Shown piece after piece: positions 1-64,000 of a DNA stretch of 64,000 bases. This stretch comes from Candidatus Limnocylindrales bacterium. GTDB taxonomy: Bacteria > Chloroflexota > Limnocylindria > Limnocylindrales > CSP1-4. The stretch is from contig JBPPMZ010000069.1 in the NCBI GenBank assembly GCA_051306295.1, positions 17,998 to 81,997 of the forward strand, written 5' to 3'. Under the pieces are notes generated by a model, which saw nothing but the letters and a program-made list of their open reading frames with translations, searched no databases and had not been told where the DNA came from. How positions within the stretch are numbered: the stretch's first letter is position 1; each line of letters begins with the position of its first letter. Position numbers and translations under genes: made by a program.

Positions 1-1170
1 CGACGCGACCAGCGCGTCGATGTCCGAGGTGTCGTTGTAGCGCTGGGCGGACACGCGCAGCAGGACCGCGCCGGGTGGGCCGTCGGGATCCGCGCGGCCG
101 GCCCGGACGGGCCAGGGGACGACAGGCACTTCGATCCGGTCAGCTTCCAGGTGGCACTTGAGAGCCAGCCCATCGGCATCGCTCGCGAGCCCGGGCACGA
201 CCACGGACGTCATCGATCCGACCATCGACGCGGGCGTCGTCGCCGCGCCGCCCAGCGCCGTCGACAGTCGCCGTCCGGCTTCGAGCGCAAGGGCCCGGTT
301 CGCGGCCATGACCGCCGGCCAGCCTCCGGGGTCCAGCCCGGCCATGAATTCGATCGCCGCGGGCAGGGCGAGCGCAGCGGTCGGGTCGGCCGTGCCCATC
401 CAGTCGAACTCCAGGCGGAAGCGCGAGCGGTCGGTCCGCGGGTCGTTGGCGCCGTGGGAGGTAACCGGTGGATGGATGGCGGCACGACGGTCTGCGCGGA
501 CCCACAGGAAGGCGGATCCCTTGGGCCCGCACAACCACTTGTGCCCGTTGCCCGTGTAGTACGCGGCGCCCAGCGGATCCAGGTCCAGCGGCAACATCCC
601 GGGCGCGTGCGCGCCGTCCACGAGCGCGTCGATGCCACGCGTCTCGAACGCCGCGACCAGGCGCTCGATCGGGAGCACGAGGGCGGTCGGGCTCGTGACG
701 TGGCTGACCATCAGGAGGCGCGTCCGGTCCGTCGCGTGGGCCAGCAGCGTCTCGATGACCTCGTCCTCGCCGAGGGGCGGGAAGGGGAGCGGCGCGACGA
801 CGACCGTGGCCCCGTCCCGCTCCGCGACGGCTCGGAGGGCGTTGATCGTCGCGTTGTACTCGTGGTCGTCGGTCAGCAGCTCGTCACCCGGGGCGAACGG
901 CAACGATCGGAGCACGGCGTTCACCCCGGTCGTGGCGTTGGGCACGAACGCCAGCCCCGCCGGGTCCGCCCCGATGAAGGCCGCCACGCGCTCGCGGGCG
1001 TCGTCGAGCGCGCCGGGCAGGACGTCGTCCATGAAGTGCACGGGCTGACGCTCCAGGCGATCTCGCCACTCGCGCTGGGCCGCGAGCACCGGTTCTGGGC
1101 ACGCCCCGAACGAGCCGTGGTTCAGGAAGGTCCAGCCCGGGTCAAGGTTCCAGCCGAGGTCGGTCCGCAT
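1..1170 (-). CDS. Class V (fold type I) PLP-dependent aminotransferase, isopenicillin N epimerase/cysteine desulfurase-like. 3' end lies outside the window.
   Basis: Manual reverse-strand translation from ATG at 1170 gives MRTDLGWNLDPGWTFLNHGSFGACPE ... YYTGNGHKWLCGPKGSAFLW (PLP-lysine HK motif) ... open to position 1. Not in ORF track because no stop in window. The 638-aa plus-strand ORF over this region is antisense artefact. Confidence 0.8.
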   Translation of the reverse strand, partial: MRTDLGWNLDPGWTFLNHGSFGACPEPVLAAQREWRDRLERQPVHFMDDVLPGALDDARERVAAFIGADPAGLAFVPNATTGVNAVLRSLPFAPGDELLTDDHEYNATINALRAVAERDGATVVVAPLPFPPLGEDEVIETLLAHATDRTRLLMVSHVTSPTALVLPIERLVAAFETRGIDALVDGAHAPGMLPLDLDPLGAAYYTGNGHKWLCGPKGSAFLWVRADRRAAIHPPVTSHGANDPRTDRSRFRLEFDWMGTADPTAALALPAAIEFMAGLDPGGWPAVMAANRALALEAGRRLSTALGGAATTPASMVGSMTSVVVPGLASDADGLALKCHLEADRIEVPVVPWPVRAGRADPDGPPGAVLLRVSAQRYNDTSDIDALVAS

Positions 1171-1176
1171 CGTCAG

Positions 1177-1938
1177 TCAGCGGGTGTCGAGGCGGTCGCC
1201 GTCGCGCAGGACGGTGGCGCCATCCGGGTCCAGGTCAGCGGTGCCGGCCACCGCGCGCAGCCACCGGACCTCACCCTCCCCGACGACCCGCCACGTCCCG
1301 TCGCCGGGGCCGATGACGCCGGTCCGCTCGCCGAGGCCCAGCAGCCCGACGGGCGATGTCGTCGATGCCCCGCGCCCGCCGAACCGCCGCAGGTTGTTCG
1401 CCCACGAGCCCGCGTCGGCATGTGGCACGACAAGGAGGCCCGCCACCGCGCCGAGACCAGGGACGATGCCGGCCGGCGTCCAGGTCAGCTCGGCCAGCCC
1501 CATCGCCCCGGCGCTCGCACCCGCGACGACCGCGCCGTCGGCCAGGGCGCCGGCCACGGCTGCCCAGGCCGCACTTCCTGCCAGCGTCCCCGGGATGAGA
1601 TCCGGGTCGCCGCCCGGCAGGTAGATGAGGTCGGCGGCCGCCAGGCGGGCCGCCAGGGTGGGATCGACGGCGGACTCCGCATCCAGGACCGGCACCACCG
1701 AGGCGACCAGCTCGACCCCGAGCGACGCCGCTACCGGCTCCAGCGCCGAGACCCCCCGCGCGCCCGCCAGATCCGGCCGTCCGCGCGCAGCAGCGGTCGG
1801 GACCACGACGGCCTGGATCGGTCGCCCATCGGCCCGCCGCTCGACCCGCCCCCGCGCGGCCTCGACGAGCGCGGCCAGGAAGCGCTCGTCGCCGGGCTCG
1901 AACTCGCCGCCCCCGTGCAGGGCCAGGGTGCCCATCAA
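1177..1938 (-). CDS. Peptidase S51 family (cyanophycinase / dipeptidase E-like)
   Basis: 253 aa; LHGGGEF ... IYLPGGDP ... GASAGAM motifs typical of S51 serine peptidases. Stop 7 nt before the aminotransferase start, so likely one operon. Confidence 0.75.
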   Translation of the reverse strand: MMGTLALHGGGEFEPGDERFLAALVEAARGRVERRADGRPIQAVVVPTAAARGRPDLAGARGVSALEPVAASLGVELVASVVPVLDAESAVDPTLAARLAAADLIYLPGGDPDLIPGTLAGSAAWAAVAGALADGAVVAGASAGAMGLAELTWTPAGIVPGLGAVAGLLVVPHADAGSWANNLRRFGGRGASTTSPVGLLGLGERTGVIGPGDGTWRVVGEGEVRWLRAVAGTADLDPDGATVLRDGDRLDTR

Positions 1939-2264
1939 GATCCGCTGCCGGCGTCCGGCGGGGTCACGTCCTTCATCGGTGGTCGGTCGATCGGCGGCGT
2001 GCCGGGCGGCCGTCGTCGGAAGATCCGGCGCACCTGGTCCGGCCCGGCGACGAACGGTGCGAGGTAGACGACCAGCAGGAACGGCACGAGGATCCGGCCG
2101 CCCGCCGGGCGGATGGCGAAGGCCATGGCCAGAAGCCAGAGACCCAGCGCGTACATGCCGATGGTCCGAGCTGCGAACCCGCTGAGTTGCAGTCGTCGCG
2201 CCGGGATCAGGACGAGCAGGCCGACGACGAGGGCGAGCGCCAGCAGCCAGGGCGGCGCCAGCAC
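1935..2264 (-). CDS. Small membrane protein (3 predicted TM helices), hypothetical
   Basis: 109 aa hydrophobic ORF, GTG start at 2264, TCAT overlap with S51 gene start. Confidence 0.5.
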   Translation of the reverse strand: MLAPPWLLALALVVGLLVLIPARRLQLSGFAARTIGMYALGLWLLAMAFAIRPAGGRILVPFLLVVYLAPFVAGPDQVRRIFRRRPPGTPPIDRPPMKDVTPPDAGSGS

Positions 2265-2268
2265 GACG

Positions 2269-2715
2269 TCAGCGGCTCATGTTCCGGTAGCGCCGGATGC
2301 CCAGCGTCCCGAAGAAGAGCGTGATGACGACGATCCAACCAAGGGTCACGAGGATGGGATGCTGAGACGGAAAGCTGTCGGTCACGAAGGGGTTGGGGTT
2401 GCCCCATAGCTGGCGAAGCGACTGGGTCAGCGTGCTCGTCGGGTTCCACTCAGCAACGGGTCGGAGGAAGTCGGGCAGGCCCTGCGGTGGGACGAACACG
2501 CTCGAGATGAACGTGATCGGAAAGAGCGTCGTGAACACGACCTGGTTGGCGACCTCGACGGTGCGGACGGTCGTCGTCTTGCCGGCGCCGTTGGGACCGA
2601 GCAGGCCCAGGACCGTGCCTTCCTCGACCGTCAGGTCGACGCCATCGAGCGCGCGGACCTCGCTCTTGCGGCTCTTGTAGATCTTGACCAGGCCCTCGGC
2701 CACGATCGCAGACAT
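2269..2715 (-). pseudogene. Chimeric in-frame remnant: ABC ATPase N-terminus (through Walker A) fused to ABC-2 permease C-terminus
   Basis: From Met at 2715: [52 protein letters not shown] (ATPase residues 1 to ~55) continues directly into [23 protein letters not shown]...RRYRN (ABC-2 permease C-terminal signature). Compare the intact pair at 5863-7562. Confidence 0.6.
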
Positions 2716-2865
2716 GGGCACGCACTCCAATGGCTCGGGGGAAGCGGAGTATACGACGCCGTTGTTTCCGGCTGAGGCCTGGCGTCCTGTGCCGCGGTCC
2801 GAGCGGATCGCACGCCTCCGAGGGGCAGTACGCTGGCGCACCCTGCCGTTCGGATCGATGCCTCG

Positions 2866-4209
2866 ATGACCGCTGTCCCGCCCTCCTCGCGACGTTCGCG
2901 ACCGGCCGCCTGGCTGGATCGCTGGGGTGGCATCCTGCCGCTCCTGGTCGCCGAGTTCGTCGTGTGGCTGGGGTTCGGCGGCCTGCTGCCGGTCCTGCCC
3001 CTGTACTTCACCGAGCAGGGCATCGACCTCGCGACGCTCGGCGTCGTCATCGCGGCCTGGCCGGCTGCCCGACTCGTCAGCGAACCGATCTTCGGCTGGT
3101 TGGCGGATCGCACGGCGCGCGTGCCGCTGATGGTCGTGGGGCTGGTGGTGACCGGCCTTGCCGGCGCCCTCCCGCTCGTCTTCATCGGCCCGACGGCGTT
3201 CATCCTGCTGCGAGCGATCTCCGGGCTGGGTGCCGCCATCTACGATCCGGCGGCCCGCGGCTTCCTGACCGATGCCACGCCCCCGGAGCGCCGCGGCGAA
3301 GCGTTCGGCCTGTACGGCGCGGCGCAGATGGGCGGGCTGCTGCTCGGCCCCACGATCGGGGCGTTCGGGGCCGGGCAGTTCGGTGGCATCGGCTTCGTCT
3401 TCGTGTTCAGTGCGGTCACCTCGGTCATCGCGGCGGCGGGCATCGCGCTCCGGGTGCGCGAGGAGGTCGTCGAACGGCGCGCCCACCGGACGCCGTCGCC
3501 TGACCGTACGGAGTTCCCACCCGATGCCCCGTTCCTCGAGGAGCGCTGGGCGCGCGATCTGGCCGCGGATACTGCTCGGACCGCGGGCGTCGGTCAGGCC
3601 GGGACCGCGGCGGCGCCGATGCGGTTGCTCAATCGGGGCCTCGTCGCGGCTCTCGTGCTGAACATGGGCGGCTACTTCGGGAGTGGCACGTACGAGGTCA
3701 TCTGGAGCCTGTTCCTGGAGCGCCTCGGGGCGGATCTCGCGCTCATCGGTCTGACCTTCGCGATGTTCGGGTTGCCGGTGCTGCTCTTCTCACCCTTCGC
3801 CGGGCGGATCGTCGATCGGCGCGGGCCGTTCGCCTTCGTGGTGCTGGGGACCGTGCTGCCGGCGATCACCGGGATCGTCTACACCTTCCTCGTGGATCCC
3901 GTGCTGGCGGTGCCGCTGATCCTGGTGGAGGCGACCGGGTTCGCCCTGCTCAACCCGGCCCTCTACGCGATCGTCGCCGCGAACTCACCGCCGGGTCGAT
4001 CGTCCACGGCGCAGGGCATCTACGGTGCGGCCGGGACGCTCGGGTTCATCGCCGCGTCGCTGGTGTCGGGCGTGCTGGCCGCCCAGGACATCCGCTACCC
4101 GTTCTACCTGTTCAGTGCCGTGATGATCACGAGTCTGGTCATCGGCATCGCCATCGGTGGCGATCGGTTGCGCATCCGGCCACGCTCGCTGGCAGCAAGC
4201 GATCCTTGA
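2866..4209 (+). CDS. MFS transporter
   Basis: 447 aa, 12-TM pattern, ATG 2866. Long central loop. Confidence 0.85.
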
Positions 4210-4335
4210 TGGATGAGCACGAGCCAAATGCTTCGCGGTCCCTCATATGCGTCTTGGGCGATTTACCGCGAGACGTTCGTCCGAATCTGGCTGCTGACAG
4301 AGAGCAGCGGACACCGGCACGGCCGGAGGCCGCAT

Positions 4336-4364
4336 TTGACCGATGCGGCCTCCGTCCCTATCAT
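4336..4364 (+). promoter_or_regulatory. Sigma-70-like promoter for the tRNA: -35 TTGACC (4336-4341), 17-bp spacer, -10 TATCAT (4359-4364). The -35 is embedded in a 10-bp inverted repeat GGAGGCCGCA/TGCGGCCTCC (4325-4334 / 4344-4353).
   Basis: Hexamers and spacing read directly. Predicted TSS coincides with tRNA +1 at about 4370. Confidence 0.45.
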
Positions 4365-4369
4365 TCGCC

Positions 4370-4444
4370 GGCGGGGTGGAGCAGCGGCAGCTCGTCGGGC
4401 TCATAACCCGAAGGTCACTGGTTCGAATCCAGTCCCCGCAACCA
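4370..4444 (+). tRNA. tRNA-Met, initiator type (anticodon CAT). CCA is encoded.
   Basis: Cloverleaf: acceptor GGCGGGG/CCCCGCA with unpaired 1:72 (G.A), D stem GAGC/GCUC, anticodon stem UCGGG/CCCGA carrying three consecutive G:C pairs, loop CUCAUAA, T arm ACUGG-UUCGAAU-CCAGU, discriminator A, CCA. Near-identical to E. coli tRNA-fMet body. Confidence 0.85.
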
Positions 4445-4457
4445 ACGCCTTTCCCTG

Positions 4458-4492
4458 AACCCCGGGTCCCGACCAACCCGGGGTTCTTTCCT
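4458..4492 (+). terminator. Rho-independent terminator: GAACCCCGGG-(10 nt loop)-CCCGGGGTTC followed by TTTCC
   Basis: Perfect 10-bp inverted repeat immediately after the tRNA 3' end, followed by a T-run. Confidence 0.6.
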
Positions 4493-4500
4493 GTCCGGCG

Positions 4501-4860
4501 TCACTCGCCGCGGCGTTGCCAGTCGGGCAGGTTCGCGGCGTTCCAGTCGAGGCGCTCGGAGTCCCCGGAGGCCGGGTCGATCGAGTAGACCTCCTGCGTG
4601 TTCTCCGTGCGCATCAGGACTCGATCGCCGGCGGGCGACCAGGTCATGATCAGGCCCGTTTCCTCGACGAAGGTCGGTGGCCCGCCGTCGAGGGGCGCGA
4701 TCTCCAGCCGCCGATCGGGCACGTTCTGAGCGACCTCTAGAATGGATTTCCCATCGGGCGACCAGCTCCATCCGAAGCAGCCATCGACGTTGATGATCCC
4801 GACCTCCGCGAAGGATGAGGCGAACGGCCCGGTCCAGCCGCACGACGGCCGCTCGGGCAA
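4501..4860 (-). pseudogene. Fragment of a beta-propeller (TolB/WD40-like, WSPDG repeat) protein. Probably an N-terminally truncated remnant.
   Basis: 119 aa with WSWSPDGKSIL, IAPLDGGPPTFV, WSPAGDRV blade-like repeats. Too short for a full propeller. Abuts the tRNA. Confidence 0.4.
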
Positions 4861-4971
4861 GCTCGGCGGTCGTGATTCCCTGCCTCGCCAGGGTATGGCG
4901 TCCGTGTCAGGGGAACGGCTCTTGGGGGCTGGCCCGGCCGGGCAAGGGCCCGCGGGGCGAGGTCACCCGCG

Positions 4972-5109
4972 ATGACCAGGTCAGCCCGGGTGACCATTTC
5001 GCGACAGACGAGCGTGGCCGTGGCCCCAGGATGCAGGATTCCGCAGGCTGGGGCCACGGCCCGTGCTCATTCGTTCAAGACTGGTCAGCGGGGGTGACCT
5101 GGTCAGCCA
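4972..5109. repeat. Repeat A: 138-bp element with terminal inverted TGACCaGGTCA / TGACCtGGTCA motifs and a central 14-bp perfect hairpin (GGCCGTGGCCCCAG ... CTGGGGCCACGGCC)
   Basis: About 90% identical to copy B at 5677-5814. Direct orientation. Confidence 0.7.
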
Positions 5110-5125
5110 GCCTGACCTGGGGCGA

Positions 5126-5500
5126 TCAGCCAGCCGGCGACGCGGGCAGCGCATCCAGGAAGCGAACGGTGTCGAGCGAGGCCCGGTCGACCTGGAAGTC
5201 CCTGCCAGCAAAGGTCAGGGCCTCGAAGGTCAAGGTCACGCCATCGGCCTCGGTCACGACCAGGATGTTGCGACCGCCGATCGAGTCGTTCCAGAACCCG
5301 CCCCCGGCCGCCTGGGGGACCCAGGTGAGGATGCCGGTTCGGTCATTGGAGTCGCCATCCAGTGTCCAGCACGGGGCCGTCAGGTTCTCGCCGAAGTGCA
5401 GCTCGACCTCGACGGCCCGATGCCCGTCCATCGTGAACTCCTCCTGGCGGACGACGGTGAACCGTGCGTCTCCGTTCAGGTACGCCAGGAACGCGTCCAT
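5126..5500 (-). CDS. Hypothetical protein, likely 5'-truncated (protein-like coding continues upstream of the Met to an in-frame stop near 5611)
   Basis: 124-aa ORF. Upstream in-frame translation ...IDAGDYTFKVWKDLDGFADPCDLEKGRLLIDPG-M looks like genuine protein but has no start codon before a TGA. Confidence 0.4.
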   Translation of the reverse strand: MDAFLAYLNGDARFTVVRQEEFTMDGHRAVEVELHFGENLTAPCWTLDGDSNDRTGILTWVPQAAGGGFWNDSIGGRNILVVTEADGVTLTFEALTFAGRDFQVDRASLDTVRFLDALPASPAG

Positions 5501-5676
5501 GCCGGGATCGATCAGGAGGCGGCCCTTCTCAAGGTCACAGGGATCCGCGAACCCGTCGAGGTCCTTCCAGACCTTGAAGGTGTAGTCGCCGGCATCGATG
5601 ACGATGTGTCGCCGTCAGGCCGATCGTTCCCAAGCAGGGTCGCGGGCTCGAGGCGCGGCTGGCGGGGTCAGCCACC

Positions 5677-5814
5677 ATGACCAGGTCAGCCCGGGTGACC
5701 GATTCGCGACAGATGAGCGTGGCCGTGGCCCCAGGATGCAGGAATCCGCCATCTGGGGACAGGGCGCGTGCTCATTCATTCGAAACAGGTCATCGGGGTT
5801 GACCTGGTTATCCC
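5677..5814. repeat. Repeat B: second copy of the 138-bp TGACC/GGTCA-rich element (central hairpin partly degraded)
   Basis: Aligns with 4972-5109 base for base over the first ~85 nt with few mismatches. Confidence 0.7.
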
Positions 5815-5862
5815 CGGTGACCTCGGGTCGACCCCTCGGGGCGGACCGTTCGGCTCGGACGT

Positions 5863-6618
5863 TCAGTCGAAGCGGAAGGTCCGGATCGCGAGGGTGACGG
5901 AGCCGGCCGCCCACAGCGCCAGGGTCAGGATCGCCCGGGTTTCGACGGCGCTCCCCGCGAGCCCGTCGCCGAGGAGATCGACCAGCGCCGCAGGAGGGAG
6001 GAGCGCCACCACAGGCGCCACCGGCCCAGGCAGGTCCGCGACCGGGATGAGCACGCCACCGATGCCGAGCACCAGCAGGAACAGGACGTTGGCCAGGAGC
6101 AGGGTCGCCTCGGCGCGGAGCGCGCCGGCCAGACCGAGGCCCAGTCCGGCGAAGGTCGCGGTCCCGAGCGCGATCGCGCCGATGAGGAGCGGCCACGATG
6201 GGCCGGCCGCCGGCGGTCGCCAGCCCAGGAACCCTGCTGCAAGCGCCGTCAGCAAAACGAGCAGCCCGAGCTCGATGACGAGCACGGCCAGGATCTTGGC
6301 GCCGACCAGGCCGGTCCGCCCAAGTGGCGACCCGCCGAGCCGCTTGAGGACGCCGTAGCTGCGCTCGTAGGCCGTGGCGATCCCAAGGTTGACGAGGCTG
6401 GTCGCGATGATGGCCAGGGCGAGGACGCCAGGCAGCAGGGCATCGATCCGCGAGCCGGTGGCCTGGGGGCCCGGGACGGCGCCAGACCCGAACACCAGGA
6501 GGACCGCAGCCGGGATGCCGAGCATGGCCAGCAGGTTCTCGCCGCGGCGCGCGGTGAGCCGCAGCTCTACGGCGGTCTGGGCCAGGGTGGCGCGGAGGAG
6601 GGGCGCCGGCCGGCTCAC
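5863..6618 (-). CDS. ABC-2 type transporter permease
   Basis: 6 TM segments, GTG start at 6618 overlapping ATPase stop (GTGA). Confidence 0.8.
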   Translation of the reverse strand: MSRPAPLLRATLAQTAVELRLTARRGENLLAMLGIPAAVLLVFGSGAVPGPQATGSRIDALLPGVLALAIIATSLVNLGIATAYERSYGVLKRLGGSPLGRTGLVGAKILAVLVIELGLLVLLTALAAGFLGWRPPAAGPSWPLLIGAIALGTATFAGLGLGLAGALRAEATLLLANVLFLLVLGIGGVLIPVADLPGPVAPVVALLPPAALVDLLGDGLAGSAVETRAILTLALWAAGSVTLAIRTFRFD

Positions 6619-7562
6619 GACGACCCCTCCGCCCCGACGAGTTCCAGGTACGCCTCCTCGAGCGAGCCTCCCACGGTCCGGGACTCCAGCACGAGGCGAC
6701 CCGCCTCGGCGCACCAGGCCGCGACCGCCGCGACGAGCGCGGGCGTGGGGGTCGGTGCGAGGTCGGGGCCCGTCACTTCGTAGCGGGCCGGCTCCAACTC
6801 AAGGACCGCGCCGCCGCCTGCCGCGGCGCCGAGCGCCAGCAGTTCGGCTGCATCCAGCGGCCGGTCCAGCCGGATGCGCAACCGCGGACGCAGGCCGGCC
6901 GTGAGCTCCGCGACCGTGCCCGCGCCGACGATCCGACCGCCCGACAGGATCGCGATCCGATCCGCCAGCCGCTCGACGTCGACCAGGTCGTGGCTGGTCA
7001 GGAGCACGGCGACCCCGTCCGCACGCAGGCCATGGACGATGTCGCGGGTCGCCGCGCGGGCCTCGGGGTCCATGCCCGCGGTCGGCTCGTCCAGGATCGC
7101 GACCTCCGGCCGCCCGACGAGCGCGACGGCCAGGGCAAGTCGTTGCCGTTCCCCGCCAGACAGCCGCCGGTACGGCGTGGAGGCCACTGCCCGCAAGCCG
7201 ACCAGGTCCAGCAACTCCCCGGGGTCACGCGGCTCGGCGTGGAAGGCCGCGTACTGGCGGAGCGTCTCGAGCGGCCGAGCCCGGATGTCGAAGCCGCCGT
7301 CCTGGAGCATCAGGCCGACCCGGGCCCGCAACGGGCGTCCGCCGCGGACCGGATCCATGCCCAGCACCCTGACCGTGCCCGCGTCGCCGGCCCGGTAGCC
7401 CTCGATGATCTCGACCGTCGTCGTCTTGCCCGCGCCGTTGGGTCCGAGCAGCGCCACGATCTCGCCAGCCCGCACGGTGAGGTCGATGCCGTCGAGGATG
7501 GTTCGCTCGCCGTAGCGCTTGACGACCCGGGCGACCTCGATGGCCGCCTCCGTCTCCGTCAC
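6615..7562 (-). CDS. ABC transporter ATP-binding protein (ABC-2 / DrrA-like)
   Basis: Walker [10 protein letters not shown], signature LSGGERQRL, Walker B ILDEPT, H-loop. GTG start at 7562 (VTETEAAIEV...). Confidence 0.85.
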   Translation of the reverse strand: MTETEAAIEVARVVKRYGERTILDGIDLTVRAGEIVALLGPNGAGKTTTVEIIEGYRAGDAGTVRVLGMDPVRGGRPLRARVGLMLQDGGFDIRARPLETLRQYAAFHAEPRDPGELLDLVGLRAVASTPYRRLSGGERQRLALAVALVGRPEVAILDEPTAGMDPEARAATRDIVHGLRADGVAVLLTSHDLVDVERLADRIAILSGGRIVGAGTVAELTAGLRPRLRIRLDRPLDAAELLALGAAAGGGAVLELEPARYEVTGPDLAPTPTPALVAAVAAWCAEAGRLVLESRTVGGSLEEAYLELVGAEGSS

Positions 7563-7569
7563 CGGCGCT

Positions 7570-8037
7570 TCACGGGGCGATCTTCGCGTACTGCCGCTCG
7601 AAATCGGCGTCGCGCAGTTCGCCGATCTGGATCGAGCGGATGACGCCCTCGCCATCGACGAAGTAGGTCTGTGGGCGTCCGGCCACCCGATACGTGGTCT
7701 TGTGCGCCTTGTCCGGATCCTCCACCGTGGGCCACGTCGCGCCGAAGTCGGCGACGAACAGGCGCGCCGGTTCCGGCGGGTCGTCGGTCAGGACGCCGAC
7801 GATCGCGAACTCGTCATCGGCATGCTCGGCGAGCTTGGCCAGGAACAGGGGGAACTCGTCGCGGCAGGGCACACACGACGGCCCCCAGAAGTTGATCAGC
7901 ACCGGCCGTCCGCGGTACGACGCAAGATCGAACGCCGCTCCATCCAGGGTGGTCCCCACGAGGGCCGGCGCCGCGCTGTCCACGGCGGCTCGCCGCGCCC
8001 CACCGTCCCGCGGACCCACGAACAGGTACACGCCCAC
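7570..8037 (-). CDS. TlpA/ResA-like thiol:disulfide oxidoreductase (thioredoxin fold, CVPC). The annotated GTG start lies inside a predicted TM anchor.
   Basis: WGPSCVPC motif. In-frame upstream sequence RRPTTPRRPILIALAIAVATTV (signal anchor) lies between a TAG at 8110-8112 and the first GTG at 8035-8037 with no ATG/GTG/TTG. Confidence 0.7.
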   Translation of the reverse strand: MGVYLFVGPRDGGARRAAVDSAAPALVGTTLDGAAFDLASYRGRPVLINFWGPSCVPCRDEFPLFLAKLAEHADDEFAIVGVLTDDPPEPARLFVADFGATWPTVEDPDKAHKTTYRVAGRPQTYFVDGEGVIRSIQIGELRDADFERQYAKIAP

Positions 8038-8109
8038 GGTCGTGGCGACCGCGATGGCCAGGGCGATGAGGATCGGACGTCGTGGCGTGGTCGGCCTCCG
8101 GCCAGGGTC

Positions 8110-9201
8110 CTACTGGACCGTGGCAGTCCCGGTCATCGACGGGTGGACCGTGCACAGGAAGGTGTACGCGCCGGCGGGCAGGGCCGGGACGTCGTAGACC
8201 TTGGTCGCGATGCCCGGGAAGATCTCACCGAGATACGCGACCGCTCCGCCGGCATCCTTCAGCTCGACGTTATGCGGGATCCCATCGTCGTCGTTGACGA
8301 AGGCGAGGGTGAACGGCTTGTCAGCCGGAGCCGTGATGCTCGTTGTCAGGAAGGCGATGCCCTTGGCCGTCACGGTGACGTCGGCGGCGGGTGGTGACGC
8401 CTCAGCACCGGCCGGTTCGCCCGAGGGTCCGCTGACTGGTGGGCCTGACGCGACGGGCACCTCCCCGCCACTCGCCCCACGAGGCGGCACCCAGCCACCC
8501 TGGATGAGGACGGCACCGACCAGCAGGATCCCCAGTCCGACGAAGAGCAGTGACGGCGTTCGCGGATCCGGGATGTTCTCGAGGTGGCCGGTCGTATCGG
8601 CCTCCTCCGTCTTGACGTACTCCTTGCGCGCATCCACGAGCCAGCCCAGCAGCGTCACGATGAGGGCGATGACGCCGACCGCCAGGACCCACTCCCCGAA
8701 GACCAGGCCGAGCATGAGCATCGCCGCGCCGAGCGCGCCCAGGAACGGCCGGTACGACGGTCCGGGCATGTGGACGCCGGGCGGGGGGCCGGGATGGATG
8801 ACGGCCGGCAGGGCCGGGGTCGTGGCGCCCGTGTCGTGCTCGTAGACGCGCAGCGCCTCGCGCAGCCAGTACAGCAGGCCGACCACCAGGCCGATCGCAC
8901 CGACGACCAGCACCAGGCCGCCGAACACGAGGCCCAGGAACAGCAGGAACGCTCCGAACGAGGCGACGATCGGCGCGAACGACGGCCCGGGCATGTGGAT
9001 CCCGGCGGGGGTCAGCGGCTCGATCCGGGCCTTGCCGCGCCGGGCCGGCGCCTGGTGGAAGAGCTTGAGGAAGACCCACAGCAGGATCGCGACGACCAGG
9101 AAGATGACCAGGATCGGAAGCAGTGCCACGACGGCACCCCAATCCGGGATGACGAACTGGGCCGTCAGCTCAAGGAAGCCGTTCCACAGGTCGTCGAGCA
9201 T
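8110..9201 (-). CDS. Membrane protein: tandemly duplicated CtaF (cytochrome oxidase subunit IV) C-terminal-like module fused to a C-terminal cupredoxin (type-1 copper) domain
   Basis: Two repeats of HMPGPS(F/Y)xP + TM helix pair (compare actinobacterial CtaF SPHSWWP region), then PHNV ... YTFLCTVHPSMTG cupredoxin ligand pattern (His, Cys, His, Met). Paralogous to the C-terminus of the CoxB gene. Confidence 0.65.
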   Translation of the reverse strand: MLDDLWNGFLELTAQFVIPDWGAVVALLPILVIFLVVAILLWVFLKLFHQAPARRGKARIEPLTPAGIHMPGPSFAPIVASFGAFLLFLGLVFGGLVLVVGAIGLVVGLLYWLREALRVYEHDTGATTPALPAVIHPGPPPGVHMPGPSYRPFLGALGAAMLMLGLVFGEWVLAVGVIALIVTLLGWLVDARKEYVKTEEADTTGHLENIPDPRTPSLLFVGLGILLVGAVLIQGGWVPPRGASGGEVPVASGPPVSGPSGEPAGAEASPPAADVTVTAKGIAFLTTSITAPADKPFTLAFVNDDDGIPHNVELKDAGGAVAYLGEIFPGIATKVYDVPALPAGAYTFLCTVHPSMTGTATVQ

Positions 9202-9215
9202 CGGTCAGGCGTCGA

Positions 9216-9410
9216 TCAGTCGTTCGAGGAACCGGCCGTCAGGACGTAGGCCATGATCGACATGGCGATCCCCAGGCAGAGCAGCAGCGTCACGCCGGCG
9301 TAATCGACGTGCCACCCGCCCACGGTCGGCACGACGAAGAAGATGATGCCGATGACGGCGAACGACGCGCCGATGACGATCGCGTTGCGGGAATGGCTCG
9401 CGGTCTTCAT
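9216..9410 (-). CDS. ctaF: Small 2-TM protein resembling the N-terminal half of actinobacterial cytochrome c oxidase subunit IV (CtaF)
   Basis: 64 aa from ATG at 9410: MKTASHSRNAIVIGASFAVIGIIFFVVPTVGGWHVDYAGVTLLLCLGIAMSIMAYVL. Positioned between ctaE and the CtaF-like/cupredoxin gene. Confidence 0.5.
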   Translation of the reverse strand: MKTASHSRNAIVIGASFAVIGIIFFVVPTVGGWHVDYAGVTLLLCLGIAMSIMAYVLTAGSSND

Positions 9411-9423
9411 GGCTTCAAGCCCC

Positions 9424-10086
9424 TTACGCGGCGGGCCCGGTCCCGGGCAGCAGATAGAGCAGGGAGAAGAGCAGGATCCAGACCACGTCGACGAAGTGCC
9501 AATACAGGCTGACCGCCTCGACCGCATCGTGGTGCTTGGCCGAGAACTGGCCGGCCATGCCGCGATAGAGCACGACGCCGAGCATGATCACCCCACCGAA
9601 GACGTGCGCGCCGTGGAAGCCCGTCAGGGTGAAGTACGTGGTCCCGAACGTCCCGGCCGAGAGCGTGATGCCCTCGCTGCCCAGGGCGGCGTAGTCGATC
9701 ACCTGCATGATCAGGAACACGATGCCGATGCTGAACGTGACCGCGATGTTCCGGATGAATGCCGTCCGGTCACCTCGACGGATGCCCCACACCGCGAACT
9801 GGCAGGTGAAGGACGAGAGGATCAACAGGACGGTGGCCGGCCCGACGAGCGGCAGGATCGCGAGGTGGAACGCCTCGTTGGTCTCAGGATTGAGCGGCGG
9901 CCACTGCGCGGCGTTCGCGCGGACGTTGAAGTAGGCCGCGAACAGGCCGGCGAAGAACATCACCTCGGAGGTGATGAACAGGAGCATCCCCAGGATGACG
10001 TTGCTGATGCCGCCGCCGGTCCCGTGCGCGGCGGCCGCCGGAGCGTGCTGGTCGGCCGTCGTCAGCGCGTGGCTATCGCTGGTCAC
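9424..10086 (-). CDS. ctaE: Cytochrome c oxidase subunit III
   Basis: GTG start at 10086 immediately after ctaD stop. 5 TM segments, conserved subunit III motifs (TGFHGAHV, LYWHFVDVVW). Confidence 0.85.
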   Translation of the reverse strand: MTSDSHALTTADQHAPAAAAHGTGGGISNVILGMLLFITSEVMFFAGLFAAYFNVRANAAQWPPLNPETNEAFHLAILPLVGPATVLLILSSFTCQFAVWGIRRGDRTAFIRNIAVTFSIGIVFLIMQVIDYAALGSEGITLSAGTFGTTYFTLTGFHGAHVFGGVIMLGVVLYRGMAGQFSAKHHDAVEAVSLYWHFVDVVWILLFSLLYLLPGTGPAA

Positions 10087-10088
10087 GG

Positions 10089-11726
10089 TCAGTGCCCCCC
10101 GGTCGCGGCGTCGCCGCGATGGCGCAGGTCGAAGACCGGGCGCTCCGAGCGGATCTCCGGCAGGCGATCGAAGTTGTAGGGCGGTGGCGGCGAGCTCGTC
10201 GCCCACTCCAACGTGTTGCCTTCCCACGGATCGTCGCCGGCCGGCTTGCCGCTGCGCAGCGAGACGAAGATGTTCCACAGGAGCGGCAGCATGCTGGCCG
10301 CGATCGTGAATCCGCCGACCGTGGCTGCCAGGTTCAGGTCGTTCCAGCCAGCGGTCGAGGCGTAATCGGCGATGCGTCGCGGCATCCCCGACAGCCCGAG
10401 CTCATGCATCGGGAAGAAGGTCAGGTTGAAGCCGATGAACATGAGCACGAACTGGACCTTGCCCAGACCCTCGCTCAGCATCCGGCCCGTCATCTTGGGG
10501 AACCAGTAGTACAGGCCGCCCATGATCCCGAACACCGAGCCACCGAACAGCACGTAGTGGATGTGGGCCACGACCCAGTACGTATCGTGGATGGCGAAGT
10601 CCACCGGCACCGACGCACTGAACGCGCCGTTGATGCCGCCGATGAGGAACATGCTCAGGAAGCCCAGCGCGAACAGGAGCGGGGTCTTGAGCATCAGCTG
10701 GCCGCGCCACAGGGTGAAGATCCAGTTGAACATCTTGACGCCGGTCGGGACCGCGATGAGGAACGTCATGAGGCTGAAGAACGGCAGGTAGACCGCGCCG
10801 GTCGTGAACATGTGGTGGGCCCACACGGAGAACCCGAGCGCCCCGATGCCGGCCGTCGCGAACACGAACGCCTTGTAGCCGAACAGCGGCTTGCGACTGA
10901 ACACCGGCAGGATCTCGCTGATCATGCCCATCGCCGGCAGGATCATGACGTAGACCGCCGGGTGCGAGTAGAACCAGAAGACGTTCTGCCAGAGGATCGC
11001 ATCGCCGCCGTTGGCGGGGTCGAAGAAGCTGCCGCCGAGATTGCGGTCGATGAAGAGCATGATCAGGGCGCTGGTGATGACCGGCGTCGCCATGAGCACC
11101 AGGACCGACGTCACGAGGACCGTCCAGGTCATGATCGGCATCCGGAACAGCGTCATGCCGGGAGCCCGCATCTTGAACATCGTGACCAGGAAGTTCACGG
11201 CGCCCAGGATCGAGCTCGTGCCGATGAGGATGAGCGCCACGATCCACAGGTCCTGCCCGGTCCCGACGGCCGCGAGGGGCCGGTCCTGGGCCAGCGGGCT
11301 GTAACTCGTCCAACCCGCCGCCGCCGACCCACCCGTCACGAACGATAGCAGGAGCAGGATGCCGCCCAGGGGCAGCATCCAGAACGACAGGGCATTGATG
11401 CGCGGGAAGGCCATGTCCGGCGCGCCGATCTGGAGCGGCACGATGTAGTTGCCGAAGCCCGCCAGCATCGGGATCACGAACAGGAAGATCATGAACGTGG
11501 CGTGCATCGTGAACAGTTCGTTGTAGGTCTGGTCGGTCACGAACTGGAGTCCCGGCTGTGCCAGCTCGACGCGCACACCCAGGGCGAGCAGGCCACCGAT
11601 GAAGAAGAACAGGAACGAGTTGATCACGTACAGGATCCCGATCTTCTTGTGATCGGTCGTGGTCACCCAGTCGTACAGCGTGGTGCGGTACGTCGGGGCG
11701 GCCGGGTGGAGCGCGGTGGTCGCCAC
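10089..11726 (-). CDS. ctaD: Cytochrome c oxidase subunit I (heme-copper oxidase)
   Basis: 545 aa, canonical subunit I sequence (His ligands, WFFGHPEVY-like region). GTG start with GAGGAG SD upstream. Confidence 0.95.
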   Translation of the reverse strand: MATTALHPAAPTYRTTLYDWVTTTDHKKIGILYVINSFLFFFIGGLLALGVRVELAQPGLQFVTDQTYNELFTMHATFMIFLFVIPMLAGFGNYIVPLQIGAPDMAFPRINALSFWMLPLGGILLLLSFVTGGSAAAGWTSYSPLAQDRPLAAVGTGQDLWIVALILIGTSSILGAVNFLVTMFKMRAPGMTLFRMPIMTWTVLVTSVLVLMATPVITSALIMLFIDRNLGGSFFDPANGGDAILWQNVFWFYSHPAVYVMILPAMGMISEILPVFSRKPLFGYKAFVFATAGIGALGFSVWAHHMFTTGAVYLPFFSLMTFLIAVPTGVKMFNWIFTLWRGQLMLKTPLLFALGFLSMFLIGGINGAFSASVPVDFAIHDTYWVVAHIHYVLFGGSVFGIMGGLYYWFPKMTGRMLSEGLGKVQFVLMFIGFNLTFFPMHELGLSGMPRRIADYASTAGWNDLNLAATVGGFTIAASMLPLLWNIFVSLRSGKPAGDDPWEGNTLEWATSSPPPPYNFDRLPEIRSERPVFDLRHRGDAATGGH

Positions 11727-11737
11727 GTGGATGCTCC

Positions 11738-12943
11738 TCAGTTGGCTGTGAGGGTGCCGGTCATGTTCGGGTGGACCGTGCAGACGAAGGTGTACGACCC
11801 GGCCGCCAGGGCCGGGACGTCATAGGTATTCTGGGCTGGCCCGCTGAAGATCTCGCCCTTGAAGACCTCGGGACCGGTCGGCGAACCCTCGTGGATGGCC
11901 ACGTTATGCGGCACGCCGTTGTCCTTGTTGTCGAACGTGATCTGGAACGGGGCGCCGCCGGTCACGCTGACCGCGGTCTGTTCGAAGGCGATGTTCAGGG
12001 CACTGATCGCAACGGGCGGCCCGGCTGGGGCTCCGGATGTCCCTGGCTCACCGGACGGTGCCGGTCCATCGGACGGAGGCGGCGGTGGCGTGGCCTGTGC
12101 TTCGGCGATCTTGGCCGCCAGCCAGGCGTCGAAGTCCGCGGGCGTCAAGGCGTTCACTTCGAACAGCATGATCCGGTGCCCAGCGCCGCACAGCTCAGCG
12201 CACTGGCCGCGGAACGTCTGGCCGACGTCCTTCTCGTTGACGTCGAATTCGAAGACGTTGGTCCGCCCGGGCACCACGTCCCGCTTGAACAGGAACTGCG
12301 GCACGTAGAAGGCGTGGATGACATCCGGGCTGGTGAGATACAGCTTCACGGAACGGCCCACCGGGACCGCCATGCCGCCGCCCTCGCCGGTCGGGAGGTT
12401 CTGGGTATAGAGCGGGGCCTTCGCCGTCTCGCCGGCGGCGGGCGGCTCCCAGTCCGCGGGCAGGTATTCGAACTGCCACTGGAACTGGCCCGCCACCGCC
12501 CGGATCTTGACGTCCGGCTGCGCGGAGACCGTTTCGACCGCGTTGAGCGTCTGCCACGAAGCGACGAACAGGAACGCGACGATGAGCGTCGGGACGACCG
12601 TCCAGATCAGCTCTGCCACGTTGTTGCCATGCGTCTGGACCGGAAGGGTGTCGTCACCGGGCTGGCGCCGATAGCGGATGACGGACCAGACGATGAGTCC
12701 TTCGACGAGGAAGAAGATGATGACCCCGATCAGGAAGACGATCGTGTACAGGTCACGGATCTGGGCGCCCTGGCTCGTCACCGCCTCCGGTGGATACAGG
12801 CTGGTCACGATCCGCTGCGACAGGCCGACCAGGTCGCCACCGCTCAGGAGTGCGAGCACCGCGACCGTGGCGACCAGCAACGCCCCGACCACGATGGCCG
12901 TGGTCGTAGCGGATGAGCGGCCGGTCCTGGGGGAACTCGCCAT
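11738..12943 (-). CDS. ctaC: Cytochrome c oxidase subunit II with an extra C-terminal cupredoxin (plastocyanin/azurin-like) domain
   Basis: CuA site CAELCGAGHRIM, then Pro-rich linker, then PHNVAIH ... YTFVCTVHPNMTG type-1 copper ligand pattern. Confidence 0.9.
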   Translation of the reverse strand: MASSPRTGRSSATTTAIVVGALLVATVAVLALLSGGDLVGLSQRIVTSLYPPEAVTSQGAQIRDLYTIVFLIGVIIFFLVEGLIVWSVIRYRRQPGDDTLPVQTHGNNVAELIWTVVPTLIVAFLFVASWQTLNAVETVSAQPDVKIRAVAGQFQWQFEYLPADWEPPAAGETAKAPLYTQNLPTGEGGGMAVPVGRSVKLYLTSPDVIHAFYVPQFLFKRDVVPGRTNVFEFDVNEKDVGQTFRGQCAELCGAGHRIMLFEVNALTPADFDAWLAAKIAEAQATPPPPPSDGPAPSGEPGTSGAPAGPPVAISALNIAFEQTAVSVTGGAPFQITFDNKDNGVPHNVAIHEGSPTGPEVFKGEIFSGPAQNTYDVPALAAGSYTFVCTVHPNMTGTLTAN

Positions 12944-13274
12944 GCAGGGTCCTCAACGGTTCGGTCGGGGCACACACCCGGACCAGGCGCGGGTCAAGAA
13001 CGGGTAGCGGTCCGGCCCACGGGGGTCGGACGGCGCCATGATACCCGGAGCGTGGGCCGCTCGCGTGGTCCTGCGTTGTGGCTCGGTGGGAGCAGGCCAG
13101 GGGCGCGCGACCGGCGATGTTCCCCCCAGTACCGCATCCGCGATAGACACCTCGTGGAATCGCGACGAAACGACGACGCCGTGTCGATCCTGCAAGGGAC
13201 CACGCACGTTCGTTCAGGATCCGGTACTGGCCGCACCGCCGAGGCGCGGGATCGGTTCGTGCGACGATGCGGGC

Positions 13275-14297
13275 ATGCGCACCCGTCGGCCCGTGGCCCT
13301 CCTCGCGGCCTGGCTCGCCGCCGCTCCGGCCGTCAGCGCCCATGGCGCGACCCCATCGGAACCGCCGACCGCCGCCTCGCTCCTGTTCGAGTGGACGCTC
13401 GAGCCGCTGCCCACGCTCGGGATCGTGGTCGCGCTCGCCGTCTGGTGGCGGCTCGTTGGTCGGGTGAACGCGGCCCACCCGGCGAATCCGGTGCCGCGTC
13501 GGCGGTCGGTGGCGTTCGCCCTGGGGCTGGCGGCCATCGCTGTCGCGCTGTTGTCCGGCATCGATGCCTACGACACGACGCTGTTCTCCGTGCACATGGT
13601 CCAGCACGTCCTGCTCACGTTCGTCGCCGCGCCGCTCATCGCGCTGTCCGGTCCGATCACCCTCCTGCTCCGTGCCTCGACGCCCGCCGTGCGTCAGCGC
13701 TGGATCCTCCCGGTCCTCCACTCGCGCACGCTCCGCGTGTTGGCCTTCCCGGTCGTGGCCTGGGTGGTGTTCGCCGCGGTGATGTGGGCGAGCCACTTCT
13801 CGCCGCTCTTCGATGCCGCGTTGGAGGACCCCCTCCTCCACGACCTGGAACACGGCCTGTTCCTCGGGACCGCGCTGCTGTTCTGGTGGCCGGTCGTGGC
13901 CGTCGATCCCGGCCCGTGGCGGATGCCGCACCCCGTCCGGGCCTTGTACGTGTTCCTGCAGATGCCCCAGAACACGTTCCTCGCGGTCGTCCTGCTGGGG
14001 GCGACGAACGTGCTCTACCCGCATTACGCGTCGACCGGCCGCACCTGGGGTCCCACGCCGCTCGCCGACCAGGGCACGGCCGCGGGCATCATGTGGATCG
14101 CCGGCGACGTGGTGTTCCTCATCGCGATCCTGGGGGTGATCGGAGCCTGGATGCGATCGGAGGCACGCGAGACGGACCGGACGGACCGACGGGCGGACGT
14201 CGAGCGGGCGGCCATCCGCAGCCGCGAACGGGAGTTGGCCGATCGCCTGACCCGCGAGCGCGAGGACGCTCAGTCCGGGAGTGGCGTCTCCAGGTAG
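13275..14297 (+). CDS. ctaG: Cytochrome oxidase assembly factor, Caa3_CtaG/CopD-like polytopic membrane protein
   Basis: Signal peptide, 7-8 TM, HMVQH motif. Divergent from ctaC. Confidence 0.6.
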   Translation: MRTRRPVALLAAWLAAAPAVSAHGATPSEPPTAASLLFEWTLEPLPTLGIVVALAVWWRLVGRVNAAHPANPVPRRRSVAFALGLAAIAVALLSGIDAYDTTLFSVHMVQHVLLTFVAAPLIALSGPITLLLRASTPAVRQRWILPVLHSRTLRVLAFPVVAWVVFAAVMWASHFSPLFDAALEDPLLHDLEHGLFLGTALLFWWPVVAVDPGPWRMPHPVRALYVFLQMPQNTFLAVVLLGATNVLYPHYASTGRTWGPTPLADQGTAAGIMWIAGDVVFLIAILGVIGAWMRSEARETDRTDRRADVERAAIRSRERELADRLTREREDAQSGSGVSR

Positions 14298-15259
14298 CGC
14301 CAGTACGCCTCCGGATCTACGTTGCCGCCGCTGACGACGCCGACGACCGGGCCCGTGAGGTCGTCTAGGCCGGCTTCTCGCGAGCGGAACACCATCGCCG
14401 CGACGACGAGCGCGCCAGATGGCTCCACGACCAGGCGCGACCACTCGGCGGCCAGCCGGACCCCGGCCGCGATCTCCGCCTCGCTGACGACCACGATGCC
14501 GTCGAGGTGGGCGCGCATATGGGCGAACGGGCGTTCGCCGATGGACTGGGTGCGCGTGCCGTCGGCGATGGTCCGCGACACGTCCTCGGCCGACCAGCGA
14601 ACGACCGAGCCCGACGCCAGCGACTCGCGCGCGTCCGCGGCCAGTTCCGGCTCCACGCCGATGACCCGCGCCGCCGGAGCGAGCGCCTTGATCGCCGTCG
14701 CGACGCCACTCGCCAGGCCGCCGCCGCCGATCGGGACCAGGACGGCGGCGACGTCGGGCAGGTCCTCGACGATCTCCAGACCGACGGTGCCCTGGCCGGC
14801 GATGATCCGATCGTCGTCGTAGGGCGGGATGATGGCCAGGCCGCGCTCCGCAGCGATCGACTCGGCGACGCGCTGGCGCTCGTCCGACGCGGTGCCCACG
14901 ACGACGACCTGGGCGCCGTCGGCTTCGACGCGCTCGCGCTTGATGGCCGGCGCGTCCGAGGGCATGACGACGACAGCGGGGCAGCCCAGCAGCCGTGCGG
15001 CCCGAGCCACGCCCTGGGCGTGATTGCCCGAGGAGTAGGTGATGACCCCCCGCGCGCGCTGGGTGTCTGAGAGCGTGGCGACGGCGTGGTAGGCGCCGCG
15101 GATCTTGAATGCGCCGATCGGCTGGAGGCTCTCTGCCTTCAGGAAATGCCGTTGCTCCGGCGGTCCGAATGGCACGAGCGGCGTGTGGATGGCAACGCCG
15201 AGCAGGATCGTCGCCGCGGCCCGGATGTCGTCGATCGTGACGAGCGGTCGCTCGGTCAT
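14270..15259 (-). CDS. Threonine/serine dehydratase (PLP-dependent, IlvA/TdcB-like)
   Basis: FKIRGA PLP-lysine motif, SSGNHAQG, GGGGL loop. Confidence 0.85.
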   Translation of the reverse strand: MTERPLVTIDDIRAAATILLGVAIHTPLVPFGPPEQRHFLKAESLQPIGAFKIRGAYHAVATLSDTQRARGVITYSSGNHAQGVARAARLLGCPAVVVMPSDAPAIKRERVEADGAQVVVVGTASDERQRVAESIAAERGLAIIPPYDDDRIIAGQGTVGLEIVEDLPDVAAVLVPIGGGGLASGVATAIKALAPAARVIGVEPELAADARESLASGSVVRWSAEDVSRTIADGTRTQSIGERPFAHMRAHLDGIVVVSEAEIAAGVRLAAEWSRLVVEPSGALVVAAMVFRSREAGLDDLTGPVVGVVSGGNVDPEAYWRYLETPLPD

Positions 15260-15600
15260 CGCCGACCCCGGTCGAGCTCGGACTGGCAGGCGATGCAGTG
15301 GGCGGCCCAGGGCAGCGCTTCGAGTCGGGCGGGCGCGATCGGCCGGCTGCAGCGGAGGCAGACGCCGTATCCACCGGCGTCGAGCCTGGCGAGCGCGGCG
15401 TCCACCAGGTCGAGATGTGTCGACGATCGGTCGCGGAGCGCGAGGTCGCGTTGCTGCTCGAAGACCTGGCTGGCGGCGGCGGCCTGCGAGCCATAGGTCA
15501 TCTGGCCGGGCGCCTGGATCGTCTCCGCGACCTCAGCTCGGAGTCGGGTTCGTTCAGCGAGCAGCGCCGTGCGCAGCGCTGCGAGATCGGGGACATCCAT
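15256..15600 (-). CDS. DksA/TraR family C4-type zinc finger protein
   Basis: 114 aa, C-terminal CLRCSRPI...(17)...CIAC zinc finger. ATGA overlap with dehydratase gene. Confidence 0.75.
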   Translation of the reverse strand: MDVPDLAALRTALLAERTRLRAEVAETIQAPGQMTYGSQAAAASQVFEQQRDLALRDRSSTHLDLVDAALARLDAGGYGVCLRCSRPIAPARLEALPWAAHCIACQSELDRGRR

Positions 15601-15643
15601 CAGCGGAGCCTACGCCGGGCGGGGTGTCGCCGCCAGCTCGGCT

Positions 15644-15660
15644 ATACTCCTAGGGAGTAC
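15644..15660. promoter_or_regulatory. Palindromic operator ATACTCC-TAG-GGAGTAc overlapping a TATACT -10 box, in the divergent region between the dksA/traR-like gene and the YHS gene
   Basis: Seen directly. Same half-sites as the 17-bp palindrome at copA (50648-50664). Confidence 0.5.
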
Positions 15661-15681
15661 CACCCAACTGGAGGATGACCG

Positions 15682-15852
15682 ATGGCCACCGCGAAGGATC
15701 CCGTCTGCGGCATGGAGGTCGATACCACGACCTCGCTCCTGTCCCTGGAGCATGACGGCACGACCTACTGGTTCTGTGGCAAGGGCTGCCTGCTCGAGTT
15801 CAAGGACGACCCCGACAAGTACCTCGCCGAGGACTATCAGCCAAGCATGTAA
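15682..15852 (+). CDS. YHS/TRASH domain metal-binding protein (56 aa). Missed by ORF track (too short).
   Basis: MATAKDPVCGMEVDTTTSLLSLEHDGTTYWFCGKGCLLEFKDDPDKYLAEDYQPSM. GGAGG SD 8 nt upstream of ATG. Confidence 0.75.
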   Translation: MATAKDPVCGMEVDTTTSLLSLEHDGTTYWFCGKGCLLEFKDDPDKYLAEDYQPSM

Positions 15853-15867
15853 CAGCCCGACGGCCCT

Positions 15868-15990
15868 GCGTTCCTGCCAGTACCCGGATCGCGATGAACG
15901 TGCGTGGTCCCGCGCAGGATCGACAGGTTCCTGTCAGTTGGTGATCGGTCCACACGGGACTCGTAGCGAATCCGGTACTCAGGGGAACGC
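15868..15990. repeat. X-family element copy 1: 123 bp with about 20-bp imperfect terminal inverted repeats (GCGTTCCTGCCAGTACCCGG ... CCGGTACTCAGGGGAACGC). Internal sequence diverged from copies 2 and 3.
   Basis: Shares both termini and length with 37823-37945. Lies 3' of the YHS gene. Confidence 0.6.
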
Positions 15991-16236
15991 AGGCCGTCTG
16001 GGCCGCCCACCCGGCCTGGCGCGCGATCCGCGATAAGTCGCAGCTAAGCGGTCATGAGGACACTGCGCATCCGCGCTGGTGATCGGGCACTCCTTGGTGG
16101 GATCGCATCGGCGCCCCAGGCCGGCCAGATGCCGGCGGAGGTACTCGACGTGCGTGCCCGGATCCTCGCCTCGGCCATGGCCGTCCTCCCCGTCCTCGTC
16201 GCCTTCTTCGAGTTCGGTCGGCGATGGCACTGAGCC

Positions 16237-17037
16237 TCAGGTTCGGGCCTCGGTGACGCTAGAGCTGATGCGGGTGGCGATGTAGACCGGGACCACGGAC
16301 AGCAGGATCAGGACCAGCGCGACGACGTTCACGACCGGCAACTCCGTCGGTCGCTGGATCGCGGTCAGGATCCACATCGGGATCGTCTGCGTGCCGGCAC
16401 CAGCCGTGAAGTTGGTGACGATGATCTCGTCGAACGACAGCGCGTAGGCCAGGAGGCCACCCGACAGCAGGGCCGTGCCCATACCCGGCAGCGTCACCCG
16501 GCGGAACGTCGTGAACGCGTTCGCCCCAAGGTCGGCGGAGGCCTCCTCGGGTGTACGTGGCAGGCGTCGAAGCCGGGCCACGACGTTGTTGTAGGCGATG
16601 ACCACGCAGAACGTGGCATGGCCGATGACGATGGTCAGCAGCCCGAAGTCGATGCCGAACGTGACAAAGCTCGTCCGCAGGGCGATGCCCGTCACCACGC
16701 CCGGCAGGGCGATCGGCAGGACGAGCAGGAACGAGATCGTCTGGCGCCCGAAGAACGCGTAACGCTGCACGGCCAACGCAGCCAGGGTGCCCAGGACCAG
16801 GGCGATGGCCGTGGCGACGGTCGCCACGATCAGGGTGTTGGCGAGCGCCGCGACCACGCCCGGGTTGTTGGCCGCTTCCGCGAACCACTGGAGCGTGAAG
16901 CCCGTCGGGGGCCAGGCCTGGAGGCGGCTCGGGTTGAAGGCGTAGATCGCAAGGATGACCAGCGGGAGGTACAGGAACGCGAGGACCAGCGCGGACGCGA
17001 TCCGCAGGGCGATCTTGACGGCCCGCGACTCAACCAT
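16237..17037 (-). CDS. potC: Spermidine/putrescine ABC transporter permease
   Basis: ABC permease EAA-like loop, 6 TM. Confidence 0.85.
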   Translation of the reverse strand: MVESRAVKIALRIASALVLAFLYLPLVILAIYAFNPSRLQAWPPTGFTLQWFAEAANNPGVVAALANTLIVATVATAIALVLGTLAALAVQRYAFFGRQTISFLLVLPIALPGVVTGIALRTSFVTFGIDFGLLTIVIGHATFCVVIAYNNVVARLRRLPRTPEEASADLGANAFTTFRRVTLPGMGTALLSGGLLAYALSFDEIIVTNFTAGAGTQTIPMWILTAIQRPTELPVVNVVALVLILLSVVPVYIATRISSSVTEART

Positions 17038-17046
17038 CCCGGTCGC

Positions 17047-17985
17047 TCACAGCGAATCGAACGCGCCCAGCCGGCGCGCCACGAGCAGGTAGATGGTCAT
17101 GATCCCGATCGGCAGCAGTGAGTACGCCGCCGCCAGCGGCAGGTTGCCCAGGCTCGAGTTGTCGTAGATGACGTTGCCGATGAACTTGGCATCGGACACG
17201 AGGTCTGGCGTGATGTAGTCGCCCAGCGTCAGCGAGAACGTGAAGATCGAACCGGCGACGAGTGCCGGGAAGACGAGGGGCAGGATCACCCTCCGGAAGG
17301 TCGCTCCCTGCCGGCCGCCCAGGTCGGCCGATGCCTCCAGCAGCGACGGTGGGATCCGCTCCAGACCGGCATAGATCGGCAGGATCATGTACGGCAGCCA
17401 TAGGTAGCTCAGGACCAGCCAGCTGTTGCTCAGCTCGCTGAGCCCCGGACTCTCGATGCCGAACGGCGACAGGGCCCATTCCATGAACCCGTTGCCCTGC
17501 AGGATCGTCCGCCAGGCGTAGACCTTGACGAGATAGGCGGCCCATAGCGGCATCAAGACCGCGATGACCAGGATGCCGCGGGTTCGTGGTGAGGCCACGC
17601 GGGCCATGTAGTAGGCGATCGGGAAGGCCAACAGGACGTCCGTGATGGTCACCAGGATGGCCATCCCGACCGTCCGGATCGCGATCGTCCGGTAGACCTC
17701 GTTCTCGGCCAGACTGACGAACGCGTCCAGGGACCAGGAGAACGGTTCGACCTTGCCGGTGAACGCGTCCTTGTCCCAGAACGCGTTGAGCAACAGGATG
17801 AACAGGGCGCCCAGGTAGGCGATGGCGAGCCATCCGAGCGGGCCGGCAAGCAATCCGCCCAACTGGAAGCGTCGGCGCGGATAGAGCCAGGTCGACAGCC
17901 GATGGGCGAACCCCGGTCGCCGCGGGATGGCGGCCGGCGCTGGCGTCGGCCCCGTTCCGTCGGTGGGCGGCGCTGGATCGGTCAT
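17047..17985 (-). CDS. potB: Spermidine/putrescine ABC transporter permease
   Basis: 312 aa, ABC transmembrane type-1 domain. Confidence 0.85.
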   Translation of the reverse strand: MTDPAPPTDGTGPTPAPAAIPRRPGFAHRLSTWLYPRRRFQLGGLLAGPLGWLAIAYLGALFILLLNAFWDKDAFTGKVEPFSWSLDAFVSLAENEVYRTIAIRTVGMAILVTITDVLLAFPIAYYMARVASPRTRGILVIAVLMPLWAAYLVKVYAWRTILQGNGFMEWALSPFGIESPGLSELSNSWLVLSYLWLPYMILPIYAGLERIPPSLLEASADLGGRQGATFRRVILPLVFPALVAGSIFTFSLTLGDYITPDLVSDAKFIGNVIYDNSSLGNLPLAAAYSLLPIGIMTIYLLVARRLGAFDSL

Positions 17986-18074
17986 CGGGTCATCGCCATG
18001 TGATGGGCGTGACGAAGGGCCCCCGGGACGTGCCCGGAAGCCCTTCGATCATGGTCGCGTGTGCCGCGGGCCGG

Positions 18075-19244
18075 TCAGGCGCCGCGGAGCTTGGTCCAGG
18101 CCTCGACCCAGGCGTCCTGGTCCTTGCACGTCGTGGCTGCATCCTCATCGGCGCAGTCCGCCTCGGGCGTGGACCAGTACCAGATCTTGTCGTAGTAGGC
18201 CTCATCCGTGGCGTGGTTCAACTCGCAATGACCGGGCGACAGGGTCTCGGCGTAGTCACAGGCCTGCTGGCTCGTGGGAGCTTCGCCGAACCAGACCGTG
18301 GCCTGGCCGTTCGCCTCCGCGGACGCCATGTGATCCATCCACATGTACATGCAGTTGGGGTTCTTGGCCTTGGAAGCGATCATCCACGTGTCGGACCAGC
18401 CCGTGGAGCCCTCCGCCGGGAGGACCCCCGCGATCGGTTCGCCCTCGCCCTGCATCAGGTTGACCTGGAACTGCCACGACGTCCCGATGACGACATCATC
18501 GGCCGCATACGAGGCGACCTGATCGCTGTAGGTGCCCCAATACAGGGCTCCGCTGGCGTTCTGTGCCTCGAGGAGTGCGACCGCCGCGTCGAGTTGCTCC
18601 TGGTTGAGCTGGTACGGATTGGTGATGCCGAGATCGGGCTTGGTAGACATCAGGTACAGCGCCGCATCGGCGATGTAGATCGAGGAGTCGTAGACGCTGA
18701 CCTTGCCGCCATAGGTGCCGTCCCAGACCGGAGCCCAGCTGGTCGGCGCCGCGGTGACGACCTCGGTGTTGTACATGAGCAGGTTCGGGCCGCGCCCGTG
18801 GGGCACGCCATACGCCACGCCATCCAGCGAGTTGTGGGTCTTGTTCTTGAGGCCCTCGAAGATGTTCGCGTAGTTCGGGATCAGGGCCGTGTTGACGGGA
18901 GCGACGATGCCGCCGGCCATCAATCGGCTCGTGGCGTCACCCGAGAACGACCCACCGTCGTAGTCGCCCGACTGCATGAGCGACACGCCGTTGTTCGAGT
19001 CGGTCATGTCGGTCGTCTTGACGATGCAGCCGGTCTTCTCCTCGAACGGGGTGACCCAGTCGAAGTTGGGATCGACGGCGCCGCGTTCAGCGTAGCCGGC
19101 CCAGATCACGAGGTTCAGGGCGCCTTCGCCCTCGCCAAGGGACGCCTGGGCGCTCGGACCCGCTGATCCGGATGCGCCGCCGCTACAGGCGGCCAGCGCC
19201 AGGGCGGCGATGCCCACGAGCGAGACCAGTCTTCGGTGCTTCAT
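18075..19244 (-). CDS. potD: Polyamine ABC transporter substrate-binding lipoprotein
   Basis: Lipobox LAACSGG, PotD/PotF family. Confidence 0.85.
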
Positions 19245-20287
19245 GCGGTCCTCTCCTCCTCCATGCCGGACCCCCCGTCAGCGACGGGGAGCTCATGCTG
19301 TCGCTTCCACACGAGGCGGACAGCCTTGCCTTGCTGAGCGAGCGCCTCGCTCGAGGTCGTCGCGAGATTCTGCTGGGTGACGACCAGCCGCGAACCGGCT
19401 GCGAGCTCCACGATATAGCGCGTGTCCGGGCCGAGATAGACGACATCGTGGATGGTCCCCGGCGCCGTCGTCTCGTCGTCGCCGGCGACCGCGTCCGGCT
19501 CGGCCAGGCGGATCTTCTCCGGACGGATGGTGAACGTCCCGGATCGGCCCAGCACCTGGCGGGCGACGTCGCCGCTCAATAGGTTGGACGTGCCCACGAA
19601 GCCGGCCACGAAGCGCGTCGCGGGCTGTTCGTAGACCTGTGCCGGCGTCCCGAGTTGCTCGATCCGGCCGTCGCGGAAGACTGCCATCCGGTCGCTCATC
19701 GTGAGCGCTTCCTCCTGGTCGTGGGTCACGTAGATGAACGTGATCCCGACCTGTTGCTGGATGGCCTTGAGCTCGATCTGCATCTCCTCGCGGAGCTTGA
19801 GGTCCAGGGCGCCCAGCGGCTCGTCGAGGAGCAGAACGCGCGGTCGATTGACGAGCGCCCGGGCGAGGGCGACGCGCTGCCGCTGGCCGCCGGACAGCTG
19901 CGCCGGCTTGCGCGCCTCGTAGCCCTCCAGGCGGACCATGCGTAGCGCCTCGGTCACGCGCCGGCCGCGCTCGTCGCGGGGCACCTTGCGGACGACCAAC
20001 CCGTAGGCCACGTTCTGGCCGACCGACATATGCGGGAACAGCGCGTAGTCCTGGAAGACCGTGTTGACGTCACGGTCGAAGGGCGGCACCCGCGTGACGT
20101 CCTCCCCGTGGAGCAGGATCCGCCCGGCCGTCGGCAGCTCGAACCCGGCGATCATCCGCAGGGTCGTGGTCTTGCCCGAGCCGGACGGCCCGAGCATGGA
20201 GAAGAACTCGCCGTCGCGGACCTCCAGGTCCAGGCCGGCGACCGCGACGACATCGCCGTAGTGCTTCTCCACGCCTTCCAGGCGCAC
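19241..20287 (-). CDS. potA: Polyamine ABC transporter ATP-binding protein. Start uncertain: GTG 20287 preferred; in-frame TTG 20344 / ATG 20461 possible.
   Basis: Walker [29 protein letters not shown]-like C-terminus. ATG at 20461 would leave only 12 bp before the divergent gene. Confidence 0.8.
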
Positions 20288-20472
20288 GGCCGGGGTCGTG
20301 GATGGCGCAGCGGGGGACGTCCGGGTCTGGGTCTCTGACGCCAAGCGGTGGCCTCGTGACGGTGAGGGGGGCCCTGTCCGGGGGGTGACGGTGCGCGAAC
20401 GATGCGACGCGCCATTGGCAGTGTCAAGCACGGCTGGGACGCGTTCCGGGCACCGCGCCATAGACTCGGTGC

Positions 20473-20985
20473 ATGCAGGTGCTGTCGCGGACCATGGTCG
20501 TGCTGGCCATCGCCGCACTGGCGGCCGTCGTGGCAGGGGCGTGCGAGGCCGGCCCGCCGCCGGCGACCCCGCCCGTCGTGCCCGGGTCCTCCGCCCAGCC
20601 GCGTGAGGTCAACATCATCGCCAAGGACTACGCGTTCCTGCCCGACGCCGTGGACTTCGCGCCCGGTGAGACCGTCCTCCTGCATGTCATCAATGGCGGC
20701 ATGGAGATCCACGAAGCGATCATCGGGGATACCCGCGTCCAGGACGCCTGGGAGGTCGCGGAGGCCGCGACCGTTGGGGCCCCGCCCGGCCCGACACCCA
20801 TCGTCAGCGTCCCGCCTGATGTGAGCGGGATCCGGATCGTGGTCCGCTCCGGGGAGCGCGTGGACCTGGTCTGGACGGTCCCCGCGGACGCCGGGAGCGC
20901 GCCCTGGATCGTGGGCTGCCACATCCCGGGCCACTGGGCGAAGGGGATGCAGGTGCCTGTCCGGTGGCTCACCGCGACCGAATGA
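20473..20985 (+). CDS. Cupredoxin-like copper-binding lipoprotein
   Basis: Signal peptide plus lipobox VAGAC, His ... [12 protein letters not shown] copper ligand pattern. Confidence 0.65.
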
Positions 20986-21090
20986 TCGGAGTGGCCGGTC
21001 CCACGGCCTCGTACGGTGGTACGCTCTGGCCCCGCACCGGTCGGTGCGGCTTCGTGAAGACCCCTTGGTCCCCTCGAAGGAGGATGTCGG

Positions 21091-21384
21091 ATGACCTACG
21101 TGATCGCCGAGCCGTGTATCGATGTGCTCGACCTGTCGTGCGTGTCCGTCTGCCCGGTGGACTGCATCCACTTCGAGGAAGGCACCGACCGCAAGCTGTT
21201 CATCGACCCCAACGAGTGCATCGATTGTGGCGCGTGCGAGCCCGAGTGCCCGGTGAACGCGATCTTCCCCGAGGAGTCGCTGCCGCCCGAATGGGCCAAG
21301 TTCACCGCGATGGACGCGACCTGGTACACGGACAAGGCCGCTGCCCGCGCGGCCGTCGATGAGTTCAAGCCACCCTCGGGCTGA
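21091..21384 (+). CDS. fdxA: 7Fe ferredoxin (3Fe-4S plus 4Fe-4S), FdxA type
   Basis: MTYVIAEPCIDV ... CVSVCPVDCIH ... CIDCGACEPECP. Confidence 0.9.
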   Translation: MTYVIAEPCIDVLDLSCVSVCPVDCIHFEEGTDRKLFIDPNECIDCGACEPECPVNAIFPEESLPPEWAKFTAMDATWYTDKAAARAAVDEFKPPSG

Positions 21385-21462
21385 TGGCTTCGCGGAGCTC
21401 AGCCTCAGACCTCCGGGCGCGAGTGCCGGCTCTCCGCTGAGGGTGCCAGTACCCAGACACGT

Positions 21463-22395
21463 ATGCGCATCGTCTCGCTCCTGCCTTCGGCGACGGAGAT
21501 CGTCTGCGCCATCGGCCTGCAGGATGAGCTCGTCGCGGTCACCCACGAGTGCGACTGGCCGCCGTCGGTCATCGGCAAACCCGTCGTCACCCGCAACGTC
21601 AACGACCTCACGGACGTGTCGTCCCGCGAGATCCATGCTCGTGTCACGGCCTCGATGCACGGCGGATCGTCGCTGTACGAGCTCGACGAGGAGGCCCTCG
21701 CCGCCGCCGAGCCCGACCTGATCATCACCCAGGAGCTGTGCCGTGTCTGCGCGGTCAGTTATCGCGAGGTGAACGAGGTCGCGCGCCGGATCGACGCCGA
21801 CATCACCGTGGTGTCGCTCGAGCCGACCTCGATCGAGGGCATCTTCAACACCATCACAACGGTCGGCGCGATGACCGAGGTCGAGGACGCCGGCATCGAT
21901 CTCGTCGAATCGCTGCGCGAGCGGCTGGGCGCGGTCGAGCGTCGCGTCGCCGAGCGCCGGAAGGGCGGGCATCAAGCCCCTCGAGTGGTCGGTCTCGAGT
22001 GGCTGGACCCGCCGTTCGCGCTCGGGCACTGGGTCCCGGAGCAGATCCGGCGGGCGGGCGGCTGGGACCTGCTCGGCAAGGACGGGGCGAAGTCACAGGA
22101 GACGACGTGGGACGCCGTCGCGGAGGTGGATCCCGAGATGTTGTTCCTCATGCCCTGCGGCTTCCACCTGGCCGAGACGGTCGCCGAGTGGGCGCGCACG
22201 CCCAAGCCGATCTGGCTCCCCGATCTCCCGGCCGCCCAGCGCGGGGCGGTCTTCGCCGTGGACGGCTCGGCGTACTTCAGTCGGCCCGGGCCGCGGGTCA
22301 TCGACGGCATCGAGCTGCTGGCGGAGATCATGGATCCGGCGGGGTTCGTGGACATCGCGGCGCCCGACAGCTGGACGCCCGTCCAGGTCAGCTGA
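21463..22395 (+). CDS. Class III periplasmic-binding-protein fold (BtuF/FecB-like) protein without signal peptide
   Basis: N-terminus MRIVSLLPSATEIVCAIGL typical of PF01497. No signal sequence. Confidence 0.65.
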   Translation: MRIVSLLPSATEIVCAIGLQDELVAVTHECDWPPSVIGKPVVTRNVNDLTDVSSREIHARVTASMHGGSSLYELDEEALAAAEPDLIITQELCRVCAVSYREVNEVARRIDADITVVSLEPTSIEGIFNTITTVGAMTEVEDAGIDLVESLRERLGAVERRVAERRKGGHQAPRVVGLEWLDPPFALGHWVPEQIRRAGGWDLLGKDGAKSQETTWDAVAEVDPEMLFLMPCGFHLAETVAEWARTPKPIWLPDLPAAQRGAVFAVDGSAYFSRPGPRVIDGIELLAEIMDPAGFVDIAAPDSWTPVQVS

Positions 22396-22398
22396 GCG

Positions 22399-23301
22399 AT
22401 GCCGTTCCGCGCGACCTTCGCGTGCCTGTGGTGCGGCACGCCCCACACGACCCGAACCCCCGACGACCTGGAGGGCTGGGCCCAGCTCTGCCCGGACTGC
22501 GTCGGCAAGGCGGGCGACAACGAGTTCCTGCGGTATCGACTTCGCCAGGCGCTGACCGAGCGGGGAGCGGCAGGAGCCCTGCCACCTGTCAGCGCGCCTC
22601 CACCTGCGGTCGACCCACCGGCCGACCCCGCAGACGATCTGGTCGCCTACTACGAGGCCCGCGCCGGCGAGTACGACGACTGGTACCTGCGCCGTGGCCG
22701 GTACGAGCGCGGCGCCATCCACGACGCCGCCTGGAACGCGGAGCTCGACATGGCCGGACGCTGGCTCGATGAGCTGCCGATCAGCGGCGAGATCGTCGAA
22801 CTGGCCGCGGGCACGGGTTGGTGGTCGCCCTTGCTGGCGTCCAAGGGCGAGCTGTCGATGTACGACGCGGCGAGCGCGCCGTTGGATCGCGCTCGCGAAC
22901 GCCTGGTGGCGCACCAGTTGCGCGCGCATCTCCACGTCCGTGATGCATGGGCGGAGCCGGACCGCGCCGTCGACGCGCTGTTCACCGGCTTCTGGCTAAG
23001 CCATGTCGAGCGGGCGCGCCTCGGCGACTTCCTGGCACTGGCGCGTCGGTGGCTCAAGCCCGGCGGGCGCTTCGCGTTCATCGACTCGCTGCCGGATCCC
23101 GCGTCCGGCGCCGCCGACAATCCACTCCCTGCCGCGGACCGGGCGACGCGACGCCTTGCCGACGGACGCGAGTTCTCGATCGTCAAGGTCTACTACCCCG
23201 CGGACGAGCTGGCGGCCGCTCTGCGCGCGGCGGGGTTCGATGACGTCAGGGTCACGACGACCGGACGCTTCTTCGTCACCGGCGTTGCGCGGGCTGGCTG
23301 A
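22399..23301 (+). CDS. Zinc-ribbon plus class I SAM-dependent methyltransferase
   Basis: CLWCGTP ... CPDC ribbon, then VELAAGTGWWS motif I. Confidence 0.65.
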   Translation: MPFRATFACLWCGTPHTTRTPDDLEGWAQLCPDCVGKAGDNEFLRYRLRQALTERGAAGALPPVSAPPPAVDPPADPADDLVAYYEARAGEYDDWYLRRGRYERGAIHDAAWNAELDMAGRWLDELPISGEIVELAAGTGWWSPLLASKGELSMYDAASAPLDRARERLVAHQLRAHLHVRDAWAEPDRAVDALFTGFWLSHVERARLGDFLALARRWLKPGGRFAFIDSLPDPASGAADNPLPAADRATRRLADGREFSIVKVYYPADELAAALRAAGFDDVRVTTTGRFFVTGVARAG

Positions 23302-23349
23302 TCGCACGCGTCGCCCGCTGACCGACACAGGAGCCGACTGGCGCATCGC

Positions 23350-23355
23350 TATACT
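23350..23355 (+). promoter_or_regulatory. TATACT -10 box placed for a leaderless proC transcript (TSS about 23362, ATG 23363)
   Basis: gcTATACTcc is identical to the -10 context at 15643 and 50647. Confidence 0.4.
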
Positions 23356-23362
23356 CCGCCCG

Positions 23363-24241
23363 ATGTCCCCCCTCGCCAAGGCCACGATCGCGACCGTCGG
23401 TTCCGGCGTCATGGCCGAGGCGATGATCGCCGGGTTGCTCCGCGGCCAGCACGGCCAGCTCGTGCAGCCTGGTCAGGTCGTGGCCAGCCACCCGCGCCCC
23501 GAACGGCGTGAGGCGCTGGAACGCGAGTACGGCATCCGGACCGTGTCGGGCAACGTCGAGGCCGTCGCCGACGCCGATGTCATCCTGTTGGGCATCAAGC
23601 CCCAGATGCTCGAGAAAGTGGGTCAAGAGATCGGCCCGCACCTGCGCCGCGGTCAGCTGGTCCTGAGCGTGCTCGCCGGTGCCACGACCGCGGCCCTGAC
23701 CGGGATCCTGGGCCATGACCAGGTCGTGCGCAGCATGCCCAACACGCCCGCCCGCCTGGGCAAGGGCATGACCGTCTGGTACGCGACCCCCGAGACGACC
23801 GTCGACCAGCGCGCCCAGGCCGCGGCACTCCTCGGGGCGCTCGGCGTCCAGCTCGAGGTCGATGACGAGAAGATGGTCGCGATGGCCACCGCGGTCAGTG
23901 GCACCGGCCCGACGTACGTGTTCCTGTTCATGGAAGCGCTCATCGATGCGGCCGTGCACCTGGGCTTCCCGCGCCACATGGCCCACGACCTGGTGATCGA
24001 GACCCTGGAGGGCAGCACCCTGTTCGCCAAGCAGTCGGGGATGCATCCGGCGGAGCTGCGCAACATGGTCACCTCGCCCGGCGGCACGTCCGCCGCTGCG
24101 CTGCACGAGCTGGAGAGTGGTCGACTCCGCACGGTCCTCTCGGAGGCGGTATGGGCGGCGTTCCGGCGCACGGTCGAGCTCGGCGACCAGCTGGAGGCGA
24201 AGGTCGACGCGGCTCCCCGGAAGGCCGGGCCGCTAGCCTGA
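23363..24241 (+). CDS. proC: Pyrroline-5-carboxylate reductase
   Basis: Full-length ProC homology, Rossmann N-terminus. Confidence 0.9.
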   Translation: MSPLAKATIATVGSGVMAEAMIAGLLRGQHGQLVQPGQVVASHPRPERREALEREYGIRTVSGNVEAVADADVILLGIKPQMLEKVGQEIGPHLRRGQLVLSVLAGATTAALTGILGHDQVVRSMPNTPARLGKGMTVWYATPETTVDQRAQAAALLGALGVQLEVDDEKMVAMATAVSGTGPTYVFLFMEALIDAAVHLGFPRHMAHDLVIETLEGSTLFAKQSGMHPAELRNMVTSPGGTSAAALHELESGRLRTVLSEAVWAAFRRTVELGDQLEAKVDAAPRKAGPLA

Positions 24242-25311
24242 TGGCTGACGCGTCGGCCGTCGCGACCCAGCCGGACCTGCGCCGGGCGCCGCTGGCCGAC
24301 GTTCGGGCAGTCGACTACCGCGCCGCGGCGCGCGACCTGTGGGCCGATGAGGCGGCACTCTGGGATCGCATGCACGCCTCCTGGGCCGGTCTCGACGATG
24401 CCGCTTGGCACCTACCTGGGGCCGCCCCATCGGATGCGGGTGGGCCGGACTGGACCCTCGCCGAGCACGTCGGTCACATCGCGGACTGGCAGGAACTGGC
24501 GATCGACTACGTGGCGACCGCGCAGGCGACCGGTCGCTGGCCGACCGACGACGACTTCGACGGCGGCGACTTCGACCGCTACAACGAGCGACGACGTGCG
24601 CCATGGACCACGATGCCGGCCGCGTCCATCCTGGCCCGGCTCGCCGCAGCGCGCCCGCGCCTGCTGGCCGCCGTCCAGCGCCTGCCCGGCGACACCATCC
24701 GCAGTGACGAGTCGTGGGCCTGGATTAACCTGACGCTGCACGGCCACTACCTGGACCACCTGGCGGTGCTGGAACCGTGGACCGAGCAACTCCGCCTGCG
24801 CCAGGTCGATGGTGACCCATTCATGGGCGACCCGCGCGCCGCGGATCACGCCGGACTGGTGGCCCAGGACACGGCGATCGCGGCCCAGTTCGATGCACTG
24901 GTACGCGCCGTCTCGCCCGAGCGCTGGCTGGGCGAGGACCTCACGCCCGGCTGGACCCTGCGCGACCACGTCGCCCATCTCGCGGACTGGGTCACGGAGG
25001 CCGTCCGGGCCATCGATGTCTACCGCCGGCGCGGCCACTGGCTGTCGGACCCGGAGGAGGGCGTGGACGCCTGGAACGATCGGCTCGTGGCCGCCTCGCG
25101 GGCCTCCGGCGAGTCGCCGGGCGCGACCCTGGCACGCTACGACGCGACCCGGGCGGACCTGCTGGCCGCGGCCGGGACCCTGAGCGTGGAGGAGCTCCGT
25201 TCCGCTGACGGCTGGTCGTGGGTCTACGACTGCCTTCACGGCCACACCCGAAAGCACCTCGCGATGCTCGGGCCGTGGTGCGCCGCCCTCGGCTGGCCGA
25301 GCGAGCCGTGA
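24241..25311 (+). CDS. Tandem DinB_2/MDMPI_N (mycothiol maleylpyruvate isomerase N-terminal-like) domain protein
   Basis: Two repeats with LAEHVGHIADW and LRDHVAHLADW His motifs. Confidence 0.6.
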   Translation: MADASAVATQPDLRRAPLADVRAVDYRAAARDLWADEAALWDRMHASWAGLDDAAWHLPGAAPSDAGGPDWTLAEHVGHIADWQELAIDYVATAQATGRWPTDDDFDGGDFDRYNERRRAPWTTMPAASILARLAAARPRLLAAVQRLPGDTIRSDESWAWINLTLHGHYLDHLAVLEPWTEQLRLRQVDGDPFMGDPRAADHAGLVAQDTAIAAQFDALVRAVSPERWLGEDLTPGWTLRDHVAHLADWVTEAVRAIDVYRRRGHWLSDPEEGVDAWNDRLVAASRASGESPGATLARYDATRADLLAAAGTLSVEELRSADGWSWVYDCLHGHTRKHLAMLGPWCAALGWPSEP

Positions 25312-27299
25312 GCGACCGCGCGCTGGAGTCGGCGCTCGACGCCGCCCGGGCCGGCGGCGGCCTGACCATCGAGTCGATCGTCGCGGTCGATCCGCCGCGC
25401 GAGTTCCGGGTCCACCCGCGCGATCGGGTCGTCGCGTATACCGCGGACGTCGGCGGCGCGCGCCAGCTGTTCACCCTGTCGCTGCGCGGGACCGGCACGC
25501 CACCGACCCAGTTGACCGCCTCGGAACAGGCCATCAGCGACCCGCAGTGGTCGCCGGACGGGCGGCGCCTGGCGTTCGTCCGGGACGGCGAGGTCTGGCT
25601 CGTGGAGGCGGACGGTTCGCGCCTGGTCCGGGTGGTCGCCAAGCCCGGCGGCGGCCGCGACCCGCGCTGGTCGCCGGATGGCAAGCAGCTCGCGTTCATC
25701 TCGCGCCGGCGCGGCTGGAGCCAGGTCTGGTTGATCGATGCGCCGGTCCCGCGTCGCGGTCGGCCGCAGCGCGACCCCCGGCCCGTGGAGGCTCGCGCGC
25801 TGACCGCGCTCGGTGTCGATGTCGAGTCGTTCGTCTGGTCGCCGGACGGGTCGCAGCTCGCGGTCATGGCCCAGCAGCAGCCGGACGCCCTGGTCACCTC
25901 GCAGATCGCGATCGTGGATGTGGTCACCGGGGAGCAGCGCATCGTCGCCGGCGAGCGTAGCCATGACACGGCGGCGCAATGGCTGCCCGACGGCTCGCTG
26001 ACCTACGTGTCCGATGCCGACGGCTGGTTCCAGGTCGTGCGCCGCTCGCCCGACGGGCGTGACCGCATCGTGCTGACCGATGGCGAGCGCGAGCACGGCG
26101 ACCCGTCCGGTGGCTACGGGTACGTGCCGCTCCCGTCACCCGATGGCAGCCGGATCGTGCACATCGAGGTCCGCGACGGGCTCATCGATCTCGTCGTCCG
26201 CGGCCTCGGCGATGGCACGCCGCCCAAGCGCGGGCGCGGCCGGCCGCCCAAGACGCCACGGACCGTCGTCGCGGCGGGCGCGGGCACACCCCAGCGGATC
26301 TCGCCATGGGACGGCGTCTGGCGCGCGATCGGCTGGCTGCCGGACGGCGCGTGGGTCGCGGCCATCGGCGAGAGCGAGACACGCCCCCAGGACCTGTGGC
26401 TGCTACCCGTCCCGGGCGTCGCACCCGACGGCGCTCGACCCCGGCAGGTCACCGATTCCCGGCCCGCCGTCCTGGGCGCCGCGCTCGGGGCGGGCCGCGT
26501 GCCGGGCGGCGAGCGGGTCGTCGTCACGGCCCGCGACGGGCTGCGCGTGGAGGGCACGCTGTGGCGCCCGGCGGCGGCCACCGGCAAGCGCGGCGGCAAC
26601 CGCGTCCCGACGATCATCTACCCGCATGGCGGCCCGACCTGGCAGGCCTACCGCAGCTTCCAGCCGATCAAGCTGCTGCTCGCGCGTGAGGGCTACGCCT
26701 TCCTCGACATCGATTTTCGCGGCTCCACCGGGTATGGCCGGGACTTCCGCCACGCCAACCACGGGGAGTGGGGTCACGCCGACGTCCACGACCTGGTGGA
26801 CGCCGCGAGATGGGCGCAGGCCCAGCCGTGGTCGGACGGGCGGATGGCCATCTTCGGCGGGTCGTACGGTGGCTATATGGTCCTCGCGGCCCTGGTCGAT
26901 GAGCCCGAGCTGTGGTCCGCGGGCATCGACCTGTACGGCGACTCCGAGATCGCGGAGAGCTTCCGCCACGGCGACCGACCCGGGCGACTGGACCTCCAGA
27001 AGATGATGGGCACGCCCGACGATCCGGCGAAGGTCGAGGCGTTCCGGCGCGGCTCCCCCGTCTACCGTGCGGAGCGCATCCAGGCACCGCTGCTCATCCT
27101 CCACGGCCGCAAGGACAAGCGGGTCGTGCCGCTCATGACGGAGCGCATGGTGGAGGCGCTGGCCATCGAGGACAAGGTCCACGAGGTCCACTGGTACGAC
27201 GACGAGGGCCACGGCTGGGAGCACCGCGAGAACCGCCGCGACGCCTTCGAGCGGATCCTGCGCTTCCTGCGCACCCACGTCCCGCCCGGCGGGAGCTAG
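25308..27299 (+). CDS. S9 family peptidase (prolyl oligopeptidase/dipeptidyl aminopeptidase) with N-terminal beta-propeller
   Basis: WSPDG propeller repeats. C-terminal GGSYGGY nucleophile elbow, Asp and His catalytic residues. Confidence 0.85.
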   Translation: MSDRALESALDAARAGGGLTIESIVAVDPPREFRVHPRDRVVAYTADVGGARQLFTLSLRGTGTPPTQLTASEQAISDPQWSPDGRRLAFVRDGEVWLVEADGSRLVRVVAKPGGGRDPRWSPDGKQLAFISRRRGWSQVWLIDAPVPRRGRPQRDPRPVEARALTALGVDVESFVWSPDGSQLAVMAQQQPDALVTSQIAIVDVVTGEQRIVAGERSHDTAAQWLPDGSLTYVSDADGWFQVVRRSPDGRDRIVLTDGEREHGDPSGGYGYVPLPSPDGSRIVHIEVRDGLIDLVVRGLGDGTPPKRGRGRPPKTPRTVVAAGAGTPQRISPWDGVWRAIGWLPDGAWVAAIGESETRPQDLWLLPVPGVAPDGARPRQVTDSRPAVLGAALGAGRVPGGERVVVTARDGLRVEGTLWRPAAATGKRGGNRVPTIIYPHGGPTWQAYRSFQPIKLLLAREGYAFLDIDFRGSTGYGRDFRHANHGEWGHADVHDLVDAARWAQAQPWSDGRMAIFGGSYGGYMVLAALVDEPELWSAGIDLYGDSEIAESFRHGDRPGRLDLQKMMGTPDDPAKVEAFRRGSPVYRAERIQAPLLILHGRKDKRVVPLMTERMVEALAIEDKVHEVHWYDDEGHGWEHRENRRDAFERILRFLRTHVPPGGS

Positions 27300-27715
27300 G
27301 AACCGCCTCCCAGCACGAGCGTCGCATCGCGCGGAAGAGCATCGAAGGCCCCGACCGGCGCTTCGACGGCCCAGCGATAGGGAGCCGGAGCCTGGTGGAG
27401 CGGGCACGGGTCCGCGGAGCACTGCGGCATGGTCGCCGTCCCGACGAGGACGCCGTCGCCGTCGAACCAGGCGATCGCGAGGGGGAATGCGACCTCGTCC
27501 ATGACCCAGGCGGCCACCCGATGGTCGACCTCGCTGTCGTACGCGAACAGCATCCCGTCCATGCCGCCGAAGCCGTCCATGCCGCGCATCCCGTTGCCGC
27601 TCCCGACCAGGAGTTCCCAACGCTCGCCGTCGATCGATGCGATCTGGACCGGTCGTGGCGCGCAGGCGGTGACAACGACGAGGAGGAGGCCCAGTGCGAC
27701 GAGCCCGCGGGTCAT
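27296..27715 (-). CDS. DUF192 family lipoprotein
   Basis: 139 aa, lipobox VTAC, conserved DUF192 Gly/Asp-rich core. Confidence 0.55.
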   Translation of the reverse strand: MTRGLVALGLLLVVVTACAPRPVQIASIDGERWELLVGSGNGMRGMDGFGGMDGMLFAYDSEVDHRVAAWVMDEVAFPLAIAWFDGDGVLVGTATMPQCSADPCPLHQAPAPYRWAVEAPVGAFDALPRDATLVLGGGS

Positions 27716-28239
27716 CAGGCCGATCGATCGTCAGTCGGCGGCCGGTTCGACGGCGTGGTCGTGCCCTGGTCGAGCGGGATGACGCTGATCGAGCCGTCCG
27801 TTTCCAGGACCGCCAGCCGGACCTCCTCCACCCGCGCCAGGCCGTGGGCCCGGACGGCGGCTCGGACGTCGTCGGCGTCGATCTTCTCCTCGCGCAAGGC
27901 CTTGTCGAGCAGGCGGCCGTCGCGGACGAGGAGGCGCGGCTCTCCCTCGATGACGTTGCGCAGGGTGCGCGAGCGCCCGGTGAACCATTTGATGGCGAAG
28001 TCGAGCGCGAGCAGGGTCACGACGGCGACGAGGCCGCCCCATAGCGTGGTGTTCTCGCCGACCATCGAGTTCTGCACCGCGTCGCTGATGACCAGGATGA
28101 CCACGAGCTCGAGGACGGACATCTGCCCGACCTCGCGTTTGCCGGAGATCCGGATCGCCGCGACGACGAACAGGTAGACGATCGTCGTGCGGAGGACGAC
28201 GTCCGGGAGGCTGGAGCCGAGTTCGGGGAGGGTCGGCAT
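27715..28239 (-). CDS. DUF421/YetF family membrane protein
   Basis: N-terminal TM helices plus C-terminal DUF421 region. Confidence 0.65.
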   Translation of the reverse strand: MPTLPELGSSLPDVVLRTTIVYLFVVAAIRISGKREVGQMSVLELVVILVISDAVQNSMVGENTTLWGGLVAVVTLLALDFAIKWFTGRSRTLRNVIEGEPRLLVRDGRLLDKALREEKIDADDVRAAVRAHGLARVEEVRLAVLETDGSISVIPLDQGTTTPSNRPPTDDRSA

Positions 28240-28271
28240 GTCCGGTCGACTGTAGCGGCTACCATCGGCCG

Positions 28272-28907
28272 ATGCCCATGATCGACGACGAGCGCTTGGA
28301 ACTGTCGCTCCTGACCGACCAGCTGACTCGGATGCGCGGGATGCTGTACGGCTACTCGGACCTGTTCTTCCGGCGCATCTGCGACTGGGCGGTCGTCTCG
28401 ATCGTGCTGCTGGTCATCGCCTGGGCGGGCATCGCCCCGGCCGCGGCGGCGATCGTGCCGTTCCTGGTGCCGTTCGCGTTCCTTGAGACCGGCTACCTGT
28501 TCTTCTACACGGTCTTCGCGCGCCGCTATGCGGAACGGCTTGAGCGCCGGATCAACCGGCTGGTGGGCGCGGACGCGCTCATCGCCCGTCGGCTGGAGGC
28601 GGCCTACTTCTACCCGCCGGACGCCCGTATGGTGGCGGCCCTGTCGCTGGGCAACCCGGCGGGACTGATGTCTGTGACGACGCTGGGGTACTCGCTGGGG
28701 GCGGGGCTGTTGTGGGTAGCCGGGTTCAGCGGGCTGGTGTCCGTGGCGGACGGGGCGCGCGGCTTGGGCGTGTTGCTCGTGCCGGGCGCGCTTTTCTGGA
28801 CCGCGGCGATCGCCGGCTACCTGGTCTGGAAGTTCTGGACGCGCCACGACAAGGCGCGCCTGCTCGCCGAGCTGGATCGATGGGAGCCGGGGGCCGCGAG
28901 CGAGTGA
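28272..28907 (+). CDS. Hypothetical membrane protein
   Basis: 211 aa, several TM helices. No recognisable family. Confidence 0.45.
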   Translation: MPMIDDERLELSLLTDQLTRMRGMLYGYSDLFFRRICDWAVVSIVLLVIAWAGIAPAAAAIVPFLVPFAFLETGYLFFYTVFARRYAERLERRINRLVGADALIARRLEAAYFYPPDARMVAALSLGNPAGLMSVTTLGYSLGAGLLWVAGFSGLVSVADGARGLGVLLVPGALFWTAAIAGYLVWKFWTRHDKARLLAELDRWEPGAASE

Positions 28908-29220
28908 CGAGGCCTGGTCTCGGGGCGTTTCCGGCATACAGCGGCGTGGCTGCTGGTATCCGCGTCTCGGTGTGGCGCGGAGCCCAGATCCTTGGCTACC
29001 AGCAGTACGGCTGCTGCAAATGGGGGTGATCCTGCGCTGTCGACGGGATCAGGCCGCCCGGGGCGCTGTCGACGCTCCTAGCAGAGGCGTCGCTGCTACA
29101 TGCCAGGATTCGGACGCCGAGCCCGGCCAACCGCCCGGAATCGAAACGGCCGTCCTCATCGGACGGCCGCTGCGTGCAAGGTAGGACCGGCGGCCACCGC
29201 CGGGTTGAGACGATCCGGGC

Positions 29221-29319
29221 CTAGAACCAGCGCCGGCCGGCCATCAGCACGAGGCTGGAGCTGGCCAGAGCGGATAGGAGCATCACGACCCGGAAGGTCT
29301 GCGACTTGATCACGTTCAT
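29221..29319 (-). CDS. Small hydrophobic peptide (32 aa) MNVIKSQTFRVVMLLSALASSSLVLMAGRRWF
   Basis: AAGGGA SD 6 nt upstream of ATG. Single TM with C-terminal RRWF. Not in ORF track. Confidence 0.35.
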   Translation of the reverse strand: MNVIKSQTFRVVMLLSALASSSLVLMAGRRWF

Positions 29320-29476
29320 CGCGTCCCTTTCGTGATGGCGAGAGTTGGACCCCCAGGACCGAAACGTACGGTTGCAGTGGGGAGCCCGGCCATAGGACCT
29401 CGGTACCTGTCCGGACAGCCTGTGGTGGGAGTTGCCGCGGCGCACCACCCTCCCCACGGACCCCGACACGCGCCGT

Positions 29477-30007
29477 TCAGGAAGCGTCGTCCCGCCGCAT
29501 CGCGAGCGCGATGACCGCAGCCACGCCGACCCCGATCACCACATCGCCGACGCTGAACACGTTCGCGAACGGGACCCAGCCGGGCAGCACGAAGATGTCC
29601 GTCAGCGGCCGCAGCGCCGGATCCGCCATGACGACGCTGTTCGAGAACCCGGGTCCGGCCTGCGCTTCCAGCGCCGCAGCCGCCTCGGGAGAGGCCGGCA
29701 TCACGCCACCGTTCGCGGCGATCGCCGCGAGATTGCTGGCCGCCCCGAGCGCCACGAGCACGAGCCCCGGGATCCGCCAGTTGCGCAGCACTGCGACCAG
29801 GACAGCCGCGGTGGAGGCCACGTACAGCAGGGGACCAAGATCACCGATGGAGTCCGCGACCGGCCCGGAGAACAGGATCACCTGGGCGAACAAGCCGGCG
29901 ATGGCCAGCCAGCCCCACGCGAATCGGACGTCGCCCAGGCGCTCCAAACGACCGCCCACCAGGTAGCCGGCGGCGATCCCGATCGGGATGGCGTACAGGA
30001 TGAACAT
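29477..30007 (-). CDS. Polytopic membrane protein (DUF5317-like)
   Basis: 176 aa, 5 TM. Confidence 0.5.
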   Translation of the reverse strand: MFILYAIPIGIAAGYLVGGRLERLGDVRFAWGWLAIAGLFAQVILFSGPVADSIGDLGPLLYVASTAAVLVAVLRNWRIPGLVLVALGAASNLAAIAANGGVMPASPEAAAALEAQAGPGFSNSVVMADPALRPLTDIFVLPGWVPFANVFSVGDVVIGVGVAAVIALAMRRDDAS

Positions 30008-30020
30008 GCGATTGCGGGCG

Positions 30021-30533
30021 CTAGCGGCCGGCCGCCGCGAGGATCATATCGAGCTGGGCGATGTGCTCCTCGGTGTGGCCGAGGATGAACCGTTCGGCCA
30101 TCCCCCCGACCGCCATCTCTCCGAGCCGTGGATGGAGTCCGACCCGTTCGCGGTCCGTCGCGGTCAGGGTCGGCAGGCGGACCATCCAGGCCCACAGGCT
30201 CGCATCCACACGATCGAACAGCACCCGCAGCGGCAACGAACGGTCGCGTTCGATGAGGCCGATCCGCGAGGCGTCGTCGGCGACACGCCCGAACGGCACC
30301 GACCCCGACCCATCGCCGTCAACGACCCGCTCCAGCTCGCCGAGCCAGAACGGCAGCATCTCGGCCAGGTGGGCCAGGACCTCGCGCGGACCCCATAACG
30401 CTTCTGGCTTCGTGCCGAAGGACTCGGCCAGCGGCCACGGCTCACCATCGGCGATCCGCGGCCGGAGGGCAGCCAGCGCCGCGCGGGCGTCAGCCAACCG
30501 GTCGAGTTCGGACGGCAGCTCAGGGTCGATCAT
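30021..30533 (-). CDS. DinB/YfiT-like (DinB_2) metal-dependent hydrolase-fold protein
   Basis: LAHLAEMLPFW His motif. Confidence 0.55.
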   Translation of the reverse strand: MIDPELPSELDRLADARAALAALRPRIADGEPWPLAESFGTKPEALWGPREVLAHLAEMLPFWLGELERVVDGDGSGSVPFGRVADDASRIGLIERDRSLPLRVLFDRVDASLWAWMVRLPTLTATDRERVGLHPRLGEMAVGGMAERFILGHTEEHIAQLDMILAAAGR

Positions 30534-30636
30534 CGACCGCAGTGTCGCACGCTCGCTTCGGCCTCGAGGTCACGGAGTACCATCGCCTGCGCTCGGTGAT
30601 GGAGCCGGGCGGCCGCGTCAGGCAGGAGGATGCCGG

Positions 30637-31131
30637 ATGGAGCTGTACCCCTGGGTCGTCGTCGCCCACGTCTTCTTCGTGATCGTTTCGTTCGGCGCGC
30701 ACGGCGTGTCGGCGTTCGCGATGTTCCAGGCGCGGACCGAGACGGACCGCGATCGCCTGGCGGCGACATTGGACCTCTCGACCTCGTCACTCATGGTCGC
30801 CGGGGTCGGGCTGGTGCTCGCTGTCGTCCTGGGGATCGTCGCCGCGGTGATGGGCGGCCACTTCGGTCAGCTGTGGCCGTGGGTTTCGATCATCGTCGTG
30901 GTCGTCGTCTGGCTGGCCATGACCCCGATGGCCGCCAACAGGATGACGGCCGTTCGCGAGGCCATGGGTATGCCGAGCCGCAACGACAAGAAGGGCGATC
31001 CGCCGCGATCGCCGGCCGGTGATGCCGAGGTGGCCGCCGCCCGCGCCGACCTCAAACCCGAACTCGTTGCCGCGATCGGATTGGTCGGCATCGCCGTCCT
31101 GGTCTGGCTCATGGAGCTGAAGCCGTTCTGA
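30637..31131 (+). CDS. Hypothetical integral membrane protein (4 TM)
   Basis: AGGAGGA SD, ATG at 30637. Confidence 0.55.
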   Translation: MELYPWVVVAHVFFVIVSFGAHGVSAFAMFQARTETDRDRLAATLDLSTSSLMVAGVGLVLAVVLGIVAAVMGGHFGQLWPWVSIIVVVVVWLAMTPMAANRMTAVREAMGMPSRNDKKGDPPRSPAGDAEVAAARADLKPELVAAIGLVGIAVLVWLMELKPF

Positions 31132-31916
31132 TGCGAGGCCGATCACGCGCGCCCGGATGGTTCGTCGGCCCGCTGCTGGCCGTCGCCCTGGTCGTCGGCC
31201 TTGCCGCCTGCGAGGGCTTCGGAGACGACAACGCGAACGGCGGTCTTGGCGGCACGAGCTGGAGCGTGACGTCGATCGCCGGCACCGCGACGATCCCCGA
31301 CGCCCGACCGACCATGCGCTTCGCCTTCGGGGGTGAGCTCACCGGCAGCGATGGCTGCAACCAGTACAGCGGGCCGTTCAAGACCGATGGCCAGGACATC
31401 GCCGTCGGGCAGTTGACCTCGACGCTGATCGGCTGTGAGCCGCTCCTGGGTGCGCAGGCGCAGGCCTTCAACGAGGCGCTCACGGGCGCATCGACGTGGC
31501 GTCAGACCGAAGCCGGCGGACTGGAACTTCGCGGACACGGCGATGTCCTCGCCGAGCCGCTCATCGACGTCCCACCGTCCGCAGCCGTCGAGACCGACCT
31601 GGCCGGCACCACCTGGGCGCTCGAGGAGCTGGGTGGGGCGGTGCTGGTGGACGTCGAGCCGACCCTCACGTTCGGCGGCGACGGCACGGTCAGCGGATCC
31701 GCCGGCTGCAATACCTTCAGCGGTACGTACGCCCTGGAAGACGCGAGCCTGACGTTCGGACCACTCGCCGCGACCAAGATGGCCTGCGCTGACCCGACCA
31801 TGTTCGTGGAATCGGCCTTCCTGGCCGCCATGGCCGGGGTGGCCGGCTGGTCGCTTGATGGGGCCGGCCGCCTGGTCCTGGAAGGGCCACGGCCGTTGAC
31901 GTTTCGTCCGGGCTGA
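31131..31916 (+). CDS. Tandem META-domain (HslJ-like) lipoprotein
   Basis: Lipobox LAAC. Two GCNxY(S/F)G META signatures. Confidence 0.7.
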   Translation: MRGRSRAPGWFVGPLLAVALVVGLAACEGFGDDNANGGLGGTSWSVTSIAGTATIPDARPTMRFAFGGELTGSDGCNQYSGPFKTDGQDIAVGQLTSTLIGCEPLLGAQAQAFNEALTGASTWRQTEAGGLELRGHGDVLAEPLIDVPPSAAVETDLAGTTWALEELGGAVLVDVEPTLTFGGDGTVSGSAGCNTFSGTYALEDASLTFGPLAATKMACADPTMFVESAFLAAMAGVAGWSLDGAGRLVLEGPRPLTFRPG

Positions 31917-32066
31917 GGCGCCGGAAAGCGTCGAAGGCGGCTCGCCCCAGCAAGCCGGCTTCGGTTGGAGATCGCGTGACTCCGACAACGTAGAGCCGCG
32001 GCACTGCCCGGACCATCGACGGATGACGATGCTCGACGACGACGAACCTCCACGCGTCGACGTGTG

Positions 32067-32630
32067 ATGATTTCGCCGATGGGTGATGCATCGGCCGCCG
32101 AACCGACCCTCCGCATCGACGCGATGACTGCGGCCGATTGGTCGGCCGTCCATCGCATCTACGTCCAGGGCATCGCGACGGGGAACGCGACCCTGGAGCG
32201 TGAGGCCCCGGACTGGGACCATTTCGACCGATCGCATCGGCCGGACTGCCGGCTCGTCGCGCGCGACCGATCCAGCGGGCCGGACGGGCCGGTCCTGGGC
32301 TGGGTCGCGGTGAGTGGGGTGTCTGCGCGGCGGGTGTATCGCGGCGTCGCCTGGGAGAGCGTCTACGTGGAGGAAGCGGCGCGCGGCCGCGGTGTGGGCC
32401 GGGCGCTGCTCGATGCGCTCATCGCCGAGACGGAGGCGGCCGGCTTCTGGACGCTCCAGGCGGGCGTGCTCGCCGACAACGGGGCCAGCCTGGCCCTCCA
32501 CGAGCGGGTCGGTTTCCGGCGGGTCGGCGTCCAACGGCGGCTGGGCCAGGATCGGACCGGTCGCTGGCGCGACGTCGTCCTGCTGGAGCGCCGCAGCGCG
32601 ACGGTCGGCCTGGACTCGGACCCGGCCTGA
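32067..32630 (+). CDS. GNAT family N-acetyltransferase
   Basis: RGRGVGRALL acetyl-CoA binding motif. Confidence 0.8.
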   Translation: MISPMGDASAAEPTLRIDAMTAADWSAVHRIYVQGIATGNATLEREAPDWDHFDRSHRPDCRLVARDRSSGPDGPVLGWVAVSGVSARRVYRGVAWESVYVEEAARGRGVGRALLDALIAETEAAGFWTLQAGVLADNGASLALHERVGFRRVGVQRRLGQDRTGRWRDVVLLERRSATVGLDSDPA

Positions 32631-32653
32631 CGTCGCCGGCGCGTCGGGTTCGC

Positions 32654-33469
32654 CTAGATGCCGACGTCCGATGATGTCGAGACCCGGTGCACGACGACAT
32701 CGACCGAACCATCGCGGCCGCGGACGGCGATGGTTCGACGATCCTCGGCCGCGGTCGAGCGGCCCGCGGCCTCGGCGGCTGCCACGCTGATGACGACCTC
32801 GCCGACGGCTGCTTCGGCGACCAGCCGGGCCGTGGTGTTGACCACGTCGCCCAGCGCAGTGAAGTCATCCACCGCCCCGACCGGGCCGCTCGTGCCGACG
32901 TAGGCCTCGCCCGTGTGCACAGCTGCTCCGACCGGGATGGTGCCGCGTGGCGTGGCATCGCGGCGTCCGCAGCGCTCGGAGAGATCGATGGCGGCGGCGA
33001 TAGCGGATCTCGCGTGGTCCGGTCCGGAGATGCCACCGAAGAACAGGCCGATCACCTCGTCGCCAACGAATTTGTCGACGATGCCGTCGTGACCCAGGAC
33101 CGTATCGGAGGCGATCCGGTAGAAGCGGTCCAGGAAGGCATGAAAATCGCGCGGCGCGAGCCGCTCGCCGATGGTGGTCGAACCGCGAATGTCCGCGAAC
33201 AGCAGCGTGATCGGGATCTCAGCTCCGGTGAGGCCGTGCCGTCGGAATTCGACGATGCACTTCTGGCAGAGTGCCGGGTTGGCGGCGAAGCGCGCATAGC
33301 CGAAGTGCTTCAGCACCGTGCCGCCCACGCCGGCAAACGGCGCGGCGCACAGCTTGCAACGCGGTGAACTGGGGAAACGCTTCATGGCGCGTCGCATCCC
33401 ACCCAGGCCGGGGTGCTCTCCTGTCAGGACGGCCCGCATCTCGTCCTCGGGCATCGGGGTCGGCGGCAC
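32654..33469 (-). CDS. Class III adenylate/guanylate cyclase with N-terminal zinc ribbon
   Basis: CKLC ... CQKC, then LLFADIRGST ... FVGDEV cyclase core. Confidence 0.8.
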   Translation of the reverse strand: MPPTPMPEDEMRAVLTGEHPGLGGMRRAMKRFPSSPRCKLCAAPFAGVGGTVLKHFGYARFAANPALCQKCIVEFRRHGLTGAEIPITLLFADIRGSTTIGERLAPRDFHAFLDRFYRIASDTVLGHDGIVDKFVGDEVIGLFFGGISGPDHARSAIAAAIDLSERCGRRDATPRGTIPVGAAVHTGEAYVGTSGPVGAVDDFTALGDVVNTTARLVAEAAVGEVVISVAAAEAAGRSTAAEDRRTIAVRGRDGSVDVVVHRVSTSSDVGI

Positions 33470-33650
33470 GGGAGATACCGTACGCTGTCGCCGTCCTGGG
33501 TGGAAGGACCATCCTGAGCGTCAGGCCTTGCGGCGCCCAGGGGCTGTCCTGGACGATCACGCGGTGCGTCCCGGAACCGGACCACGGTCGGGTCGCGGTG
33601 GGACGTCCGGGCCCCTCCCGCCCAGGGAGCGTCGGGCCCACGCTTCGGTC

Positions 33651-35081
33651 ATGCCGACGCCCTCGCGCACCCGTGTTCGATCGACGGTCGTGACCAGCTT
33701 GGTCGCGGTCGTCGTGTTGTCGACGGTGATGATCGGGTCGGCGTCGGCAGCCACCACCGACCCCGACCGCGATGGCCTGACCAGCGCCTACGAGCGTGAC
33801 TGGACCCGGACCGACCCATCGCGCAAGGACACCGACCGCGATGGCACCCCCGACGGCAGCGAGGACCCGGACGCCGACCGCCTGATCAACAAGCAGGAGG
33901 CGACGACCGGCACGCGGCCGCGCCGCGCGGACACGGACCGCGACGGCCTGCGCGACGATCGCGAGAACGCCGATGGCGACGCCCTCTGGAACTGGAGCGA
34001 GTTCCGGGCCGGCACCCATCCGCGCCGGGGCGACAGTGACCGCGATGGGCTTGGCGACGGCAAGGAGGACCCGGACCGCGACGGCCTGTCGAACGCCACG
34101 GAACAGCGCGTCGGTACGCATCCGCGCCGCGCCGACACCGACGGCGACGGCTACAGCGACGCCGCCGAGCGATCGGCCGGCACGAACCCGCTGGACCCGG
34201 CCAGCCACCCGACACCGGCCCCCGGCACCGCCCCGACGCTCCCTGGCGCGCCCGCCTGTCCGGTCTTCCCCGCGGACAACGTGTGGAACGTTCGCGTCGA
34301 TGGTCGGTCGGTGGCGGCGAACTCCGCCACGATGATCTCGGCCATCGGGCTGGACCGCGGCCTGCACATGGACTTCGGGTCGTACGCCGGCTACGGGATC
34401 CCGTATCAGGTCGTGACGGCGGCCACGCCGCGCTCCACGGTCGCCTTCGAGTACGCGGACGAGAGCGACCAGGTCATGTATCCGATCCCGGCCTCGCCAT
34501 CGATCGAGGGCGCAGGCGCGGGCGGAGATCGCCATATCCTCATGGTCGACAAGGACGCGTGTCGGCTGTACGAGCTGTTCGCCGCGGAGAAGGTCGGCAG
34601 CCAGTGGACCGCTGGCAGCGGGGCGACCTGGGACCTGCGCTCGAATGCCCTGCGAGCGGCCGGTTGGACCAGCGCCGATGCGGCCGGCCTGCCGATCCTG
34701 CCCGGCCTGGTCCGCTACGACGAGGTCGCCGCCGGCGCGATCACCCACGCGCTGCGGTTCACGACCAACCAGACCAAGCGCGCGTACGTCTACCCGGCGC
34801 GGCACTACGCGAGCTCGTCGACGTCGACGTCACTGCCGCCGATGGGCATGCGGGTTCGGCTCAAGGCGTCGTACGACACGTCTGCCTTGTCGCCGCACGC
34901 TCGGGCGATCGCGGTTGCGCTCCAGCGCTACGGGATGATCCTGGCCGACAACGGGTCGCCCTGGTACGTGAGTGGTATGAGCGACCCCCGCTTCGACGAC
35001 GATGTCCTGCACGAGCTTGATGTCATCACCGGGCGGGATCTCGAGGTCGTGGACACCAGCGGGTTGGTCAACGGGCCGTAG
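33651..35081 (+). CDS. Secreted protein with thrombospondin type-3-like calcium-binding repeats (DTDRDG/DSDRDG) and a C-terminal domain of unknown function
   Basis: Signal peptide, six or more DxDxDG repeats. Confidence 0.6.
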   Translation: MPTPSRTRVRSTVVTSLVAVVVLSTVMIGSASAATTDPDRDGLTSAYERDWTRTDPSRKDTDRDGTPDGSEDPDADRLINKQEATTGTRPRRADTDRDGLRDDRENADGDALWNWSEFRAGTHPRRGDSDRDGLGDGKEDPDRDGLSNATEQRVGTHPRRADTDGDGYSDAAERSAGTNPLDPASHPTPAPGTAPTLPGAPACPVFPADNVWNVRVDGRSVAANSATMISAIGLDRGLHMDFGSYAGYGIPYQVVTAATPRSTVAFEYADESDQVMYPIPASPSIEGAGAGGDRHILMVDKDACRLYELFAAEKVGSQWTAGSGATWDLRSNALRAAGWTSADAAGLPILPGLVRYDEVAAGAITHALRFTTNQTKRAYVYPARHYASSSTSTSLPPMGMRVRLKASYDTSALSPHARAIAVALQRYGMILADNGSPWYVSGMSDPRFDDDVLHELDVITGRDLEVVDTSGLVNGP

Positions 35082-35093
35082 CGCAACCAGGCC

Positions 35094-36338
35094 TCACGGT
35101 TCGAATGTCGCTGACTCGACCATCGGCCCGATCCGTCGCAACCACGCATCGAATGTCGCGGTCGGTGCCTGGACGGAGATCGCGACGGTCATCCCGTCGA
35201 CCTCGACGATGTCCATCTGCTCGGTCGTGCCGCCGCTCGACATCCCACCCTGGCGAGCCCCGCCTGCGACCTCACCGATCATGGTCCCCGCGTCGATCCA
35301 GTAGGCGACCATCCCCGATCGACACGAGGTGGCCGCCGCGAGGTCGATGTCGAAGGTCAGACGCACGGCGGGCCGACCATCGATGGTCGTGGACGACCGC
35401 TCCCGGACGTGGATCTGCGGTACGGCCGCCAGGAAGTCCGCAAGGTCGCCGGGCGTTCCGTCGAACGGGGTCACCGACTTGGTGATGTCACAGGGATCGA
35501 CATAGACCGTCTCGACGACCGACACCAGCACGATCTGGTTGGTCCCCGGGAGCGTTGCCACGTAGGTCGACCATGGCGGCTCCGAGGTCCCTTCGAGTGC
35601 TACGCCCTGGGGAACGGTCATCGCGACGATGCGAGGCGCGGCCTCCGCGCGATACGTGGATCCGGCGCGCATGATGCCGTTCCAGCGACGCGTCCAGGCA
35701 CGCGGGGCAAGCGCGGCTCGCCGTTCCGAGCAGTCGTCGGCGACCGGCGAGAGTCGCAGGACGTCGCCGCCATCGATGCGCCAGTGGTAGCTCGCCGCCT
35801 GGCCCGCACATGCCGCCCCGAGCGGGGCAGGGATGTCCAGCTCGTCGCCGCTCACCGTCACGGGTCGCAGCCACAGGGCATAGGTATCGGTGGGGTCCCC
35901 GTCGACCGCCGGCCGGCTGACCAGCGCCCACTCGCCGAGCGACAGTTCCCACGTTCCGCCAGGGAGACCGGTCGCCGGATCGGACGTCGTCCAGGTGCCA
36001 TCGAGGAGTGCCGCGTCCTGGGCGGCCACGCTGGGCGTCGGGGGGGCCGTGGGCACGGTCGTGTCGCGGCCTGTCACTGCCGGATCGACCACGACGCGCC
36101 ACCCGACGATCGCAAGGAGGGCGAAGGCGGCGAGGACGACGCCGCCGGTGGAGCGACGTCGCGACGCCGGGGCATCGATGATCCGGGGCGCCCGCCAGGG
36201 CCACCACCGAGGCAAGCGGCGGCGCTGACGGCGTCTGGCGACCGCCTCCCTGATGTGGGCGCGGGCCTCGGGCGATAGGCCCGCTGGGCCGTCCTCGAAC
36301 CAGGCGGCCAGGCGCGGATCCAGGTCGTCGTCGATCAT
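35094..36338 (-). CDS. Putative anti-sigma factor (cytoplasmic N-domain, one TM, large extracytoplasmic domain)
   Basis: ATGA-coupled downstream of the ECF sigma gene. Confidence 0.5.
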   Translation of the reverse strand: MIDDDLDPRLAAWFEDGPAGLSPEARAHIREAVARRRQRRRLPRWWPWRAPRIIDAPASRRRSTGGVVLAAFALLAIVGWRVVVDPAVTGRDTTVPTAPPTPSVAAQDAALLDGTWTTSDPATGLPGGTWELSLGEWALVSRPAVDGDPTDTYALWLRPVTVSGDELDIPAPLGAACAGQAASYHWRIDGGDVLRLSPVADDCSERRAALAPRAWTRRWNGIMRAGSTYRAEAAPRIVAMTVPQGVALEGTSEPPWSTYVATLPGTNQIVLVSVVETVYVDPCDITKSVTPFDGTPGDLADFLAAVPQIHVRERSSTTIDGRPAVRLTFDIDLAAATSCRSGMVAYWIDAGTMIGEVAGGARQGGMSSGGTTEQMDIVEVDGMTVAISVQAPTATFDAWLRRIGPMVESATFEP

Positions 36339-36931
36339 GCCGGGCGCTCCACTGTGGGTGCGAGGCGGTCGTCAGCCTCCAGCGCGGCGCGGATCTCGGC
36401 GGTCGCCCGGTGGAGGCGCGACTTCACGGTGCCTTCCGGGATGGCCAGTTCGGCGGCGATCCCCTCGACGGACAGGTCGACGAAGTAGCGATACGCCAGG
36501 ATCACGCGTAGATCCGGTGACAGTCTACGGAAGGCCCGGTCGATGGCGTCTCGTTCCGCGATCATCGACGAGGCATCCTCCTCGTCGGTCGAGGCAAGGA
36601 GGCGGACCCGCGGGGCGGCCGACCGGCGATCCCTGCGCAGCTCTCCGTAGCAGACATTGGCGAGGATCTGGCGGACCCAGGGCTCGAACCTCGCTGGATC
36701 GCGAAGTCTGGGAAGCTCCTCCCATGCAGCGATGAGGGCGCGCTGCAGCGCTTCCTCGGCTCGATCGTGGTCGCGCAGGACGCGATAGGCCAGGCCCAGC
36801 AGCCGATCGCCCACCGCGGACACGATCTGGTCGAACGCCGCGTGATCACCCGTCTGCGCACGTTCGACCAGCCGGTGATCCATCAGATCCTCTTCGGTCG
36901 AGATCGACGAGCCATAGGCGAATGCCACCAT
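36335..36931 (-). CDS. ECF (sigma-70 family) RNA polymerase sigma factor. Start may be the internal Met at 36883.
   Basis: Region 2 and region 4 motifs (AFDQIV ... LSVEGIAAELAIPEGTVKSRLHRA). Confidence 0.85.
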   Translation of the reverse strand: MVAFAYGSSISTEEDLMDHRLVERAQTGDHAAFDQIVSAVGDRLLGLAYRVLRDHDRAEEALQRALIAAWEELPRLRDPARFEPWVRQILANVCYGELRRDRRSAAPRVRLLASTDEEDASSMIAERDAIDRAFRRLSPDLRVILAYRYFVDLSVEGIAAELAIPEGTVKSRLHRATAEIRAALEADDRLAPTVERPA

Positions 36932-37034
36932 CTTGCAGATACGGTGTCGCGGTGGCGCAAAACGTTCGCTCTTCGCAGCAGCCGCCGACCGTGGGCGCTG
37001 GCACGCATCGGCGCGGACCGGTCATCATGACGAC

Positions 37035-37796
37035 ATGACCGACCTTCGAACGCGCATCCGCGCCGGCGAGACCCTCATCGGATCGTTCGCCGATCTCGCT
37101 TCGCCGCTGGCCGCGGAGCTCCTGGGCCAGGCCGGCTTCGATTGGACCGTCCTCGACCTGGAGCATGGCGAATCGACGGAAGCTGACCTCCTGGCGATGC
37201 TGTATGCCGTCGGAACGACGCCTATGACGGCCGTCGTCCGTGTGCCGTCCGCCGAGCGGCTGCGGGTCGGGCGCGCCCTGGATCTGGGCGCCGCCGGGAT
37301 CATGTTGCCGCAGCTCCAATCCATCGAAGGTGTTCGCGAGGCCGTGTCGTACCTGCGCTACCCACCAGTCGGCCAGCGCGGGGTGGCGTTGCGGACCCGA
37401 GGCGGCGGGATGGGTTCGCTGGGGCATCCTGACGTGGCCCGGGTCGTCAACGAGCGCATCGTGGGTATCGTCCAGATCGAATCGGCCGGGACGGTCGCCG
37501 ATGCTGACGCCATCGCGGCGCTCGACGAAGTGGACGTGCTTTTCGTGGGGCCGGCGGACCTTTCGCACAACCTTGGCGTCCCCGGCCGGTTCGACGACCC
37601 GACGTACCTCGCGGCGCTACGGACCGTGCTCGACGCGTGCTCGAACCATGGCAAGGCGGCCGGCATCCTCATCTACGACGCGGCCGTGCTGGCCCGCCAC
37701 CTCGATCTCGGGTTCCGGTTCATCGGTCTCGGCTCGGAGGGCTCGTACGTGAGTGCCGGGGCGCGGGCCATGCTGGCGGCGGCTGGCCGCACCTGA
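37035..37796 (+). CDS. HpcH/HpaI aldolase / citrate lyase beta-like
   Basis: PF03328-like TIM barrel motifs (LDLEHG, VVRVP, QIES). Confidence 0.8.
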   Translation: MTDLRTRIRAGETLIGSFADLASPLAAELLGQAGFDWTVLDLEHGESTEADLLAMLYAVGTTPMTAVVRVPSAERLRVGRALDLGAAGIMLPQLQSIEGVREAVSYLRYPPVGQRGVALRTRGGGMGSLGHPDVARVVNERIVGIVQIESAGTVADADAIAALDEVDVLFVGPADLSHNLGVPGRFDDPTYLAALRTVLDACSNHGKAAGILIYDAAVLARHLDLGFRFIGLGSEGSYVSAGARAMLAAAGRT

Positions 37797-37822
37797 TCAG
37801 GAGTCGCGGCCGCCGCCCGCCT

Positions 37823-37945
37823 GCGTTCCTCTGAGTACCGGAATCGCGACGAACCCTTCGTGGATCGCCGACCAAACGACACGATCCTTTCGATCCTGCG
37901 TCGCACCGTGCACGTTCATACGGATCTCGGTACTCACCGGAACGT
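37823..37945. repeat. X-family element copy 2 (123 bp, TIRs GCGTTCCTCTGAGTACCGG ... CCGGTACTCACCGGAACG)
   Basis: Near-identical to copy 3. Distinct flanks on both sides. Confidence 0.7.
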
Positions 37946-38121
37946 GGCGGGTCACCACTAGGCCGCCGATCGCCGGGCGGCGTCCGCGTAGTCGGCATAA
38001 CGGGCCGGCGACCGGCGCCCATCGAGCCGGCTCCGGATGAGCCACTCACGACCGCGGCTCGATGGGTCGATCAACGCCATCCCGCGACCCGCCGCCGGCG
38101 AAATCCCACCCGGCATCAGCG

Positions 38122-38757
38122 TCAGGCCATCTCGCGTGCCCGAACCGGAAAGGCAGTGTTCAAGTACGGCCGGTTGGCCCACAGCACTCGCTCGACCTCG
38201 TCACTGGCCAAGACGAGCAGCCAGGTCTGGACTCGCCGTGGCTCCCAGCCGAGCTCTCGTGCGCGGTCCCAGGCCGCCCGCTCATACCAGCCGAGTTGGC
38301 GCTCCACGGCGCCGAGATCATCGAGCCGCGTCTTGACCTCGATTACAAGAAGCGTCCGGGTCCTGGGGTCGAAGGCCAGCAGGTCGATCCAACCGTGCGA
38401 CCGACCGTGGACGATCTCGATCTCGCGCGCCGCGTCCCACCCCTGGCTGCGCAATCGACGCTCGACATAGGCCGAACATCGAGCGTGGACGGCATCGCGC
38501 ACCCGCGGCCCGCCGATGATGGTCGGGCGGCGGATCGCCAGGTCGACCTCGAGACCGAGGGCCTGGGCGATCGCTTCTACGCGACGTATCGATGGATTCG
38601 CATCGCCGCGCTCGACCCTGGCGATATAGCTCCGGGTGACCCCCGCCCGATCGGCGACGGCCTGCTGCGTCAGGTCCAACGCCAGGCGCGTGTCGAGGCA
38701 GGCCCGGGCGAATGTCGTCCGGACCGGCTGCCGTGCGGGGCCGGTACTCGATGTCAT
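38122..38757 (-). CDS. XRE-family HTH domain fused to a PD-(D/E)xK nuclease-fold domain
   Basis: From ATG at 38757: HTH TQQAVADRAGVTRSYIARVERG. C-terminal core GWIDLLAFD ... LLVIEVK (Asp, then Glu-x-Lys). The 288-aa track ORF over-extends into the repeat. Confidence 0.6.
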   Translation of the reverse strand: MTSSTGPARQPVRTTFARACLDTRLALDLTQQAVADRAGVTRSYIARVERGDANPSIRRVEAIAQALGLEVDLAIRRPTIIGGPRVRDAVHARCSAYVERRLRSQGWDAAREIEIVHGRSHGWIDLLAFDPRTRTLLVIEVKTRLDDLGAVERQLGWYERAAWDRARELGWEPRRVQTWLLVLASDEVERVLWANRPYLNTAFPVRAREMA

Positions 38758-38837
38758 GCGGACATTGGAGCAGAGGGCCCTTACCCCGGACTTACCCGGG
38801 GCTCTTCCGGCCCGTCGCCGTTCCACCGCGCGCCCGG

Positions 38838-38958
38838 TGTGCCCCTGAGTACCGGAATCGCGACGAACCCTTCGTGGATCGCCGACCAAACGACACGATC
38901 CTGCCGATCCTGCGTCGCACCGTGCACGTTCATACGGATCTCGGTACTCACCGGAACG
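38838..38958. repeat. X-family element copy 3 (about 121 bp), direct orientation relative to copy 2
   Basis: Differs from copy 2 by about 3 substitutions internally. 5' outer TIR partly degenerate (GTGCCCCT vs GCGTTCCT). Confidence 0.7.
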
Positions 38959-39023
38959 TTGGCCACCCTGACCATCGGGAGCCCCCACGTCACCGAGCGC
39001 GACGACGGACTACACTTCGCGAC

Positions 39024-39524
39024 GTGACCGACCTCACCGAACGTGCGGTCGCCCGTCGCGTCCCATCGCTGACCGACGAGCGCCTCCGTGTCCTCAGCCG
39101 TCGCCAGCCTGTGACCGTCCCATCGGGCACGACGCTGGCCGACTGCGTTCGCGCCATCCAGCGGTCCGGCACCGGCGATTCCGTGTTCGTGTGCGACCCG
39201 GAGGACCGCCTCCTGGGCGTCCTCACAGAACGTGACATCTTCAGCCGCATCGTCGGTGGGACCGTGGACCTGACCCAGCCGGTCGAGAACTTGATGACGA
39301 CCGAGCCGCGCACCCTGGACCTCGACCAGACGATCCGCGACGCCATCGAGCTCATGCAGACCGGCCGATATCGCAACGTCCCCGTCGTCGACGAGCATGG
39401 CCACCTTGCCGGGGTCGTGCGCCAATCCGACATCATCAGGTACCTGGCCGAGTCGTTCCCCGAAGAGCTGCTCAACCTCCCACCGAGGCCACACCAGCGC
39501 ATGAAGGAGCCAGAAGGGGCGTGA
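39024..39524 (+). CDS. CBS-pair domain protein
   Basis: GTG start. Two CBS motifs. GTGA-coupled to korA. Confidence 0.7.
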   Translation: MTDLTERAVARRVPSLTDERLRVLSRRQPVTVPSGTTLADCVRAIQRSGTGDSVFVCDPEDRLLGVLTERDIFSRIVGGTVDLTQPVENLMTTEPRTLDLDQTIRDAIELMQTGRYRNVPVVDEHGHLAGVVRQSDIIRYLAESFPEELLNLPPRPHQRMKEPEGA

Positions 39525-41383
39525 CCATCACCTCGGAGCCGCCCGTCGACATCCAGGAGCTCGAGCGCGTCACCATCCGCTTCGCCGGCGATTCGGGCGA
39601 CGGGATGCAGCTGACCGGGACCCAGTTCACGAGGACCGCCGCGGTCTTCGGCAACGACATCAGTACCCTCCCGGACTTCCCGGCGGAGATCCGCGCCCCG
39701 GCCGGCTCCCTGCCAGGGGTGAGCGGCTTCCAGATCAGCTTCAGCTCGACCGACATCCACACCCCCGGCGACGAGCCCGATGTCCTGGTCGCGATGAACC
39801 CGGCGGCCCTCAAGACGAACATCGGCGACCTGCCGGCAGGTGGCGCGCTCATCGTCAACAGCGACGCCTTCACCCAGGCCAACCTGAACAAGGCGGCCTA
39901 CACCTCGAACCCGCTGACCGACGGCTCGCTCAAGTCGTTCACGACCTTCGAGATCCCGATCTCGACGCTCAACGAGCGTTCGCTCGACGGCCTCGACATG
40001 ACGAGCAAGCAGAAGGACCTGACCAAGAACTTCTTCGCCCTCGGGATCATGTTCTGGCTGTACGAGCGGAGCATGCAGCCGACCGTCGAATGGATCGATG
40101 CCAAGTTCGGCGCGCGACCGGTCGTCGCCGAGGCCAACAAGCGCGCGCTCCGAGCCGGCTATGCGTTCGGCGAGACGACCGAGCTGTTCCACACCCACTA
40201 TCGCGTCAAGCCGGCGCGCCTGGATCCGGGCACCTATCGGAACATCACCGGCAACGAGGCCACGGCCCTGGGGTTCCTGGCGGCCAGCAAGCTCGCCGAT
40301 CGCCCGCTCTTCTACGGCTCCTACCCGATCACGCCGGCCAGCGACATCCTTCACCAGCTGTCGGGCTACAAGACGTTCGGGGTCAAGACCTTCCAGGCCG
40401 AGGACGAGATCGCGGCCATCGGCGCGGCCATCGGGGCGAGTTACGGTGGTGCGCTTGGCCTGACCGCCAGTTCCGGGCCGGGCATCGCCCTCAAGACCGA
40501 GGCCATGGGCCTCGCGGTCATGGTCGAGCTGCCGCTGGTCGTCGTCAACGTCCAGCGCGCCGGCCCATCGACCGGCATGCCGACCAAGAACGAGCAGGCC
40601 GACCTGCTCCAAGTGATGTTCGGGCGCAACTCGGACTCGCCGCTGCCCGTCGTCGCTCCTGCGACGCCCGGCGAGTGCTTCGACCTGGCCATCGAGGCCG
40701 CTCGTCTCGCGCTCAAGTACATGACCCCGGTCGTGTACCTGTCCGATGCGTTCCTGGCCACCGGATCGGAGCCGTGGAAGGTGCCCTCGGTCGCGAATCT
40801 GCCGCGTATCGACGTCCCGAATGCGACGAAGGGCGACGGCCCGTTCTGGCCGTACCTGCGCGACCCGGTCACCCTCGCTCGACCCTGGGCCGTCCCGGGC
40901 ACGGCGGGCCTGGAGCACCGCATCGGCGGCCTCGAGAAGGCGGACGTGACCGGCAACGTCAGCTACGACCCGGACAACCACCACAGGATGCAGCTCCTCC
41001 GCCAGGCCAAGGTGGCCGGGATCGCCAACGACATCCCGCCGCTGGAGGTCCACGGCCCGGCCGTCGGCGATCTGCTCGTCCTGGGCTGGGGTTCCACGTA
41101 CGGCGCCCTTCGGTCCGCGGTCGAGCGCCTGCAGGCCCAGGGCCAGAGCGTCGCCCACGCCCACCTGCGCCACCTCAATCCCTTCCCGGCGAACACCGAG
41201 GACGTCCTGCGCAGCTATCGCCGCGTGCTCATCCCGGAGGTCAACCTGGGCCAGCTGCTGATGCTTGTCCGGGCGAAGTACCTGATCGATGCCGTCGGCT
41301 ACGACCGCGTCCGCGGCAAGCCGTTCCGCATCGCCGAGATCGTCTCGGAGATGGAGCGCCTCCTGGCGGAGACCGTGTCATGA
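39521..41383 (+). CDS. korA: 2-oxoglutarate/2-oxoacid:ferredoxin oxidoreductase, fused alpha/gamma subunit
   Basis: 620 aa, OFOR alpha family (compare mycobacterial KorA). Confidence 0.9.
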   Translation: MTITSEPPVDIQELERVTIRFAGDSGDGMQLTGTQFTRTAAVFGNDISTLPDFPAEIRAPAGSLPGVSGFQISFSSTDIHTPGDEPDVLVAMNPAALKTNIGDLPAGGALIVNSDAFTQANLNKAAYTSNPLTDGSLKSFTTFEIPISTLNERSLDGLDMTSKQKDLTKNFFALGIMFWLYERSMQPTVEWIDAKFGARPVVAEANKRALRAGYAFGETTELFHTHYRVKPARLDPGTYRNITGNEATALGFLAASKLADRPLFYGSYPITPASDILHQLSGYKTFGVKTFQAEDEIAAIGAAIGASYGGALGLTASSGPGIALKTEAMGLAVMVELPLVVVNVQRAGPSTGMPTKNEQADLLQVMFGRNSDSPLPVVAPATPGECFDLAIEAARLALKYMTPVVYLSDAFLATGSEPWKVPSVANLPRIDVPNATKGDGPFWPYLRDPVTLARPWAVPGTAGLEHRIGGLEKADVTGNVSYDPDNHHRMQLLRQAKVAGIANDIPPLEVHGPAVGDLLVLGWGSTYGALRSAVERLQAQGQSVAHAHLRHLNPFPANTEDVLRSYRRVLIPEVNLGQLLMLVRAKYLIDAVGYDRVRGKPFRIAEIVSEMERLLAETVS

Positions 41384-42462
41384 CCAGCGACCACAACGGC
41401 CACGACCACGACCAGACGCTCGTCCAGCCGCCGCTCTCGCCCGAGAACCAGCAGGTCATCGCCCTGACCCGCAAGGACTTCGTGTCCGACCAGGAGGTCC
41501 GCTGGTGCCCGGGCTGCGGCGACTACTCGATCCTGGCCCAGACCCAGAAGGTGATGCCCGACTTCGGCTACAAGAAGGAGGACATCGTCTTCATCAGCGG
41601 CATCGGCTGCTCCGGGCGTCTGCCGTACTACATGAACACCTATGGCTTCCACACCATCCACGGTCGAGCGCCGACGCTGGCCACCGGCCTCAAGGCCGCG
41701 CGACCGGACCTGATGGTCTGGGTCATCACCGGCGATGGCGACGCGCTGTCGATCGGCGGGAACCACGTCATCCACTCGATGCGCCGGAACGTGGACATCA
41801 ACCTCGTGATGTTCAACAACCGCATCTACGGCCTGACCAAGGGCCAGGCCAGCCCGACGTCGGAGTTCGGCAAGCGCACGAAGTCGACCCCGATGGGCTC
41901 GGTCGACACGCCGATCATCCCGCTGACGATCGCCCTCGCCGCCGAGGCGTCCTTCGTGGCGCGCTCGGTCGACACCCACACGGAGCACCTCCAGGGGACG
42001 CTGGAGCGGGCCGGCCGGCACAAGGGCAGCTCGTTCGTCGAGGTCCTCCAGAACTGCAACATCTTCAACGATGGCGCCTGGCGCGACTTCACGGATCGTG
42101 AGTTCCGCGACGACCGGATGTTGTTCCTGGAGCACGGCAAGCCGATGATCTTCGGCAAGGATCGCGACAAGGGCATCCGCCTGCGCGGCCTGCACCCGGA
42201 GGTCGTCACCATCGGGCAGGACGGCGTGACGGAGGCGGACATCCTGGTCCATGACGAGGCCGCCGACGAGCCGTACCTCGCCCTGATGCTGTCGCGCATG
42301 TTCTGGCCGGAGTTCCCGGTGCCCGTCGGCGTCCTGCGCTCGACGGACCGACCGACCCACGACCGCCTCATCGAAGACCAGCTGGCGGCCGCGGTGGCCA
42401 CGTCGGGGCTGGGGGATCTGGACCGCGTGCTGCGCGGCGGCGAGACCTGGACGGTCGAATAG
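41380..42462 (+). CDS. korB: 2-oxoacid:ferredoxin oxidoreductase beta subunit (TPP-binding)
   Basis: CPGCGD motif, GDG TPP-binding motif. ATGA overlap. Confidence 0.9.
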   Translation: MTSDHNGHDHDQTLVQPPLSPENQQVIALTRKDFVSDQEVRWCPGCGDYSILAQTQKVMPDFGYKKEDIVFISGIGCSGRLPYYMNTYGFHTIHGRAPTLATGLKAARPDLMVWVITGDGDALSIGGNHVIHSMRRNVDINLVMFNNRIYGLTKGQASPTSEFGKRTKSTPMGSVDTPIIPLTIALAAEASFVARSVDTHTEHLQGTLERAGRHKGSSFVEVLQNCNIFNDGAWRDFTDREFRDDRMLFLEHGKPMIFGKDRDKGIRLRGLHPEVVTIGQDGVTEADILVHDEAADEPYLALMLSRMFWPEFPVPVGVLRSTDRPTHDRLIEDQLAAAVATSGLGDLDRVLRGGETWTVE

Positions 42463-42514
42463 ACGGACGAACGAGCCGGGACGTCCCGGACGGAATGCAG
42501 AGGAGGCTCCGGCA

Positions 42515-43021
42515 GTGCGCTTGCGTTGTCCGGCCTGTGGCTACGAGAACCTGACCGGGGCAGAAGTCTGCGACAACTGCGGGGGCGACCTCGCGGGTAG
42601 CAACATCCCGGCCCAGGCCCTGGCGTTCCAGGGTCGCCTGCTCGGCGAGCACCTCGACGAACTCGGTGCGGCGGCGCCCATCGCCGTCGAGCCCGATACG
42701 ACGCTCGATGTGGTCATCGCCAGGATGCACGAGTCGGAAACGGACTGCGTCCTGGTGGTCGCCGGCGAGCGCCTGGTCGGCATCTTCACGGACCGGGACG
42801 CCGTCGTGAAGGTGGCCGGGGCGCGCCTCGCCGCCATCCGCGTCCGCGATGTGATGACGCCCGATCCGGTCGTCCTCCGCCACGACGACCCCATCGCCAT
42901 CGCCATCCACAAGATGGCCGTCGGCGGGTTCCGCCATATCCCCATCGTCAAGGATGGTCGGCCCACGGGGGTCGTCACAGCCCGCGACGTCTTCCACCAC
43001 CTCGCCACGACGCTCGATTGA
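42515..43021 (+). CDS. Zinc-ribbon plus CBS-pair domain protein
   Basis: CPACGYENLTGAEVCDNCGG, then two CBS motifs. AGGAGG SD. Confidence 0.7.
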   Translation: MRLRCPACGYENLTGAEVCDNCGGDLAGSNIPAQALAFQGRLLGEHLDELGAAAPIAVEPDTTLDVVIARMHESETDCVLVVAGERLVGIFTDRDAVVKVAGARLAAIRVRDVMTPDPVVLRHDDPIAIAIHKMAVGGFRHIPIVKDGRPTGVVTARDVFHHLATTLD

Positions 43022-43413
43022 GCGGCGCCGCGCGCGTCGTCATCCTGGCCGACGACCTCATCTGGGCCGACCGCCTGGCAAGTGCAGCCCGAACCATGGG
43101 AGCGGAGGTGGTCGCCGTCCGCACCCTGGAGCGCTTCGAGGCGGCGCTGGCCGATCGCCCGTTCGCGATCGTCGACCTGACCGCGCGGGCCTACGACGGG
43201 GTCGTTGCCATCCAGGCCGCCGCGGCGGCAGGTGCCCGATGCCTGGCGGTCGGTCAGCACGACGACCACGCCCTCCGCAAGCGCGCACTGGCTGCCGGTG
43301 CCGAGCGGGTGTACGCCTACCGAGCGCTGTTCGAGGATGGCCCCAGTCGCCTGGGTGCGTGGCTGGCGACCGCGGCATCATCACCGTCTCCCGAGCCGGA
43401 GGGTGGCGCCTGA
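43018..43413 (+). CDS. Receiver (REC)-like single-domain protein
   Basis: VVILADD ... FAIVDLT pattern. TTG start. Weak. Confidence 0.45.
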   Translation: MSGAARVVILADDLIWADRLASAARTMGAEVVAVRTLERFEAALADRPFAIVDLTARAYDGVVAIQAAAAAGARCLAVGQHDDHALRKRALAAGAERVYAYRALFEDGPSRLGAWLATAASSPSPEPEGGA

Positions 43414-44561
43414 TGACCGCCCCGACAGAACGGCCCGTGATCCCCGCCGCCACCTTCGCCCATCGACTATCCCGGGCCGGCCTGGCGGCACAGGATGGCG
43501 GGCTCGACGCCCTGCTCATCGGCGTCGGCTCGGACCTGCGTCACCTGACCGGCTACGAGGCGATGCCCCTGGAGCGCCTGACGATGCTCGTCGTCCGGCC
43601 CGAGGCGGAACCGTTCATCGTCGTCCCACGCCTGGAGCGGGGTGCCGCGGAAGCCGGCCTCCGGACGGCCATCGAGATCCGCACCTGGGACGAGACGGAC
43701 GACCCGTACGCGCTGGGCCTCGCCGGACTCCCGCCGACCGCCGCACTGGCCGTGTCCGACACGATGCTCGCCATGCACCTGCTGCGCCTGCAGGCCGGCA
43801 TCGGTCCGGCCGCACGGTTCGGCCTCGCGTCGACCGTCCTGCGCGACCTGCGCATGGTCAAGGACGCTGACGAGATCGCGCTGCTGCGCCTGGCCGCGCA
43901 GGCCGCCGATCGGGTCGTGGCCAGGATCGCCGCCGGCCGGCTGGTCGGTCGGACGGAGGCGGATGTGGCCCGCGAAGTCCGTGAGCGGCTCATCACCGAG
44001 GGCCACGAGGAGGCCCACTTCGCGATCGTGGCGTCCGGGCCCAACAGCGCGTCGCCGCATCACGAGGCCTCGGAGCGGATCATCCGGGCCGGCGAACCCA
44101 TCGTCCTGGATATCGGCGGCACCCTGTCGGGGTATGGCTCGGACATCACGCGCACGCTGTGGGTGACCGGCGGCGACGCGACCAAAGGCCCGGACGAGGC
44201 GTTCCGGCACCTGTTCAACGTCCTCTACCACGCCCAGGCGACCGGCACCGCCGCGGTGCGGCCTGGGGTTCCCTGCGAGGCGATCGACGCAGCGGCCCGA
44301 ACGCCGATCGACGCCGAGGGCTACGGCGAGGCGTTCTTCCATCGAACCGGCCACGGGATCGGCCTGGAAGGGCACGAGGATCCATACCTGGTGACCGGTA
44401 ACGCCCTCCCGCTGCGGGCTGGGATGGCGTTCAGCGTGGAGCCCGGCATCTACCTGCCGGGCCGCTACGGCGCGCGCATCGAGGACATCGTCGTGTGTGG
44501 CGACGATGGGCCGCTCGTGCTCAACGAGGCGCCCCGCGAGTTGATGGTCGTCGACGGCTGA
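43413..44561 (+). CDS. M24 family Xaa-Pro aminopeptidase/dipeptidase
   Basis: Pita-bread fold metal ligands (D ... D ... HxxGHGIG ... E ... E). Confidence 0.85.
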   Translation: MTAPTERPVIPAATFAHRLSRAGLAAQDGGLDALLIGVGSDLRHLTGYEAMPLERLTMLVVRPEAEPFIVVPRLERGAAEAGLRTAIEIRTWDETDDPYALGLAGLPPTAALAVSDTMLAMHLLRLQAGIGPAARFGLASTVLRDLRMVKDADEIALLRLAAQAADRVVARIAAGRLVGRTEADVAREVRERLITEGHEEAHFAIVASGPNSASPHHEASERIIRAGEPIVLDIGGTLSGYGSDITRTLWVTGGDATKGPDEAFRHLFNVLYHAQATGTAAVRPGVPCEAIDAAARTPIDAEGYGEAFFHRTGHGIGLEGHEDPYLVTGNALPLRAGMAFSVEPGIYLPGRYGARIEDIVVCGDDGPLVLNEAPRELMVVDG

Positions 44562-44697
44562 CCCCTAACCTCCCGGGCCGTGCCGGGCACCTGCGGTATC
44601 ATCGGGCGGCGTCAGGCGACCAGCGAGGCGCGCGAACCACCTGAGATCCGATGCCCACCCGACCGCAGCGTACCGCCGCAAGCCAGCCCACCGACCG

Positions 44698-45267
44698 ATG
44701 AGCCGACGACACCACGGCCGGACCCGTCACACGGGACGGAGCCGCGCGGACGCGCCGGCCGCCACCAGCGACCTCGCGCCCGGTTCGCCATCCGGGCCGC
44801 CTGCGCCCGCTGCGCCAGTGCTCCCGGTCGTGGCCGATCCGCCGCCCGCTCCGGCGCCTCGCCATGACCCGCTGCCGCCCCCGTCCAGCCGTGCGCCGGC
44901 GCCCCAGGGGCACGTCCAAGCTCCGATGAACGGCCACGCACCGACCAACGGGCCGGTCCCGACGAACGGCAACGCGCCGATGCCCGCGTCGGGCTGCACG
45001 GCCCCCCAGCTGCGCCGGTTCATCAAGAGCCGTCCGTACGTCCCGATGCATGAACTGCGTCGCCGTTTCGGGATCTACGGGAGCGACGATGACGTGTCGC
45101 AGGTCCGGATGGACATCGGGGCCATCTATGTCGGCCTGCCGGAGCGCGAGGGCTCCCTGTTGGGCGAGCTCCTGCGCTCCGGCGATATCGGTTACGAACT
45201 ATCGCTCGACCCGCGCACGCCGATCGTCATCGGCGTGTACCCGATGCGTCCGGTACCGCGCGGCTGA
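44698..45267 (+). CDS. Hypothetical protein with Pro/Ala-rich N-terminus. True start may be ATG 44926.
   Basis: Only the C-terminal ~90 aa look globular. Confidence 0.3.
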   Translation: MSRRHHGRTRHTGRSRADAPAATSDLAPGSPSGPPAPAAPVLPVVADPPPAPAPRHDPLPPPSSRAPAPQGHVQAPMNGHAPTNGPVPTNGNAPMPASGCTAPQLRRFIKSRPYVPMHELRRRFGIYGSDDDVSQVRMDIGAIYVGLPEREGSLLGELLRSGDIGYELSLDPRTPIVIGVYPMRPVPRG

Positions 45268-45291
45268 TCGTCGCCCGCGTACCATCTGGCC

Positions 45292-46032
45292 ATGGTCGGC
45301 GCCCTGGATCCCACCGCGAAGGCGGCGTTCGGCGCCCTGCGCCAGTGCCGCCTGTTTGCCGGGCTTGACGATGGGTCACTCGGCATCGTGGCCGCGGCGC
45401 TGCGCCCCAGACGTTTCCGTCGCGGCGAGACGATCTTCCATGCCGGCGACCCAGGCGACGCCCTGTTCGTCGTGGCCAGCGGCCAGGTGAAGATCACCAT
45501 CCCGCCAGATGGCGGATCGGAGCCCGCCATCCTGACGACCATCGGTCCCGGCGGGTTCTTCGGCGAGCTGGCCTTGCTCGATGGGGCGCGCCGCTCTGCG
45601 ACCGCCGTCGCGCTGGACGCGGTCACGACCGAGGTGCTCCGCCGCGACGCCTTCGATCGCTTGGTCGACGAGCAGCCGCCCCTGCGGCGCGCCTTGCTGG
45701 CGGCGCTCGCCGGCGAGGTCCGGCGGTTGACCGTGCAGGTCGAGGAACTGCACTTCCTTGACCTTCCGGGTCGACTGGCGCGCCACTTGTTGCGCTCGGC
45801 GGCCGGCGCGGGCACCGGCGATAGTGGTGACGTCGAAGCGGAGCTTCCCGTCGGCGAGATCCGGATGCCATGGCCGTACACGCAGGCGGAGCTCGCGGGC
45901 ATGATCGGCGGATCTCGGCAGACCGTGAATCGGCTGCTCGCCGACTTCGTGGGCGCGGGCCTCTTGCGCTTCGAGGGCGACGAACTGGTCATCCCCGACG
46001 CCCGGCGGCTGGAGGCCGCGGCCCGCCGATGA
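45292..46032 (+). CDS. Crp/Fnr family transcriptional regulator (cNMP-binding plus HTH)
   Basis: FGELALLDGARRSATAVA cNMP-binding motif. C-terminal HTH RQTVNRLL. Confidence 0.85.
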   Translation: MVGALDPTAKAAFGALRQCRLFAGLDDGSLGIVAAALRPRRFRRGETIFHAGDPGDALFVVASGQVKITIPPDGGSEPAILTTIGPGGFFGELALLDGARRSATAVALDAVTTEVLRRDAFDRLVDEQPPLRRALLAALAGEVRRLTVQVEELHFLDLPGRLARHLLRSAAGAGTGDSGDVEAELPVGEIRMPWPYTQAELAGMIGGSRQTVNRLLADFVGAGLLRFEGDELVIPDARRLEAAARR

Positions 46033-46877
46033 CGGACGCGCCGCGGGACCCCGCCGCCGTCGAAGCCGCGACCGACCTGTTGTTGGCGGTCGCCCGGAGG
46101 CTGGAGGCCGTTGATCGCCTCACGGCGACGAGCGCGGGCGGGACGCTCGCCGATGAGCCGATGCTGACCGCCGTCGCCCGGACAGCCACGGTCGTCCTGG
46201 AGGCCCAGGCCGCGTCCATCGCGCTGCACCAACCGGCCGACGATCGGCTCGTCTTCGTGGCGGCGGCTGGTCCGGCGGCCGGTGACGTCGTGGGCTTGGG
46301 GATCGATGCTGCAGCGGGGATCGCTGGCTACGCCTTCTCGACTGGTCAGCCCCTGGCCGTCGCCGACGTGAGCGCCGATCCGCGATTCGACCGGACGATC
46401 GCCGAGGCCACGGGGTATGTGCCTCGGTCCCTCCTGGCCACGCCGCTCATCGACGAACTCGGCACGATCGGCGTGCTGGAGGTCCTGGACCGGCGCGACG
46501 GCACCTTCAGCCTTCGCGACCTGGACCTCGCCGCCACGCTGGCTGCGGAGGCGACGATCATCGTGCGCCGGAGTCAGACCGGTCGTGAGGCGACCCGCCT
46601 GTTGCGCGGGGCCTTGACCTCGTTGGTGGCCGCGGACGCGGCGTCGGCCGACGCGCCACCGCGTGATATCGATATCGACGCCATCGTCAGCGGTCTGGCC
46701 GCGCGCCTGGCAGAAGACGCCGACGACCCGACGTGGCGCCTGGCCGACCAGCTCGCGCGCCTGCTTGCCAGCGACCCGGACCGCCTGGAGCTTGCGGTCG
46801 ATTGGCTGGACGCGCTATTGCGGCGGACGGACCGGCACGCCGGCCGATCCGGCTCGGCGGGCGCGGGCCGGCGGTGA
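46029..46877 (+). CDS. GAF domain protein
   Basis: ATGA-coupled. GAF core. Confidence 0.65.
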   Translation: MTDAPRDPAAVEAATDLLLAVARRLEAVDRLTATSAGGTLADEPMLTAVARTATVVLEAQAASIALHQPADDRLVFVAAAGPAAGDVVGLGIDAAAGIAGYAFSTGQPLAVADVSADPRFDRTIAEATGYVPRSLLATPLIDELGTIGVLEVLDRRDGTFSLRDLDLAATLAAEATIIVRRSQTGREATRLLRGALTSLVAADAASADAPPRDIDIDAIVSGLAARLAEDADDPTWRLADQLARLLASDPDRLELAVDWLDALLRRTDRHAGRSGSAGAGRR

Positions 46878-47686
46878 CCGGTCCGGTCCCGGCCTGGAGC
46901 GAGGCGTTCGCCGCCGAGTCGCGCGGAACGCTCCACCGGCAGATGCCGCTGGGTGCCCTCGATCGAACCGAGGTGTTCGGCGATGCGGACGGCCGGGGCG
47001 TCCGTGTGGCGATCATCGATTCCGGGGTCGACGCCGACCACCCGGCGCTCAGCGGGCGCGCCGTGCGACGCTTGCGCGTCGAGTTGCGGGGGGACGACGC
47101 CGTCGTCGTCGACGACCCGGACGCCGGCGACCTGGTCGGACACGGAACCGCGTGCGCCGGGATCGTGGCCGGCATCGCCCCAGCGGCCGAGTTGGTCTCG
47201 ATCCGAGTCCTGGGCGCCGACAACCGCGGCAAGGGTCGCGCGCTGGCGGCCGCGGTCGAATGGGCCGTGGACGCGGGCATCGCCGTCGTGAACCTGAGCC
47301 TCTCGTCCCGCTCAGAGGCCATGTTCGCGGCATTCCACGACCTCGCGGATCGGGCGTATTTCGCCAACTGCCTGCTGGTCTGCGCGGCGAACAACATCCC
47401 GGGCCCGTCCTACCCGTCGCTGTTCGCCGCGGTCCTGTCGGTGGCGGCCCACGACGTGGCCGACCCTGACGTTTGGTTCTACAACCCATCGCCGCCGGTC
47501 GAATTCGGGGCGTATGGGCTGGATGTGGACGTGGCGTGGCGGGACGGTGGTCGGATCCGGGCCACGGGGAATTCCTTCGCGGCCCCGCATCTCGCTGGCC
47601 AGGCGGCGCGCCTGCGGTCGCGCTATCCGGCGGCGTCCCCGTTCGAGATCAAGGCCCTCCTCGCCGCCACCGCCACACAGGTCTGA
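46874..47686 (+). CDS. S8 (subtilisin-like) serine peptidase, no signal peptide
   Basis: Catalytic triad motifs DSGVD, HGTACAG, GNSFAAP. GTGA-coupled. Confidence 0.85.
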   Translation: MTGPVPAWSEAFAAESRGTLHRQMPLGALDRTEVFGDADGRGVRVAIIDSGVDADHPALSGRAVRRLRVELRGDDAVVVDDPDAGDLVGHGTACAGIVAGIAPAAELVSIRVLGADNRGKGRALAAAVEWAVDAGIAVVNLSLSSRSEAMFAAFHDLADRAYFANCLLVCAANNIPGPSYPSLFAAVLSVAAHDVADPDVWFYNPSPPVEFGAYGLDVDVAWRDGGRIRATGNSFAAPHLAGQAARLRSRYPAASPFEIKALLAATATQV

Positions 47687-47777
47687 AGGTCTTACCTGCC
47701 CCCGGCCCATAACCGTGCTTCCCAGGCGGTCCGCGGCCCACGGGGCCCGCATCCCACGATCCTCGCCCAGAATCGAA

Positions 47778-47803
47778 CGACCGCCCGGCGGACCGGGCGG
47801 TCG
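47778..47803. terminator. GC-rich perfect hairpin CGACCGCCCGG-cgga-CCGGGCGGTCG between convergent genes (no U-tract)
   Basis: 11-bp perfect stem. Confidence 0.4.
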
Positions 47804-47844
47804 GGTCGAGGTGCGAGGCTCATCTACTGCCGAAGGCGGTGCCC

Positions 47845-48042
47845 CTAGACGTCGTCCTCGTCCTCGACCGGGCTCGGGATGTTCTCGCCACCGTGGCCGG
47901 GTCGGCTACCACCGATGAGGCTCGGCGGCGGAGTCAGCGGGATGCCGTGCCCCTCGACGTCGTCACCGTCGACGATGCTCCTGCCCTGACCCTCGGGGTC
48001 CGTCAGGCCTTCCTTGGGGAGTTGGTAGCGCTGCTTGGCCAT
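47845..48042 (-). CDS. Small acidic protein (65 aa), hypothetical
   Basis: MAKQRYQLPKEGLTDPEGQGRSIVDGDDVEGHGIPLTPPPSLIGGSRPGHGGENIPSPVEDEDDV. GGAGGG SD 8 nt upstream. Confidence 0.45.
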   Translation of the reverse strand: MAKQRYQLPKEGLTDPEGQGRSIVDGDDVEGHGIPLTPPPSLIGGSRPGHGGENIPSPVEDEDDV

Positions 48043-48142
48043 GATCGAAGCCCTCCATGGTGTCCATCGATCTCGATGTCGATGGGCGGACTGTACGCCG
48101 CCGTGGGGCGGCACGACTAGGCCGCGCACGACGCGCGGGTTG

Positions 48143-49981
48143 TCAGCTACCTGACACGCCACCCTCGCCGTAGGAGCGAGGAAGCGCCTCGACCGTGGGC
48201 CGCGGCGTGCGCAGATCGCGCAGCGACTCCTGGTCCACGCCGGCGAGGCGCGGCAGGTCCGCCGACTCGGTCCGCAGCAGGCGCGACGTGAGGGTCGAGA
48301 ACACCAGTCTCTGGATCTCGGGCACGACCATCGTCGCGCGCAGTGCGTCGGCCGGCACCTCCAGGAGGATGGCGTCCTCCTCCGCGACGACATCGGCCGT
48401 CCGCGGGCTGCCGGTCAGGGCCGCGATCTCGCCGAAGAAGTCGCCGGCGCGCATCGTCGATAGACCGCGGTAGCCGCCGTCATCCTGTGGGATCCCCGCC
48501 GCCGCGACACCATCAAGGACGAAGTACGCCGACGACGCGACCTCACCGACCTGCACGATGCGCGTCCCGGAGGGAACGTCCCGGACGGTGGCATCGCGGA
48601 TGAAGGCCGCTCGCTGCTCCGGCGAGAGCCGGCTGAACGTCCCGAGGCGTCCCACCAGCCGATCGAAGTCGGCCGGCCTGGCCGCCCGCACCGGGATCGA
48701 GGCAAGGCTGGGTGCCCCCGCCATGGCCGCCGCCAGCCGCGCCGAGGCTGCCCGCCAGGTGGTGATGCCCAGGCCCGGGGCGACCAGGGTGAACGCCGCC
48801 GATACGAACAGCAGCGAGGAGGCGACGATGATGAGCAGGCGGATATCGACGATGTCGGCCAGGCCGGCGCCGGCCATGCCCAGCAGGAAGATGACATCGC
48901 GCATGACGTAGAACGCCGAGAACACGCGTCCCCGCATCTCGCGCGGCGTGTTCCGCTGAAGGATGACCGAGCGCGACACCGATGAGGGCGGCTGGAGGAG
49001 CCCGCTGATGGTCACGAGCAGGATGGCCGGCCCCACTTCTGTGGAGAAGGCGTAGCCGATCCCGGCGATGCCCATCCCGATCAGCGACACGACGATCCAG
49101 GCCGGTTCCGGCAGGAGCCGCGCGAAGCGCGCCATCAGCAATGACCCGGCCACGAACCCGACGGACGTGAGGCCTTCCTGCAGGCCGTACTCGAACTCCG
49201 TTGCGTTCAGTTCCCGGATGGAGAACGGCAGCAGGAGCACGTTCCACAGGCCGAAGGCCACGAACATGAACGCCCCGACGACGAACAGCGAGCGGATGAT
49301 CGGCGTCCCGAACAACGTGCGTATCCCGACCTTCAGGTTCGCCACGATGACCGCGACGCTGGCCTCCTCATCGGGCACCGGCATCGGGTAGCGCCCCATG
49401 AGCGAGATGAGGACGGCGCAGATGACGAACGAGGCCGCGTCCAGGATGAACGCCCAGGTCAAGCCGACGGTGCTCGCCAGCAGGCCGGCGCCGGCGAACC
49501 CGATGGCCGTCGAACCGAACGCCGCGATCGAGAGGAAGGCGTTCGCTGACGTCAGCTCCTCATCGCTGGCCATCTCCGGGATCAGGCTGTCGTGCGCCGG
49601 ATCGAAGAACTGCTTTACCCCGGCGTTGAGCAGGATCAGGGCGTACAGCCCGATGATCGAATCCATCTCCACGGTCAAGGCGATGAACCCGACGATGACC
49701 GACTGGATGAGGCACGTGACGATGAGGATCTTCTTGCGATCGTGGCGGTCGACGTAGACGCCCGCAAGCAGGCCGACGATGAGGCTGGGGACGGCCGTGG
49801 CCATGAGCGTCAGCCCGACCGCCAACGCGGACCCCGTCTCGCGATAGACCCAGATCCCGGCCGCGAGGTCGGTCAGCGACGACCCGGCGGTGGAGATGAG
49901 CTGCGCGAGCCACAGCAGGGAGAAGTCCCGGCGGCGGAACACCGCGAACATCGAGGGTGCCGGTGCGACGGCAGTGCTCAT
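48143..49981 (-). CDS. MFS transporter fused to a C-terminal cyclic-nucleotide-binding domain
   Basis: 12 TM MFS core from MSTAVAPAPSMFAVFRRRDF, then FGEIALLTGSPRTADVVA cNMP motif. Confidence 0.75.
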   Translation of the reverse strand: MSTAVAPAPSMFAVFRRRDFSLLWLAQLISTAGSSLTDLAAGIWVYRETGSALAVGLTLMATAVPSLIVGLLAGVYVDRHDRKKILIVTCLIQSVIVGFIALTVEMDSIIGLYALILLNAGVKQFFDPAHDSLIPEMASDEELTSANAFLSIAAFGSTAIGFAGAGLLASTVGLTWAFILDAASFVICAVLISLMGRYPMPVPDEEASVAVIVANLKVGIRTLFGTPIIRSLFVVGAFMFVAFGLWNVLLLPFSIRELNATEFEYGLQEGLTSVGFVAGSLLMARFARLLPEPAWIVVSLIGMGIAGIGYAFSTEVGPAILLVTISGLLQPPSSVSRSVILQRNTPREMRGRVFSAFYVMRDVIFLLGMAGAGLADIVDIRLLIIVASSLLFVSAAFTLVAPGLGITTWRAASARLAAAMAGAPSLASIPVRAARPADFDRLVGRLGTFSRLSPEQRAAFIRDATVRDVPSGTRIVQVGEVASSAYFVLDGVAAAGIPQDDGGYRGLSTMRAGDFFGEIAALTGSPRTADVVAEEDAILLEVPADALRATMVVPEIQRLVFSTLTSRLLRTESADLPRLAGVDQESLRDLRTPRPTVEALPRSYGEGGVSGS

Positions 49982-50031
49982 CCAGCCTCCAGGCGATGCC
50001 GGGTCGACGTCATCCGACCGTGGTCGGGAGT

Positions 50032-50595
50032 CTAGACGGCGCGTCGAGGCACCGTGACGCCCTCCCGCGCAAGGAGCTGCTGTTTGCGATCCAGGGCGTC
50101 GCCACGCCCGCCGGGTTCGTCGCCGCCATAGCCGCCCAGGGTCCCATCGGCTGCGATGACGCGATGGCAGGGGATGAGCAGGGCGATGGGACAGCGACCG
50201 ACCGCCCCGCCGACGGCTCGCGCGGCTCGCGGCGCGCCTACGCGCCGTGCGATCTCGCCATAGCTCGCCGTTTCGCCCCAGCCGAGCGAACGTACCGCCC
50301 CAAGGACGGCCTGATCGAAGGTGGGACGATCGGCGAGGTCGAGCGGCACGGAGGCGAGATCCTGCGACCGCCTGGTCAGGATGGCGTCGATCGCCGGCCG
50401 CCATCGACGCAGGAAGTCAGCCGCCGGCCCCTCCCTCACCGACTCGATCGAGCCCAGGCGTCGACCCAGATCACGCTCCATGGCCGACTCGTCGCCCCAC
50501 CACTCGGCCGCCACCACACCACGTTCCGTGGCGGCCACGGTCAACGGTCCATCGGGGCCGGGTAGGACCAGGACGGCGATCGGTTTGGCGCTCAT
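50032..50595 (-). CDS. ogt: Methylated-DNA-protein-cysteine methyltransferase
   Basis: PCHRV active-site motif. Confidence 0.85.
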
Positions 50596-50647
50596 CGTCG
50601 CGGCAGTGTGCCTGAACCTTGCCACCGCTCGCTTGCCGTCGTCTGCT

Positions 50648-50664
50648 ATACTCCCCTGGAGTAT
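50648..50664. promoter_or_regulatory. 17-bp perfect palindrome ATACTCC-CCT-GGAGTAT overlapping a TATACT -10 box and the copA ATG. Candidate metal-responsive operator.
   Basis: Perfect 7-3-7 inverted repeat. Same half-sites as at 15644-15660. Confidence 0.5.
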
Positions 50665-53383
50665 GAGAACCTTGAGCCCGACCCCTCCGCCAACCACCGA
50701 GATCCAGCTGCCCATCGAGGGCATGACCTGCGCGTCGTGCGTGAATCGCATCGAGCGATTCCTGAACAAGACGGACGGCGTCGAAGTCGCGACCGTCAAC
50801 CTCGCCACGGAGATGGCGACCATCCGCTACCTGCCCGACGTCGCCGGTCGCGAGGCGTTCGTCGCCGCGGTCGAGGCCGCCGGCTACGACGTCCGTGCCG
50901 TCCAGGAGCGGACCGCCGACGCCCCGCCCGTGACCCTCGCCGACGAGTTCACGGCCGAGGACCTGGAGCGCGAGCGCCACACCCGAACCCTGCTGCGCGA
51001 GGCGGTCGTCTCGATCGGCGTCGCGTTGCTGATCATGGTCGCGATGTTCACCCCGCAGACCAGCGTCGCGATGGAGGACATCAACCGGATCGTCCTGGTC
51101 CCGGCCACGATCATCCAGGTCTGGGCCGGCCGGCGCTTCTATCGGGCCGCGTGGCGGGCGATCAGCCACCGGACCACGAACATGGACACGCTCGTCGTGG
51201 TCGGCACGAGCGCCGCCTGGCTGTACAGCGTGTTCGTGACGTTCTTCCCCGAGGTCATCCACGAGGCCGGGCTGCACCCCGAGACCTACTTCGACTCGTC
51301 GACCATCATCATCGGCCTCATCCTGCTGGGTCGCTGGCTGGAGGCCCGGGCCAAGAGCAGCACGACCGGCGCGATCCGGCGCCTCATCGGCCTGCAGGCC
51401 ACCACGGCCCGGGTCGTCCGCGACGGTCGGGAGGAGGACGTCGCTCTGGAGGCGGTCGTCGTCGGCGACCTGCTCCGGGTCCGGCCGGGCGACAAGATCC
51501 CGGTCGACGGCGTCCTGGTCGAGGGCGCGTCGTCGGTCGATGCCAGCATGCTCACCGGCGAGCCGATGCCCGTCGAGAAGGGTCCCGGCGACGAGGTCAT
51601 CGGCGCGACCCTGAACACCACCGGCACGTTCGTCATGCGCGCCACCGCGGTCGGGCGCGACACCGCCCTGGCCCGGATCGTGGACCTGGTCAGCCGCGCC
51701 CAGGGCAGCAAGGCCCCCATCCAGCGTCTGGCCGATCGCATCGCCGAGGTCTTCGTGCCGATCGTGCTCGTCGTCGCGCTCGGGACGTTCGCGGTCTGGC
51801 TGCTGTTCGGCCCGGACCCGCGCCTGACTCTGGCGCTGACGTCGTTCATCGCGGTCGTGGTCATCGCCTGCCCGTGCGCCATGGGCCTCGCCACGCCGAC
51901 CGCGATCATGGTCGGGACGGGTCGCGGCGCGGAGGCCGGCATCCTCATCCGCGGCGGCGAAGCGCTTGAGACCGCCCATCGCGTGGACGCCGTCATCCTC
52001 GACAAGACCGGCACCCTGACCCTGGGCCGACCGACCGTCGCCGAGGTCGTGGCGGTGGCGGGCTTCAGCGCCCGCGACGTGCTGGACCTGGCGGCCTCGG
52101 CGGAGGCCGGCAGCGAGCATCCACTGGGTGCGGCGATCGTCGGACGCGCGCGCCAGGACGAGCTCGGCTTCGGCAAGATCGAGGCCTTCGAGTCGGTGAC
52201 CGGCGGCGGCGTGCGCGCGACCATCCGGACCGAGGCGGGCGAGCGTCACGAGGTCCTCGTCGGCAATCCACGCCTGCTCGGCAACGCGGGCATCGACCTC
52301 GCGCCGCTCGACGAGGCGATCTCCACTGCCACGGCCGCCGCCCGGACGCTGGCCATCGTGGCGGTGGACGGCCGCGCCGCCGGCCTGTTGGCGATCAGCG
52401 ACCCGGTCAAGGCTGAGTCCGCGATCGCCGTCCGGGAGCTGCTGGCTGCCGATATCGAGGTCTGGCTCGTGACCGGCGATGCCCGTGCCACGGCCGAGGC
52501 CGTTGCCGCCCAGGTCGGCATCCCGGCACACAACGTCCTCGCCGAGGTGCTGCCCGCCGACAAGGTCGCCGTCGTCGAGCGACTGCAGGCCCGTGGCCGG
52601 ATCGTGGCCATGGTCGGCGATGGCATCAACGACGCCCCGGCCCTCGCCCAGGCGGACCTCGGGATCGCGATCGGGACCGGGGCGGACGTGGCCATCGAGG
52701 CCGCCGGCGTGACCCTGGTCGGCGGCGATCCGCGCGGCGTCCCGGCGGCGATCGGGCTGTCGCGCGCGACGATGGGCGTCATCCGCCAGAACCTCTTCTG
52801 GGCGTTCGCCTACAACGTGCTGCTCATCCCGGTCGCCATGGGCGTGCTCTTCCCCGCGTTCGGCGTCCTGCTCTCGCCGGCCCTCGCGGCCGGAGCCATG
52901 GCCCTCTCGTCGGTCAGCGTCGTGGCCAACTCGCTCCGTCTGCGCCGCTATGACGCTCGTCCGGATGCAGCCCACCGGGTCGCCAGCGGGGGTGCGGTCG
53001 CGCGGGTGCGTGAGGCCTGGTTCCTGCTGGTCATCGCGCTCGCCTCGTTCGGTGTCGCCGGCGGCGTCCTGGCGGCCGACCAGGCGATCGAGGCCGGCGC
53101 CCAGCGTGTCGCGGTCCGCGCCGCCGATGTCCGTTTCATGCCCGCCGAGATCCGCGTGCAGGCAGGCCGGTTCGTGGTCGTCGAGTTCACCAACGACGAC
53201 CCGATCTTCCACGACTGGATGGTGGAAGGGGTCGCCAACGTTGACGCGGGCGCGCGGCCAGGCCAGACCCAGAAGATCCGCTTCCGGATCGACCAGCCAG
53301 GCACGTACGAGATCCTGTGCAGCGTCGAAGGCCATGCCGAGGCGGGCATGATGGGCACTCTGATCGTGGAGCCGGCCGAGTAG
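50663..53383 (+). CDS. copA: Copper-translocating P1B-type ATPase with N-terminal HMA domain and an additional C-terminal cupredoxin-like domain
   Basis: [27 protein letters not shown] motifs. C-terminal FHDW ... [17 protein letters not shown] (His, Cys, His, Met). Confidence 0.9.
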
Positions 53384-53598
53384 CGCCTGCCTGCGGCGTC
53401 TGCGCCCAGCGAAGCAGGCGACCGACGATTCCCGGCCCGATCGCCGTTTGGTTCGCTGGGTGGAGCAGCTGACGGCCGGCCGGCCTCTCAGCCGCCCGAC
53501 CCTCCGCCCAGCGCACGGGATGACCGACTCGCCGGTCGCCTGCTCCGCTCAGCGAACGGCAGCCGGTCGCTTTGGCCGCCCGGCTCGGCACATAGCGC

Positions 53599-53627
53599 TT
53601 GACCGGCCGCATCGAGATGGCTAGATT
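53599..53627 (+). promoter_or_regulatory. Sigma-70-like promoter: -35 TTGACC, 17-bp spacer, -10 TAGATT. Predicted TSS at the vapB ATG (leaderless).
   Basis: Read directly. -10 ends 6 nt before ATG 53634. Confidence 0.5.
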
Positions 53628-53633
53628 GGCCAG

Positions 53634-53927
53634 ATGAAACGGGCGACGATCACCGAGGCCAAGAATGGGCTGTCGGCGCTCATCGATCGGGTGAAGGCCG
53701 GCGAATCGATCCTGATCACCGATCGCGGCGTCCCGGTCGCCCGACTCGCTCCGCCGACGAGCATCAGCAACGACGATGAGGGACGGCTGACCCGGCTCGA
53801 GCGGGCGGGGCTCATCACCCGAGGCACCGGAGACTTCAGCGCCTTCCTGCAGCGAGCACCGGTCGAGACCGTCGAAGGCCACGGCATCGTTGACCTCGTG
53901 CTCGAGGAACGTGAGTCAGGCTGGTGA
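53634..53927 (+). CDS. vapB: Type II antitoxin, Phd/YefM-VapB-like
   Basis: 97 aa, N-terminal MKRATITEAKNGLSALIDRV antitoxin fold. Overlaps vapC. Confidence 0.75.
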   Translation: MKRATITEAKNGLSALIDRVKAGESILITDRGVPVARLAPPTSISNDDEGRLTRLERAGLITRGTGDFSAFLQRAPVETVEGHGIVDLVLEERESGW

Positions 53928-54355
53928 GGTTCTGGGACACGTCGGCGCTCGTGCCACTGCTGCTGCGCGAGCCGCTCTCATCCAACGCGCGCGGCTGGCT
54001 TGCGGCTGATCCGGTGATCAGCGTGTGGTGGTCGACGCCCATCGAGTGTCTGTCCGCCATCGCCCGAGCCGAGCGCGACGGTCGCATCCAACCAGCCGTC
54101 GTGCCCGACGCCATCGCGGCCCTCCGCCTGCTGCGCAGCGGCTGGTCCGAGGTGGATGCGACGTCCCGACTGCGCGACATCGCCGAGCGCCTGGTCCGGA
54201 CGCATCCCCTCCGGGCGGCGGATGCGTGTCAGCTGGCGGCCGCCATCGTCGCTGCCGAAGGCGCGCCATCGGCGTTACCGTTCGTGACCCTTGACATGCG
54301 CCTGGCCGACGCAGCGGATCGGGAAGGCTTCGAGATCATCGGTTGCCGAGCATGA
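53924..54355 (+). CDS. vapC: PIN-domain ribonuclease toxin
   Basis: WDTSALV ... acidic PIN residues. GTG start overlapping vapB stop. Confidence 0.85.
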   Translation: MRFWDTSALVPLLLREPLSSNARGWLAADPVISVWWSTPIECLSAIARAERDGRIQPAVVPDAIAALRLLRSGWSEVDATSRLRDIAERLVRTHPLRAADACQLAAAIVAAEGAPSALPFVTLDMRLADAADREGFEIIGCRA

Positions 54356-54739
54356 CCGACCTCGAGCGGATCGAGACGGCCGTGGATCCGCGTGATCTGC
54401 CCGGGCCATTCCGGCACCGCGTCACCAACGACGTGCGCTTCGCCGACACGGACGCGATGGGCCACGTCAACAACGCGGTGTACCTGACCTACTGCGAGAC
54501 GGCCCGCATCCGCTACTGGACCGACGTGACGGGGGAGCCGGTCGCGGCCCGCCACCACGGGGCGGAGAGCCTGATCCTGGCCGAGGCGCGCATCACCTAC
54601 CGGGCCCAGCGTTCCACACGGATCTGGTCACCGTCGAGACGCGAGCGACGCACATCGGCCGGACGAGCTTCACCCTGGAGCACCGGCTCACGGCTCGGGC
54701 GGAGGGCGGCCCGGCGCGCCTCATCGCGGTCTGCGACTA
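54352..54739 (+). pseudogene. 4HBT (YbgC-like) acyl-CoA thioesterase interrupted by a -1 frameshift in a C-run near 54605-54607
   Basis: Frame 1 gives the thioesterase N-half up to ITYRA. The +2 frame continues PAFHTDLVTVETRATHIGRTSFTLEHRL ... AVCD*. Frame 1 after the shift is Arg-rich nonsense. Confidence 0.6.
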
Positions 54740-54906
54740 GGTCGAGTCGATCGTCAGGTCATCCGGCGGCCCGCGTCGCCGCCTGGACGCGCGCTGTAAC
54801 GCCGAGGGATGGTGCCGACATGGACACCGGCCGATCATGCCCCGGTCAAGCCAGATGGGCTGGCTGATCCGCTCGCTGGCGGGTCAGACGCAAGCCGCCA
54901 GAGCGG

Positions 54907-56172
54907 CTAGTCCGTGACCCGGCGGAAGATGGCCACGGCGTTCTGGCCACCGAACCCGAAGCCGTCGATAGCGACGGTGTCAACCTTCGCTCTGCGGGCC
55001 GTAAGCGGCACGTAGTCCAGGTCGCAGTCCGGGTCGGGCGTGTGGAGGTTCGCCGTCGGCGGGATGATGCCATCGCGGATGGCCCCGATGCCGGCCAGCG
55101 CCGAGGCCACCCCGGCCGCGCCGACGAGGTGCCCGATCATCGACTTGGGCGAACTGATCGCGACTTTGTAGGCGTGCGCTCCGTAGGCCGCCTTGATCGC
55201 TCGCGTCTCGGTGGCGTCGTTGAGCGGCGTGGCGGTCCCATGGGCGACGATATAGTCGATCTCGTCCGGCGCCACATCGGCGTCGCGCAGCGCGTTGGTC
55301 ATGGCGCGGGTCTGGCCACGGCCCGTGGGCTCCGGGGCGCTGATGTGGAACGCGTCAGCGGTCAGCGACGCGCCGAGGACCTCCACGATCGGGGTCGCGC
55401 CACGAGACAGGGCGTGCTCCAGGGACTCTACGACGCAGACCCCACCACCCTCGCCCAGGACGAACCCATCACGGGTCAGGTCGAACGGGCGGGACGCCGT
55501 CTCGGGTGACTCGTTGCGCTTTGATAGGGCGGTCATGTTGGCCAGCGCCGCCACGCCCATCGGCCAGATGGGCGCCTCCGTACCACCCGTGACGACGACA
55601 TCGCACTCCCCGGTGCGGATGAGTCGGAGTGCGTCCTGGAACGCGATCACGGAGGTCGCGCACGCGGCGACCTGGGTCATGACCGGACCGGTCAGGCCCC
55701 ACTCCATGGACAGCATCGCGGCACCCATCGAGCCCGACAGGGCCGGGACCGTGAACGGCGAGACGAAGCGCGGACCCTTGGTGTCGTGGACGTGGGTGCC
55801 GTCGATGATCTGCTCGATGCCGCCGCCGCCGGTATTGACGACGACACCCACGCGATCGCGCTGCTCCGGGCTCATCGCCGCGAAGTCGATGCCGCTGTCG
55901 GCGACGGCTTCCTTGCCGGCCGCCATCGCGAAGTGGATGAAGCGACTCATCCGGCGGGCCATCTTGGCGTCCATGTACTTCGTCGGCTCGAAGTCGATGA
56001 CCTCGGCCGCGATGCGCACCTCGTGGGCGGCGGCGTCGAAGCTGCGGATCAGGCGCGTGCCGGTGACCCCGGCCTGCAGGTTCGCCCAGTAGGTGGGAAA
56101 GTCATTGCCGATGGGCATCACGGCACCCAGGCCGGTGATCACGGCGCGGCGGGCAGGGTCTCGTTCAGGCAT
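54907..56172 (-). CDS. fabF: 3-oxoacyl-ACP synthase II (KAS II)
   Basis: Active-site Cys (ACATS), His-His motifs. Confidence 0.9.
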   Translation of the reverse strand: MPERDPARRAVITGLGAVMPIGNDFPTYWANLQAGVTGTRLIRSFDAAAHEVRIAAEVIDFEPTKYMDAKMARRMSRFIHFAMAAGKEAVADSGIDFAAMSPEQRDRVGVVVNTGGGGIEQIIDGTHVHDTKGPRFVSPFTVPALSGSMGAAMLSMEWGLTGPVMTQVAACATSVIAFQDALRLIRTGECDVVVTGGTEAPIWPMGVAALANMTALSKRNESPETASRPFDLTRDGFVLGEGGGVCVVESLEHALSRGATPIVEVLGASLTADAFHISAPEPTGRGQTRAMTNALRDADVAPDEIDYIVAHGTATPLNDATETRAIKAAYGAHAYKVAISSPKSMIGHLVGAAGVASALAGIGAIRDGIIPPTANLHTPDPDCDLDYVPLTARRAKVDTVAIDGFGFGGQNAVAIFRRVTD

Positions 56173-56205
56173 CGTCGCGGATTGTAGTCGCCGCAGGGAC
56201 GGCGA

Positions 56206-57480
56206 TCAGTCGCCGTCGTAGCGCTTGAAGATGACGGCGCCGTTGTGGCCACCCAGGCCGATGTTGTTCGACAGGGCGTAGCGGATCGGCTGGGCCTGCG
56301 TCTCGGCGACAACCCACAGGTCGCAATCCGGGTCGTAGTCGCGGTAGTTGATGGTGCCGGGGACGCACTGCTGCGCGACGGACATGACCGTCGCGAACGC
56401 CTCGAACGCCCCGGCCGCGCCCATCATGTGGCCGGTCATCGACTTGGTGCCGCTGATCGCCAGCGAGTGCGCATCGCGCGATGAACGCGACCCGAACACG
56501 GCCCAGATCGCTTCCGCCTCGCGCTTGTCACCGAGCGGGGTGGACGTGCCATGCGGATTGATGAGATCGACCTCGTCGGCCGGGACCCCGCGACGCTCCA
56601 GGGCCATGTTCATCGCCCGGGCGGAGCCGACGCCGGCCTCGATCGGCTGGACCATGTCCCAGCCGTCGGCAGCCGACCCGTAGCCGACGACCTCGGCGTA
56701 GATGTGGGCACCGCGCGCCTTGGCCAACTCGAGATCCTCCAGGAACAGCGAGCCCGCGCCCTCGCCCAGGACGAATCCGTCCCGGCTGGCGTCGAACGGC
56801 CGGGACACGGTCGCGATGGACTCGCCCGGCCGGGGCAGGCCCATGCCGCGCATGTTGCTGAAGCCGGCGTGGGCCACCTCCAGCAGGGGCGCCTCCGTCG
56901 AGCCCGCGATGACAGCCACGCAGTCGCCGCGGCGGATCGCCTCGGCCGCCTCGCCGACGTTGTGTGTGCCGGTGGCGCACGCGGAGACGACGCAGATGTT
57001 GTGCCCGATCGCGCCGGTCTCGATGGCGATCATCCCTGAGCAGCTGTCGACCAGCGCGTTGGCGATGAACGTCGGCGCGACGGTCCGGGCACCGCGGTCG
57101 TGGAGGGAGATGTAGTTGTCCACGAACAGCTGCTGACCACCAGCCCCGGAGCCGAAGACGACGCCGACCTCCGTGCGGTTCTCGTCGGTCAGCTCGAAGC
57201 CGGAGTCGGCGAGGGCCTGCTTGGCCGCTGCGACGCCGAAGTGCAGGCTCGACTCGCTCCGTCGTGCCGCCTTGGGATCCATCCATGCCTTGGCGTCGAA
57301 ATCGTGGACCTCGCCGGCGGCCTTGGCCTCGTACGGGCTCGGGTCGAAGTGGGTGATGGTGTCCAGGCCGGACACGCCGTTCACGAGATTCGCCCAGGCC
57401 GTGGCCTTGTCGTTACCGACGGGGCTGATGACCCCGAGTCCGGTGACGACGACGCGCCGGTCGTAGTCGGGTCGACGCAT
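56206..57480 (-). CDS. 3-oxoacyl-ACP synthase (KAS I/II paralog)
   Basis: 424 aa, paralog of downstream KAS. Confidence 0.9.
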   Translation of the reverse strand: MRRPDYDRRVVVTGLGVISPVGNDKATAWANLVNGVSGLDTITHFDPSPYEAKAAGEVHDFDAKAWMDPKAARRSESSLHFGVAAAKQALADSGFELTDENRTEVGVVFGSGAGGQQLFVDNYISLHDRGARTVAPTFIANALVDSCSGMIAIETGAIGHNICVVSACATGTHNVGEAAEAIRRGDCVAVIAGSTEAPLLEVAHAGFSNMRGMGLPRPGESIATVSRPFDASRDGFVLGEGAGSLFLEDLELAKARGAHIYAEVVGYGSAADGWDMVQPIEAGVGSARAMNMALERRGVPADEVDLINPHGTSTPLGDKREAEAIWAVFGSRSSRDAHSLAISGTKSMTGHMMGAAGAFEAFATVMSVAQQCVPGTINYRDYDPDCDLWVVAETQAQPIRYALSNNIGLGGHNGAVIFKRYDGD

Positions 57481-57505
57481 GGGTAGGGATTCCTCCTGGT
57501 GACGG

Positions 57506-58468
57506 TCAGGCCGGCTCGGGGCCCAGGGCGATGAGGCGATCGAGCGAGGCGGGATCGTCGGCGGGGACGACCTCCGCTTCGGGGGCGATGCGCTTGATGA
57601 GGCCGGTCAGGACCTTGCCCGGTCCGACCTCGATGAAGGTGGTCACGCCGGCGTCGGTCATCCGTCGGACGGCCCCGACCCAGTCCACCCCGGCGGTCAG
57701 GTGCTCGACGAGTTCGGCGCGACAGCGGTCCGCGGTGGTGATGACGTGACTGTCGGCGTTGGCCAGCAGCGGGCTCGTCGGATCGTGGAAGGCGATGCTG
57801 GCGAGGGTCTCGCGCATCGCGTCCGCAGCCTCCGCCATGAGCGGGGAGTGGGCCGCGACGCTCACCGGCAGGACGATGGCGCGCTTGGCACCGAGCTCCT
57901 TCGCGAGCGTCGCGCCGGCCTCGATCGCGGCTCGCTCTCCCGACACGACGACCTGCCCAGGCGCGTTGCGGTTCGCGACGACGAACGTGCCGTGGGCTGA
58001 GGCGCCGGCGACCAGCTCCGGCAGCCGCGCGTCGTCCAGTCCGATGAGCGCGGCCATGGCCCCATCGCGACCCTGACCGGAGGCCTGCATGAGCTCGCCA
58101 CGCCGTCGCACCAGGCGGACGCCGTCCTCCATGGACAACGCGCCGGCCGCCACCAAGGCGGAGTACTGGCCCATCGAGTGGCCGGCGAAGAACGCCGGTG
58201 TCGGCGCCGTGTGGCCGGACGCGGCCCATCGTTCACGAAGGGCCTGCAGGATCGCGATGGAGGTGGCCAGCAGGGCCGGTTGGGCGTTCTCCGTGAGGTC
58301 CAGGCGCTCCGCCGGCCCGTCCCAGGCCAGGGCGCTGATGGCCTCCCCGAGCGCGGCGTCAGCGGTGGTGAAGACGGTCGCGGCCGCGGGCGAGGACGCG
58401 GCGAGGTCCCGGCCCATGCCCACGCTCTGCGAGCCCTGGCCGGGAAACACGAAGGCGATCGATGACAT
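57506..58468 (-). CDS. fabD: Malonyl CoA-ACP transacylase
   Basis: GHSMGQY nucleophile motif. ATG at 58468. Confidence 0.9.
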   Translation of the reverse strand: MSSIAFVFPGQGSQSVGMGRDLAASSPAAATVFTTADAALGEAISALAWDGPAERLDLTENAQPALLATSIAILQALRERWAASGHTAPTPAFFAGHSMGQYSALVAAGALSMEDGVRLVRRRGELMQASGQGRDGAMAALIGLDDARLPELVAGASAHGTFVVANRNAPGQVVVSGERAAIEAGATLAKELGAKRAIVLPVSVAAHSPLMAEAADAMRETLASIAFHDPTSPLLANADSHVITTADRCRAELVEHLTAGVDWVGAVRRMTDAGVTTFIEVGPGKVLTGLIKRIAPEAEVVPADDPASLDRLIALGPEPA

Positions 58469-58701
58469 CGAGGCGAAGCGTAGTCGCGCGGTGCGGGATG
58501 GGGCCGATTCCGGTGCACGCCTGCACGCGAATCGCACTACGCTTATGGCCGATGACCGAGCACCGTCGCCCCTCGCGCCTGTCCGCCCGACCAGCACCGG
58601 CCCGGGCGATCGCCCGACGGTTCGAAGCGGATCTTTCGGCTCCCGTGCTCGCTGCAGGACAGCGGATCCAGAACGTGCGCCAGATCAGCGAGCGAGTCGC
58701 G

Positions 58702-59139
58702 ATGGGTCGCGCCTTGTGGCGCGAGCTGGTCATCGGGTTCGCCAGCCAACTCGGGGACCTCCGCCTGGGTTTCACGCAGCTCGCCGCGCTGTACGTCCTG
58801 GCCGACGGCAGCACCCTGACGATCGGCGAACTGGCCGAGTCGATCAATCGGTCGCCATCCGCGACGAGCCGACTCATCGATGGCCTCGTCAAGCGGCGCC
58901 TCGTCGAGCGGCGGGCGGAGGAAGAGGACCGGCGCCAGAAGACGCTCCGCCTGACGCCGCGGGGCCACGCGGTCCTGCGGGTGGTGGACCGCGCCCGCGC
59001 CGAACAGTTCCTGTCCGCCGTCCGCCCGTTGCCGACGGCCGAGCGCGCGATCGTGGCGATGGGTGTGGCCGCCCTGGCCACCCACGCCATCAGCCGGCGG
59101 GGCCGGTTGATCAAGGCGACGCGCGACCCGGGCACCTGA
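58702..59139 (+). CDS. MarR family transcriptional regulator, divergent from the fab operon
   Basis: Winged HTH LTIGELAESINRSPSATSRLIDGL. Start could be further upstream (GTG 58675 or ATG 58552). Confidence 0.65.
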   Translation: MGRALWRELVIGFASQLGDLRLGFTQLAALYVLADGSTLTIGELAESINRSPSATSRLIDGLVKRRLVERRAEEEDRRQKTLRLTPRGHAVLRVVDRARAEQFLSAVRPLPTAERAIVAMGVAALATHAISRRGRLIKATRDPGT

Positions 59140-59163
59140 GGCGGGGACGCCAGCCCGCGCCGG

Positions 59164-59394
59164 TCAGCGGTCGGACGTGGTGGAGTCGGTGGGCTCCTCG
59201 ATCAGCGCGATGCCATCGCGAGCGAGCAGGTCGCTCGCCCAGGCGATCGCGGTCTCGATGTCGATGACGCTCAGGCGGTCGTCGTCGCCGTGCTGGGCAT
59301 AGGCGTCGCGAAGGCTGCACAGGCGTTCGAAGTGCTTCCGTCGTGCGTAGCGGTCCATCGTGATCTCCCTACCCTGTGGTGACGTCGCCACCAT
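59164..59394 (-). CDS. Hypothetical small protein (76 aa)
   Basis: ORF only. Confidence 0.3.
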   Translation of the reverse strand: MVATSPQGREITMDRYARRKHFERLCSLRDAYAQHGDDDRLSVIDIETAIAWASDLLARDGIALIEEPTDSTTSDR

Positions 59395-59504
59395 CGACGT
59401 TGACTTTGGGTCGGAGAGGCGGGGGTGCCATCGGGCGGCGCCTTATCGCTCGTGGCCCAGCCACCAGAACCTTGAGCGGCCGCCGCGTCGCATCGCCTTA
59501 TCGC

Positions 59505-60935
59505 TCAGGCGCAGAAGCGGCGGACCACGTCGTACAGGACCGGCAGGCCAAACCGGAGCGCGTCGAGCGAGACCCGCTCATCGACGCCGTGGAAGCGCTC
59601 CAGGAAGCGCTCATCCGGGTCCAGGCGGAGCGGGGAGAAGCCGTAGGTCGGCGTACCGAGCGGGATGGTCGTCTTGGCGTCGGTCGCGAACGGGGCCATG
59701 ACCGGCAGGGGGATGCCGTCGGGATCGTGGTCCCGAAGCGTCGCCACGAGGACGTCCCAGAGCGGACCCTCCGCGGGTGAGGCCACGGGCGCGCCCCAGA
59801 CCATCAGCTCGATGGTGCACGCGGGCAGGAGATCGGCCCCGATGCGCTCCTCGACGATGGCCCGGATCTCCGGCTCGGTCATGCCGGGTAGCACGCGGCA
59901 GTCGATCTCGATCGTGGCATCGCCCGGGATGACGTTGTATTTCACGCCGGTGTGGATGACGTCGGGCGAGATGGTATCGCGGATGAGCGCTCGCAGAGCA
60001 CGGGCGTACATCGGGTCGCACAGCGCGTCGATCAGGCGGTCCGCGTCGGGTTCACCGGCGGCGATCCGTCGAAGGGCCGCGCCGGCGTCACCGGGCAGGG
60101 CGTCCGCGGTCGCCGCCAGGAAGCGGGCCATCACCTCCGTCACCCGCACGGGCCCCGGGACGGCGAGCCGTTCCACGATCCGCGCGGCCAGGACCGCGGC
60201 GTTGTCCTCGCGTGGCATCGACCCGTGGCCCCACGTCCCCGACACATGGATCCGGTACGGCGCAAAGCCCTTCTCGGCGACCTGGATCGGATAGAGCCGG
60301 CGTCCAAGCACCGTGACGGAGATGCCGCCGCACTCGTTGAGCGCCCCGGCCGCGCGCAGCCACTCCGGGTGGTGCGCTTCGACCGCCTTCACGCCCGCCG
60401 CCCCGCCGGCCTCCTCGTCGGAGGTGCAGGTGAACAGGACATCTCGGCGCAAGCCGGGGATGGGGTCACGGGCCGGATCCAGGCCGGCGGCCCGCGCTTC
60501 CGCGGCCAGCCGCTCCACCACCGCCAATTCCATGGCGACCATATCTTTCATGTCGACCGCGCCGCGCCCGACCACGTAGCCGTCCACGATCTCCGCGGCG
60601 AACGGGTCGTGGCTCCAGCGATCGGCAGGCGCCGGCACGACGTCCAGATGCGAGAGCAACAGCAGGGGATCGCCCCCGCTGCCGTCGCCGCGCAGCCGGG
60701 CGTGGACGGAGGCGCGCCCAGGGACCGTCTCGAGGACCTCGGGCTCCAGGCCGGCGGCCCGCAGGCGGGCCTCGAGATAGCGGGCGACGCGGGTCTCGCC
60801 GTCGGCGCCTGGCGTCGGCGGCGGGTTGACGGACGGGATGCGGATCAGGTCGCGCAGCGTCTCGACGAGATGATCGTGCGCCGCAGACCAGTCGGCCGCC
60901 GATACGGACGTGGACGGACGAACGGCCGTGGCCAT
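59505..60935 (-). CDS. M20 family metallopeptidase (dipeptidase/ArgE/DapE-like)
   Basis: HLDVVP, GAVDMKD, EEAGG motifs. Confidence 0.85.
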   Translation of the reverse strand: MATAVRPSTSVSAADWSAAHDHLVETLRDLIRIPSVNPPPTPGADGETRVARYLEARLRAAGLEPEVLETVPGRASVHARLRGDGSGGDPLLLLSHLDVVPAPADRWSHDPFAAEIVDGYVVGRGAVDMKDMVAMELAVVERLAAEARAAGLDPARDPIPGLRRDVLFTCTSDEEAGGAAGVKAVEAHHPEWLRAAGALNECGGISVTVLGRRLYPIQVAEKGFAPYRIHVSGTWGHGSMPREDNAAVLAARIVERLAVPGPVRVTEVMARFLAATADALPGDAGAALRRIAAGEPDADRLIDALCDPMYARALRALIRDTISPDVIHTGVKYNVIPGDATIEIDCRVLPGMTEPEIRAIVEERIGADLLPACTIELMVWGAPVASPAEGPLWDVLVATLRDHDPDGIPLPVMAPFATDAKTTIPLGTPTYGFSPLRLDPDERFLERFHGVDERVSLDALRFGLPVLYDVVRRFCA

Positions 60936-60936
60936 G

Positions 60937-61200
60937 TCAGCCGCCGCTGGTCGGCCCGACGAGGGCGAGGATCGTCCCGACGACGAACCCGGACGCGACG
61001 ATGGTCAGGACCATCGCGACGAGCAGTCGCCAGTAGCGTCGCTCTTCCGCGAGAGCCGGACCCGGGTGCGGGTCGTCGCCGCCGGCGATGTACGGCGCAT
61101 CGAGGCCCTTGGCTCGCGCCCGGACGGACCGTGGCGAGTCGTAGGCGTCGGGGTCTGCGGGCAGGTCCGGGGTGGGTCGCGCGTCGGTCACGAGGGTCAT
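60937..61200 (-). CDS. Small protein with C-terminal TM helix, hypothetical
   Basis: 87 aa. Start-stop overlap with M20 gene. Confidence 0.4.
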   Translation of the reverse strand: MTLVTDARPTPDLPADPDAYDSPRSVRARAKGLDAPYIAGGDDPHPGPALAEERRYWRLLVAMVLTIVASGFVVGTILALVGPTSGG

Positions 61201-61766
61201 GATGCCCCCTTGCCGCCCGTCGTGCTGTGGGGCAGGAAGAGGGGACCGCGCATCGTGACCTCGTCGGGCAGCGCCGCATAGCCCATCCGGCCATTGACCG
61301 CCCGCATCCCGGCGTTCTCCTCGTCATTGCCGGTCTCGAGGGCGGTGAGGCCGTGCTCGATCGCCCAGGCGATGGTCGCGACCTTGAGTGCCGTGGCGAT
61401 CCCACGACCTCGCCACGACCGGCGCACGGCCGTCATATCGTGCCAGGCCGCGGTCGTCGAGCCCGGGATCATCATCAGGCTGGCGTAGCCCACCACCTCA
61501 CCGGTCGTCTCGTCGAGCGCCACCTTGAACGCCCCTGGTGGGATGCCCGGTCGATCGACGTCCCGAGCGCGAAACTCCTGGAGGTCGCCGGCGGCCATCG
61601 GGTCGTCGCCGCCCGGGATGTCGTCGAACGCGTCGAGGGCCACGGCGTGGACACCGACGACGAGTTCCGGCCGTGCCTCGAGGTCCGTGAGCGCGACCAG
61701 GATCGCGAGGTCCGCCTCGCTCGTGGCCGGTCGGATCGTGACGGCGTCGATCACGCGTTCCTCCAT
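61197..61766 (-). CDS. GNAT family N-acetyltransferase
   Basis: RGRGIATALK motif. ATG at 61766. Confidence 0.7.
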   Translation of the reverse strand: MEERVIDAVTIRPATSEADLAILVALTDLEARPELVVGVHAVALDAFDDIPGGDDPMAAGDLQEFRARDVDRPGIPPGAFKVALDETTGEVVGYASLMMIPGSTTAAWHDMTAVRRSWRGRGIATALKVATIAWAIEHGLTALETGNDEENAGMRAVNGRMGYAALPDEVTMRGPLFLPHSTTGGKGAS

Positions 61767-62680
61767 GCCTCGCTCAGGGGCTTCGCGACCTCGCGGGCGA
61801 GAGCCTCCACGCCTGCGGCGCCCAGATCGGGTGGCAGGCCCAGGATGACGGCCGCCGCTCCCAGGCGGATGGCGTCGAGGGCCTGGTCCAGGGCCCACGC
61901 CCGATCCGCCGCCGTCCGACCGGTGCCGACCTGCGCGACGATGGCGAACCCGGCGGGATCGCGACCGGCATCGGCGAGGGCGGCCAGGATCGCGTCGCGG
62001 CGGTCGCTGAAGTAGTCGAGGTCGGCCGGCTGGCCAGGGCTGACGATCGAGGGCAGCAGCCAGCCATCGGCCACGGCCGCGGCCAACGCGATGCCTCGAC
62101 GCTTCTGACCGCCCAGGAAGAGCGGGGGGCCGCCGGCCGTCAGGGTCGGTGGTTGGTTCGTCGCGTCGGCCAGCGGATAGAACCGGTCGGGTCGGGTCAC
62201 GCCGGGAGTCGTCGCGGCCTCTGCGGACCACAGCGCGCGCAGGACGTGAACGGCCGACTCGAAGCGGTCGAAGCGTTCGGGCATCGGCGGCATCGGGATG
62301 CTGAACGGGAGGTGCTCGCCCTCGTGCCAGCCCGCCCCGAGCCCGACGATGAACCGACCACCCGTGGCGTGATCCATGACCGTGGCCGCCTTGGCCAGCA
62401 CGGCCGGGTGTCGGAACGTCGAGGACAGGACGGCGTGACCGACCCACTTCCCGGGCACGTGGTGGACCAGCGCGGCCATCGCGGTCAGCGCCTCCAGGCT
62501 GGGGCCGTGGAACTCGTGCGCGACATCGGTCAGGTGGTCGTTCATCCAGACCGAGTCGAAGACGTCGTGCTGCCCGATCTGGCGCCACGCGCCGTCCAGC
62601 GTCGCCCAGTCGACTGCCTGCGGGGAGGTCTTGATCCCGATCCGCAGGCCGGGGACCCGCGTGCGAACCTCAGCCGACAC
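61751..62680 (-). CDS. LLM-class (luciferase-like) F420/flavin-dependent oxidoreductase
   Basis: TIM-barrel LLM motifs. GTG start. Confidence 0.85.
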
Positions 62681-64000
62681 GCGGTGGGCGCGTGAGGTTC
62701 GCGGTCATCCGCGGTCCGGTCGTGACGGCTCCCTGGGACGCCGACCCGACGAGCGCCGCGTACTTGGCCATGACCCCACCCGGGTAGTTCGGGGAGCGCG
62801 GCGTCCAGGCCGCGAGCCGGCGGGCGACGACATCGGCGGGCACGTCGAGGTCGAGGGCCTTGCGATCGACGTCGATGATGATCGTGTCGCCCTCCTCGAC
62901 GATGGCGATGGGTCCGCCGAGGGCCGCTTCGGGCGCGATGTGGCCGATCATCAGGCCGTGGGTCCCACCGCTGAACCGGCCGTCGGTGATGAGCGCGACC
63001 GAGTCGCCCAGGCCCTCGCCGACCAGCGCGCCCGTCACGCTCAGCATCTCCTGCATGCCCGGCCCACCGACCGGGCCTTCCCAGCGGATCACCACGACAT
63101 CGCCCGGCTGGATGCGGCGATCGCGCACGGCCGCGTAGCACTCGGTCTCGGAGTCGAACACCCGCGCCGGCCCACGGTGGTGGCGTCGCTCGTGGCCGGC
63201 CAGCTTCACGACGCACCCGTCGGGGGCCAGTGTGCCGTGCAGGATGGCCAGGCCGCCGGTCGCCTTGAGCGGGGCGTCGATGGCGACGACGACCTGCTGG
63301 CCGTCGGCTTCGGGTGTCTCGGCGGCGATCCGCGCGATCGTCCGCCCATCGACCGTCGGGGCATCGCCGTGCAGGAGCCCAGGGCGCTTGAGCAGCTCGC
63401 GCATGACGAGGCCGACGCCGCCGGCGTCGTACATGTCGGCCGCGGTGTAGCGACCGCCAGGCTGCATGTCGGCGATGACCGGGGTGCGGTCGGCGATGGC
63501 CCCGAATTCGTCGATATCGAGGGCGATGCCGTACTCGTGGGCGATGGCCAGCAGATGCAGCACACCATTGGTCGAGCCACCCGTAGCCGCCACCGAAGCG
63601 ATGGCGTTCTCCAGGCTCTCGCGGGTCACGAAGCGCGACGGCCGAGCATCGGCGCGGACGAGGTCCATCACGAGCTCGCCGGACCGATAGGCAGCAGCGT
63701 CCTTGGCCGGATCCTCGGCCGGGATGCCGTTGAGCCCGGCGGGGGCGAGCCCGAGGAACTCCAGGGCGGTGGCCATCGTGTTGGCCGTGAACTGCCCACC
63801 GCACGCACCCGGGCCCGGGCACGCGAGTTGCTCCACCTCGTACAGCTCGTCGAGCGTGATCTTGCCCGCGCGGTACGCCCCGATGGCCTCGAAGACGCTG
63901 ACGACCGTCGCGTTGCGCCGGCCGCCGATCGTGCCCGGGTAGATCGTGCCGCTGTACAGGATCAACCCTGGGACATCCAGGCGACCCAGCGCCATCGCCG
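62670..64000 (-). CDS. ilvD: Dihydroxy-acid dehydratase. 5' end lies outside the window.
   Basis: ILVD/EDD family from the mid-region ([12 protein letters not shown] ...) to the C-terminus. The Met at 63995 is internal. Confidence 0.9.

Follow-up and report, generated by a model that had tools for sequence, protein, structure and literature searches.

Two repeats beside a tRNA-Met gene in Limnocylindrales DNA are probably, at a rough probability of 0.6, copies of a MITE-like element that is low in copy number, non-autonomous, non-coding and hairpin-forming. The family is undescribed and has so far been seen only in the Limnocylindrales; its kind, the palindromic MITE-like repeat, is already known. 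This reading is drawn from the size of the unit and its non-coding nature, its motif-packed inverted ends, the duplication that flanks copy A, the sporadic and non-orthologous sites of insertion, the absence of the element from orthologous positions and the decay of copy B. We place our confidence at that level because three copies are known, one of them has a flanking duplication, the scans of reference genomes and window brought up no partner transposase, and the family is rare in public genomes.

The repeat element and its two copies

The window, by which we mean the whole 64-kb stretch of DNA analysed here, has a G+C content of 70%. A repeat search and blastn of the window recover a direct two-copy repeat of 176 nt at 82–83% identity; the strict element is ~159 bp long, and over this length copies A and B are 83.6% identical (Table 1). 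An earlier reading, made from the sequence only, had described two direct copies of 138 bp with about 90% identity. The copies and their direct orientation are real, but over those coordinates (4972–5109 and 5677–5814) 119 of 138 positions match, or 86.2%, slightly under the figure given. The direct alignment of A with B (83% in blastn) is only moderately better than the inverted one (75%), because the unit is itself palindromic. No third copy was found in the window, either by blastn or by the whole-window repeat search.

At 159–176 bp the unit is small and non-coding, as MITEs are (below about 600 bp). No coding signal was seen in the element, and the ORFs that cross it fail the GC3/GC2 coding filter. 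The translated element, used in a protein search as bait for spurious ORFs over other copies, gave no match. DNA that is 100% identical is present in a Logan contig of SRR22508346 (L001). A strain sequence (L002) is likewise identical to the window across the whole element region, and so is uninformative on constraint.

Table 1. Coordinates of the repeats and of neighbouring features in the window
Feature	Position	Strand	Remarks
tRNA-Met (CAT)	4370..4444	+	initiator type by reading; own promoter-like site and terminator hairpin (4457-4486); conserved landmark outside the repeat
119-aa ORF	4501..4860	-	last blades of a PD40/TolB-type beta-propeller
Sigma-like gene remnant, 5' region	4809..4868	-	sigma-70 region 2-like '...RLDRAVRLILRG...'; out-of-frame fusion to the PD40 remnant
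7-bp direct repeat GGGGCGA, left	4954..4960	.	putative target-site duplication of copy A
Copy A	4960..5118 (strict)	.	similarity to copy B over 4947-5122; better preserved; nhmmer 168 bits
Left terminal inverted repeat, copy A	4960..4996	.	palindromes 4961-4977 and 4979-4995, one-A linker
Central stem-loop, copy A	5016..5061	.	perfect 14-bp stem GGCCGTGGCCCCAG / CTGGGGCCACGGCC (5016-5029 / 5048-5061); 18-nt, partly self-pairing loop
Right terminal inverted repeat, copy A	5082..5118	.	palindromes 5083-5099 and 5101-5117, one-T linker
7-bp direct repeat GGGGCGA, right	5119..5125	.	abuts the gene X stop codon (5126-5128)
Gene X remnant	5126..5614	-	aligns to residues 76-238 of 239-aa P0002 and 111-271 of 271-aa P0004
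Copy B	5665..5823 (strict)	.	similarity over 5652-5827; degenerate
ABC-2 permease gene	5863..6714	-	stop codon 35 nt from copy B; upstream edge of the ~1-kb loss
Second repeat family of the window, 126 nt	13114-13239, 37820-37945, 38834-38959		intergenic; inverted ends AGTACCG...CGGTACT

Inverted ends, palindromes and folding

The ends had been read as terminal inverted repeats, and each end of the element is indeed a 37-nt terminal inverted repeat, a feature of MITEs. The arms are 78% complementary overall, and in copy A all of their half-sites match. Each arm is made of two abutting 17-bp palindromes, GGTCA-N7-TGACC, that is, of four GGTCA/TGACC half-sites in a regular 12/6/12-nt layout. The eight palindromes of the two copies start at 4961, 4979, 5083, 5101, 5666, 5684, 5788 and 5806; they are perfect in seven cases and carry one mismatch in the remaining case. 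Further half-sites that had been placed just outside the repeats are present, but they are part of the element, so the unit is larger than the 138 bp claimed.

These motifs are concentrated in the elements. With at most one mismatch, GGTCA-N7-TGACC occurs 10 times in the whole window against 2.45 expected, and only two of these matches are outside the elements; no perfect match lies outside them in the rest of the window or in 106 kb of relatives. Complementary TGACC/GGTCA motifs had been described at the ends of both copies. Three of these sites are exact (TGACCAGGTCA at 4973 and 5678, TGACCTGGTCA at 5095), but the 3' counterpart in copy B is imperfect (TGACCTGGTTA at 5800). Exact TGACCNGGTCA is found three times in 64 kb, compared with 0.08 expected, and none of 100 shuffles reaches three. 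The two TGACCNGGTCA centres of an element are 111 nt apart.

Between the arms, copy A has a perfect 14-bp central stem exactly where the sequence-only reading had put it (Table 1). Only CCCAG / CTGGG of this stem is invariant across the three known copies and both strands. The whole element is a long imperfect palindrome and folds as a long hairpin. As DNA, the predicted fold of copy A has an energy of -63.1 kcal/mol (z -7.1) and that of copy B -48.5 kcal/mol (z -3.2); as minus-strand RNA, copy A reaches -111.8 kcal/mol (z -6.8). Copy B shows decay: its outer right palindrome reads GGTTA, its central stem has 3 mismatches and its hairpin is weaker. Only the tRNA was matched by Rfam covariance models, at E<=1 over positions 4000–7000 and at the gathering score over the whole window. 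A promoter and terminator scan of the elements returned nothing, with no T-tract terminator, and the only signals seen were those of the tRNA itself.

Insertion of copy A and deletion at copy B

Copy A inserted cleanly into the spacer, immediately past the stop codon of a gene that we call gene X. The DNA on both sides of it aligns with the spacer between gene X and a sigma-like gene in a relative (L043), and GGGGCGA stands on either side of the copy as a 7-bp direct repeat. When ±3 nt of freedom is allowed at each end, flanking repeats of 7 bp or more are expected by chance at ~1% of random positions, or ~3% for the three elements tested. The duplication is seen at copy A alone; copy B, which lies at a deletion junction, and the copy that was found in another genome (L012, described below) show none. 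The distance from the nearest stop codon is about 0–7 nt for copy A, 35 nt for copy B and 75–95 nt for L012.

Gene X itself is a remnant. Its first 75–110 codons are gone, an in-frame stop is present at 5615–5617 and the called ORF spans 5126–5500. The product of this ORF is identical to the NCBI entry hypothetical protein ACSLFN_04920, and no Pfam family was found for it. Its homologs range from 147 to 271 aa, the longest being P0002 (239 aa) and P0004 (271 aa). The full length of P0004 aligns, with frameshifts, to the relatives L035 and L036, whose flanking cytochrome-oxidase and ABC genes are 77–80% identical in nucleotide sequence to those of the window; P0002 is encoded in L043 and the 198-aa P0007, N-terminal region included, in L044. 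Since gene X in these four loci has the N-terminal region that is missing in the window, the 5' truncation suspected from the sequence is real. The element is absent from all four of these syntenic loci.

Comparison with the same relatives defines what was lost at copy B. In L044 and L036 the gene order is ABC-2 permease, ECF sigma gene, gene X and further genes, which in L036 also include tRNA-fMet. L035 carries an additional PD40 gene on the upstream side of the ECF sigma gene, and in L043, L035 and L044 a sigma-like gene directly follows gene X. Copy B occupies the site of a loss of ~1 kb that removed the 5' third of gene X together with the ECF sigma gene, and is flanked on each side by 35–50 bp of unassignable DNA. 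On the other side of the locus, the sequence past copy A runs on, as it does in L043, through the spacer and into the sigma-like gene's 5' region (the remnant at 4809–4868 was compared with L043 875–1204 and L035 10669–10716). A separate deletion ~100 bp past copy A joins this sigma-like remnant to a PD40 remnant and touches no element. The PD40 ORF looks 5'-truncated because its homologs outside the query's own cluster are longer (106–2066 aa, most of them at least 250 aa).

The idea of a single repeat-gene-repeat unit does not survive this comparison. Copy A inserted cleanly and independently and has a duplication of its own, and copy B, at a deletion junction, is older. On this evidence copy A would have inserted more recently than copy B, which is decaying. 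The loss of a half-site base, of stem pairs and of hairpin stability in copy B fits the neutral decay of a selfish copy, as expected.

A repeat, an ORF and a second repeat in direct orientation, where the repeats are imperfect palindromes of attC-like length, is also the layout of an integron cassette between attC sites, or it might be compared with the template and variable repeats of a diversity-generating retroelement (DGR). Both copies are intergenic and outside coding regions, and neither an integrase nor a reverse transcriptase was seen among the ORFs scanned. Gene X is at the same syntenic place in relatives that are free of the repeat, so it is not a cassette. The RYYYAAC / GTTRRRY cores of attC sites are absent from both strands of both copies. 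Among the 31 mismatches between the copies, copy A has an A at 5 and copy B at 8, which shows no adenine bias of the DGR type. The explanation is thus refuted on its defining motifs, and we give it almost no weight.

Could the repeats instead be debris of a local duplication beside tRNA-fMet, without any mobility of their own, or the att scars of an integrated island? The two window copies are less than 900 bp apart, their region has clearly undergone deletions, and the interval next to the tRNA is variable, at about 9–10 kb in relatives versus 1.65 kb in the window. The tRNA appears, by reading of its sequence, to be an initiator (1-72 mismatch, GGG/CCC in the anticodon stem). However, the element resembles neither the tRNA nor any of the genes that the locus has lost, nothing else is duplicated at the 705-bp period, and the copies differ by 14–17%, unlike fresh att scars. 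The att sites of an island integrated at a tRNA would take in the 3' end of the tRNA gene and have an integrase between them; the unit shows no similarity to 4370–4444, and only a 124-aa gene remnant lies between the copies. The link to tRNA-fMet that the sequence-only reading had drawn is not upheld, as the repeats share nothing with the tRNA in blastn and relatives have tRNA-fMet without the repeats. With a homologous copy at an unrelated locus of another genome (L012), local debris is largely refuted, and we consider it very unlikely.

Distribution of the family

The genome scan used the pattern GGTCAN7TGACCNGGTCAN7TGACC on one genome from each of 185,579 species, a set that does not include the window's own genome. 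It returned 14 loci, of which 13 are chance matches and only L012 is homologous. Most of the chance loci are an 18-bp unit in tandem, and at least nine are inside long ORFs. The L012 copy (661–826), also a palindrome, matches at 72–73% identity over about 165 nt and keeps the 111-nt spacing. It is intergenic, between convergent genes (an acidic ORF and ychF), at a site unrelated to that in the window.

The L012 contig is labelled 'uncultured Arthrobacter sp.', yet its YchF shares 86–90% identity with the YchF proteins encoded by Candidatus Limnocylindrales and Chloroflexota MAGs. The match indicates that the contig is mis-binned and that the family is so far confined to the Limnocylindrales (Chloroflexota). 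In five relatives of the L012 site (L037-L042), the spacers are ~45 to ~245 bp where the contig covers them, and they contain no element. The nearest of these relatives are only ~79% identical, with the spacer too diverged for an exact definition of the empty site.

JGI metagenomes and viral contigs were scanned with a second pattern, TGACCAGGTCAN7TGACCN{27,33}CCCAG, the window's own genome again lying outside the collection. The metagenomes gave 18 loci, none of them homologous by blastn, and with the same signature the viral contigs gave no locus. Blastn of the element against plasmid and phage collections found no match. An nhmmer profile of the element, run over 370 kb of compiled sequence, matched only A, B and L012, and no copy is present in eight related loci (106 kb, four of them syntenic). 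As the genome and JGI scans gave L012 as the one true relative, the family appears from these sequences to be very rare and low in copy number, with three copies known in the sequences searched, which is unusual for MITEs.

The insertion is polymorphic among relatives. The element is absent at the syntenic sites in L035, L036, L043 and L044 and in L037-L042, and its dispersal amounts to two local copies and one in another genome. An autonomous partner with matching ends, such as a MITE family would have, did not turn up: no gene bracketed by a pair of double-palindrome ends was found in the 185,579-species scan or in the window, where slightly different ends would be missed, and none of the ten window ORFs scanned is a transposase partner. 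A search of the literature on the palindrome and on repeats of the Limnocylindria yielded nothing relevant. To our knowledge, there is no described family with such a sequence or with a tandem GGTCA-N7-TGACC inverted repeat.

The earlier reading had also named an outcome in which the repeats would be internal debris of gene duplication, with copies confined to this locus and a larger gene spanning the region in relatives. The L012 copy at an unrelated locus and the intact gene X of relatives, which is free of element sequence, speak against that outcome and for a repeat family in its own right.

Conservation and the probable basis of recognition

Conservation across the three copies is concentrated in the half-sites. 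Between A and B, 39 of 40 half-site bases match, and A or B matches L012 at 95–98%. For the N7 spacers the corresponding figures are 18/28 (64%) and 46–50%, and for the interior (88 aligned columns) 73/88 (83%) and 59–65%. The single-base A and T linkers are invariant. L012 was itself found by a half-site pattern that selected one arm, which means that half of its half-site conservation is there by construction. Opposite arms do not have complementary N7 spacers. Of 64 pairs, RNAalifold on the three sequences found only 3 to be compensatory; many are broken in L012, and the hairpin of L012 is itself weak (z -2.5). Conserved half-sites, non-complementary spacers and few compensatory pairs together place the constraint on the 5-bp half-sites and their spacing, not on the stem. 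As far as three sequences allow, the pattern points to a protein that recognises double-stranded DNA.

This pattern bears directly on an explanation of the REP/REPIN type, in which a palindrome doublet forms a hairpin and a domesticated Y1 (RAYT) transposase copies it in single-stranded form, or the host keeps it for the structure of its RNA or DNA, as a stabiliser of mRNA 3' ends or a terminator. The whole unit does form a strong hairpin in DNA and RNA, all three copies are just downstream of stop codons, and the central stem has a few compensatory changes. Strong hairpins and the position after stop codons keep this explanation in play, but it fits the conservation, the copy number and the duplication less well. 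Covariation is weak (3/64 pairs, many broken in L012, z -2.5), and the invariant half-sites with non-complementary spacers point to double-stranded recognition. The family is very rare compared with the tens to hundreds of copies normally seen, the flanking duplication of copy A is not made by Y1 transposition, and a T-tract terminator is absent. We regard an origin of this type as unlikely, though worth keeping in mind.

The same half-sites might form an array of sites for a host DNA-binding protein (an operator, iteron, centromere-like or recombination site) that was locally duplicated. Eight well-conserved 5-bp half-sites in a regular 12/6/12-nt layout are typical of palindromes bound by dimers, and the spacers are free to vary. 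Against such an array, the sites are absent from orthologous positions in eight related loci and present at the non-orthologous site of L012. Outside the elements, 170 kb of Limnocylindrales DNA contain no isolated site and hence no regulon. The elements do not adjoin any rep, par, resolvase, integrase or recombinase gene; their neighbours are the tRNA, gene remnants and the ABC transporter. Copy B is decaying, and the plasmid and phage collections are without a match. A host array is therefore distinctly unlikely, and the iteron or centromere-like array proposed in the sequence-only reading finds no backing, since the sites are found only inside copies of the element, with no adjacent rep, par or recombinase gene and none at the relatives' orthologous positions.

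Possible mobility and significance

If the repeats are MITE-like elements, a transposase encoded elsewhere would bind the palindromes as dimers and pair the two ends. A staggered cut of 6–7 bp would then be followed by insertion of the element. The loss of ~1 kb at copy B could have come about through an element-associated adjacent deletion or through recombination between two former copies. If transcribed together with the minus-strand genes, each copy would fold in the RNA into a hairpin of very high stability, directly behind a stop codon. Such a hairpin could incidentally stabilise or end upstream transcripts, an effect described for other palindromic intergenic repeats.

A bolder and quite improbable possibility is that the element, far from being a passive MITE, serves an undescribed protein as its site of action, the protein reading GGTCA half-sites in a fixed 12/6/12-nt grammar with four dimer sites per element. 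Were this true, the protein could belong to a new kind of recombinase or transposase system for which the 185,579 reference genomes show no recognisable partner, or it could be a host factor acting through the hairpin or cruciform. The position at a deletion junction would then reflect site-directed rearrangement and not accident.

As a MITE-like family, the repeats add a small family to the poorly known Limnocylindrales, an uncultured lineage of soil and freshwater, and show such elements marking a decaying and rearranging stretch beside a tRNA gene. They account for two pseudogene fragments annotated as 'hypothetical proteins', and their search flags a mis-binned 'Arthrobacter' contig. The 17-bp palindrome GGTCA-N7-TGACC is sharply enough defined to be used as bait for whichever protein moves the element or binds to it. 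All this is of modest practical use, and no long-standing question is opened.

Comparison with known systems

The element most resembles Correia/NEMIS of Neisseria, ERIC/IRU of the enterobacteria and RUP of Streptococcus pneumoniae. Like them, it is non-coding and 100–200 bp long, has terminal inverted repeats, and can be folded as a whole into one long hairpin. It shares with them an intergenic position, mostly just after stop codons, a sporadic occurrence among relatives and a short flanking duplication, here at one copy. Those families are present in tens to hundreds of copies per genome, mostly with TA target duplications. Unlike them, the present family has three known copies and a G+C-rich duplication of 6–7 bp. 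We know of no case in Correia/NEMIS, ERIC/IRU or RUP in which two abutting 17-bp GGTCA-N7-TGACC palindromes form the inverted repeat. No sequence similarity to Rfam, phage or plasmid entries was found.

Short palindromes in inverted pairs that form a hairpin downstream of genes are also typical of REP/BIME/REPIN sequences, whose REP/REPIN families normally number tens to hundreds of copies. Here, however, the stems of the 17-mers are only 5 bp, a GTAG-type head is not conserved, the copy number is low and copy A has a duplication. We know of no RAYT gene in the Limnocylindrales lineage.

The packing of several short copies of a protein-binding motif into an end of 30–40 bp recalls the ends of the IS21 family, Tn7 and Mu, and several motif copies are likewise found in the ~120-bp sites res of Tn3/gamma-delta and IRS of Tn4430. 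Such ends and sites adjoin their own transposase or recombinase gene. There is no gene of this sort near the present element, and the motifs are unrelated in sequence. Two direct sites of the res type would be resolved, not kept.

The window also holds a second repeat family (Table 1) that is likewise small and intergenic with inverted ends, and two of its copies bracket one gene. The layout at 37.8–39.0 kb had been offered as a parallel to the locus described here. An unrelated repeat family does bracket one gene there, but the flanking copies are 95% identical and the enclosed HTH_3 gene looks intact.

The third copy and its insertion site

The third copy of the element lies on a RefSeq MAG contig (L012; NZ_CALMVY010000132.1) that bears the label 'uncultured Arthrobacter sp.'. 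The YchF encoded there shares 86–90% identity with YchF proteins from MAGs of Candidatus Limnocylindrales and Chloroflexota, the gene order agrees with that of the Limnocylindrales loci L038 and L040, and the contig is almost certainly mis-binned. This copy lies in the spacer that separates ychF from the convergent acidic ORF. Among L012 and the related loci L037–L042 that spacer ranges from ~45 bp (L038) to 335 bp (L012), and the filler sequence differs by lineage. In L040 the motif GTTGCCGTGGGGCG is present in duplicate, and the spacer of L039 contains repeats of GGCCGGATCC. The spacer appears to be a site where small insertions have landed repeatedly.

Gene remnants and possible strain variation around copies A and B

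Next to copy A, the stretch 4501–4953 (minus strand) holds the annotated 119-aa 'hypothetical protein', which is a chimeric remnant: the final blades of a propeller of PD40/TolB type are joined to the 5' part of a sigma-like gene that is in another frame. GC3 is still ~0.88 in both of these remnants and in gene X, the 5'-truncated remnant between copies A and B, and their decay therefore looks recent.

Over window positions 5033–6393, a Logan contig of SRR22508361 (L002) is identical to the window from 5033 to 6104, copy B and gene X included. From 6105 on, within the ABC-2 permease gene, the two sequences diverge by ~15%, with 43 mismatches over 287 bp that fall mostly at third codon positions. 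The switch at 6105 is either a between-strain recombination breakpoint or the product of chimeric assembly.

Other repeats and GGTCA-type sites

Coordinates of sequence features in the window
Feature	Position	Strand	Remark
Sigma-like gene 5' region	4809–4868	-	Part of chimeric remnant
126-nt repeat	13114–13239
126-nt repeat	37820–37945
126-nt repeat	38834–38959
Four repeats, 102-bp period	33828–34190		Within 587-aa ORF 33318–35081

A second repeat family, of 126 nt, is unrelated to the GGTCA element and has the inverted ends (G)AGTACCG...CGGTACT(C). Two copies, 95% identical to each other, enclose a single gene (38122–38757, minus strand) with an HTH_3 domain at the N-terminus and, in the C-terminal part, a PD-(D/E)xK-like 'D...EVK' motif spotted by eye. 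The third copy (64%) sits upstream of the CtaG gene, where the window is seemingly ~120–140 bp longer than the syntenic loci L036 and L044, in an alignment that is not clean. No copies of this family were present in any other locus compared. The 102-bp repeats encode bacterial thrombospondin type-3 (TSP3_bac) repeats and are an ordinary coding repeat.

In two pattern matches of the genome scan, 17-mers of the GGTCA-N7-TGACC type recur every 18 bp and form an array, one in a Dermatophilaceae MAG (L010, 6416–6470), immediately 5' of an ATG, and one in a Treponema MAG (L011, 4330–4470). Neither array is related to the element by sequence, and neither appears to lie in a convincing coding frame; they may be operator or iteron arrays belonging to other systems. 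Within the gene X coding remnant, four GGTCA half-sites in 45 bp (5213–5256) correspond to minus-strand Leu-Thr and Val-Thr codons (…VTLTFEALTF…). Probably this cluster reflects codon usage and does not belong to the element.

Follow-up and report, generated by a model that had tools for sequence, protein, structure and literature searches.

Type-1 copper domains built into two subunits of an A-type haem-copper oxidase in Limnocylindria and their probable part in electron entry

The window, a stretch of 64,000 nucleotides from a metagenome-assembled genome (MAG) of Candidatus Limnocylindrales (Chloroflexota), contains a haem-copper oxidase operon in which two proteins end in a cupredoxin domain: CoxB, the oxidase subunit II, and a membrane protein here called IVcup (Table 1). 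An earlier note on this DNA had placed both fusions in an A-family oxidase operon, as is indeed the case, and had presumed an actinobacterial host, which it is not; because the host belongs to the Chloroflexota, the contrast drawn there with the actinobacterial bcc-aa3 supercomplex has no direct bearing. The closest solved relatives of the core subunits are mycobacterial CtaC and CtaD. Relatives of the operon are held by 255 species genomes, and the gene order ctaG<>coxB-coxA-coxC-small ORF-'IVcup'-tlpA is kept across the best 80 of these 255 loci, compared as species-level genomes. All source sequences are MAGs. The members of Limnocylindria that carry the feature come from soil, sediment and freshwater, and it is universal across the class.

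Table 1. Genes and features of the oxidase locus, with window coordinates.
Feature	Position	Strand	Basis
tlpA/resA-like membrane-anchored thiol-disulfide oxidoreductase, CVPC motif	7570..8088	-	Pfam AhpC-TSA, Redoxin
IVcup, 363 aa, six-helix membrane protein + type-1 cupredoxin	8110..9201	-	Pfam, AF2, Foldseek, repeats
IVcup type-1 cupredoxin, residues 270-363	8113..8394	-	ligands invariant in orthologues; pLDDT 94-98; Foldseek
IVcup tether, Gly/Pro/Ala/Ser-rich, ~residues 235-269	8395..8499	-	pLDDT <50 for residues 241-267
IVcup hairpin repeat 2, residues 140-204, HMPGPS motif + 2 TM helices	8590..8784	-	PF12270 positions 82-125, E 1.9e-8
IVcup hairpin repeat 1, residues 65-124, HMPGPS motif + 2 TM helices	8830..9009	-	weak PF12270 match, E 0.023
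Small conserved 64-aa protein, two TM helices	9216..9410	-	position kept in nearly all 80 loci, 37-67% identity
coxC/ctaE, five-helix subunit III without TM1-2	9424..10086	-	Pfam COX3 match confined to profile positions 76-255 of 258
coxA/ctaD, subunit I, A2-type haem-copper oxidase	10089..11726	-	Pfam COX1 E 7e-165
coxB/ctaC, oxidase subunit II, 401 aa	11738..12943	-	Pfam, NCBIfam CoxB, AF2, solved relatives
Type-1 (blue) copper cupredoxin of CoxB, residues 308-401	11741..12022	-	domain searches, ligand conservation
CoxB linker, low-complexity Pro/Gly/Ser/Ala, ~residues 277-307	12023..12115	-	pLDDT 59-74
CuA domain of CoxB, ~residues 140-276, CuA motif CAELCGAGHRIM	12116..12526	-	sequence; ligands invariant in alignments A3, A4
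ctaG, Caa3_CtaG-type oxidase assembly factor, divergent	13038..14297	+	Pfam PF09678, E 2e-73; divergent neighbour kept in loci

CoxB opens with a signal/anchor helix and continues through two transmembrane helices (COX2_TM, residues 50-130), the CuA domain (COX2, 191-263) and a Pro/Gly/Ser linker to its C-terminal type-1 cupredoxin (Cupredoxin_1, 308-400, E 1e-9; Copper-bind, E 2e-5). Its NCBIfam score of 168 bits exceeds the cut-off, its AF2 model reaches a pLDDT of 88 and a pTM of 0.75, and its best solved relatives are mycobacterial CtaC and subunit II of the Thermus caa3 oxidase (2yev_B; aligned over the core). The CoxB sequence has no CXXCH motif and Pfam detects no cytochrome c domain in it, so the enzyme falls outside the caa3 oxidases, even if it may function in a similar way. 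CoxA aligns with mycobacterial CtaD at E 3e-200 and with Thermus caa3 at E 1.5e-157, and carries in the window the motif WFYSHPAVY, with Tyr-Ser and without the D-channel Glu, a motif that recurs in 69 of 77 loci. This A2-type YS motif characterises the caa3 subfamily, whereas mycobacterial CtaD is A1-type. The coxC gene probably starts, by a scan of start codons, at the GTG at 10086, directly after the coxA stop, and the true start of ctaG probably lies downstream of 13038.

IVcup consists of an N-terminal helix, two tandem hairpins of the subunit-III type, a C-terminal anchor helix, a long flexible linker and a cupredoxin domain on the outer face, the topology following from a charge distribution that places Lys/Arg-rich loops inside and the cupredoxin outside (sequence and AF2 helices). 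Its Pfam matches are Cyt_c_ox_IV at residues 148-190 (E 6e-11) and Cupredoxin_1 at 272-362 (E 9e-9). The two hairpin repeats share 52% identity (E 9e-21), and a profile built on them matches residues 9-65 of COX3 (mouse, human, bovine and Rhodobacter sphaeroides, E 8e-6 to 4e-4, the latter value for R. sphaeroides subunit III) and the C-terminus of Bacillus subtilis QoxB at E 3e-5, the homologous region in COX3 spanning ~9-65 and bearing the motif HxxxPSxWP ... WW/GW. By these profile comparisons the IVcup hairpins are homologous to TM1-2 of the canonical seven-helix subunit III and to the C-terminal half of CtaF. The description of this module as CtaF-like thus needs narrowing: IVcup scores 43.1 bits against PF12270, above the gathering cut-off of 26.9, and the match, which occurs twice, is confined to positions 81-125 of the 132 in the CtaF profile, those of its C-terminal hairpin. 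It lacks the make-up of a full-length CtaF, that is ~130-140 aa, four helices and a match to the whole profile, and a genuine 133-aa PF12270 protein from a related locus (L084) aligns to it through the C-terminal hairpin only.

The small protein encoded between coxC and the IVcup gene has no family match and is probably a small oxidase subunit. As a candidate for the N-terminal half of a split CtaF it was rejected, since the PF12270 score drops from 34.9 to 30.9 bits once it is joined to repeat 2, and it has no similarity to the N-terminal half of genuine CtaF. On the other side of IVcup, the TlpA-like protein scores under the cut-off of the NCBIfam ResA/TlpA models. Its gene probably starts at an ACG at 8088-8086, the listed ORF opening at the GTG at 8037 (start-codon analysis). 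The tlpA frame opens at the IVcup TAG and the two genes share a frame in the window; stop-codon readthrough from IVcup into tlpA was ruled out, the frame being shared in only about half of the orthologous loci.

Both C-terminal regions are cupredoxin folds with the type-1 His/Cys/His/Met set, distinct from CuA, as had been claimed from the sequence; Pfam, AF2 and Foldseek agree on this, and Cupredoxin_1 lies above its cut-off in both proteins. The PHNVAIH and PHNVELKD motifs on which the claim was built stand in the translations of CoxB (...GVPHNVAIHEG...YTFVCTVHPNMTGTLTAN) and of IVcup (...GIPHNVELKD...YTFLCTVHPSMTGTATVQ), where the ligands are the His in PHNV with the Cys, His and Met in CTVHPNM (CoxB) and H310, C350, H353 and M356 (IVcup). 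All four ligands are 100% conserved in 80 subunit-IV and 52 CoxB orthologous domains, are likewise invariant in a set of 64 IVcup orthologues, and persist in 17 distant CoxB fusions with identities of just 31-49%. In the AF2 prediction the cupredoxin domain has 8 strands at a pLDDT of 94-98. Its nearest solved relative is amicyanin (sequence 1id2, E 1e-6; Foldseek E 1.5e-8), and both domains have the amicyanin spacing in their Cys-x2-His-x2-Met loop; Foldseek returns a probability of 1.00 to amicyanin, auracyanin and plastocyanin, the auracyanins and plastocyanins ranking after amicyanin.

The two domains are close paralogues (48% identity over 102 residues, E 3e-31), and the IVcup cupredoxin looks like a duplicate of the one in CoxB. 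Neither is a stand-alone carrier with a single N-terminal anchor; both are the C-terminal parts of polytopic oxidase subunits. The linkers that bear them measure 3 to 40 residues (median 16) in CoxB orthologues and 24-46 (median 31) in IVcup orthologues, and the low pLDDT, variable length and P/G/S/A-rich composition of both are as expected of tethers. Each cupredoxin has a net charge of about -5, so that electrostatic complementarity between the two was ruled out.

The earlier note counted four cupredoxins in the window; to take all four as paralogues is too much, since close paralogy holds for the CoxB/IVcup pair and weakens beyond it. The CopA-fused cupredoxin (50321-53383, domain residues 919-1016) is real and distant, with 19-27% identity to the oxidase-fused domains (hhalign 96%) and a sub-threshold match to Pfam SoxE, a family that neither oxidase-fused domain matches. 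The supposed free cupredoxin lipoprotein at 20473-20985 is supported by no domain or structure search: it has no Pfam match and no PDB sequence match, hhalign gives 8% over its N-terminal half, and what remains is a C-x4-H-x4-M motif together with a weak match to CopI at the N-terminus.

Of the two functions proposed at the outset, electron entry and copper delivery, the redox-type fold and ligands favour the first. With moderate confidence, we read the operon as an A2-type (aa3-like) oxidase whose electron-entry module is copper rather than haem c, its tethered domains feeding CuA. Entry through the cupredoxins is then probably the main route, not the alternative one that had been suggested. 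The CoxB cupredoxin would occupy the C-terminal site at which caa3 oxidases bear a cytochrome c domain, while its paralogue would hang on a longer tether from the IVcup membrane subunit. One copy of the IVcup hairpin may complete the five-helix CoxC, and IVcup would therefore be integral to the complex. Both domains, presumably loaded with copper, would lie at the outer (P) face beside CuA, with the IVcup domain taking electrons from an upstream quinol-oxidising complex and handing them to the CoxB-fused domain and/or straight to CuA, from which they would pass to haem a and finally to the binuclear centre. The downstream TlpA-like reductase may keep the copper-ligand cysteines reduced for metallation. 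The lineage has been described as monoderm, and the carrier may be tethered because a soluble one would be lost. Transfer in the order IVcup to CoxB domain is speculative: four genomes are without the CoxB cupredoxin, with IVcup kept and the CuA motif intact, so that the two domains need not work in series.

No gene for a candidate upstream donor, be it a Rieske protein, cytochrome b, Alternative Complex III (ACIII) or a c-type cytochrome, occurs in the window or the related loci; a motif search over the window and 82 loci (1.1 Mb) returned 0 Rieske motifs and two single-motif CXXCH ORFs, and among 57 annotated ORFs of the window Pfam gave no match to complex III, ACIII or cytochrome c maturation genes. 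The available part of the published KO lists for these lineages includes K00412, K02635 and K02636, a weak lead, and K00411, K00413 and K03886-K03889 are absent from that same part. A bolder reading, which we offer only tentatively, is that Limnocylindria respire aerobically through a chain without c-type cytochrome, in which two tethered type-1 copper centres wire a quinol-oxidising complex to oxygen. One centre would sit on subunit II and the other on a swinging arm anchored by the duplicated subunit-III hairpin, the pair forming, on that same tentative footing, a copper counterpart of the actinobacterial di-haem QcrC. The oxidase may possibly form an obligate supercomplex with a Rieske/cytochrome b complex devoid of a cytochrome c subunit.

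The cupredoxins could instead be a port that bypasses the quinol-oxidising complex and draws electrons from an outer-face dehydrogenase or an inorganic donor such as Fe(II). Amicyanin, their nearest solved relative, is the acceptor of methylamine dehydrogenase, and entry of the Fe(II) type has precedents in the cox-operon cupredoxins that serve Fe(II) oxidation in Acidithiobacillus (cup/AcoP, rusticyanin) and Ferroplasma (sulfocyanin). The conserved neighbourhood, however, holds no dehydrogenase, Cyc2-like porin-cytochrome or other donor gene, and universality in members from soil, sediment and freshwater argues for a housekeeping role and not a niche substrate; we consider such a port unlikely.

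Less probable again is a role in copper delivery or buffering, with the domains acting during assembly as tethered chaperones or reservoirs that supply CuA and/or CuB, alongside CtaG and the TlpA-like reductase. Chaperones with a cupredoxin fold are known, CupA among them, the operon's neighbours are assembly factors (the Caa3_CtaG protein and the TlpA/ResA-like redoxin), and the cupredoxin on a CopA-type copper ATPase of the same genome supplies a copper-transport context. Against this, both domains have a complete redox-type His/Cys/His/Met set with the amicyanin loop, which differs from the Met/His-rich or Cys-pair motifs found in PCuAC, Sco or CupA; neither CoxB nor IVcup matches PF04314 (PCuAC) or PF02630 (Sco) at E<=0.01; and in a syntenic locus (L081) Sco1 and a PCuAC-like protein, canonical chaperones for CuA, have genes of their own 4 kb downstream. 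Moreover, the domains are fused permanently and stoichiometrically to structural subunits, and the four lineages without the CoxB domain still have an intact CuA motif. That they are non-catalytic appendages, serving supercomplex or dimer stabilisation or redox sensing, or decaying as fusions, is very improbable, for although AF2 gives no confident placement of the cupredoxin in IVcup (pTM 0.35) and four genomes have lost the one in CoxB, the four ligands are perfectly kept over deep divergence in both families and in the distant fusions, which would be unexpected of a purely structural or decaying domain.

Electron entry through tethered copper has an architectural parallel in the caa3 oxidases (Thermus thermophilus 2YEV, Rhodothermus marinus, Bacillus), which are likewise A-family enzymes with a carrier fused C-terminally after CuA in subunit II, share the A2-type YS motif with CoxA in the case of Thermus and Rhodothermus, and occur where a tethered carrier is advantageous. 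Their carrier is haem c, whereas here it is a type-1 copper cupredoxin, and unlike in caa3 subunits I and III are unfused and a second copy of the carrier rides on a separate membrane subunit. The core subunits find their nearest solved relatives in actinobacterial bcc-aa3 (CtaC, CtaD, CtaE, CtaF and the di-haem QcrC), which also has a five-helix subunit III whose missing hairpin comes from a subunit-IV-type protein (PF12270) and, as proposed here, a pair of tethered redox centres that act one after the other on the path from complex III to CuA. In bcc-aa3, however, those centres are two haems c on QcrC, in place of copper on oxidase subunits, and CtaF, unlike IVcup with its two hairpins and cupredoxin, has one hairpin and lacks a soluble domain.

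Blue copper stands in for cytochrome c in other organisms. Membrane-bound sulfocyanin does so in Ferroplasma and, as SoxE, in the SoxM supercomplex of Sulfolobus, between the Rieske/cytochrome b module and the CuA subunit; SoxE is, however, a separate, singly anchored archaeal protein of another cupredoxin subfamily, not a covalent fusion to subunit II and a polytopic subunit. Nearer in phylum are the auracyanins found in Chloroflexus and Roseiflexus. These type-1 cupredoxins are tethered to the membrane and believed to link ACIII to terminal electron acceptors. Their fold matches well (6kol, 1qhq, 2aan), but the sequence similarity is weak (E 0.026), they stand alone on an N-terminal anchor, unlike the fusions here, and no ACIII gene lies near the operon. 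The rus operon of Acidithiobacillus ferrooxidans resembles the present one in holding cupredoxin genes (AcoP, or 'cup', and rusticyanin) within a cox operon, with a membrane-anchored oxidase partner; these are separate genes, belong to acidophilic Fe(II) oxidation and act with c-type cytochromes, unlike the domains described here. Amicyanin of Paracoccus, the best match in sequence and fold and identical in the length of its Cys-x2-His-x2-Met loop, occurs in the periplasm as a soluble partner of methylamine dehydrogenase, and its identity to the domains here is only ~30%.

Tethered or fused haem c carriers (caa3, actinobacterial QcrC) and free blue-copper carriers (archaea, Chloroflexus) are already known; what is distinct here is that two subunits of a bacterial A-type oxidase bear covalently fused blue-copper domains, and that this double fusion is kept across a whole uncultured class of abundant soil and lake bacteria. 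The literature searched described stand-alone cupredoxin partners but no CoxB-cupredoxin or subunit-IV-cupredoxin fusions. If the copper-entry reading is true, 'cytochrome c oxidase' misnames the substrate of these enzymes, respiration in these organisms depends more on copper supply and less on haem c biogenesis, and the complex is a compact, naturally occurring T1Cu-CuA-haem a electron-transfer system open to biophysical work. The hairpin homology, for its part, shows how a membrane anchor can arise from the first hairpin of subunit III once this is detached and duplicated. The IVcup-type fusion of subunit IV and cupredoxin was seen in Limnocylindria-type genomes only. CoxB-cupredoxin fusions are widespread among Chloroflexota- and Actinomycetota-labelled MAGs, and the cox clusters of related lineages vary in format, with one or two domains fused to CoxB or a stand-alone triple-cupredoxin protein between ctaG and tlpA; the CoxB-only fusion runs to thousands of sequences, entered in the databases under no more specific name than 'cytochrome c oxidase subunit II' or 'plastocyanin'.

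A tight operon on the reverse strand (7570-12943) encodes, in order, CoxB, CoxA, CoxC, a 64-aa protein, IVcup (a membrane module followed by a cupredoxin) and a TlpA-like protein, and two of these products, CoxB and IVcup, end in a type-1 (T1, blue) copper domain. Pfam assigns COX2_TM, COX2 and Cupredoxin_1/Copper-bind to CoxB, COX1 to CoxA, COX3 to CoxC across profile positions 76-255 only, and to IVcup Cupredoxin_1 together with Cyt_c_ox_IV at residues 148-190 only; NCBIfam assignments for the operon genes agree. The 64-aa ORF is conserved among related loci and matches no family, and sequence comparison ruled it out as the N-terminal half of a CtaF, the actinobacterial-type subunit IV (PF12270).

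Coordinates of the oxidase genes in the window and of cupredoxin-less coxB genes in related loci from other genomes (L013, L039, L047, L051; positions within each locus)
Feature	Position	Strand or orientation	Product
coxB	11738-12943	-	401 aa
coxA	10089-11726	-	
coxC	GTG start 10086, end 9424	-	
Small gene	9410-9216	-	64 aa, two helices
IVcup gene	9201-8110	-	363 aa
TlpA/ResA-like redoxin gene	7570-8088	-	Pfam AhpC-TSA/Redoxin
Caa3_CtaG gene	13038-14297	divergent from coxB	Pfam Caa3_CtaG
Cupredoxin-less coxB, L013, L039 and L051	about 3400-4370		
Cupredoxin-less coxB, L047	1558-2850		

The earlier note had read both C-terminal regions as paralogous copper domains, and this stands on both counts: Pfam, matches to amicyanin and invariant ligands identify them as cupredoxins, and their 48% identity over 102 residues (E 3e-31) marks them as paralogues. 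Among solved structures, amicyanin comes closest both in sequence (1id2, E 1e-6) and in fold (E 1.5e-8); next in the fold search come auracyanins of Roseiflexus and Chloroflexus and plastocyanins. The Cys-x2-His-x2-Met ligand loop is spaced as in amicyanin. All four T1 ligands are invariant in alignments of 17 and of 64 IVcup orthologues, and stand at 100% in 80 subunit-IV (IVcup-type) and 52 CoxB domains from related genomes. Because the fold is that of a cupredoxin and the ligands are invariant in orthologues, a non-copper fold or unconserved ligands, either of which that note would have counted against its claim, can be set aside. The domains hang on variable linkers rich in Pro, Gly, Ser and Ala, of about 3-40 residues in CoxB and 24-46 in IVcup, so that the IVcup domain, on the longer linker, would reach further. 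The IVcup cupredoxin is modelled with a pLDDT of 94-98, and the scores of the CoxB model (pLDDT 88, pTM 0.75) are compatible with a defined domain arrangement; the search for solved structures returned none combining a CoxB core with a cupredoxin, Foldseek matches spanning the CoxB core only.

The membrane module of IVcup, with six predicted helices, contains a tandem repeat (residues 65-124 and 140-204, 52% identity, E 9e-21), each copy being a helical hairpin preceded by an 'HMPGPS' motif. The module had been called CtaF-like, a description that holds for the hairpin, which alone matches the CtaF profile (positions 81-125 of 132, strongly in repeat 2 and weakly in repeat 1), but not for the module, which is a subunit-III hairpin in two copies and not a CtaF. 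A hairpin profile built from 20 repeat pairs and two single-hairpin relatives was searched against solved chains, where it matched TM1-2 of seven-helix subunit III in mouse (COX3 residues 9-65, E 8e-6), human, cattle and R. sphaeroides (E 4e-4). It also matched the additional helices at the C-terminus of B. subtilis QoxB (E 3e-5) and, less strongly, the I-III junction in the caa3 fusion protein of Thermus. CoxC, for its part, corresponds to the Pfam COX3 model from the third helix onwards only. On the simplest reading, one IVcup hairpin would supply the TM1-2 absent from CoxC, and IVcup would be a genuine oxidase subunit. Lys/Arg counts in its loops place the N-terminus outside, the three long loops inside, and the linker and cupredoxin outside, a predicted topology consistent with a cupredoxin on the CuA side of the membrane.

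This arrangement is far from peculiar to the window. The 363-aa IVcup is identical to a protein encoded on an 85-kb contig of a 'Candidatus Limnocylindrales bacterium' MAG. Full-length homologues of IVcup numbered 1836, the best 120 of which share its two Pfam domains, and when genomes were scanned, one for each species, relatives turned up in 255; the best 80 of these are nearly all labelled as Chloroflexota, Chloroflexia or Limnocylindria MAGs, with two Saccharimonadales or Patescibacteria. The lineage is not actinobacterial, contrary to the frame in which the operon had earlier been placed. The order ctaG (divergent), coxB, coxA, coxC, small ORF, IVcup gene, tlpA is kept in every locus with sufficient flank, and a fused cupredoxin with the ligand motif is found in 50 of the 58 loci having a complete coxB region. 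In the remainder, CoxB stops after the Pro-rich linker with no cupredoxin and IVcup retained (four loci, listed in the table), coxB runs into coxA and appears frameshifted (L046, L050 and L071), or the Cys-His-Met loop is present and the His-motif pattern used gave no match (L057). Published work describes the lineage as monoderm and credits it in general with 'cytochrome c' terminal oxidases; the literature searched makes no mention of CoxB-cupredoxin or IVcup fusions. Oxidases with a fused electron carrier are a known kind; as far as we could find, this form of it is widespread but undescribed.

Fusion of CoxB to a cupredoxin extends well beyond these operons. Among cluster representatives, many full-length subunit II proteins 33-49% identical to the window CoxB carry a C-terminal T1 domain, and one distant subunit II has two in tandem. 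The matches also include free-standing proteins in which two to four cupredoxins follow one another. Neither the CuA nor the T1 ligands vary across 17 diverse fusions. A profile search gave 4060 matches, the best 120 all combining PF02790, PF00116 and PF13473; their sources, where named, are Actinomycetota, Actinomycetes, Chloroflexota and Limnocylindrales MAGs. Three loci (L082, L083 and L084) have coxB-cupredoxin, coxA and coxC and all lack the second cupredoxin; after the cox genes, L082 encodes a 116-aa helix-plus-hairpin protein and L084 a plain 133-aa PF12270 protein. Unfused proteins that string together three or four T1 domains close to the CoxB-fused domain are encoded in L085 (1293-2636) and L086 (1495-3222 and 3280-4302). 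The triple-cupredoxin gene of L085 belongs to a cox cluster, where it is flanked by ctaG and a tlpA-like gene, next to a ctaA-ctaB fusion and nuo genes. In a neighbour-joining tree without support values, all 80 subunit-IV domains form one clade inside the CoxB-fused domains, and this nesting suggests that, in the Limnocylindria stem, the CoxB domain was duplicated to give the subunit-IV copy.

What such domains might do is best approached through the caa3 oxidases. Those of Thermus and Rhodothermus carry a cytochrome c domain on the C-terminus of subunit II, whereas here a blue-copper domain occupies that position. CoxA has Tyr-Ser (Y253-S254, window 10965-10970, in WFYSHPAVY) replacing the HPEVY (D-channel) glutamate, a motif that defines the A2-type oxidases, the subfamily of those same caa3 enzymes; despite this motif, the solved proteins that CoxA most resembles overall are the CtaD proteins of mycobacteria. 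We favour the view that the operon oxidase is a copper analogue of caa3, in which tethered T1 centres would take electrons from an upstream complex and hand them to CuA, tethering would meet the requirement of a monoderm cell, and the TlpA-like protein would maintain the Cys ligands in a reduced state. Electron entry via the cupredoxins, one of two roles previously proposed, is therefore retained as probable, function being deduced throughout from sequence. The other role, copper delivery by the cupredoxins as chaperones, is disfavoured on four grounds: the ligands are those expected of a redox centre, neither a PCuAC nor a Sco signature is present, CuA is kept where the CoxB cupredoxin is missing, and a syntenic genome has genes of their own for Sco and PCuAC. 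That genome, represented by the 3.6-Mb Limnocylindria-type contig L081, has the operon as in the window, with Sco1/SenC and PCuAC-like (PF04314) genes about 4 kb downstream (18895-20132); the corresponding place in the window (4501-5500) holds ORFs without a Pfam match. As to the upstream complex of the favoured copper analogue, no Rieske protein, cytochrome b, ACIII or c-type cytochrome was found in the window or in 1.1 Mb of related loci. Among the entries listed in published KO lists for these lineages are K00412, K02635 and K02636, and among those same listed entries K00411, K00413 and K03886-K03889 do not figure, which offers a lead only.

CoxB has further peculiarities of sequence. The first Trp of QWxW is the point of electron entry from cytochrome c to CuA in cytochrome c-dependent oxidases; it is Phe (QFQW; F154, window 12482-12484) here and in each of the 59 related loci examined, whereas most of the distant CoxB-cupredoxin fusions aligned retain Trp. 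The consensus of orthologous CoxB has a lipobox-like 'LLxGC' after the first helix; the window protein reads LLSGGD at its N-terminus (about 12830-12850), with no Cys, and may therefore not be lipid-modified.

The tlpA-like gene probably initiates at an ACG codon (8088-8086, reverse strand). Upstream of the listed GTG (8037) its frame specifies a conserved anchor, PRRPILIALAIA..., and contains no canonical start codon; gene callers that shorten the protein to this GTG thereby lose the membrane anchor from the annotation. The codon before Pro-Arg-Arg-Pro is ATG in 16 orthologues, GTG in one and ACG in 54 (55 by a looser pattern); ACC, ACA and ACT occur there in none, although ACG accounts for only about 41-54% of the Thr codons across these genes. 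In 53 of the 54 the ACG is preceded by a run of purines resembling an SD sequence, and 47 have no upstream in-frame canonical start.

Two other cupredoxins had been proposed in the window. The one fused to a CopA-type P1B copper ATPase (50321-53383, forward strand; E1-E2_ATPase, Hydrolase, HMA) is indeed present: its C-terminal domain, at about 53075-53380, has the His/Cys/His/Met ligands with a loop of the form C-x4-H-x4-M. Homology to the oxidase-fused domains is supported (hhalign 96%), though the relationship is distant (24-27% identity). The other, a supposed free cupredoxin lipoprotein (20473-20985, forward strand), could not be confirmed, Pfam and PDB searches giving no match, and a cupredoxin fold for it is plausible but unconfirmed. 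This 170-aa secreted protein, perhaps lipoprotein-like (AGAC after the signal helix), contains ...IHEAII... and a second motif of 12 residues, and resembles CopI weakly over its N-terminal part (NCBIfam, 39 bits against a cut-off of 280). Divergent from the CopA-cupredoxin gene lies one for an MFS transporter with a C-terminal cyclic-nucleotide-binding domain (48143-50404, reverse strand), and the window also encodes a Crp-family regulator, a GAF protein and an adenylate/guanylate cyclase.

Follow-up and report, generated by a model that had tools for sequence, protein, structure and literature searches.

A 123-bp element downstream of a YHS gene in Candidatus Limnocylindrales is a complete inverted copy, probably of a lineage-specific family of palindromic DNA repeats

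The window, by which we mean the whole 64-kb stretch of DNA analysed here, comes from a MAG of Candidatus Limnocylindrales, an uncultured class of the Chloroflexota. A 123-bp element, copy A, lies at 15868-15990, 15 nt beyond the stop codon of a convergent YHS gene. It is one of six copies in the window, all of them intergenic, of which four are of one type (X) and two belong to a related subfamily (Y). The genes and copies are listed below; scores in bits are those of the covariance models described further on.

4370-4441, tRNA gene
4978-5100, plus strand, copy Y1, of the related 123-bp subfamily; 81 bits with model R2
5683-5805, plus strand, copy Y2, 87% identical to Y1; 83 bits with model R2
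13117-13239, plus strand, copy D, X type, with a degenerate outer 3' box; 120.6 bits
13275-14297, plus strand, ctaG-like gene (Caa3_CtaG), with copy D 35 nt upstream
15682-15852, plus strand, YHS gene, its stop 15 nt before copy A
15868-15990, minus strand, copy A, full-length, inverted relative to B, C and D; 116.6 bits on the minus strand and 29.8 on the plus strand
15868-15886, no strand, terminal box pair of A, GCGTTCC-TGCC-AGTACCCG, complementary to the other end
15972-15990, no strand, terminal box pair of A, CCGGTACT-CAGG-GGAACGC
37823-37945, plus strand, copy B, X type, between the stop of the HpcH aldolase gene (37796) and the 3' end of the XRE-nuclease gene; 141 bits
37958-38757, minus strand, gene for an XRE-family HTH protein with a PD-(D/E)xK-like nuclease domain, flanked by B and C; candidate partner of the repeat
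38837-38959, plus strand, copy C, X type, 96% identical to B; 138 bits; upstream of both the XRE-nuclease start, by 79 nt, and the CBS-korAB operon start (39024), by 64 nt

A copper and respiration theme runs through 7570-14297 and 50321-53383, with AhpC/redoxin, cytochrome oxidase subunits, ctaG, the YHS protein, and a P-type ATPase that carries an HMA and a C-terminal cupredoxin domain. A PhdYefM-PIN toxin-antitoxin pair was observed at 53634-54355. Four tandem 102-nt coding repeats at 33828-34190 lie in ORF 33318-35081, which has bacterial TSP3 repeats, and are unrelated to the 123-bp element. Paralogous segments were observed at 8126-8316 (in a cytochrome-oxidase subunit IV/cupredoxin gene, 8110-9201) and 11754-11950 (in ORF 11738-12943, probably COX2 by synteny with the relative L040), and again at 55094-55620 and 56393-56937, in the adjacent ORFs 54907-56172 and 56206-57480. 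Both pairs are ordinary gene duplications.

The two Y copies lie just downstream of the tRNA gene and bracket a small ORF (5126-5500, minus strand) that has no Pfam or NCBIfam match. Beside them, ORF 4501-4860 resembles by eye a truncated PD40/TolB-like fragment, and it had no Pfam match. The arrangement of Y1 and Y2 by the tRNA gene looks like an island or a scar at the tRNA.

The preliminary description had placed A in the family of the B and C copies on the strength of its length and its ends, and had held that its central ~70 nt differ. The 123-bp element was present where claimed, and its termini (GCGTTCCTGCCAGTACCCGG ... CCGGTACTCAGGGGAACGC) do match those of B and C. When A was aligned with these two copies in the same orientation, agreement was seen only at the ends and at scattered positions. 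In a repeat search of the window, 15869-15994 was paired in inverted orientation with 37819-37944 (76% complementary over 126 nt) and with 38831-38958 (74% over 128 nt). The full-length, ungapped identity of A and B was 0.50 in direct and 0.75 in inverted orientation. Over the central 70 nt it was 0.30 in direct orientation, which is the chance level, but 0.73 in inverted orientation, a value equalled in none of 20000 shuffles. The full-length inverted identity of A to the B and C copies was 74-76%, and the reverse-complemented A aligned to the other X copies across all 123 positions without a gap. The core is conserved, because A matches B across the central 70 nt once it is reverse-complemented, and the termini match in either orientation because the two ends are inverted repeats of each other. 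The variable core of A is an orientation artefact, and A is a complete copy on the opposite strand. The GATCG motif does recur in the copies as had been noted; it is no feature of its own, and belongs to a conserved block, TCGATCCTGC, and to the complement of TCGATCCTGC.

A covariance model was built from the four X copies (R1) and run on the whole window with filters off. The four X copies scored 116-141 bits, and the next hits were 5683-5805 and 4978-5100, exactly 123 nt each. A broader covariance model (R2) returned exactly six copies in the window, and nothing further down to an E-value of 0.05. The family, which the preliminary description would have given up had there been no additional copies, therefore stands, and A belongs to it. 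The count of three members in that description is incomplete, since a fourth X copy (D) and the two copies of the related subfamily are also present. The terminal boxes of Y1 and Y2 (AGGTCAGC...GGTGACC) are unlike those of X, the length is the same, and the internal motifs GATTCGCGACAGA..GCGTGG and GTGCTCATTCAT are common to the Y and X copies.

We also observed that one reading frame is open through all four X copies (37753-38040, 38712-39524, 13038-14297 and 15800-15955; for example ...CRSC.GPRTF...). Mechanical ORF calling therefore stretches real genes or makes spurious ORFs at the copies, and this read-through is a likely source of annotation errors in these MAGs.

All copies share one layout. 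An outer box of 7 nt, GYGTTCC or a variant of it, is separated by 4 nt from a second box, which is AGTACCG in the X copies and GGAACGC in the others; a spacer of ~85 nt then leads to the complementary boxes at the opposite end. The box pairs can be written overall as GYGTTCC-N4-(GGAAC or AGTACC)-like, with one pair at each element end, and the ends themselves read GCGTTCC, ACGTTCC, ATGTTCC or AGGTCAG. In most subfamilies the box pair of each end forms a small palindrome, GTTCC-N4-GGAAC, and the centres of the two terminal palindromes are ~105 bp apart.

Sixteen sequences could be aligned over 123 columns with zero gaps. The outer 7-nt and inner 7-9-nt boxes are complementary between the two ends (helix 1, 75.7% paired in the 16 copies), so that the element has the terminal inverted repeats by which a MITE is recognised. 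On this alignment, 70.9% of the cells agreed with fold-back pairing, as against 31-44% when the partners were slid by 1-3 columns. Both-sided changes were found in 27 of the 37 pairs, and none of 500 shuffles matched any of the observed pairing measures. Thus, the palindromic architecture has been maintained by compensatory change despite the differing box sequences of the subfamilies. The ~85-nt spacer also retains fold-back pairing, so the entire element is able to form one long hairpin or cruciform. When folded as single-stranded DNA, the X copies surpassed shuffles by a modest margin (z -1 to -2.9) and the Y copies by a large one (z -5 to -7.5, with Y1 at z -7.5).

Relatives were represented by orthologous loci (numbered with L) from related metagenomic contigs, which were gathered through neighbouring proteins and then searched with both covariance models. 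X-type copies of exactly 123 nt were found in L027 (three, two of them in tandem) and in L039, L040 and L041 (one each). More diverged copies of 121-124 nt were found in L031, L034, L036, L037, L046 and L047, and a second copy of this kind in L040 (19409-19532). The length across loci was 121-124 bp, nearly all copies being exactly 123, and the density outside the window was 0-2 copies per 20 kb in the surveyed loci.

Sites A, B and D were each filled in some relatives and empty in others, which is the insertion polymorphism looked for in a MITE. Site A, in the gap between the permease gene and dksA, is filled in the window, L040 and L041 and empty in L038 and L039. The three A-site copies have the same orientation and are 64-66% identical; the flanks are unalignable between relatives, the element itself excepted. 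The PALP proteins beside this site are 84% identical to that of the window in L040/L041 and 91% identical in L038/L039. Site D, upstream of ctaG, is filled in the window and L039 and empty in L038, L040 and L041. Site B, in the HpcH-XRE gap, is filled in the window by an X-type copy and in L031 by a copy of another subfamily; it is empty in L034 and L042, where the 3' ends of HpcH and XRE overlap. At the same site in L027 (~8905-8940, just past the HpcH stop) we observed a ~30-nt 5' fragment of an X-type element (GCGTTCCGCTGAGTACCGCATCTGGAACGAG), a sign of decay or partial deletion.

At the borders of 11 copies no direct repeats, and hence no target-site duplication, were found. In A, B and the L040 copy the hairpin continues into the flanks for 6-9 complementary bases, which differ in sequence from copy to copy, and these copies may have been inserted into pre-existing palindromes such as terminator stems. 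Over 4.6 kb, L038 and L039 share 98.5% identity, with the D site filled in L039 and empty in L038. Homology between them breaks near ctaG, and their comparison gave no clean filled/empty junction in otherwise identical flanks.

The YHS gene beside copy A is absent in L038/L039 and altered or truncated in L040. Since it is not kept among the relatives, the permease-dksA intergenic region is a hotspot of change. A non-coding block of ~80 nt at ~16010-16110 (minus strand ...GGAGTGCCCGATC...CATGACCGCTTAGCTGCGACTTATC), between the ABC permease gene and dksA, is conserved in L038-L041, while the adjoining intergenic DNA is unalignable. It had no Rfam match; a small RNA, a leader or a very short ORF would each be conceivable.

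DNA patterns drawn from the conserved blocks of the X subfamily were also run against wider collections. The pattern CGATCCTGC..GCACGTTC..GGTAC gave five matches in genome contigs and GATCCTGC..ACC..GCACGTTC gave 20 in metagenome contigs. All were rejected as chance matches, the other features of the element being missing, and the latter pattern had no match in viral contigs. Such patterns are too lineage-specific for the collections scanned, which do not hold the source genome. A palindrome scan of the loci was overly strict and was superseded by the broader covariance model.

The gene that lies between B and C encodes a protein with an XRE-type HTH, for which C.AhdI and C.BclI, controller proteins of restriction-modification systems, are the closest matches. 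Beyond the HTH, an AlphaFold2 model (mean pLDDT 84.7) shows the order alpha-beta-beta-beta-alpha-beta, and residues D125, E140 and K142 are invariant in 27 homologues. The Pfam matches of the nuclease domain were all sub-threshold and fell in seven families, UPF0102 (23.2 bits; cutoff 23.6), NucS_C, VRR_NUC, PDDEXK_10, Hjc, NOV_C and HSDR_N_2, the first five of which we take to be PD-(D/E)xK-type nuclease or resolvase families. A Foldseek search with the protein was dominated by the HTH and gave weak matches to the R2 retrotransposon protein; a profile search with the nuclease domain against PDB sequences gave no match. As judged from these sequence and model features, the XRE protein is probably a sequence-specific nuclease.

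In this MAG the gene is frameshifted near 38125, with the C-terminal 55 residues in another frame down to 37958. Homologue residues 1-211 and 211-251 accordingly match it in different frames, and it is either a pseudogene or the product of a MAG assembly error. More than 1000 homologous proteins were found at E-values up to 0.001; the best 120 listed are 60-100% identical over 87-100% of the query and about 255-290 residues long. A C-terminal extension conserved in distant homologues (...ARAPADT..PMNVKP...), first read as read-through of the element, is actually antisense read-through into the HpcH gene. The plasmid collection yielded neither a full-length homologue of the protein nor DNA that matched the locus.

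The window holds one copy of this gene. Among the relatives it occurs in two contexts, HpcH-XRE-(EamA)-CBS-korAB (the window, L027, L031, L033-36 and L042-45) and aminotransferase-XRE-HTH_17-kdp (L037 and L046), and L030 is a relative without it. The gene is thus syntenic in two contexts and vertically inherited, and is no roving cassette.

We observed that the elements cluster by this gene. In eight non-redundant XRE-containing loci (~178 kb), 11 of the 16 elements lie within ~160 bp of it, upstream, downstream or on both sides, and in both conserved contexts. In five loci the proximal element end is 46-79 nt upstream of the XRE start codon. No element was found in the 20 kb of L030, and none was detectable at the XRE locus of L042-L045. 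We estimate the clustering to be non-random at p ~1e-6, taking all intergenic DNA as eligible and with most loci sharing ancestry; because the association is partly inherited within the two syntenic contexts, the effective number of independent observations is small. The copies that flank the gene are alike in any one genome but not from genome to genome.

Upstream of the XRE gene in L036 we observed a diverged 121-nt element with GGAAC-N5-GTTCC ends (region 9861-10018), followed by two further CCCAGTTCC boxes up to the annotated XRE start, at a spacing of ~18-22 nt; as CCAGTTCC, three further boxes are seen at the gene start. This series looks like an operator array.

The preliminary description had offered a MITE family or a structured RNA as the two readings of the element. 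We consider the second quite improbable. It would make the element a multi-copy non-coding RNA, either an sRNA or a cis-regulatory leader, transcribed from the strand on which D, B and C read 5'-GCGTTCC..., with A on the minus strand. The predicted RNA folds of the window copies are indeed more stable than shuffles (z -2.2 to -4.8) and the helices are backed by covariation, but Rfam 15 gave only the tRNA in the window at gathering score and, over the copies at E<10, nothing except one 23-nt chance match. In RNAalifold with the four window copies the covariation term was better on the proposed strand, a signal that was lost with nine X-type copies (20 G-U pairs vs 17 A-C mismatches, p=0.74), while single-sequence energies for A, B and C were better on the opposite strand. 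There is therefore no evidence of a strand-specific RNA, and that candidate was rejected. D and C lie just upstream of co-directional genes (ctaG and CBS-korAB), but orientation relative to genes is mixed, with a convergent gene ahead of B and with the YHS gene antisense to, or convergent with, A; the copies that flank the XRE gene are direct in the window and inverted to each other in L037. A and D are kept at orthologous sites with their orientation unchanged, yet the orthologous sites of close relatives are empty and L027 has tandem copies. Consensus scans found neither a sigma-70-like promoter nor a T-run terminator beside any copy. The structured-RNA reading of the 123-bp element is thus not supported. 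The MITE-like reading survives, on the dispersed intergenic copies, the terminal inverted repeats, the copies in related genomes and the filled and empty sites. The premise that both readings had shared, conserved ends around a variable core, is false because the core is conserved after A is reverse-complemented.

Two further explanations make use of the ends of the element and of the XRE gene. The terminal 14-bp palindromes are found at a fixed spacing in 16 of 16 aligned copies, and at ~105 bp, or ten helical turns, they could be paired operators for an XRE-family protein in a non-mobile regulatory DNA module. Solo copies would then point out the members of a regulon (ctaG/COX, YHS-dksA, CBS-korAB), and the DNA would loop between the two sites. 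Such a module, which we hold to be unlikely, would fit an HTH nearest to controller proteins that bind paired palindromic operators, the proximal box ahead of the XRE start in five loci, the extra boxes in L036, and the retention of copies at orthologous promoter-proximal sites. It leaves unexplained the fold-back of the 85-nt spacer with its compensatory changes (helices 2-4), the tandem copies, the positions of A and B downstream of convergent genes, and the invariant catalytic residues of the nuclease; moreover, the window has few stand-alone GTTCC-N4-GGAAC sites (6 at one mismatch, 1.8 expected), none of them by an obvious target. Integron attC sites, for example the Vibrio VCRs, are about 123-126 bp long, and the element resembles them in its imperfect dyad symmetry, in a structure conserved above sequence and in the ability to bracket single genes. 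The XRE gene (between B and C) and ORF 5126-5500 (between Y1 and Y2) might accordingly be mobile cassettes at attC-like or dif-like recombination sites, a reading to which we give very little credence. Each of these gene-sized units is bracketed by direct copies (96% and 87% identity), each end has the form of a 'simple site' with inverted 5-7-bp arms around a short spacer, the overall length and imperfect dyad symmetry recall long attC sites, and the content of the HpcH-CBS interval varies among relatives. The core motifs, however, are reversed (5'-GYGTTCC ... GGAACRC-3', with GTT first and AAC last, against RYYYAAC ... GTTRRRY in attC), and no more than 4 nt separate the boxes. In its two contexts the bracketed XRE gene keeps its synteny and has been inherited vertically, L030, which lacks it, has no residual site, no integrase or recombinase domain was found among the scanned ORFs of the window, and the copies form no cassette arrays and are scattered among housekeeping genes.

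The best reading of the family is an undescribed REPIN/MITE-like palindromic DNA repeat. We think it likely that A is an oppositely oriented, full-length member of such a family of 123-bp imperfect-palindrome DNA repeats, specific to the Candidatus Limnocylindrales lineage. REPINs are REP doublets that form hairpins and are associated with RAYT genes (Bertels and Rainey; PMC3116915, PMC3337134). They are defined by two short imperfect palindromes, inverted and separated by a spacer, the whole forming a hairpin, and the repeats that flank a RAYT gene are alike within a genome and different between genomes (PMC3337134). Most REPs carry a GTAG or CGTC tag at one end (PMC3733652). Similarly, our 123-bp element has inverted imperfect palindromes at its ends, and its spacer varies in sequence while the hairpin is kept. 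Its size is in keeping with the REPIN range of about 90-120 bp, it is intergenic and dispersed, and its sequence types differ by genome. The syntenic gene flanked by its copies, present once in the 64-kb window, may correspond to the single-copy gene flanked by repeats in REP-RAYT systems. In contrast to those systems, the flanked gene encodes HTH_3/HTH_31 and a PD-(D/E)xK-like domain instead of an HUH-Y1 (RAYT) transposase, and no RAYT or Y1 transposase was present among the scanned ORFs of the window. The termini also lack a GTAG or CGTC tag, the copy number is apparently modest in the surveyed loci, and the host is an uncultured Chloroflexota class.

Comparisons with other repeats are by architecture, and no sequence relationship is expected. 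ERIC/IRU elements are imperfect palindromes of ~127 bp in enterobacteria, and Correia elements are MITE-like repeats. Our element is like both in its fixed length near 120-130 bp, in being an imperfect palindrome that is intergenic and found in both orientations, and in the presence or absence of copies at given sites; it differs from palindromic MITEs in that no target-site duplication was found (11 copies). No parent insertion sequence with matching ends was found in the window, where the XRE-nuclease gene is the only gene regarded as bracketed by copies that has an identified product. No transposase, integrase or RAYT was found in 54 of the 56 predicted ORFs of the window, or in the YHS, XRE and CBS genes, which were scanned separately. 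The family fails as a MITE on the target duplication and the parent insertion sequence, and as a REPIN on the RAYT and the tag, and we have therefore filed it as a dispersed palindromic intergenic repeat that is neither in the proper sense.

With the family read as such a repeat, it most likely spread, now or formerly, as non-autonomous DNA into intergenic regions, and it would now persist as a small population of old, diverged copies. That the copies are old and diverged is suggested, for example, by A, which sits at the orthologous site in two genomes whose neighbouring PALP proteins are 84% identical to that of the window. A and D are retained at orthologous sites with conserved blocks amid unalignable flanks, and this could reflect function rather than selfish persistence.

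The XRE-HTH/PD-(D/E)xK nuclease is a candidate for the factor that recognises the element. The controller proteins C.AhdI, C.BclI and C.Esp1396I, to which its HTH is most similar, bind paired palindromic sites (C-boxes) upstream of their own genes. Here, unlike C-boxes, the palindromes terminate a dispersed 123-bp repeat, the protein joins its HTH to a nuclease-like domain, and, in contrast to restriction-modification loci, no methyltransferase or restriction gene lies near the XRE gene. A controller-protein-like HTH dimer would bind the terminal palindromes, where the nuclease domain would nick or cut, and the XRE gene would also be autoregulated through binding at the copy that precedes its start. 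It is conceivable, and we offer it as a tentative proposal more doubtful than not, that the elements and the XRE nuclease form a REPIN/RAYT-like partnership built on a different enzyme, in which the nuclease recognises the terminal palindromes and maintains, moves or processes the repeat, with co-evolving subfamilies.

The main result of this analysis is a correction: copy A has no diverged core and is an ordinary full-length copy on the other strand. The family to which it leads is an undescribed palindromic repeat of an abundant, uncultured Chloroflexota class that is widespread in soil and freshwater. Repeats of 123 bp such as these break MAG assemblies, and gene callers are misled by the ORFs that run through them. 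Should the association with the XRE gene prove functional, REPIN-like populations would be tied to a class of enzyme beyond the HUH transposases. Such a link, if true, would bear on how repeat populations of this kind arise and persist, and would mean that the arrangement of a domesticated nuclease with an intragenomic repeat population had arisen independently a second time.

Follow-up and report, generated by a model that had tools for sequence, protein, structure and literature searches.

The 64-kb stretch of DNA analysed here (the window) contains two near-identical 123-bp repeats in direct orientation on either side of a single gene, which raises the question of what the repeats are, and whether the gene is their cargo or their partner. 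A repeat search returned a single direct-repeat family, 37820-37945 versus 38834-38959 (126 nt, 95%). The first-pass annotation had put the difference between the two copies, A and B (Table 1), at about three substitutions; the actual count is five in 123 nt. The alignment of 37831-37946 with 38845-38960 is mismatched only at two adjacent bases (TT/GC near 37890), and the further three differences fall within the first 9 nt, GCGTTCCTC versus GTGTGCCCC. The inverted ends are imperfect in both copies, the arms at 37824-37854 and 37914-37944 being 31 nt long and 74% complementary, and the window has two occurrences, and no more, of both the 24-mer and the 30-mer end motif, where shuffles expect none. 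The description of A and B as near-identical direct repeats with imperfect inverted ends is therefore borne out, as are the abrupt loss of identity at both edges and the view that these are discrete units and not part of a longer segmental duplication, since the alignment ends sharply on both sides. Copy A lies 26 nt past the stop codon of an aldolase gene, and copy B occupies the divergent spacer between the bracketed gene (start 38757) and a CBS gene (GTG 39024), its proximal box 82 nt upstream of the former.

Table 1. Positions in the window of the four element copies, their boxes, the bracketed gene and the upstream motif
Feature	Position	Strand	Remarks
Element copy C	13117..13239	+	nhmmer E 8e-17; 67% identical to A
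Copy C boxes	13119-13133 and 13223-13237		right box degenerate
Element copy D	15868..15990	-	nhmmer E 5e-25; 75% identical to A; inverted orientation
Copy D boxes	15870-15884 and 15974-15988		
Element copy A	37823..37945	+	123 bp
Copy A boxes	37825-37839 and 37929-37943		left GTTCC-TCTGA-GTACC; right GGTAC-TCACC-GGAAC
XRE-HTH and PD-(D/E)XK nuclease gene	37958..38757	-	frameshifted after ...RAREMA
TAAG-N7-TAAG motif	38780..38794	-	between copy B and the HTH-nuclease start codon
Element copy B	38837..38959	+	96% identical to A
Copy B boxes	38839-38853 and 38943-38957		left GTGCC-CCTGA-GTACC

Exactly one gene does lie between the copies, as first described, but the interval then given for it, 38122-38757, is only the 5' part of a frameshifted gene. 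This part encodes residues 1-211; the conserved C-terminal 53 residues of the protein family are encoded in another frame at 37958-38119, which means that copy A starts 12 nt after the true stop. The protein, of about 266 residues and present once in the window, belongs to the XRE or Cro-C1 type of HTH proteins (HTH_3, PF01381; E 2.5e-15, 56.7 bits against a cut-off of 23), and the nearest structural neighbours of its HTH domain are C.AhdI and C.BclI, both of them autoregulatory controller proteins. In the AlphaFold model (mean pLDDT 87.5) strands 108-117, 120-130 and 135-142 are followed by a helix at 148-168, in keeping with the alpha-beta-beta-beta-alpha-beta core of PD-(D/E)XK nucleases, and the sub-threshold Pfam matches are exclusively to PD-(D/E)XK families. 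The active-site pattern D...ExK...QxxxY is intact, with D125, E140, K142, Q154 and Y158 invariant in 52 homologues. The PD-(D/E)XK domains of regulators can be non-catalytic; the conserved active site speaks against that here.

A profile search of the window revealed two additional, diverged copies at unrelated intergenic sites, giving four copies in 64 kb. Copy C sits in the spacer of coxII (minus strand) and ctaG (plus strand), and copy D begins 16 nt past the stop of a YHS gene. The spacer of copy C is without the element in relatives L078 and L076, where the flanking genes are conserved, and the spacer orthologous to the copy D site is without it in L078, L075 and L077; all four relatives compared (L075-L078) lack the element at every site covered, with flanking genes at 73-80% nucleotide identity (68% over one block). 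The repeat family is dispersed, variable in copy number and MITE-like. Copies A to D show no evident direct repeats at their ends, and the flanks are too diverged from the empty C and D sites to define the junctions. The flanks of copy D form an extended palindrome (-43.5 versus -24.8 kcal/mol). We considered insertion into hairpins and rejected it, as flank complementarity outside the core is seen only in copy D and weakly in A, not in every copy. We also rejected C and D as an inverted pair with its own cargo, the genes between them being ordinary (ctaG, threonine dehydratase, DksA-like, YHS).

Beyond the window, another Chloroflexota MAG (L021) has a partial and decayed solo copy at an unrelated locus. 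It is the one genuine partial copy from scans of the pattern AAACGACNNGNTCNNNNCGATCCTGC against genome-contig and metagenome-contig collections, which gave 22 and 27 matches, nearly all of them chance. A distant blastn search of 72,556 plasmids returned no match to the element, and the roughly 70 kb of flanking DNA covered in four distant lineages contained no solo copy. The loci of distant relatives, 11-21 kb long, have box pairs only beside the gene, with about 0.03 strict boxes expected per 20 kb.

Each 123-bp unit consists of two 15-bp boxes (17 bp with the flanking C/G) of the form G[G/T]WMC-N5-G[G/T]WMC. The start-to-start distance between the boxes is exactly 104 bp, approximately ten helical turns, in all but one of 19 copies, including those whose interior can no longer be aligned. 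In the window and its close relatives (L006, L017, L012, L013) each of the 11 copies measures exactly 123 nt, without indels and at 72-83% identity, and the intergenic DNA that flanks them cannot be aligned; what the copies have in common is the box-to-box unit and nothing beyond. Dyad symmetry within the boxes varies between copies, and box sequence varies by lineage, the left and right boxes changing jointly. Across the 19 copies the box helices are 90-92% paired, with nine of 13 pairs altered on both sides. In the lineage with swapped half-sites (L005, P0091) the recognition helix begins S-A-R-Y, where the others have [S/T]-R-S-Y, a weak hint from sequence that protein and boxes may vary together. 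The co-variation of the boxes with each other is equally expected from a conserved hairpin.

That hairpin could be the closing stem of a structured RNA, such as a cis-regulatory leader, a 3' stabiliser or terminator, or a small RNA gene, a reading that we consider very unlikely. The plus strand folds at -54.3 kcal/mol (z = -4.3 versus shuffles), the outer helices show the changes on both sides described above, and A and D are each found directly 3' of a gene. However, the RNAalifold covariation term is positive, and so penalising, on both strands, and a single box can by itself be a perfect palindrome of 15 bp, as are the right box of L003, the left box of L005 and the right boxes of L067 and L069. 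Such single-box palindromes satisfy left-right pairing trivially and point to protein sites. Moreover, the orientation to the neighbouring gene is inconstant, the copies in L074 being inverted and D being inverted relative to A-C, and copy B lies upstream of the likely promoters of both adjacent genes. As for a known RNA family, Rfam gave no match at the gathering threshold or at E <= 10. Since 123 is 41 x 3 nt we also considered a coding element; this was rejected, with entropy by phase of 0.37/0.49/0.52 and no third-position bias or codon periodicity, no start codon and stops in several frames. Translations in four frames, used to look for ORFs annotated over copies elsewhere, matched nothing at E <= 1 in a database of 5.8 billion proteins.

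The strongest regularity concerns the gene. A box pair lies 5' of it in nine of nine lineages examined (the window with copy B, L006, L017, L012, L067, L003, L005, L072 and L074), one of them in a different genomic context, and in all of these the dyad-symmetric boxes are 50-82 nt upstream of the start codon. Five lineages (the window, L006, L017, L067 and L074) carry a second element, 11-16 nt beyond the stop codon or, in L006, overlapping it by 12 nt, and L012 retains an 18-nt remnant of the 3' element. On Mb-scale contigs, orthologues with 61-69% amino-acid identity are found at the same position, flanked by the HpcH/HpaI aldolase gene on one side and the CBS-korAB operon on the other, and the order aldolase / gene / (EamA) / CBS-korAB is shared by the window, L002-L005, L067 and L072. 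One exception is L074, where the context differs (aminotransferase / HTH_17 / kdp) and the gene is still bracketed, by copies that are inverted and 74% identical to each other. The element-gene-element layout is kept in relatives at about 70-88% protein identity, and identity between genomes is 72-83% for orthologous A and B copies; on both counts copies A and B are old, and recent homogenisation accounts better than recent insertion for the 96% identity between them. Because the repeats always adjoin this one gene across many related uncultured Chloroflexota, it is probably their functional partner and not cargo.

In the opposite view, which goes back to the first-pass annotation, the gene is cargo, and A and B are either composite-transposon ends or recombination sites, for instance those of an integron-like cassette; this view now appears extremely doubtful. 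Its appeal is the likeness to Vibrio-type cassette arrays: in Vibrio cholerae the repeats are 123-126 bp, and here too near-identical, imperfectly palindromic sequences of about 123 bp bracket one gene in direct orientation. The bracketed module also occurs in two different genomic contexts, so that either the module has moved, or its surroundings have rearranged, at least once. Yet the gene is syntenic in distant relatives, in some of which it keeps the same slot with the 5' element alone, the layout has the age described above, and the window has neither an integrase nor an array, nor any core sites of the cassette type. The ends of attC sites read RYYYAAC...GTTRRRY, and those of the element, 5'-GTTCC...GGAAC-3', have by eye the reverse polarity; for this reason too an attC identity was rejected.

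A second proposal, that A and B are a MITE pair, stood in part. The element is short, non-coding and multi-copy with terminal inverted repeats, and the sites of C and D are occupied here and empty in relatives. In its length of about 120 bp, imperfect inverted ends, intergenic sites, use of both orientations, presence or absence between genomes and potential for a long imperfect hairpin it resembles bacterial MITEs and the 120-130-bp palindromic repeats Correia/CREE, RUP and ERIC/IRU. What did not stand is the parent: an autonomous element with the same ends and a transposase is absent from the window and from every locus of the relatives analysed. As had been noted at the outset, the window holds no transposase or integrase; transposase, integrase and recombinase domains were all absent among the 40 largest GC3-supported ORFs scanned against Pfam. 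It is conceivable that a conventional transposase elsewhere in the genome, of which 64 kb was inspected, moves the unit in trans, and that the link to the gene reflects insertion preference or inherited old insertions. We regard this as distinctly unlikely, as the same gene is adjoined in nine lineages, including the non-syntenic one with elements on both sides, and the boxes diverge with the gene lineage while their spacing stays constant. Orthologous copies are also far better conserved than the surrounding intergenic DNA, no target-site duplication is visible (the flanks of C and D being diverged), and the plasmid and collection searches yielded only chance matches apart from L021. Unlike in those known elements, at least one copy is obligately linked to one host gene, and the 104-bp spacing is invariant.

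Could the boxes simply be operators? The TAAG-N7-TAAG motif is followed after 10 nt by a -10-like hexamer, TCCAAT, which would make this region the probable promoter of the HTH-nuclease gene, and variants of the motif are kept upstream of the gene in other lineages; a consensus promoter and terminator scan of 37700-39100 found neither. The two boxes could form a looping operator pair that lets the XRE-family protein repress the gene encoding it, and perhaps those beside C and D, the nuclease-fold domain serving oligomerisation or ligand sensing and the extra copies arising by unspecific duplication or recombination. The position of the boxes upstream of the start codon in every lineage, their spacing by an integral number of helical turns, the similarity of the HTH to autoregulatory controllers, and the finding that distant lineages have the 5' copy only, with no solo copies in the loci compared, all agree with this. 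In dyad boxes upstream of their own regulator and in helical-turn spacing the arrangement recalls the gal (OE-OI, about 113 bp) and lac (O1-O3, 92 bp) looping operators and the C-boxes of restriction-modification systems, the HTH here being closest to C.AhdI and C.BclI. We nevertheless judge regulation alone to be unlikely. Copies share an exact box-to-box unit, which unspecific duplication would not predict; a second copy stands directly 3' of the gene in five lineages, in both orientations; no variation is seen in the catalytic D, ExK and QxxxY residues; and C and D were gained or lost between close relatives. In contrast to those operators, the 123-bp unit is copied 3' of the gene and to unlinked loci, its protein has a nuclease domain with an intact active site, and there is no adjacent methyltransferase or restriction operon.

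The explanation we favour, tentatively and at a little under an even chance, is that the 123-bp double-box unit is the cognate site of the HTH-nuclease encoded next to it, and that this protein may copy the unit as well. HTH dimers would bind each box, and the two occupied boxes, lying on the same helix face, would be brought together; the element upstream of the gene would mediate autoregulation. Judged from sequence, binding of the boxes by the protein is likely and mobilisation of the element by the nuclease plausible. The gene and its flanking elements would then be an old module with mostly vertical inheritance, and the solo copies (C, D and the decayed copy in L021) would have arisen now and then as the unit, bounded precisely by its boxes, was copied or moved to intergenic sites elsewhere, with the protein's own nuclease domain as the most likely agent. 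That A and B are nearly identical would be due to recent gene conversion or re-copying and not to recent insertion. Type IIE/IIF restriction endonucleases and TnsA-type transposition proteins act on two synapsed DNA sites. They share the PD-(D/E)XK fold, a mechanistic analogy, by fold alone, for the way in which two boxes could be cut, and unlike them the present protein has no methyltransferase or TnsB-like partner nearby.

A more specific version, which we find possible though somewhat improbable, is that the XRE-HTH and PD-(D/E)XK protein is an unrecognised, domesticated single-copy mobilising enzyme that binds the boxes, synapses them over ten helical turns and cuts or copies the unit into further intergenic sites. 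Dispersal is modest, at four copies in 64 kb. The gene is frameshifted in the window, and its C-terminus has been lost through deletion in the L007-L016 lineage; because of the frameshift, an active mobilising enzyme may be absent exactly where the solo copies occur, unless this is an assembly error or the tail is dispensable.

The closest parallel is with the REPIN-RAYT systems. In these, short (about 100 bp) palindromic, extragenic and non-autonomous repeats diverge with the lineage of a single-copy, mostly vertically inherited enzyme gene, which is flanked by its presumed target repeats (bioRxiv 10.1101/2021.07.10.451892; PMC3116915). The type of repeat, the flanked single-copy gene and the lineage-linked divergence are alike here and in the Gammaproteobacteria, where REP doublets accompany REP-associated tyrosine transposases, and the gene is likewise at the same locus across relatives, L074 excepted, as expected of vertical descent. 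The enzymes differ, that of the window being an XRE-HTH and PD-(D/E)XK nuclease and not an HUH/Y1 (IS200-like) transposase, which makes the system an analogue of REPIN-RAYT and not a member. The repeats also differ, with 15-bp boxes 104 bp apart in place of 20-40-nt REP hairpins with GTAG/CGTC tags, and copy number is low over the 64 kb of this genome and the at most 21 kb per relative that were covered, the distant relatives having no copies away from the gene.

Persistent vertical partnerships of a repeat and an enzyme have so far been known essentially as REPIN-RAYT systems, with one enzyme class. Should the mobilising role hold, Limnocylindria would have an independent and mechanistically different counterpart, and this second case, built on a restriction-endonuclease fold and an XRE domain, would show that such a lifestyle evolved at least twice. 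It would also offer a compact and testable system, consisting of the single protein and a two-box site at fixed spacing. If regulation alone is true, the locus would still show clearly how a pair of operators can be dispersed as one discrete unit. The host lineage belongs to freshwater and soil Chloroflexota that are abundant and uncultured. For annotation, gene callers report spurious ORFs over the repeats, such as a 116-aa ORF across copy B in contig L001.

The first-pass annotation described a genuine repeat pair, part of a new family of dispersed elements. A repeat search of the window returned 37820-37945 against 38834-38959 as a direct repeat of 126 nt at 95%, and on alignment copies A and B are identical over 37831-37946 save two adjacent bases, with three further mismatches within the first nine bases. 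As had been claimed, both copies end in imperfect inverted repeats (74% complementary over 31-nt arms) and similarity breaks off sharply at both edges. The end motifs occur only at A and B in the window, with 0 expected in shuffles.

Coordinates of the element copies and associated features (L numbers are contigs or loci of relatives)
Feature	Locus	Position	Strand	Description
Copy A	window	37823-37945	+	starts 12 nt past true stop of HTH-nuclease gene
Copy B	window	38837-38959	+	upstream of probable promoters of both neighbours
Copy C	window	13118-13232	+	between coxII and ctaG; nhmmer E 8e-17
Copy D	window	15869-15990	-	begins 16 nt past stop of YHS-domain gene; nhmmer E 5e-25
HTH-nuclease frame	window	38122-38757	-	211 residues; XRE-type HTH_3 domain (PF01381, E 2.5e-15)
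Conserved tail	window	37958-38119	-	in another frame; ends GRGMALIDPSSRGREWLIRSRLDGRRSPARYADYADAARRSAA and stop
Frameshift	window	38119-38124		frame differs from all homologues
Element interior	window	37863-37927		four GATC sites, also in B equivalent
Copy D flanks	window	15853-15867 / 15991-16010		CAGCCCGACGGCC / GGCCGTCTGGGCCG
TAAG-N7-TAAG	window	38780-38794	-	TCCAAT 10 nt on
TAAG-N7-TAAG	window	16034-16048	+	GATAAGTCGCAGCTAAGCG; GACACT 10 nt on
CBS gene start	window	39011-39026		TACACT, 7 nt, then GTG at 39024
Tandem copies	L012	141-263, 292-414
Tandem copies	L013	28-150, 179-301
Insertion	L076	2762-3432		at copy D's intergenic site
Insertion	L077	846-2107		at copy D's intergenic site
Box pair	L003			GTTCCTGGCAGGAAC and GTTCCCATCAGGAAC, upstream of orthologous gene
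Box pair	L005			GGAACCGCCAGTTCC and GGAACTGCCAGTTCC, upstream of orthologous gene
Box pair	L072			GTTCC…GGAAC, upstream of orthologous gene
Box pair	L074			GTTCC…GGCAC, upstream of orthologous gene

The gene between A and B encodes a product about 55 residues shorter at the C-terminus than its homologues. The missing conserved tail is present in another frame, so the gene reads as frameshifted after …RAREMA, which leaves copy A immediately beyond its true stop. In this MAG of Candidatus Limnocylindrales (phylum Chloroflexota) the frameshift reflects either clade-wide gene decay or an assembly error. The identical sequence is also found on one Logan contig, which may share its data source; an assembly error could therefore still account for it. 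Independently, a deletion in the L007-L016 lineage removed this C-terminal region together with most of the copy A equivalent, of which the first 18 nt remain. The two lineages nearest the window have a damaged gene.

The suggestion that this gene is cargo fails on synteny. In relatives with 61-65% identical protein on Mb-scale contigs it occupies the same slot, with an HpcH/HpaI aldolase converging on its 3' end and, on the 5' side, an EamA gene followed by a divergent CBS-korAB operon; the 69% identical L072 has the same layout. At 71-88% protein identity (L006, L017, L067) EamA is absent and the element-gene-element layout is that of the window, so A and B are orthologous across lineages differing by about 20% in nucleotide sequence. 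Copies compared between genomes are 72-83% identical, and A/B-type pairs within one genome are 96% (window), 83% (L017) and 74% (L006) identical. The near-identity in the window therefore points to recent homogenisation rather than recent insertion. In L074 the surroundings are different (aminotransferase, HTH_17, kdp operon), and the gene is still bracketed by its own element variant, in two inverted copies of 74% mutual identity, the 3' one beginning 11 nt past the stop. We regard this locus as decisive for the linkage of gene and element. Rather than cargo, the gene is more probably a partner of the repeats that bracket it.

The family extends beyond the pair. An nhmmer profile built from nine copies recovered C and D, and a partial copy at an unrelated locus in an unrelated Chloroflexota MAG (L021, E 6e-13). 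Syntenic loci of four relatives, which between them cover the C and D sites, lack the element; their flanking blocks mostly match the window at 73-80% nucleotide identity, one at 68%. From the YHS stop to a conserved motif the window carries ~173 nt extra, where L078 has ~9 nt and L075 ~12 nt, and the spacer separating coxII from ctaG measures 332 nt, as opposed to 146 nt in L078. Copy number therefore differs between relatives at defined sites. It also varies locally: in the L007-L016 lineage the space separating the CBS gene from the HTH-nuclease gene holds two copies in tandem, with starts 151 nt apart. The number of copies is low, and the short loci covered in distant lineages showed no solo copies. 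The MITE-like description is partly right, as to dispersal and variable copy number; the idea of the gene as cargo is wrong. No target duplication was found or definable at the copies, and the reported lack of a transposase or integrase holds, no such domain or recombinase domain being present among the window's 40 largest GC3-supported ORFs.

The YHS-permease spacer looks like an insertion hot spot, as two relatives carry a 1.3-kb insertion exactly there, which in L077 holds a PadR-family gene and a gene for a 246-residue protein. Copy D is also flanked by sequences that together make a further long palindrome (duplex -43.5 kcal/mol; shuffles -24.8), which was not seen at other copies; no such hairpin occurs at the empty L078 and L075 sites.

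All 11 copies from the window, L006, L017, L012 and L013 are exactly 123 nt with zero indels, in intergenic DNA that is otherwise unalignable, and show no codon periodicity. Each end carries a 15-bp box, G[G/T]WMC-N5-G[G/T]WMC (left GTTCC-TCTGA-GTACC and right GGTAC-TCACC-GGAAC in copy A). Distant lineages have the same two-box architecture directly upstream of the orthologous gene, sometimes with perfect palindromes. In 18 of 19 copies the two box starts are separated by 104 bp, or ten B-DNA turns, and in the remaining one by 106 bp, even where interiors have diverged beyond alignment. Across 11-21-kb loci of distant relatives, box pairs lie only beside the HTH-nuclease gene, against a chance expectation of about 0.03 strict boxes per 20 kb.

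A structured RNA is one rival reading. The plus strand folds well (-54.3 kcal/mol, z = -4.3), and in the 19-copy alignment the boxes correspond to the two outer helices, where pairing reaches 90-92% and both sides have changed. Some boxes in distant lineages are perfect palindromes by themselves, however, which makes left-right complementarity automatic, and such pairing cannot tell a hairpin from two protein sites. RNAalifold on close copies gave a covariation term penalising on both strands, no Rfam model matched, orientation relative to neighbouring genes is inconstant and B lies upstream of its neighbours' probable promoters. We therefore favour an element that would act at the DNA level, bound by protein.

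The interior consensus contains a tandem 9-mer, GATCCTGTC GATCCTGCG, and TCGATCCTGC is invariant among nine aligned close-relative copies. Conservation extends past the boxes into the interior, where it could mark a bending site or another site for a protein.

P0002, a full-length homologue 88% identical to the window protein, has an AlphaFold model with a mean pLDDT of 87.5. Sub-threshold Pfam matches all fall in PD-(D/E)XK families (PDDEXK_10, UPF0102, NucS_C, MmcB-like). D125, E140, K142, Q154 and Y158 are invariant across 52 homologues, so the nuclease active site looks intact. No curated family covers the protein beyond its HTH domain, and the family is modest: among 1.84 billion representatives, 239 clusters at 50% identity pass E <= 1e-30.

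The strongest facts are the conserved gene-element linkage, a box spacing fixed at ten turns, box sequences that differ by lineage and the exact box-to-box copying, which has placed the unit on the gene's 3' side and at unlinked, polymorphic sites. In the simplest account the HTH domain likely binds the boxes, and the unit would then now and then be copied or moved by some process that recognises them. The attached nuclease is the obvious and a plausible candidate for this activity. Against this account weigh the low copy number, the failure to find a target duplication, or solo copies in the short loci of distant lineages, and the damage to the gene in the lineages nearest the window. Such a partnership would functionally resemble REPIN-RAYT systems (bioRxiv 10.1101/2021.07.10.451892; PMC3116915). 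Membership of that class was rejected because the enzyme class of the partner protein differs.

The 64-kb window has exactly two TAAG-N7-TAAG motifs, each ~43 nt from an element copy (B or D), facing the same element end and followed by a -10-like hexamer. The motif also occurs in L003, L067, L072, L075, L077 and L078, and its D-site form is conserved in relatives without the element. Two possible roles are a target cue and a promoter type used by both the HTH-nuclease gene and a small gene, unannotated, at ~16054. The CBS-domain gene upstream of korAB appears leaderless, and GACGGACTACACTTCGCG at its start is conserved in relatives. In L067 and L012 the HTH-nuclease gene has a comparable start, with TGAACT or TCAACT, 6-7 nt and then ATG.
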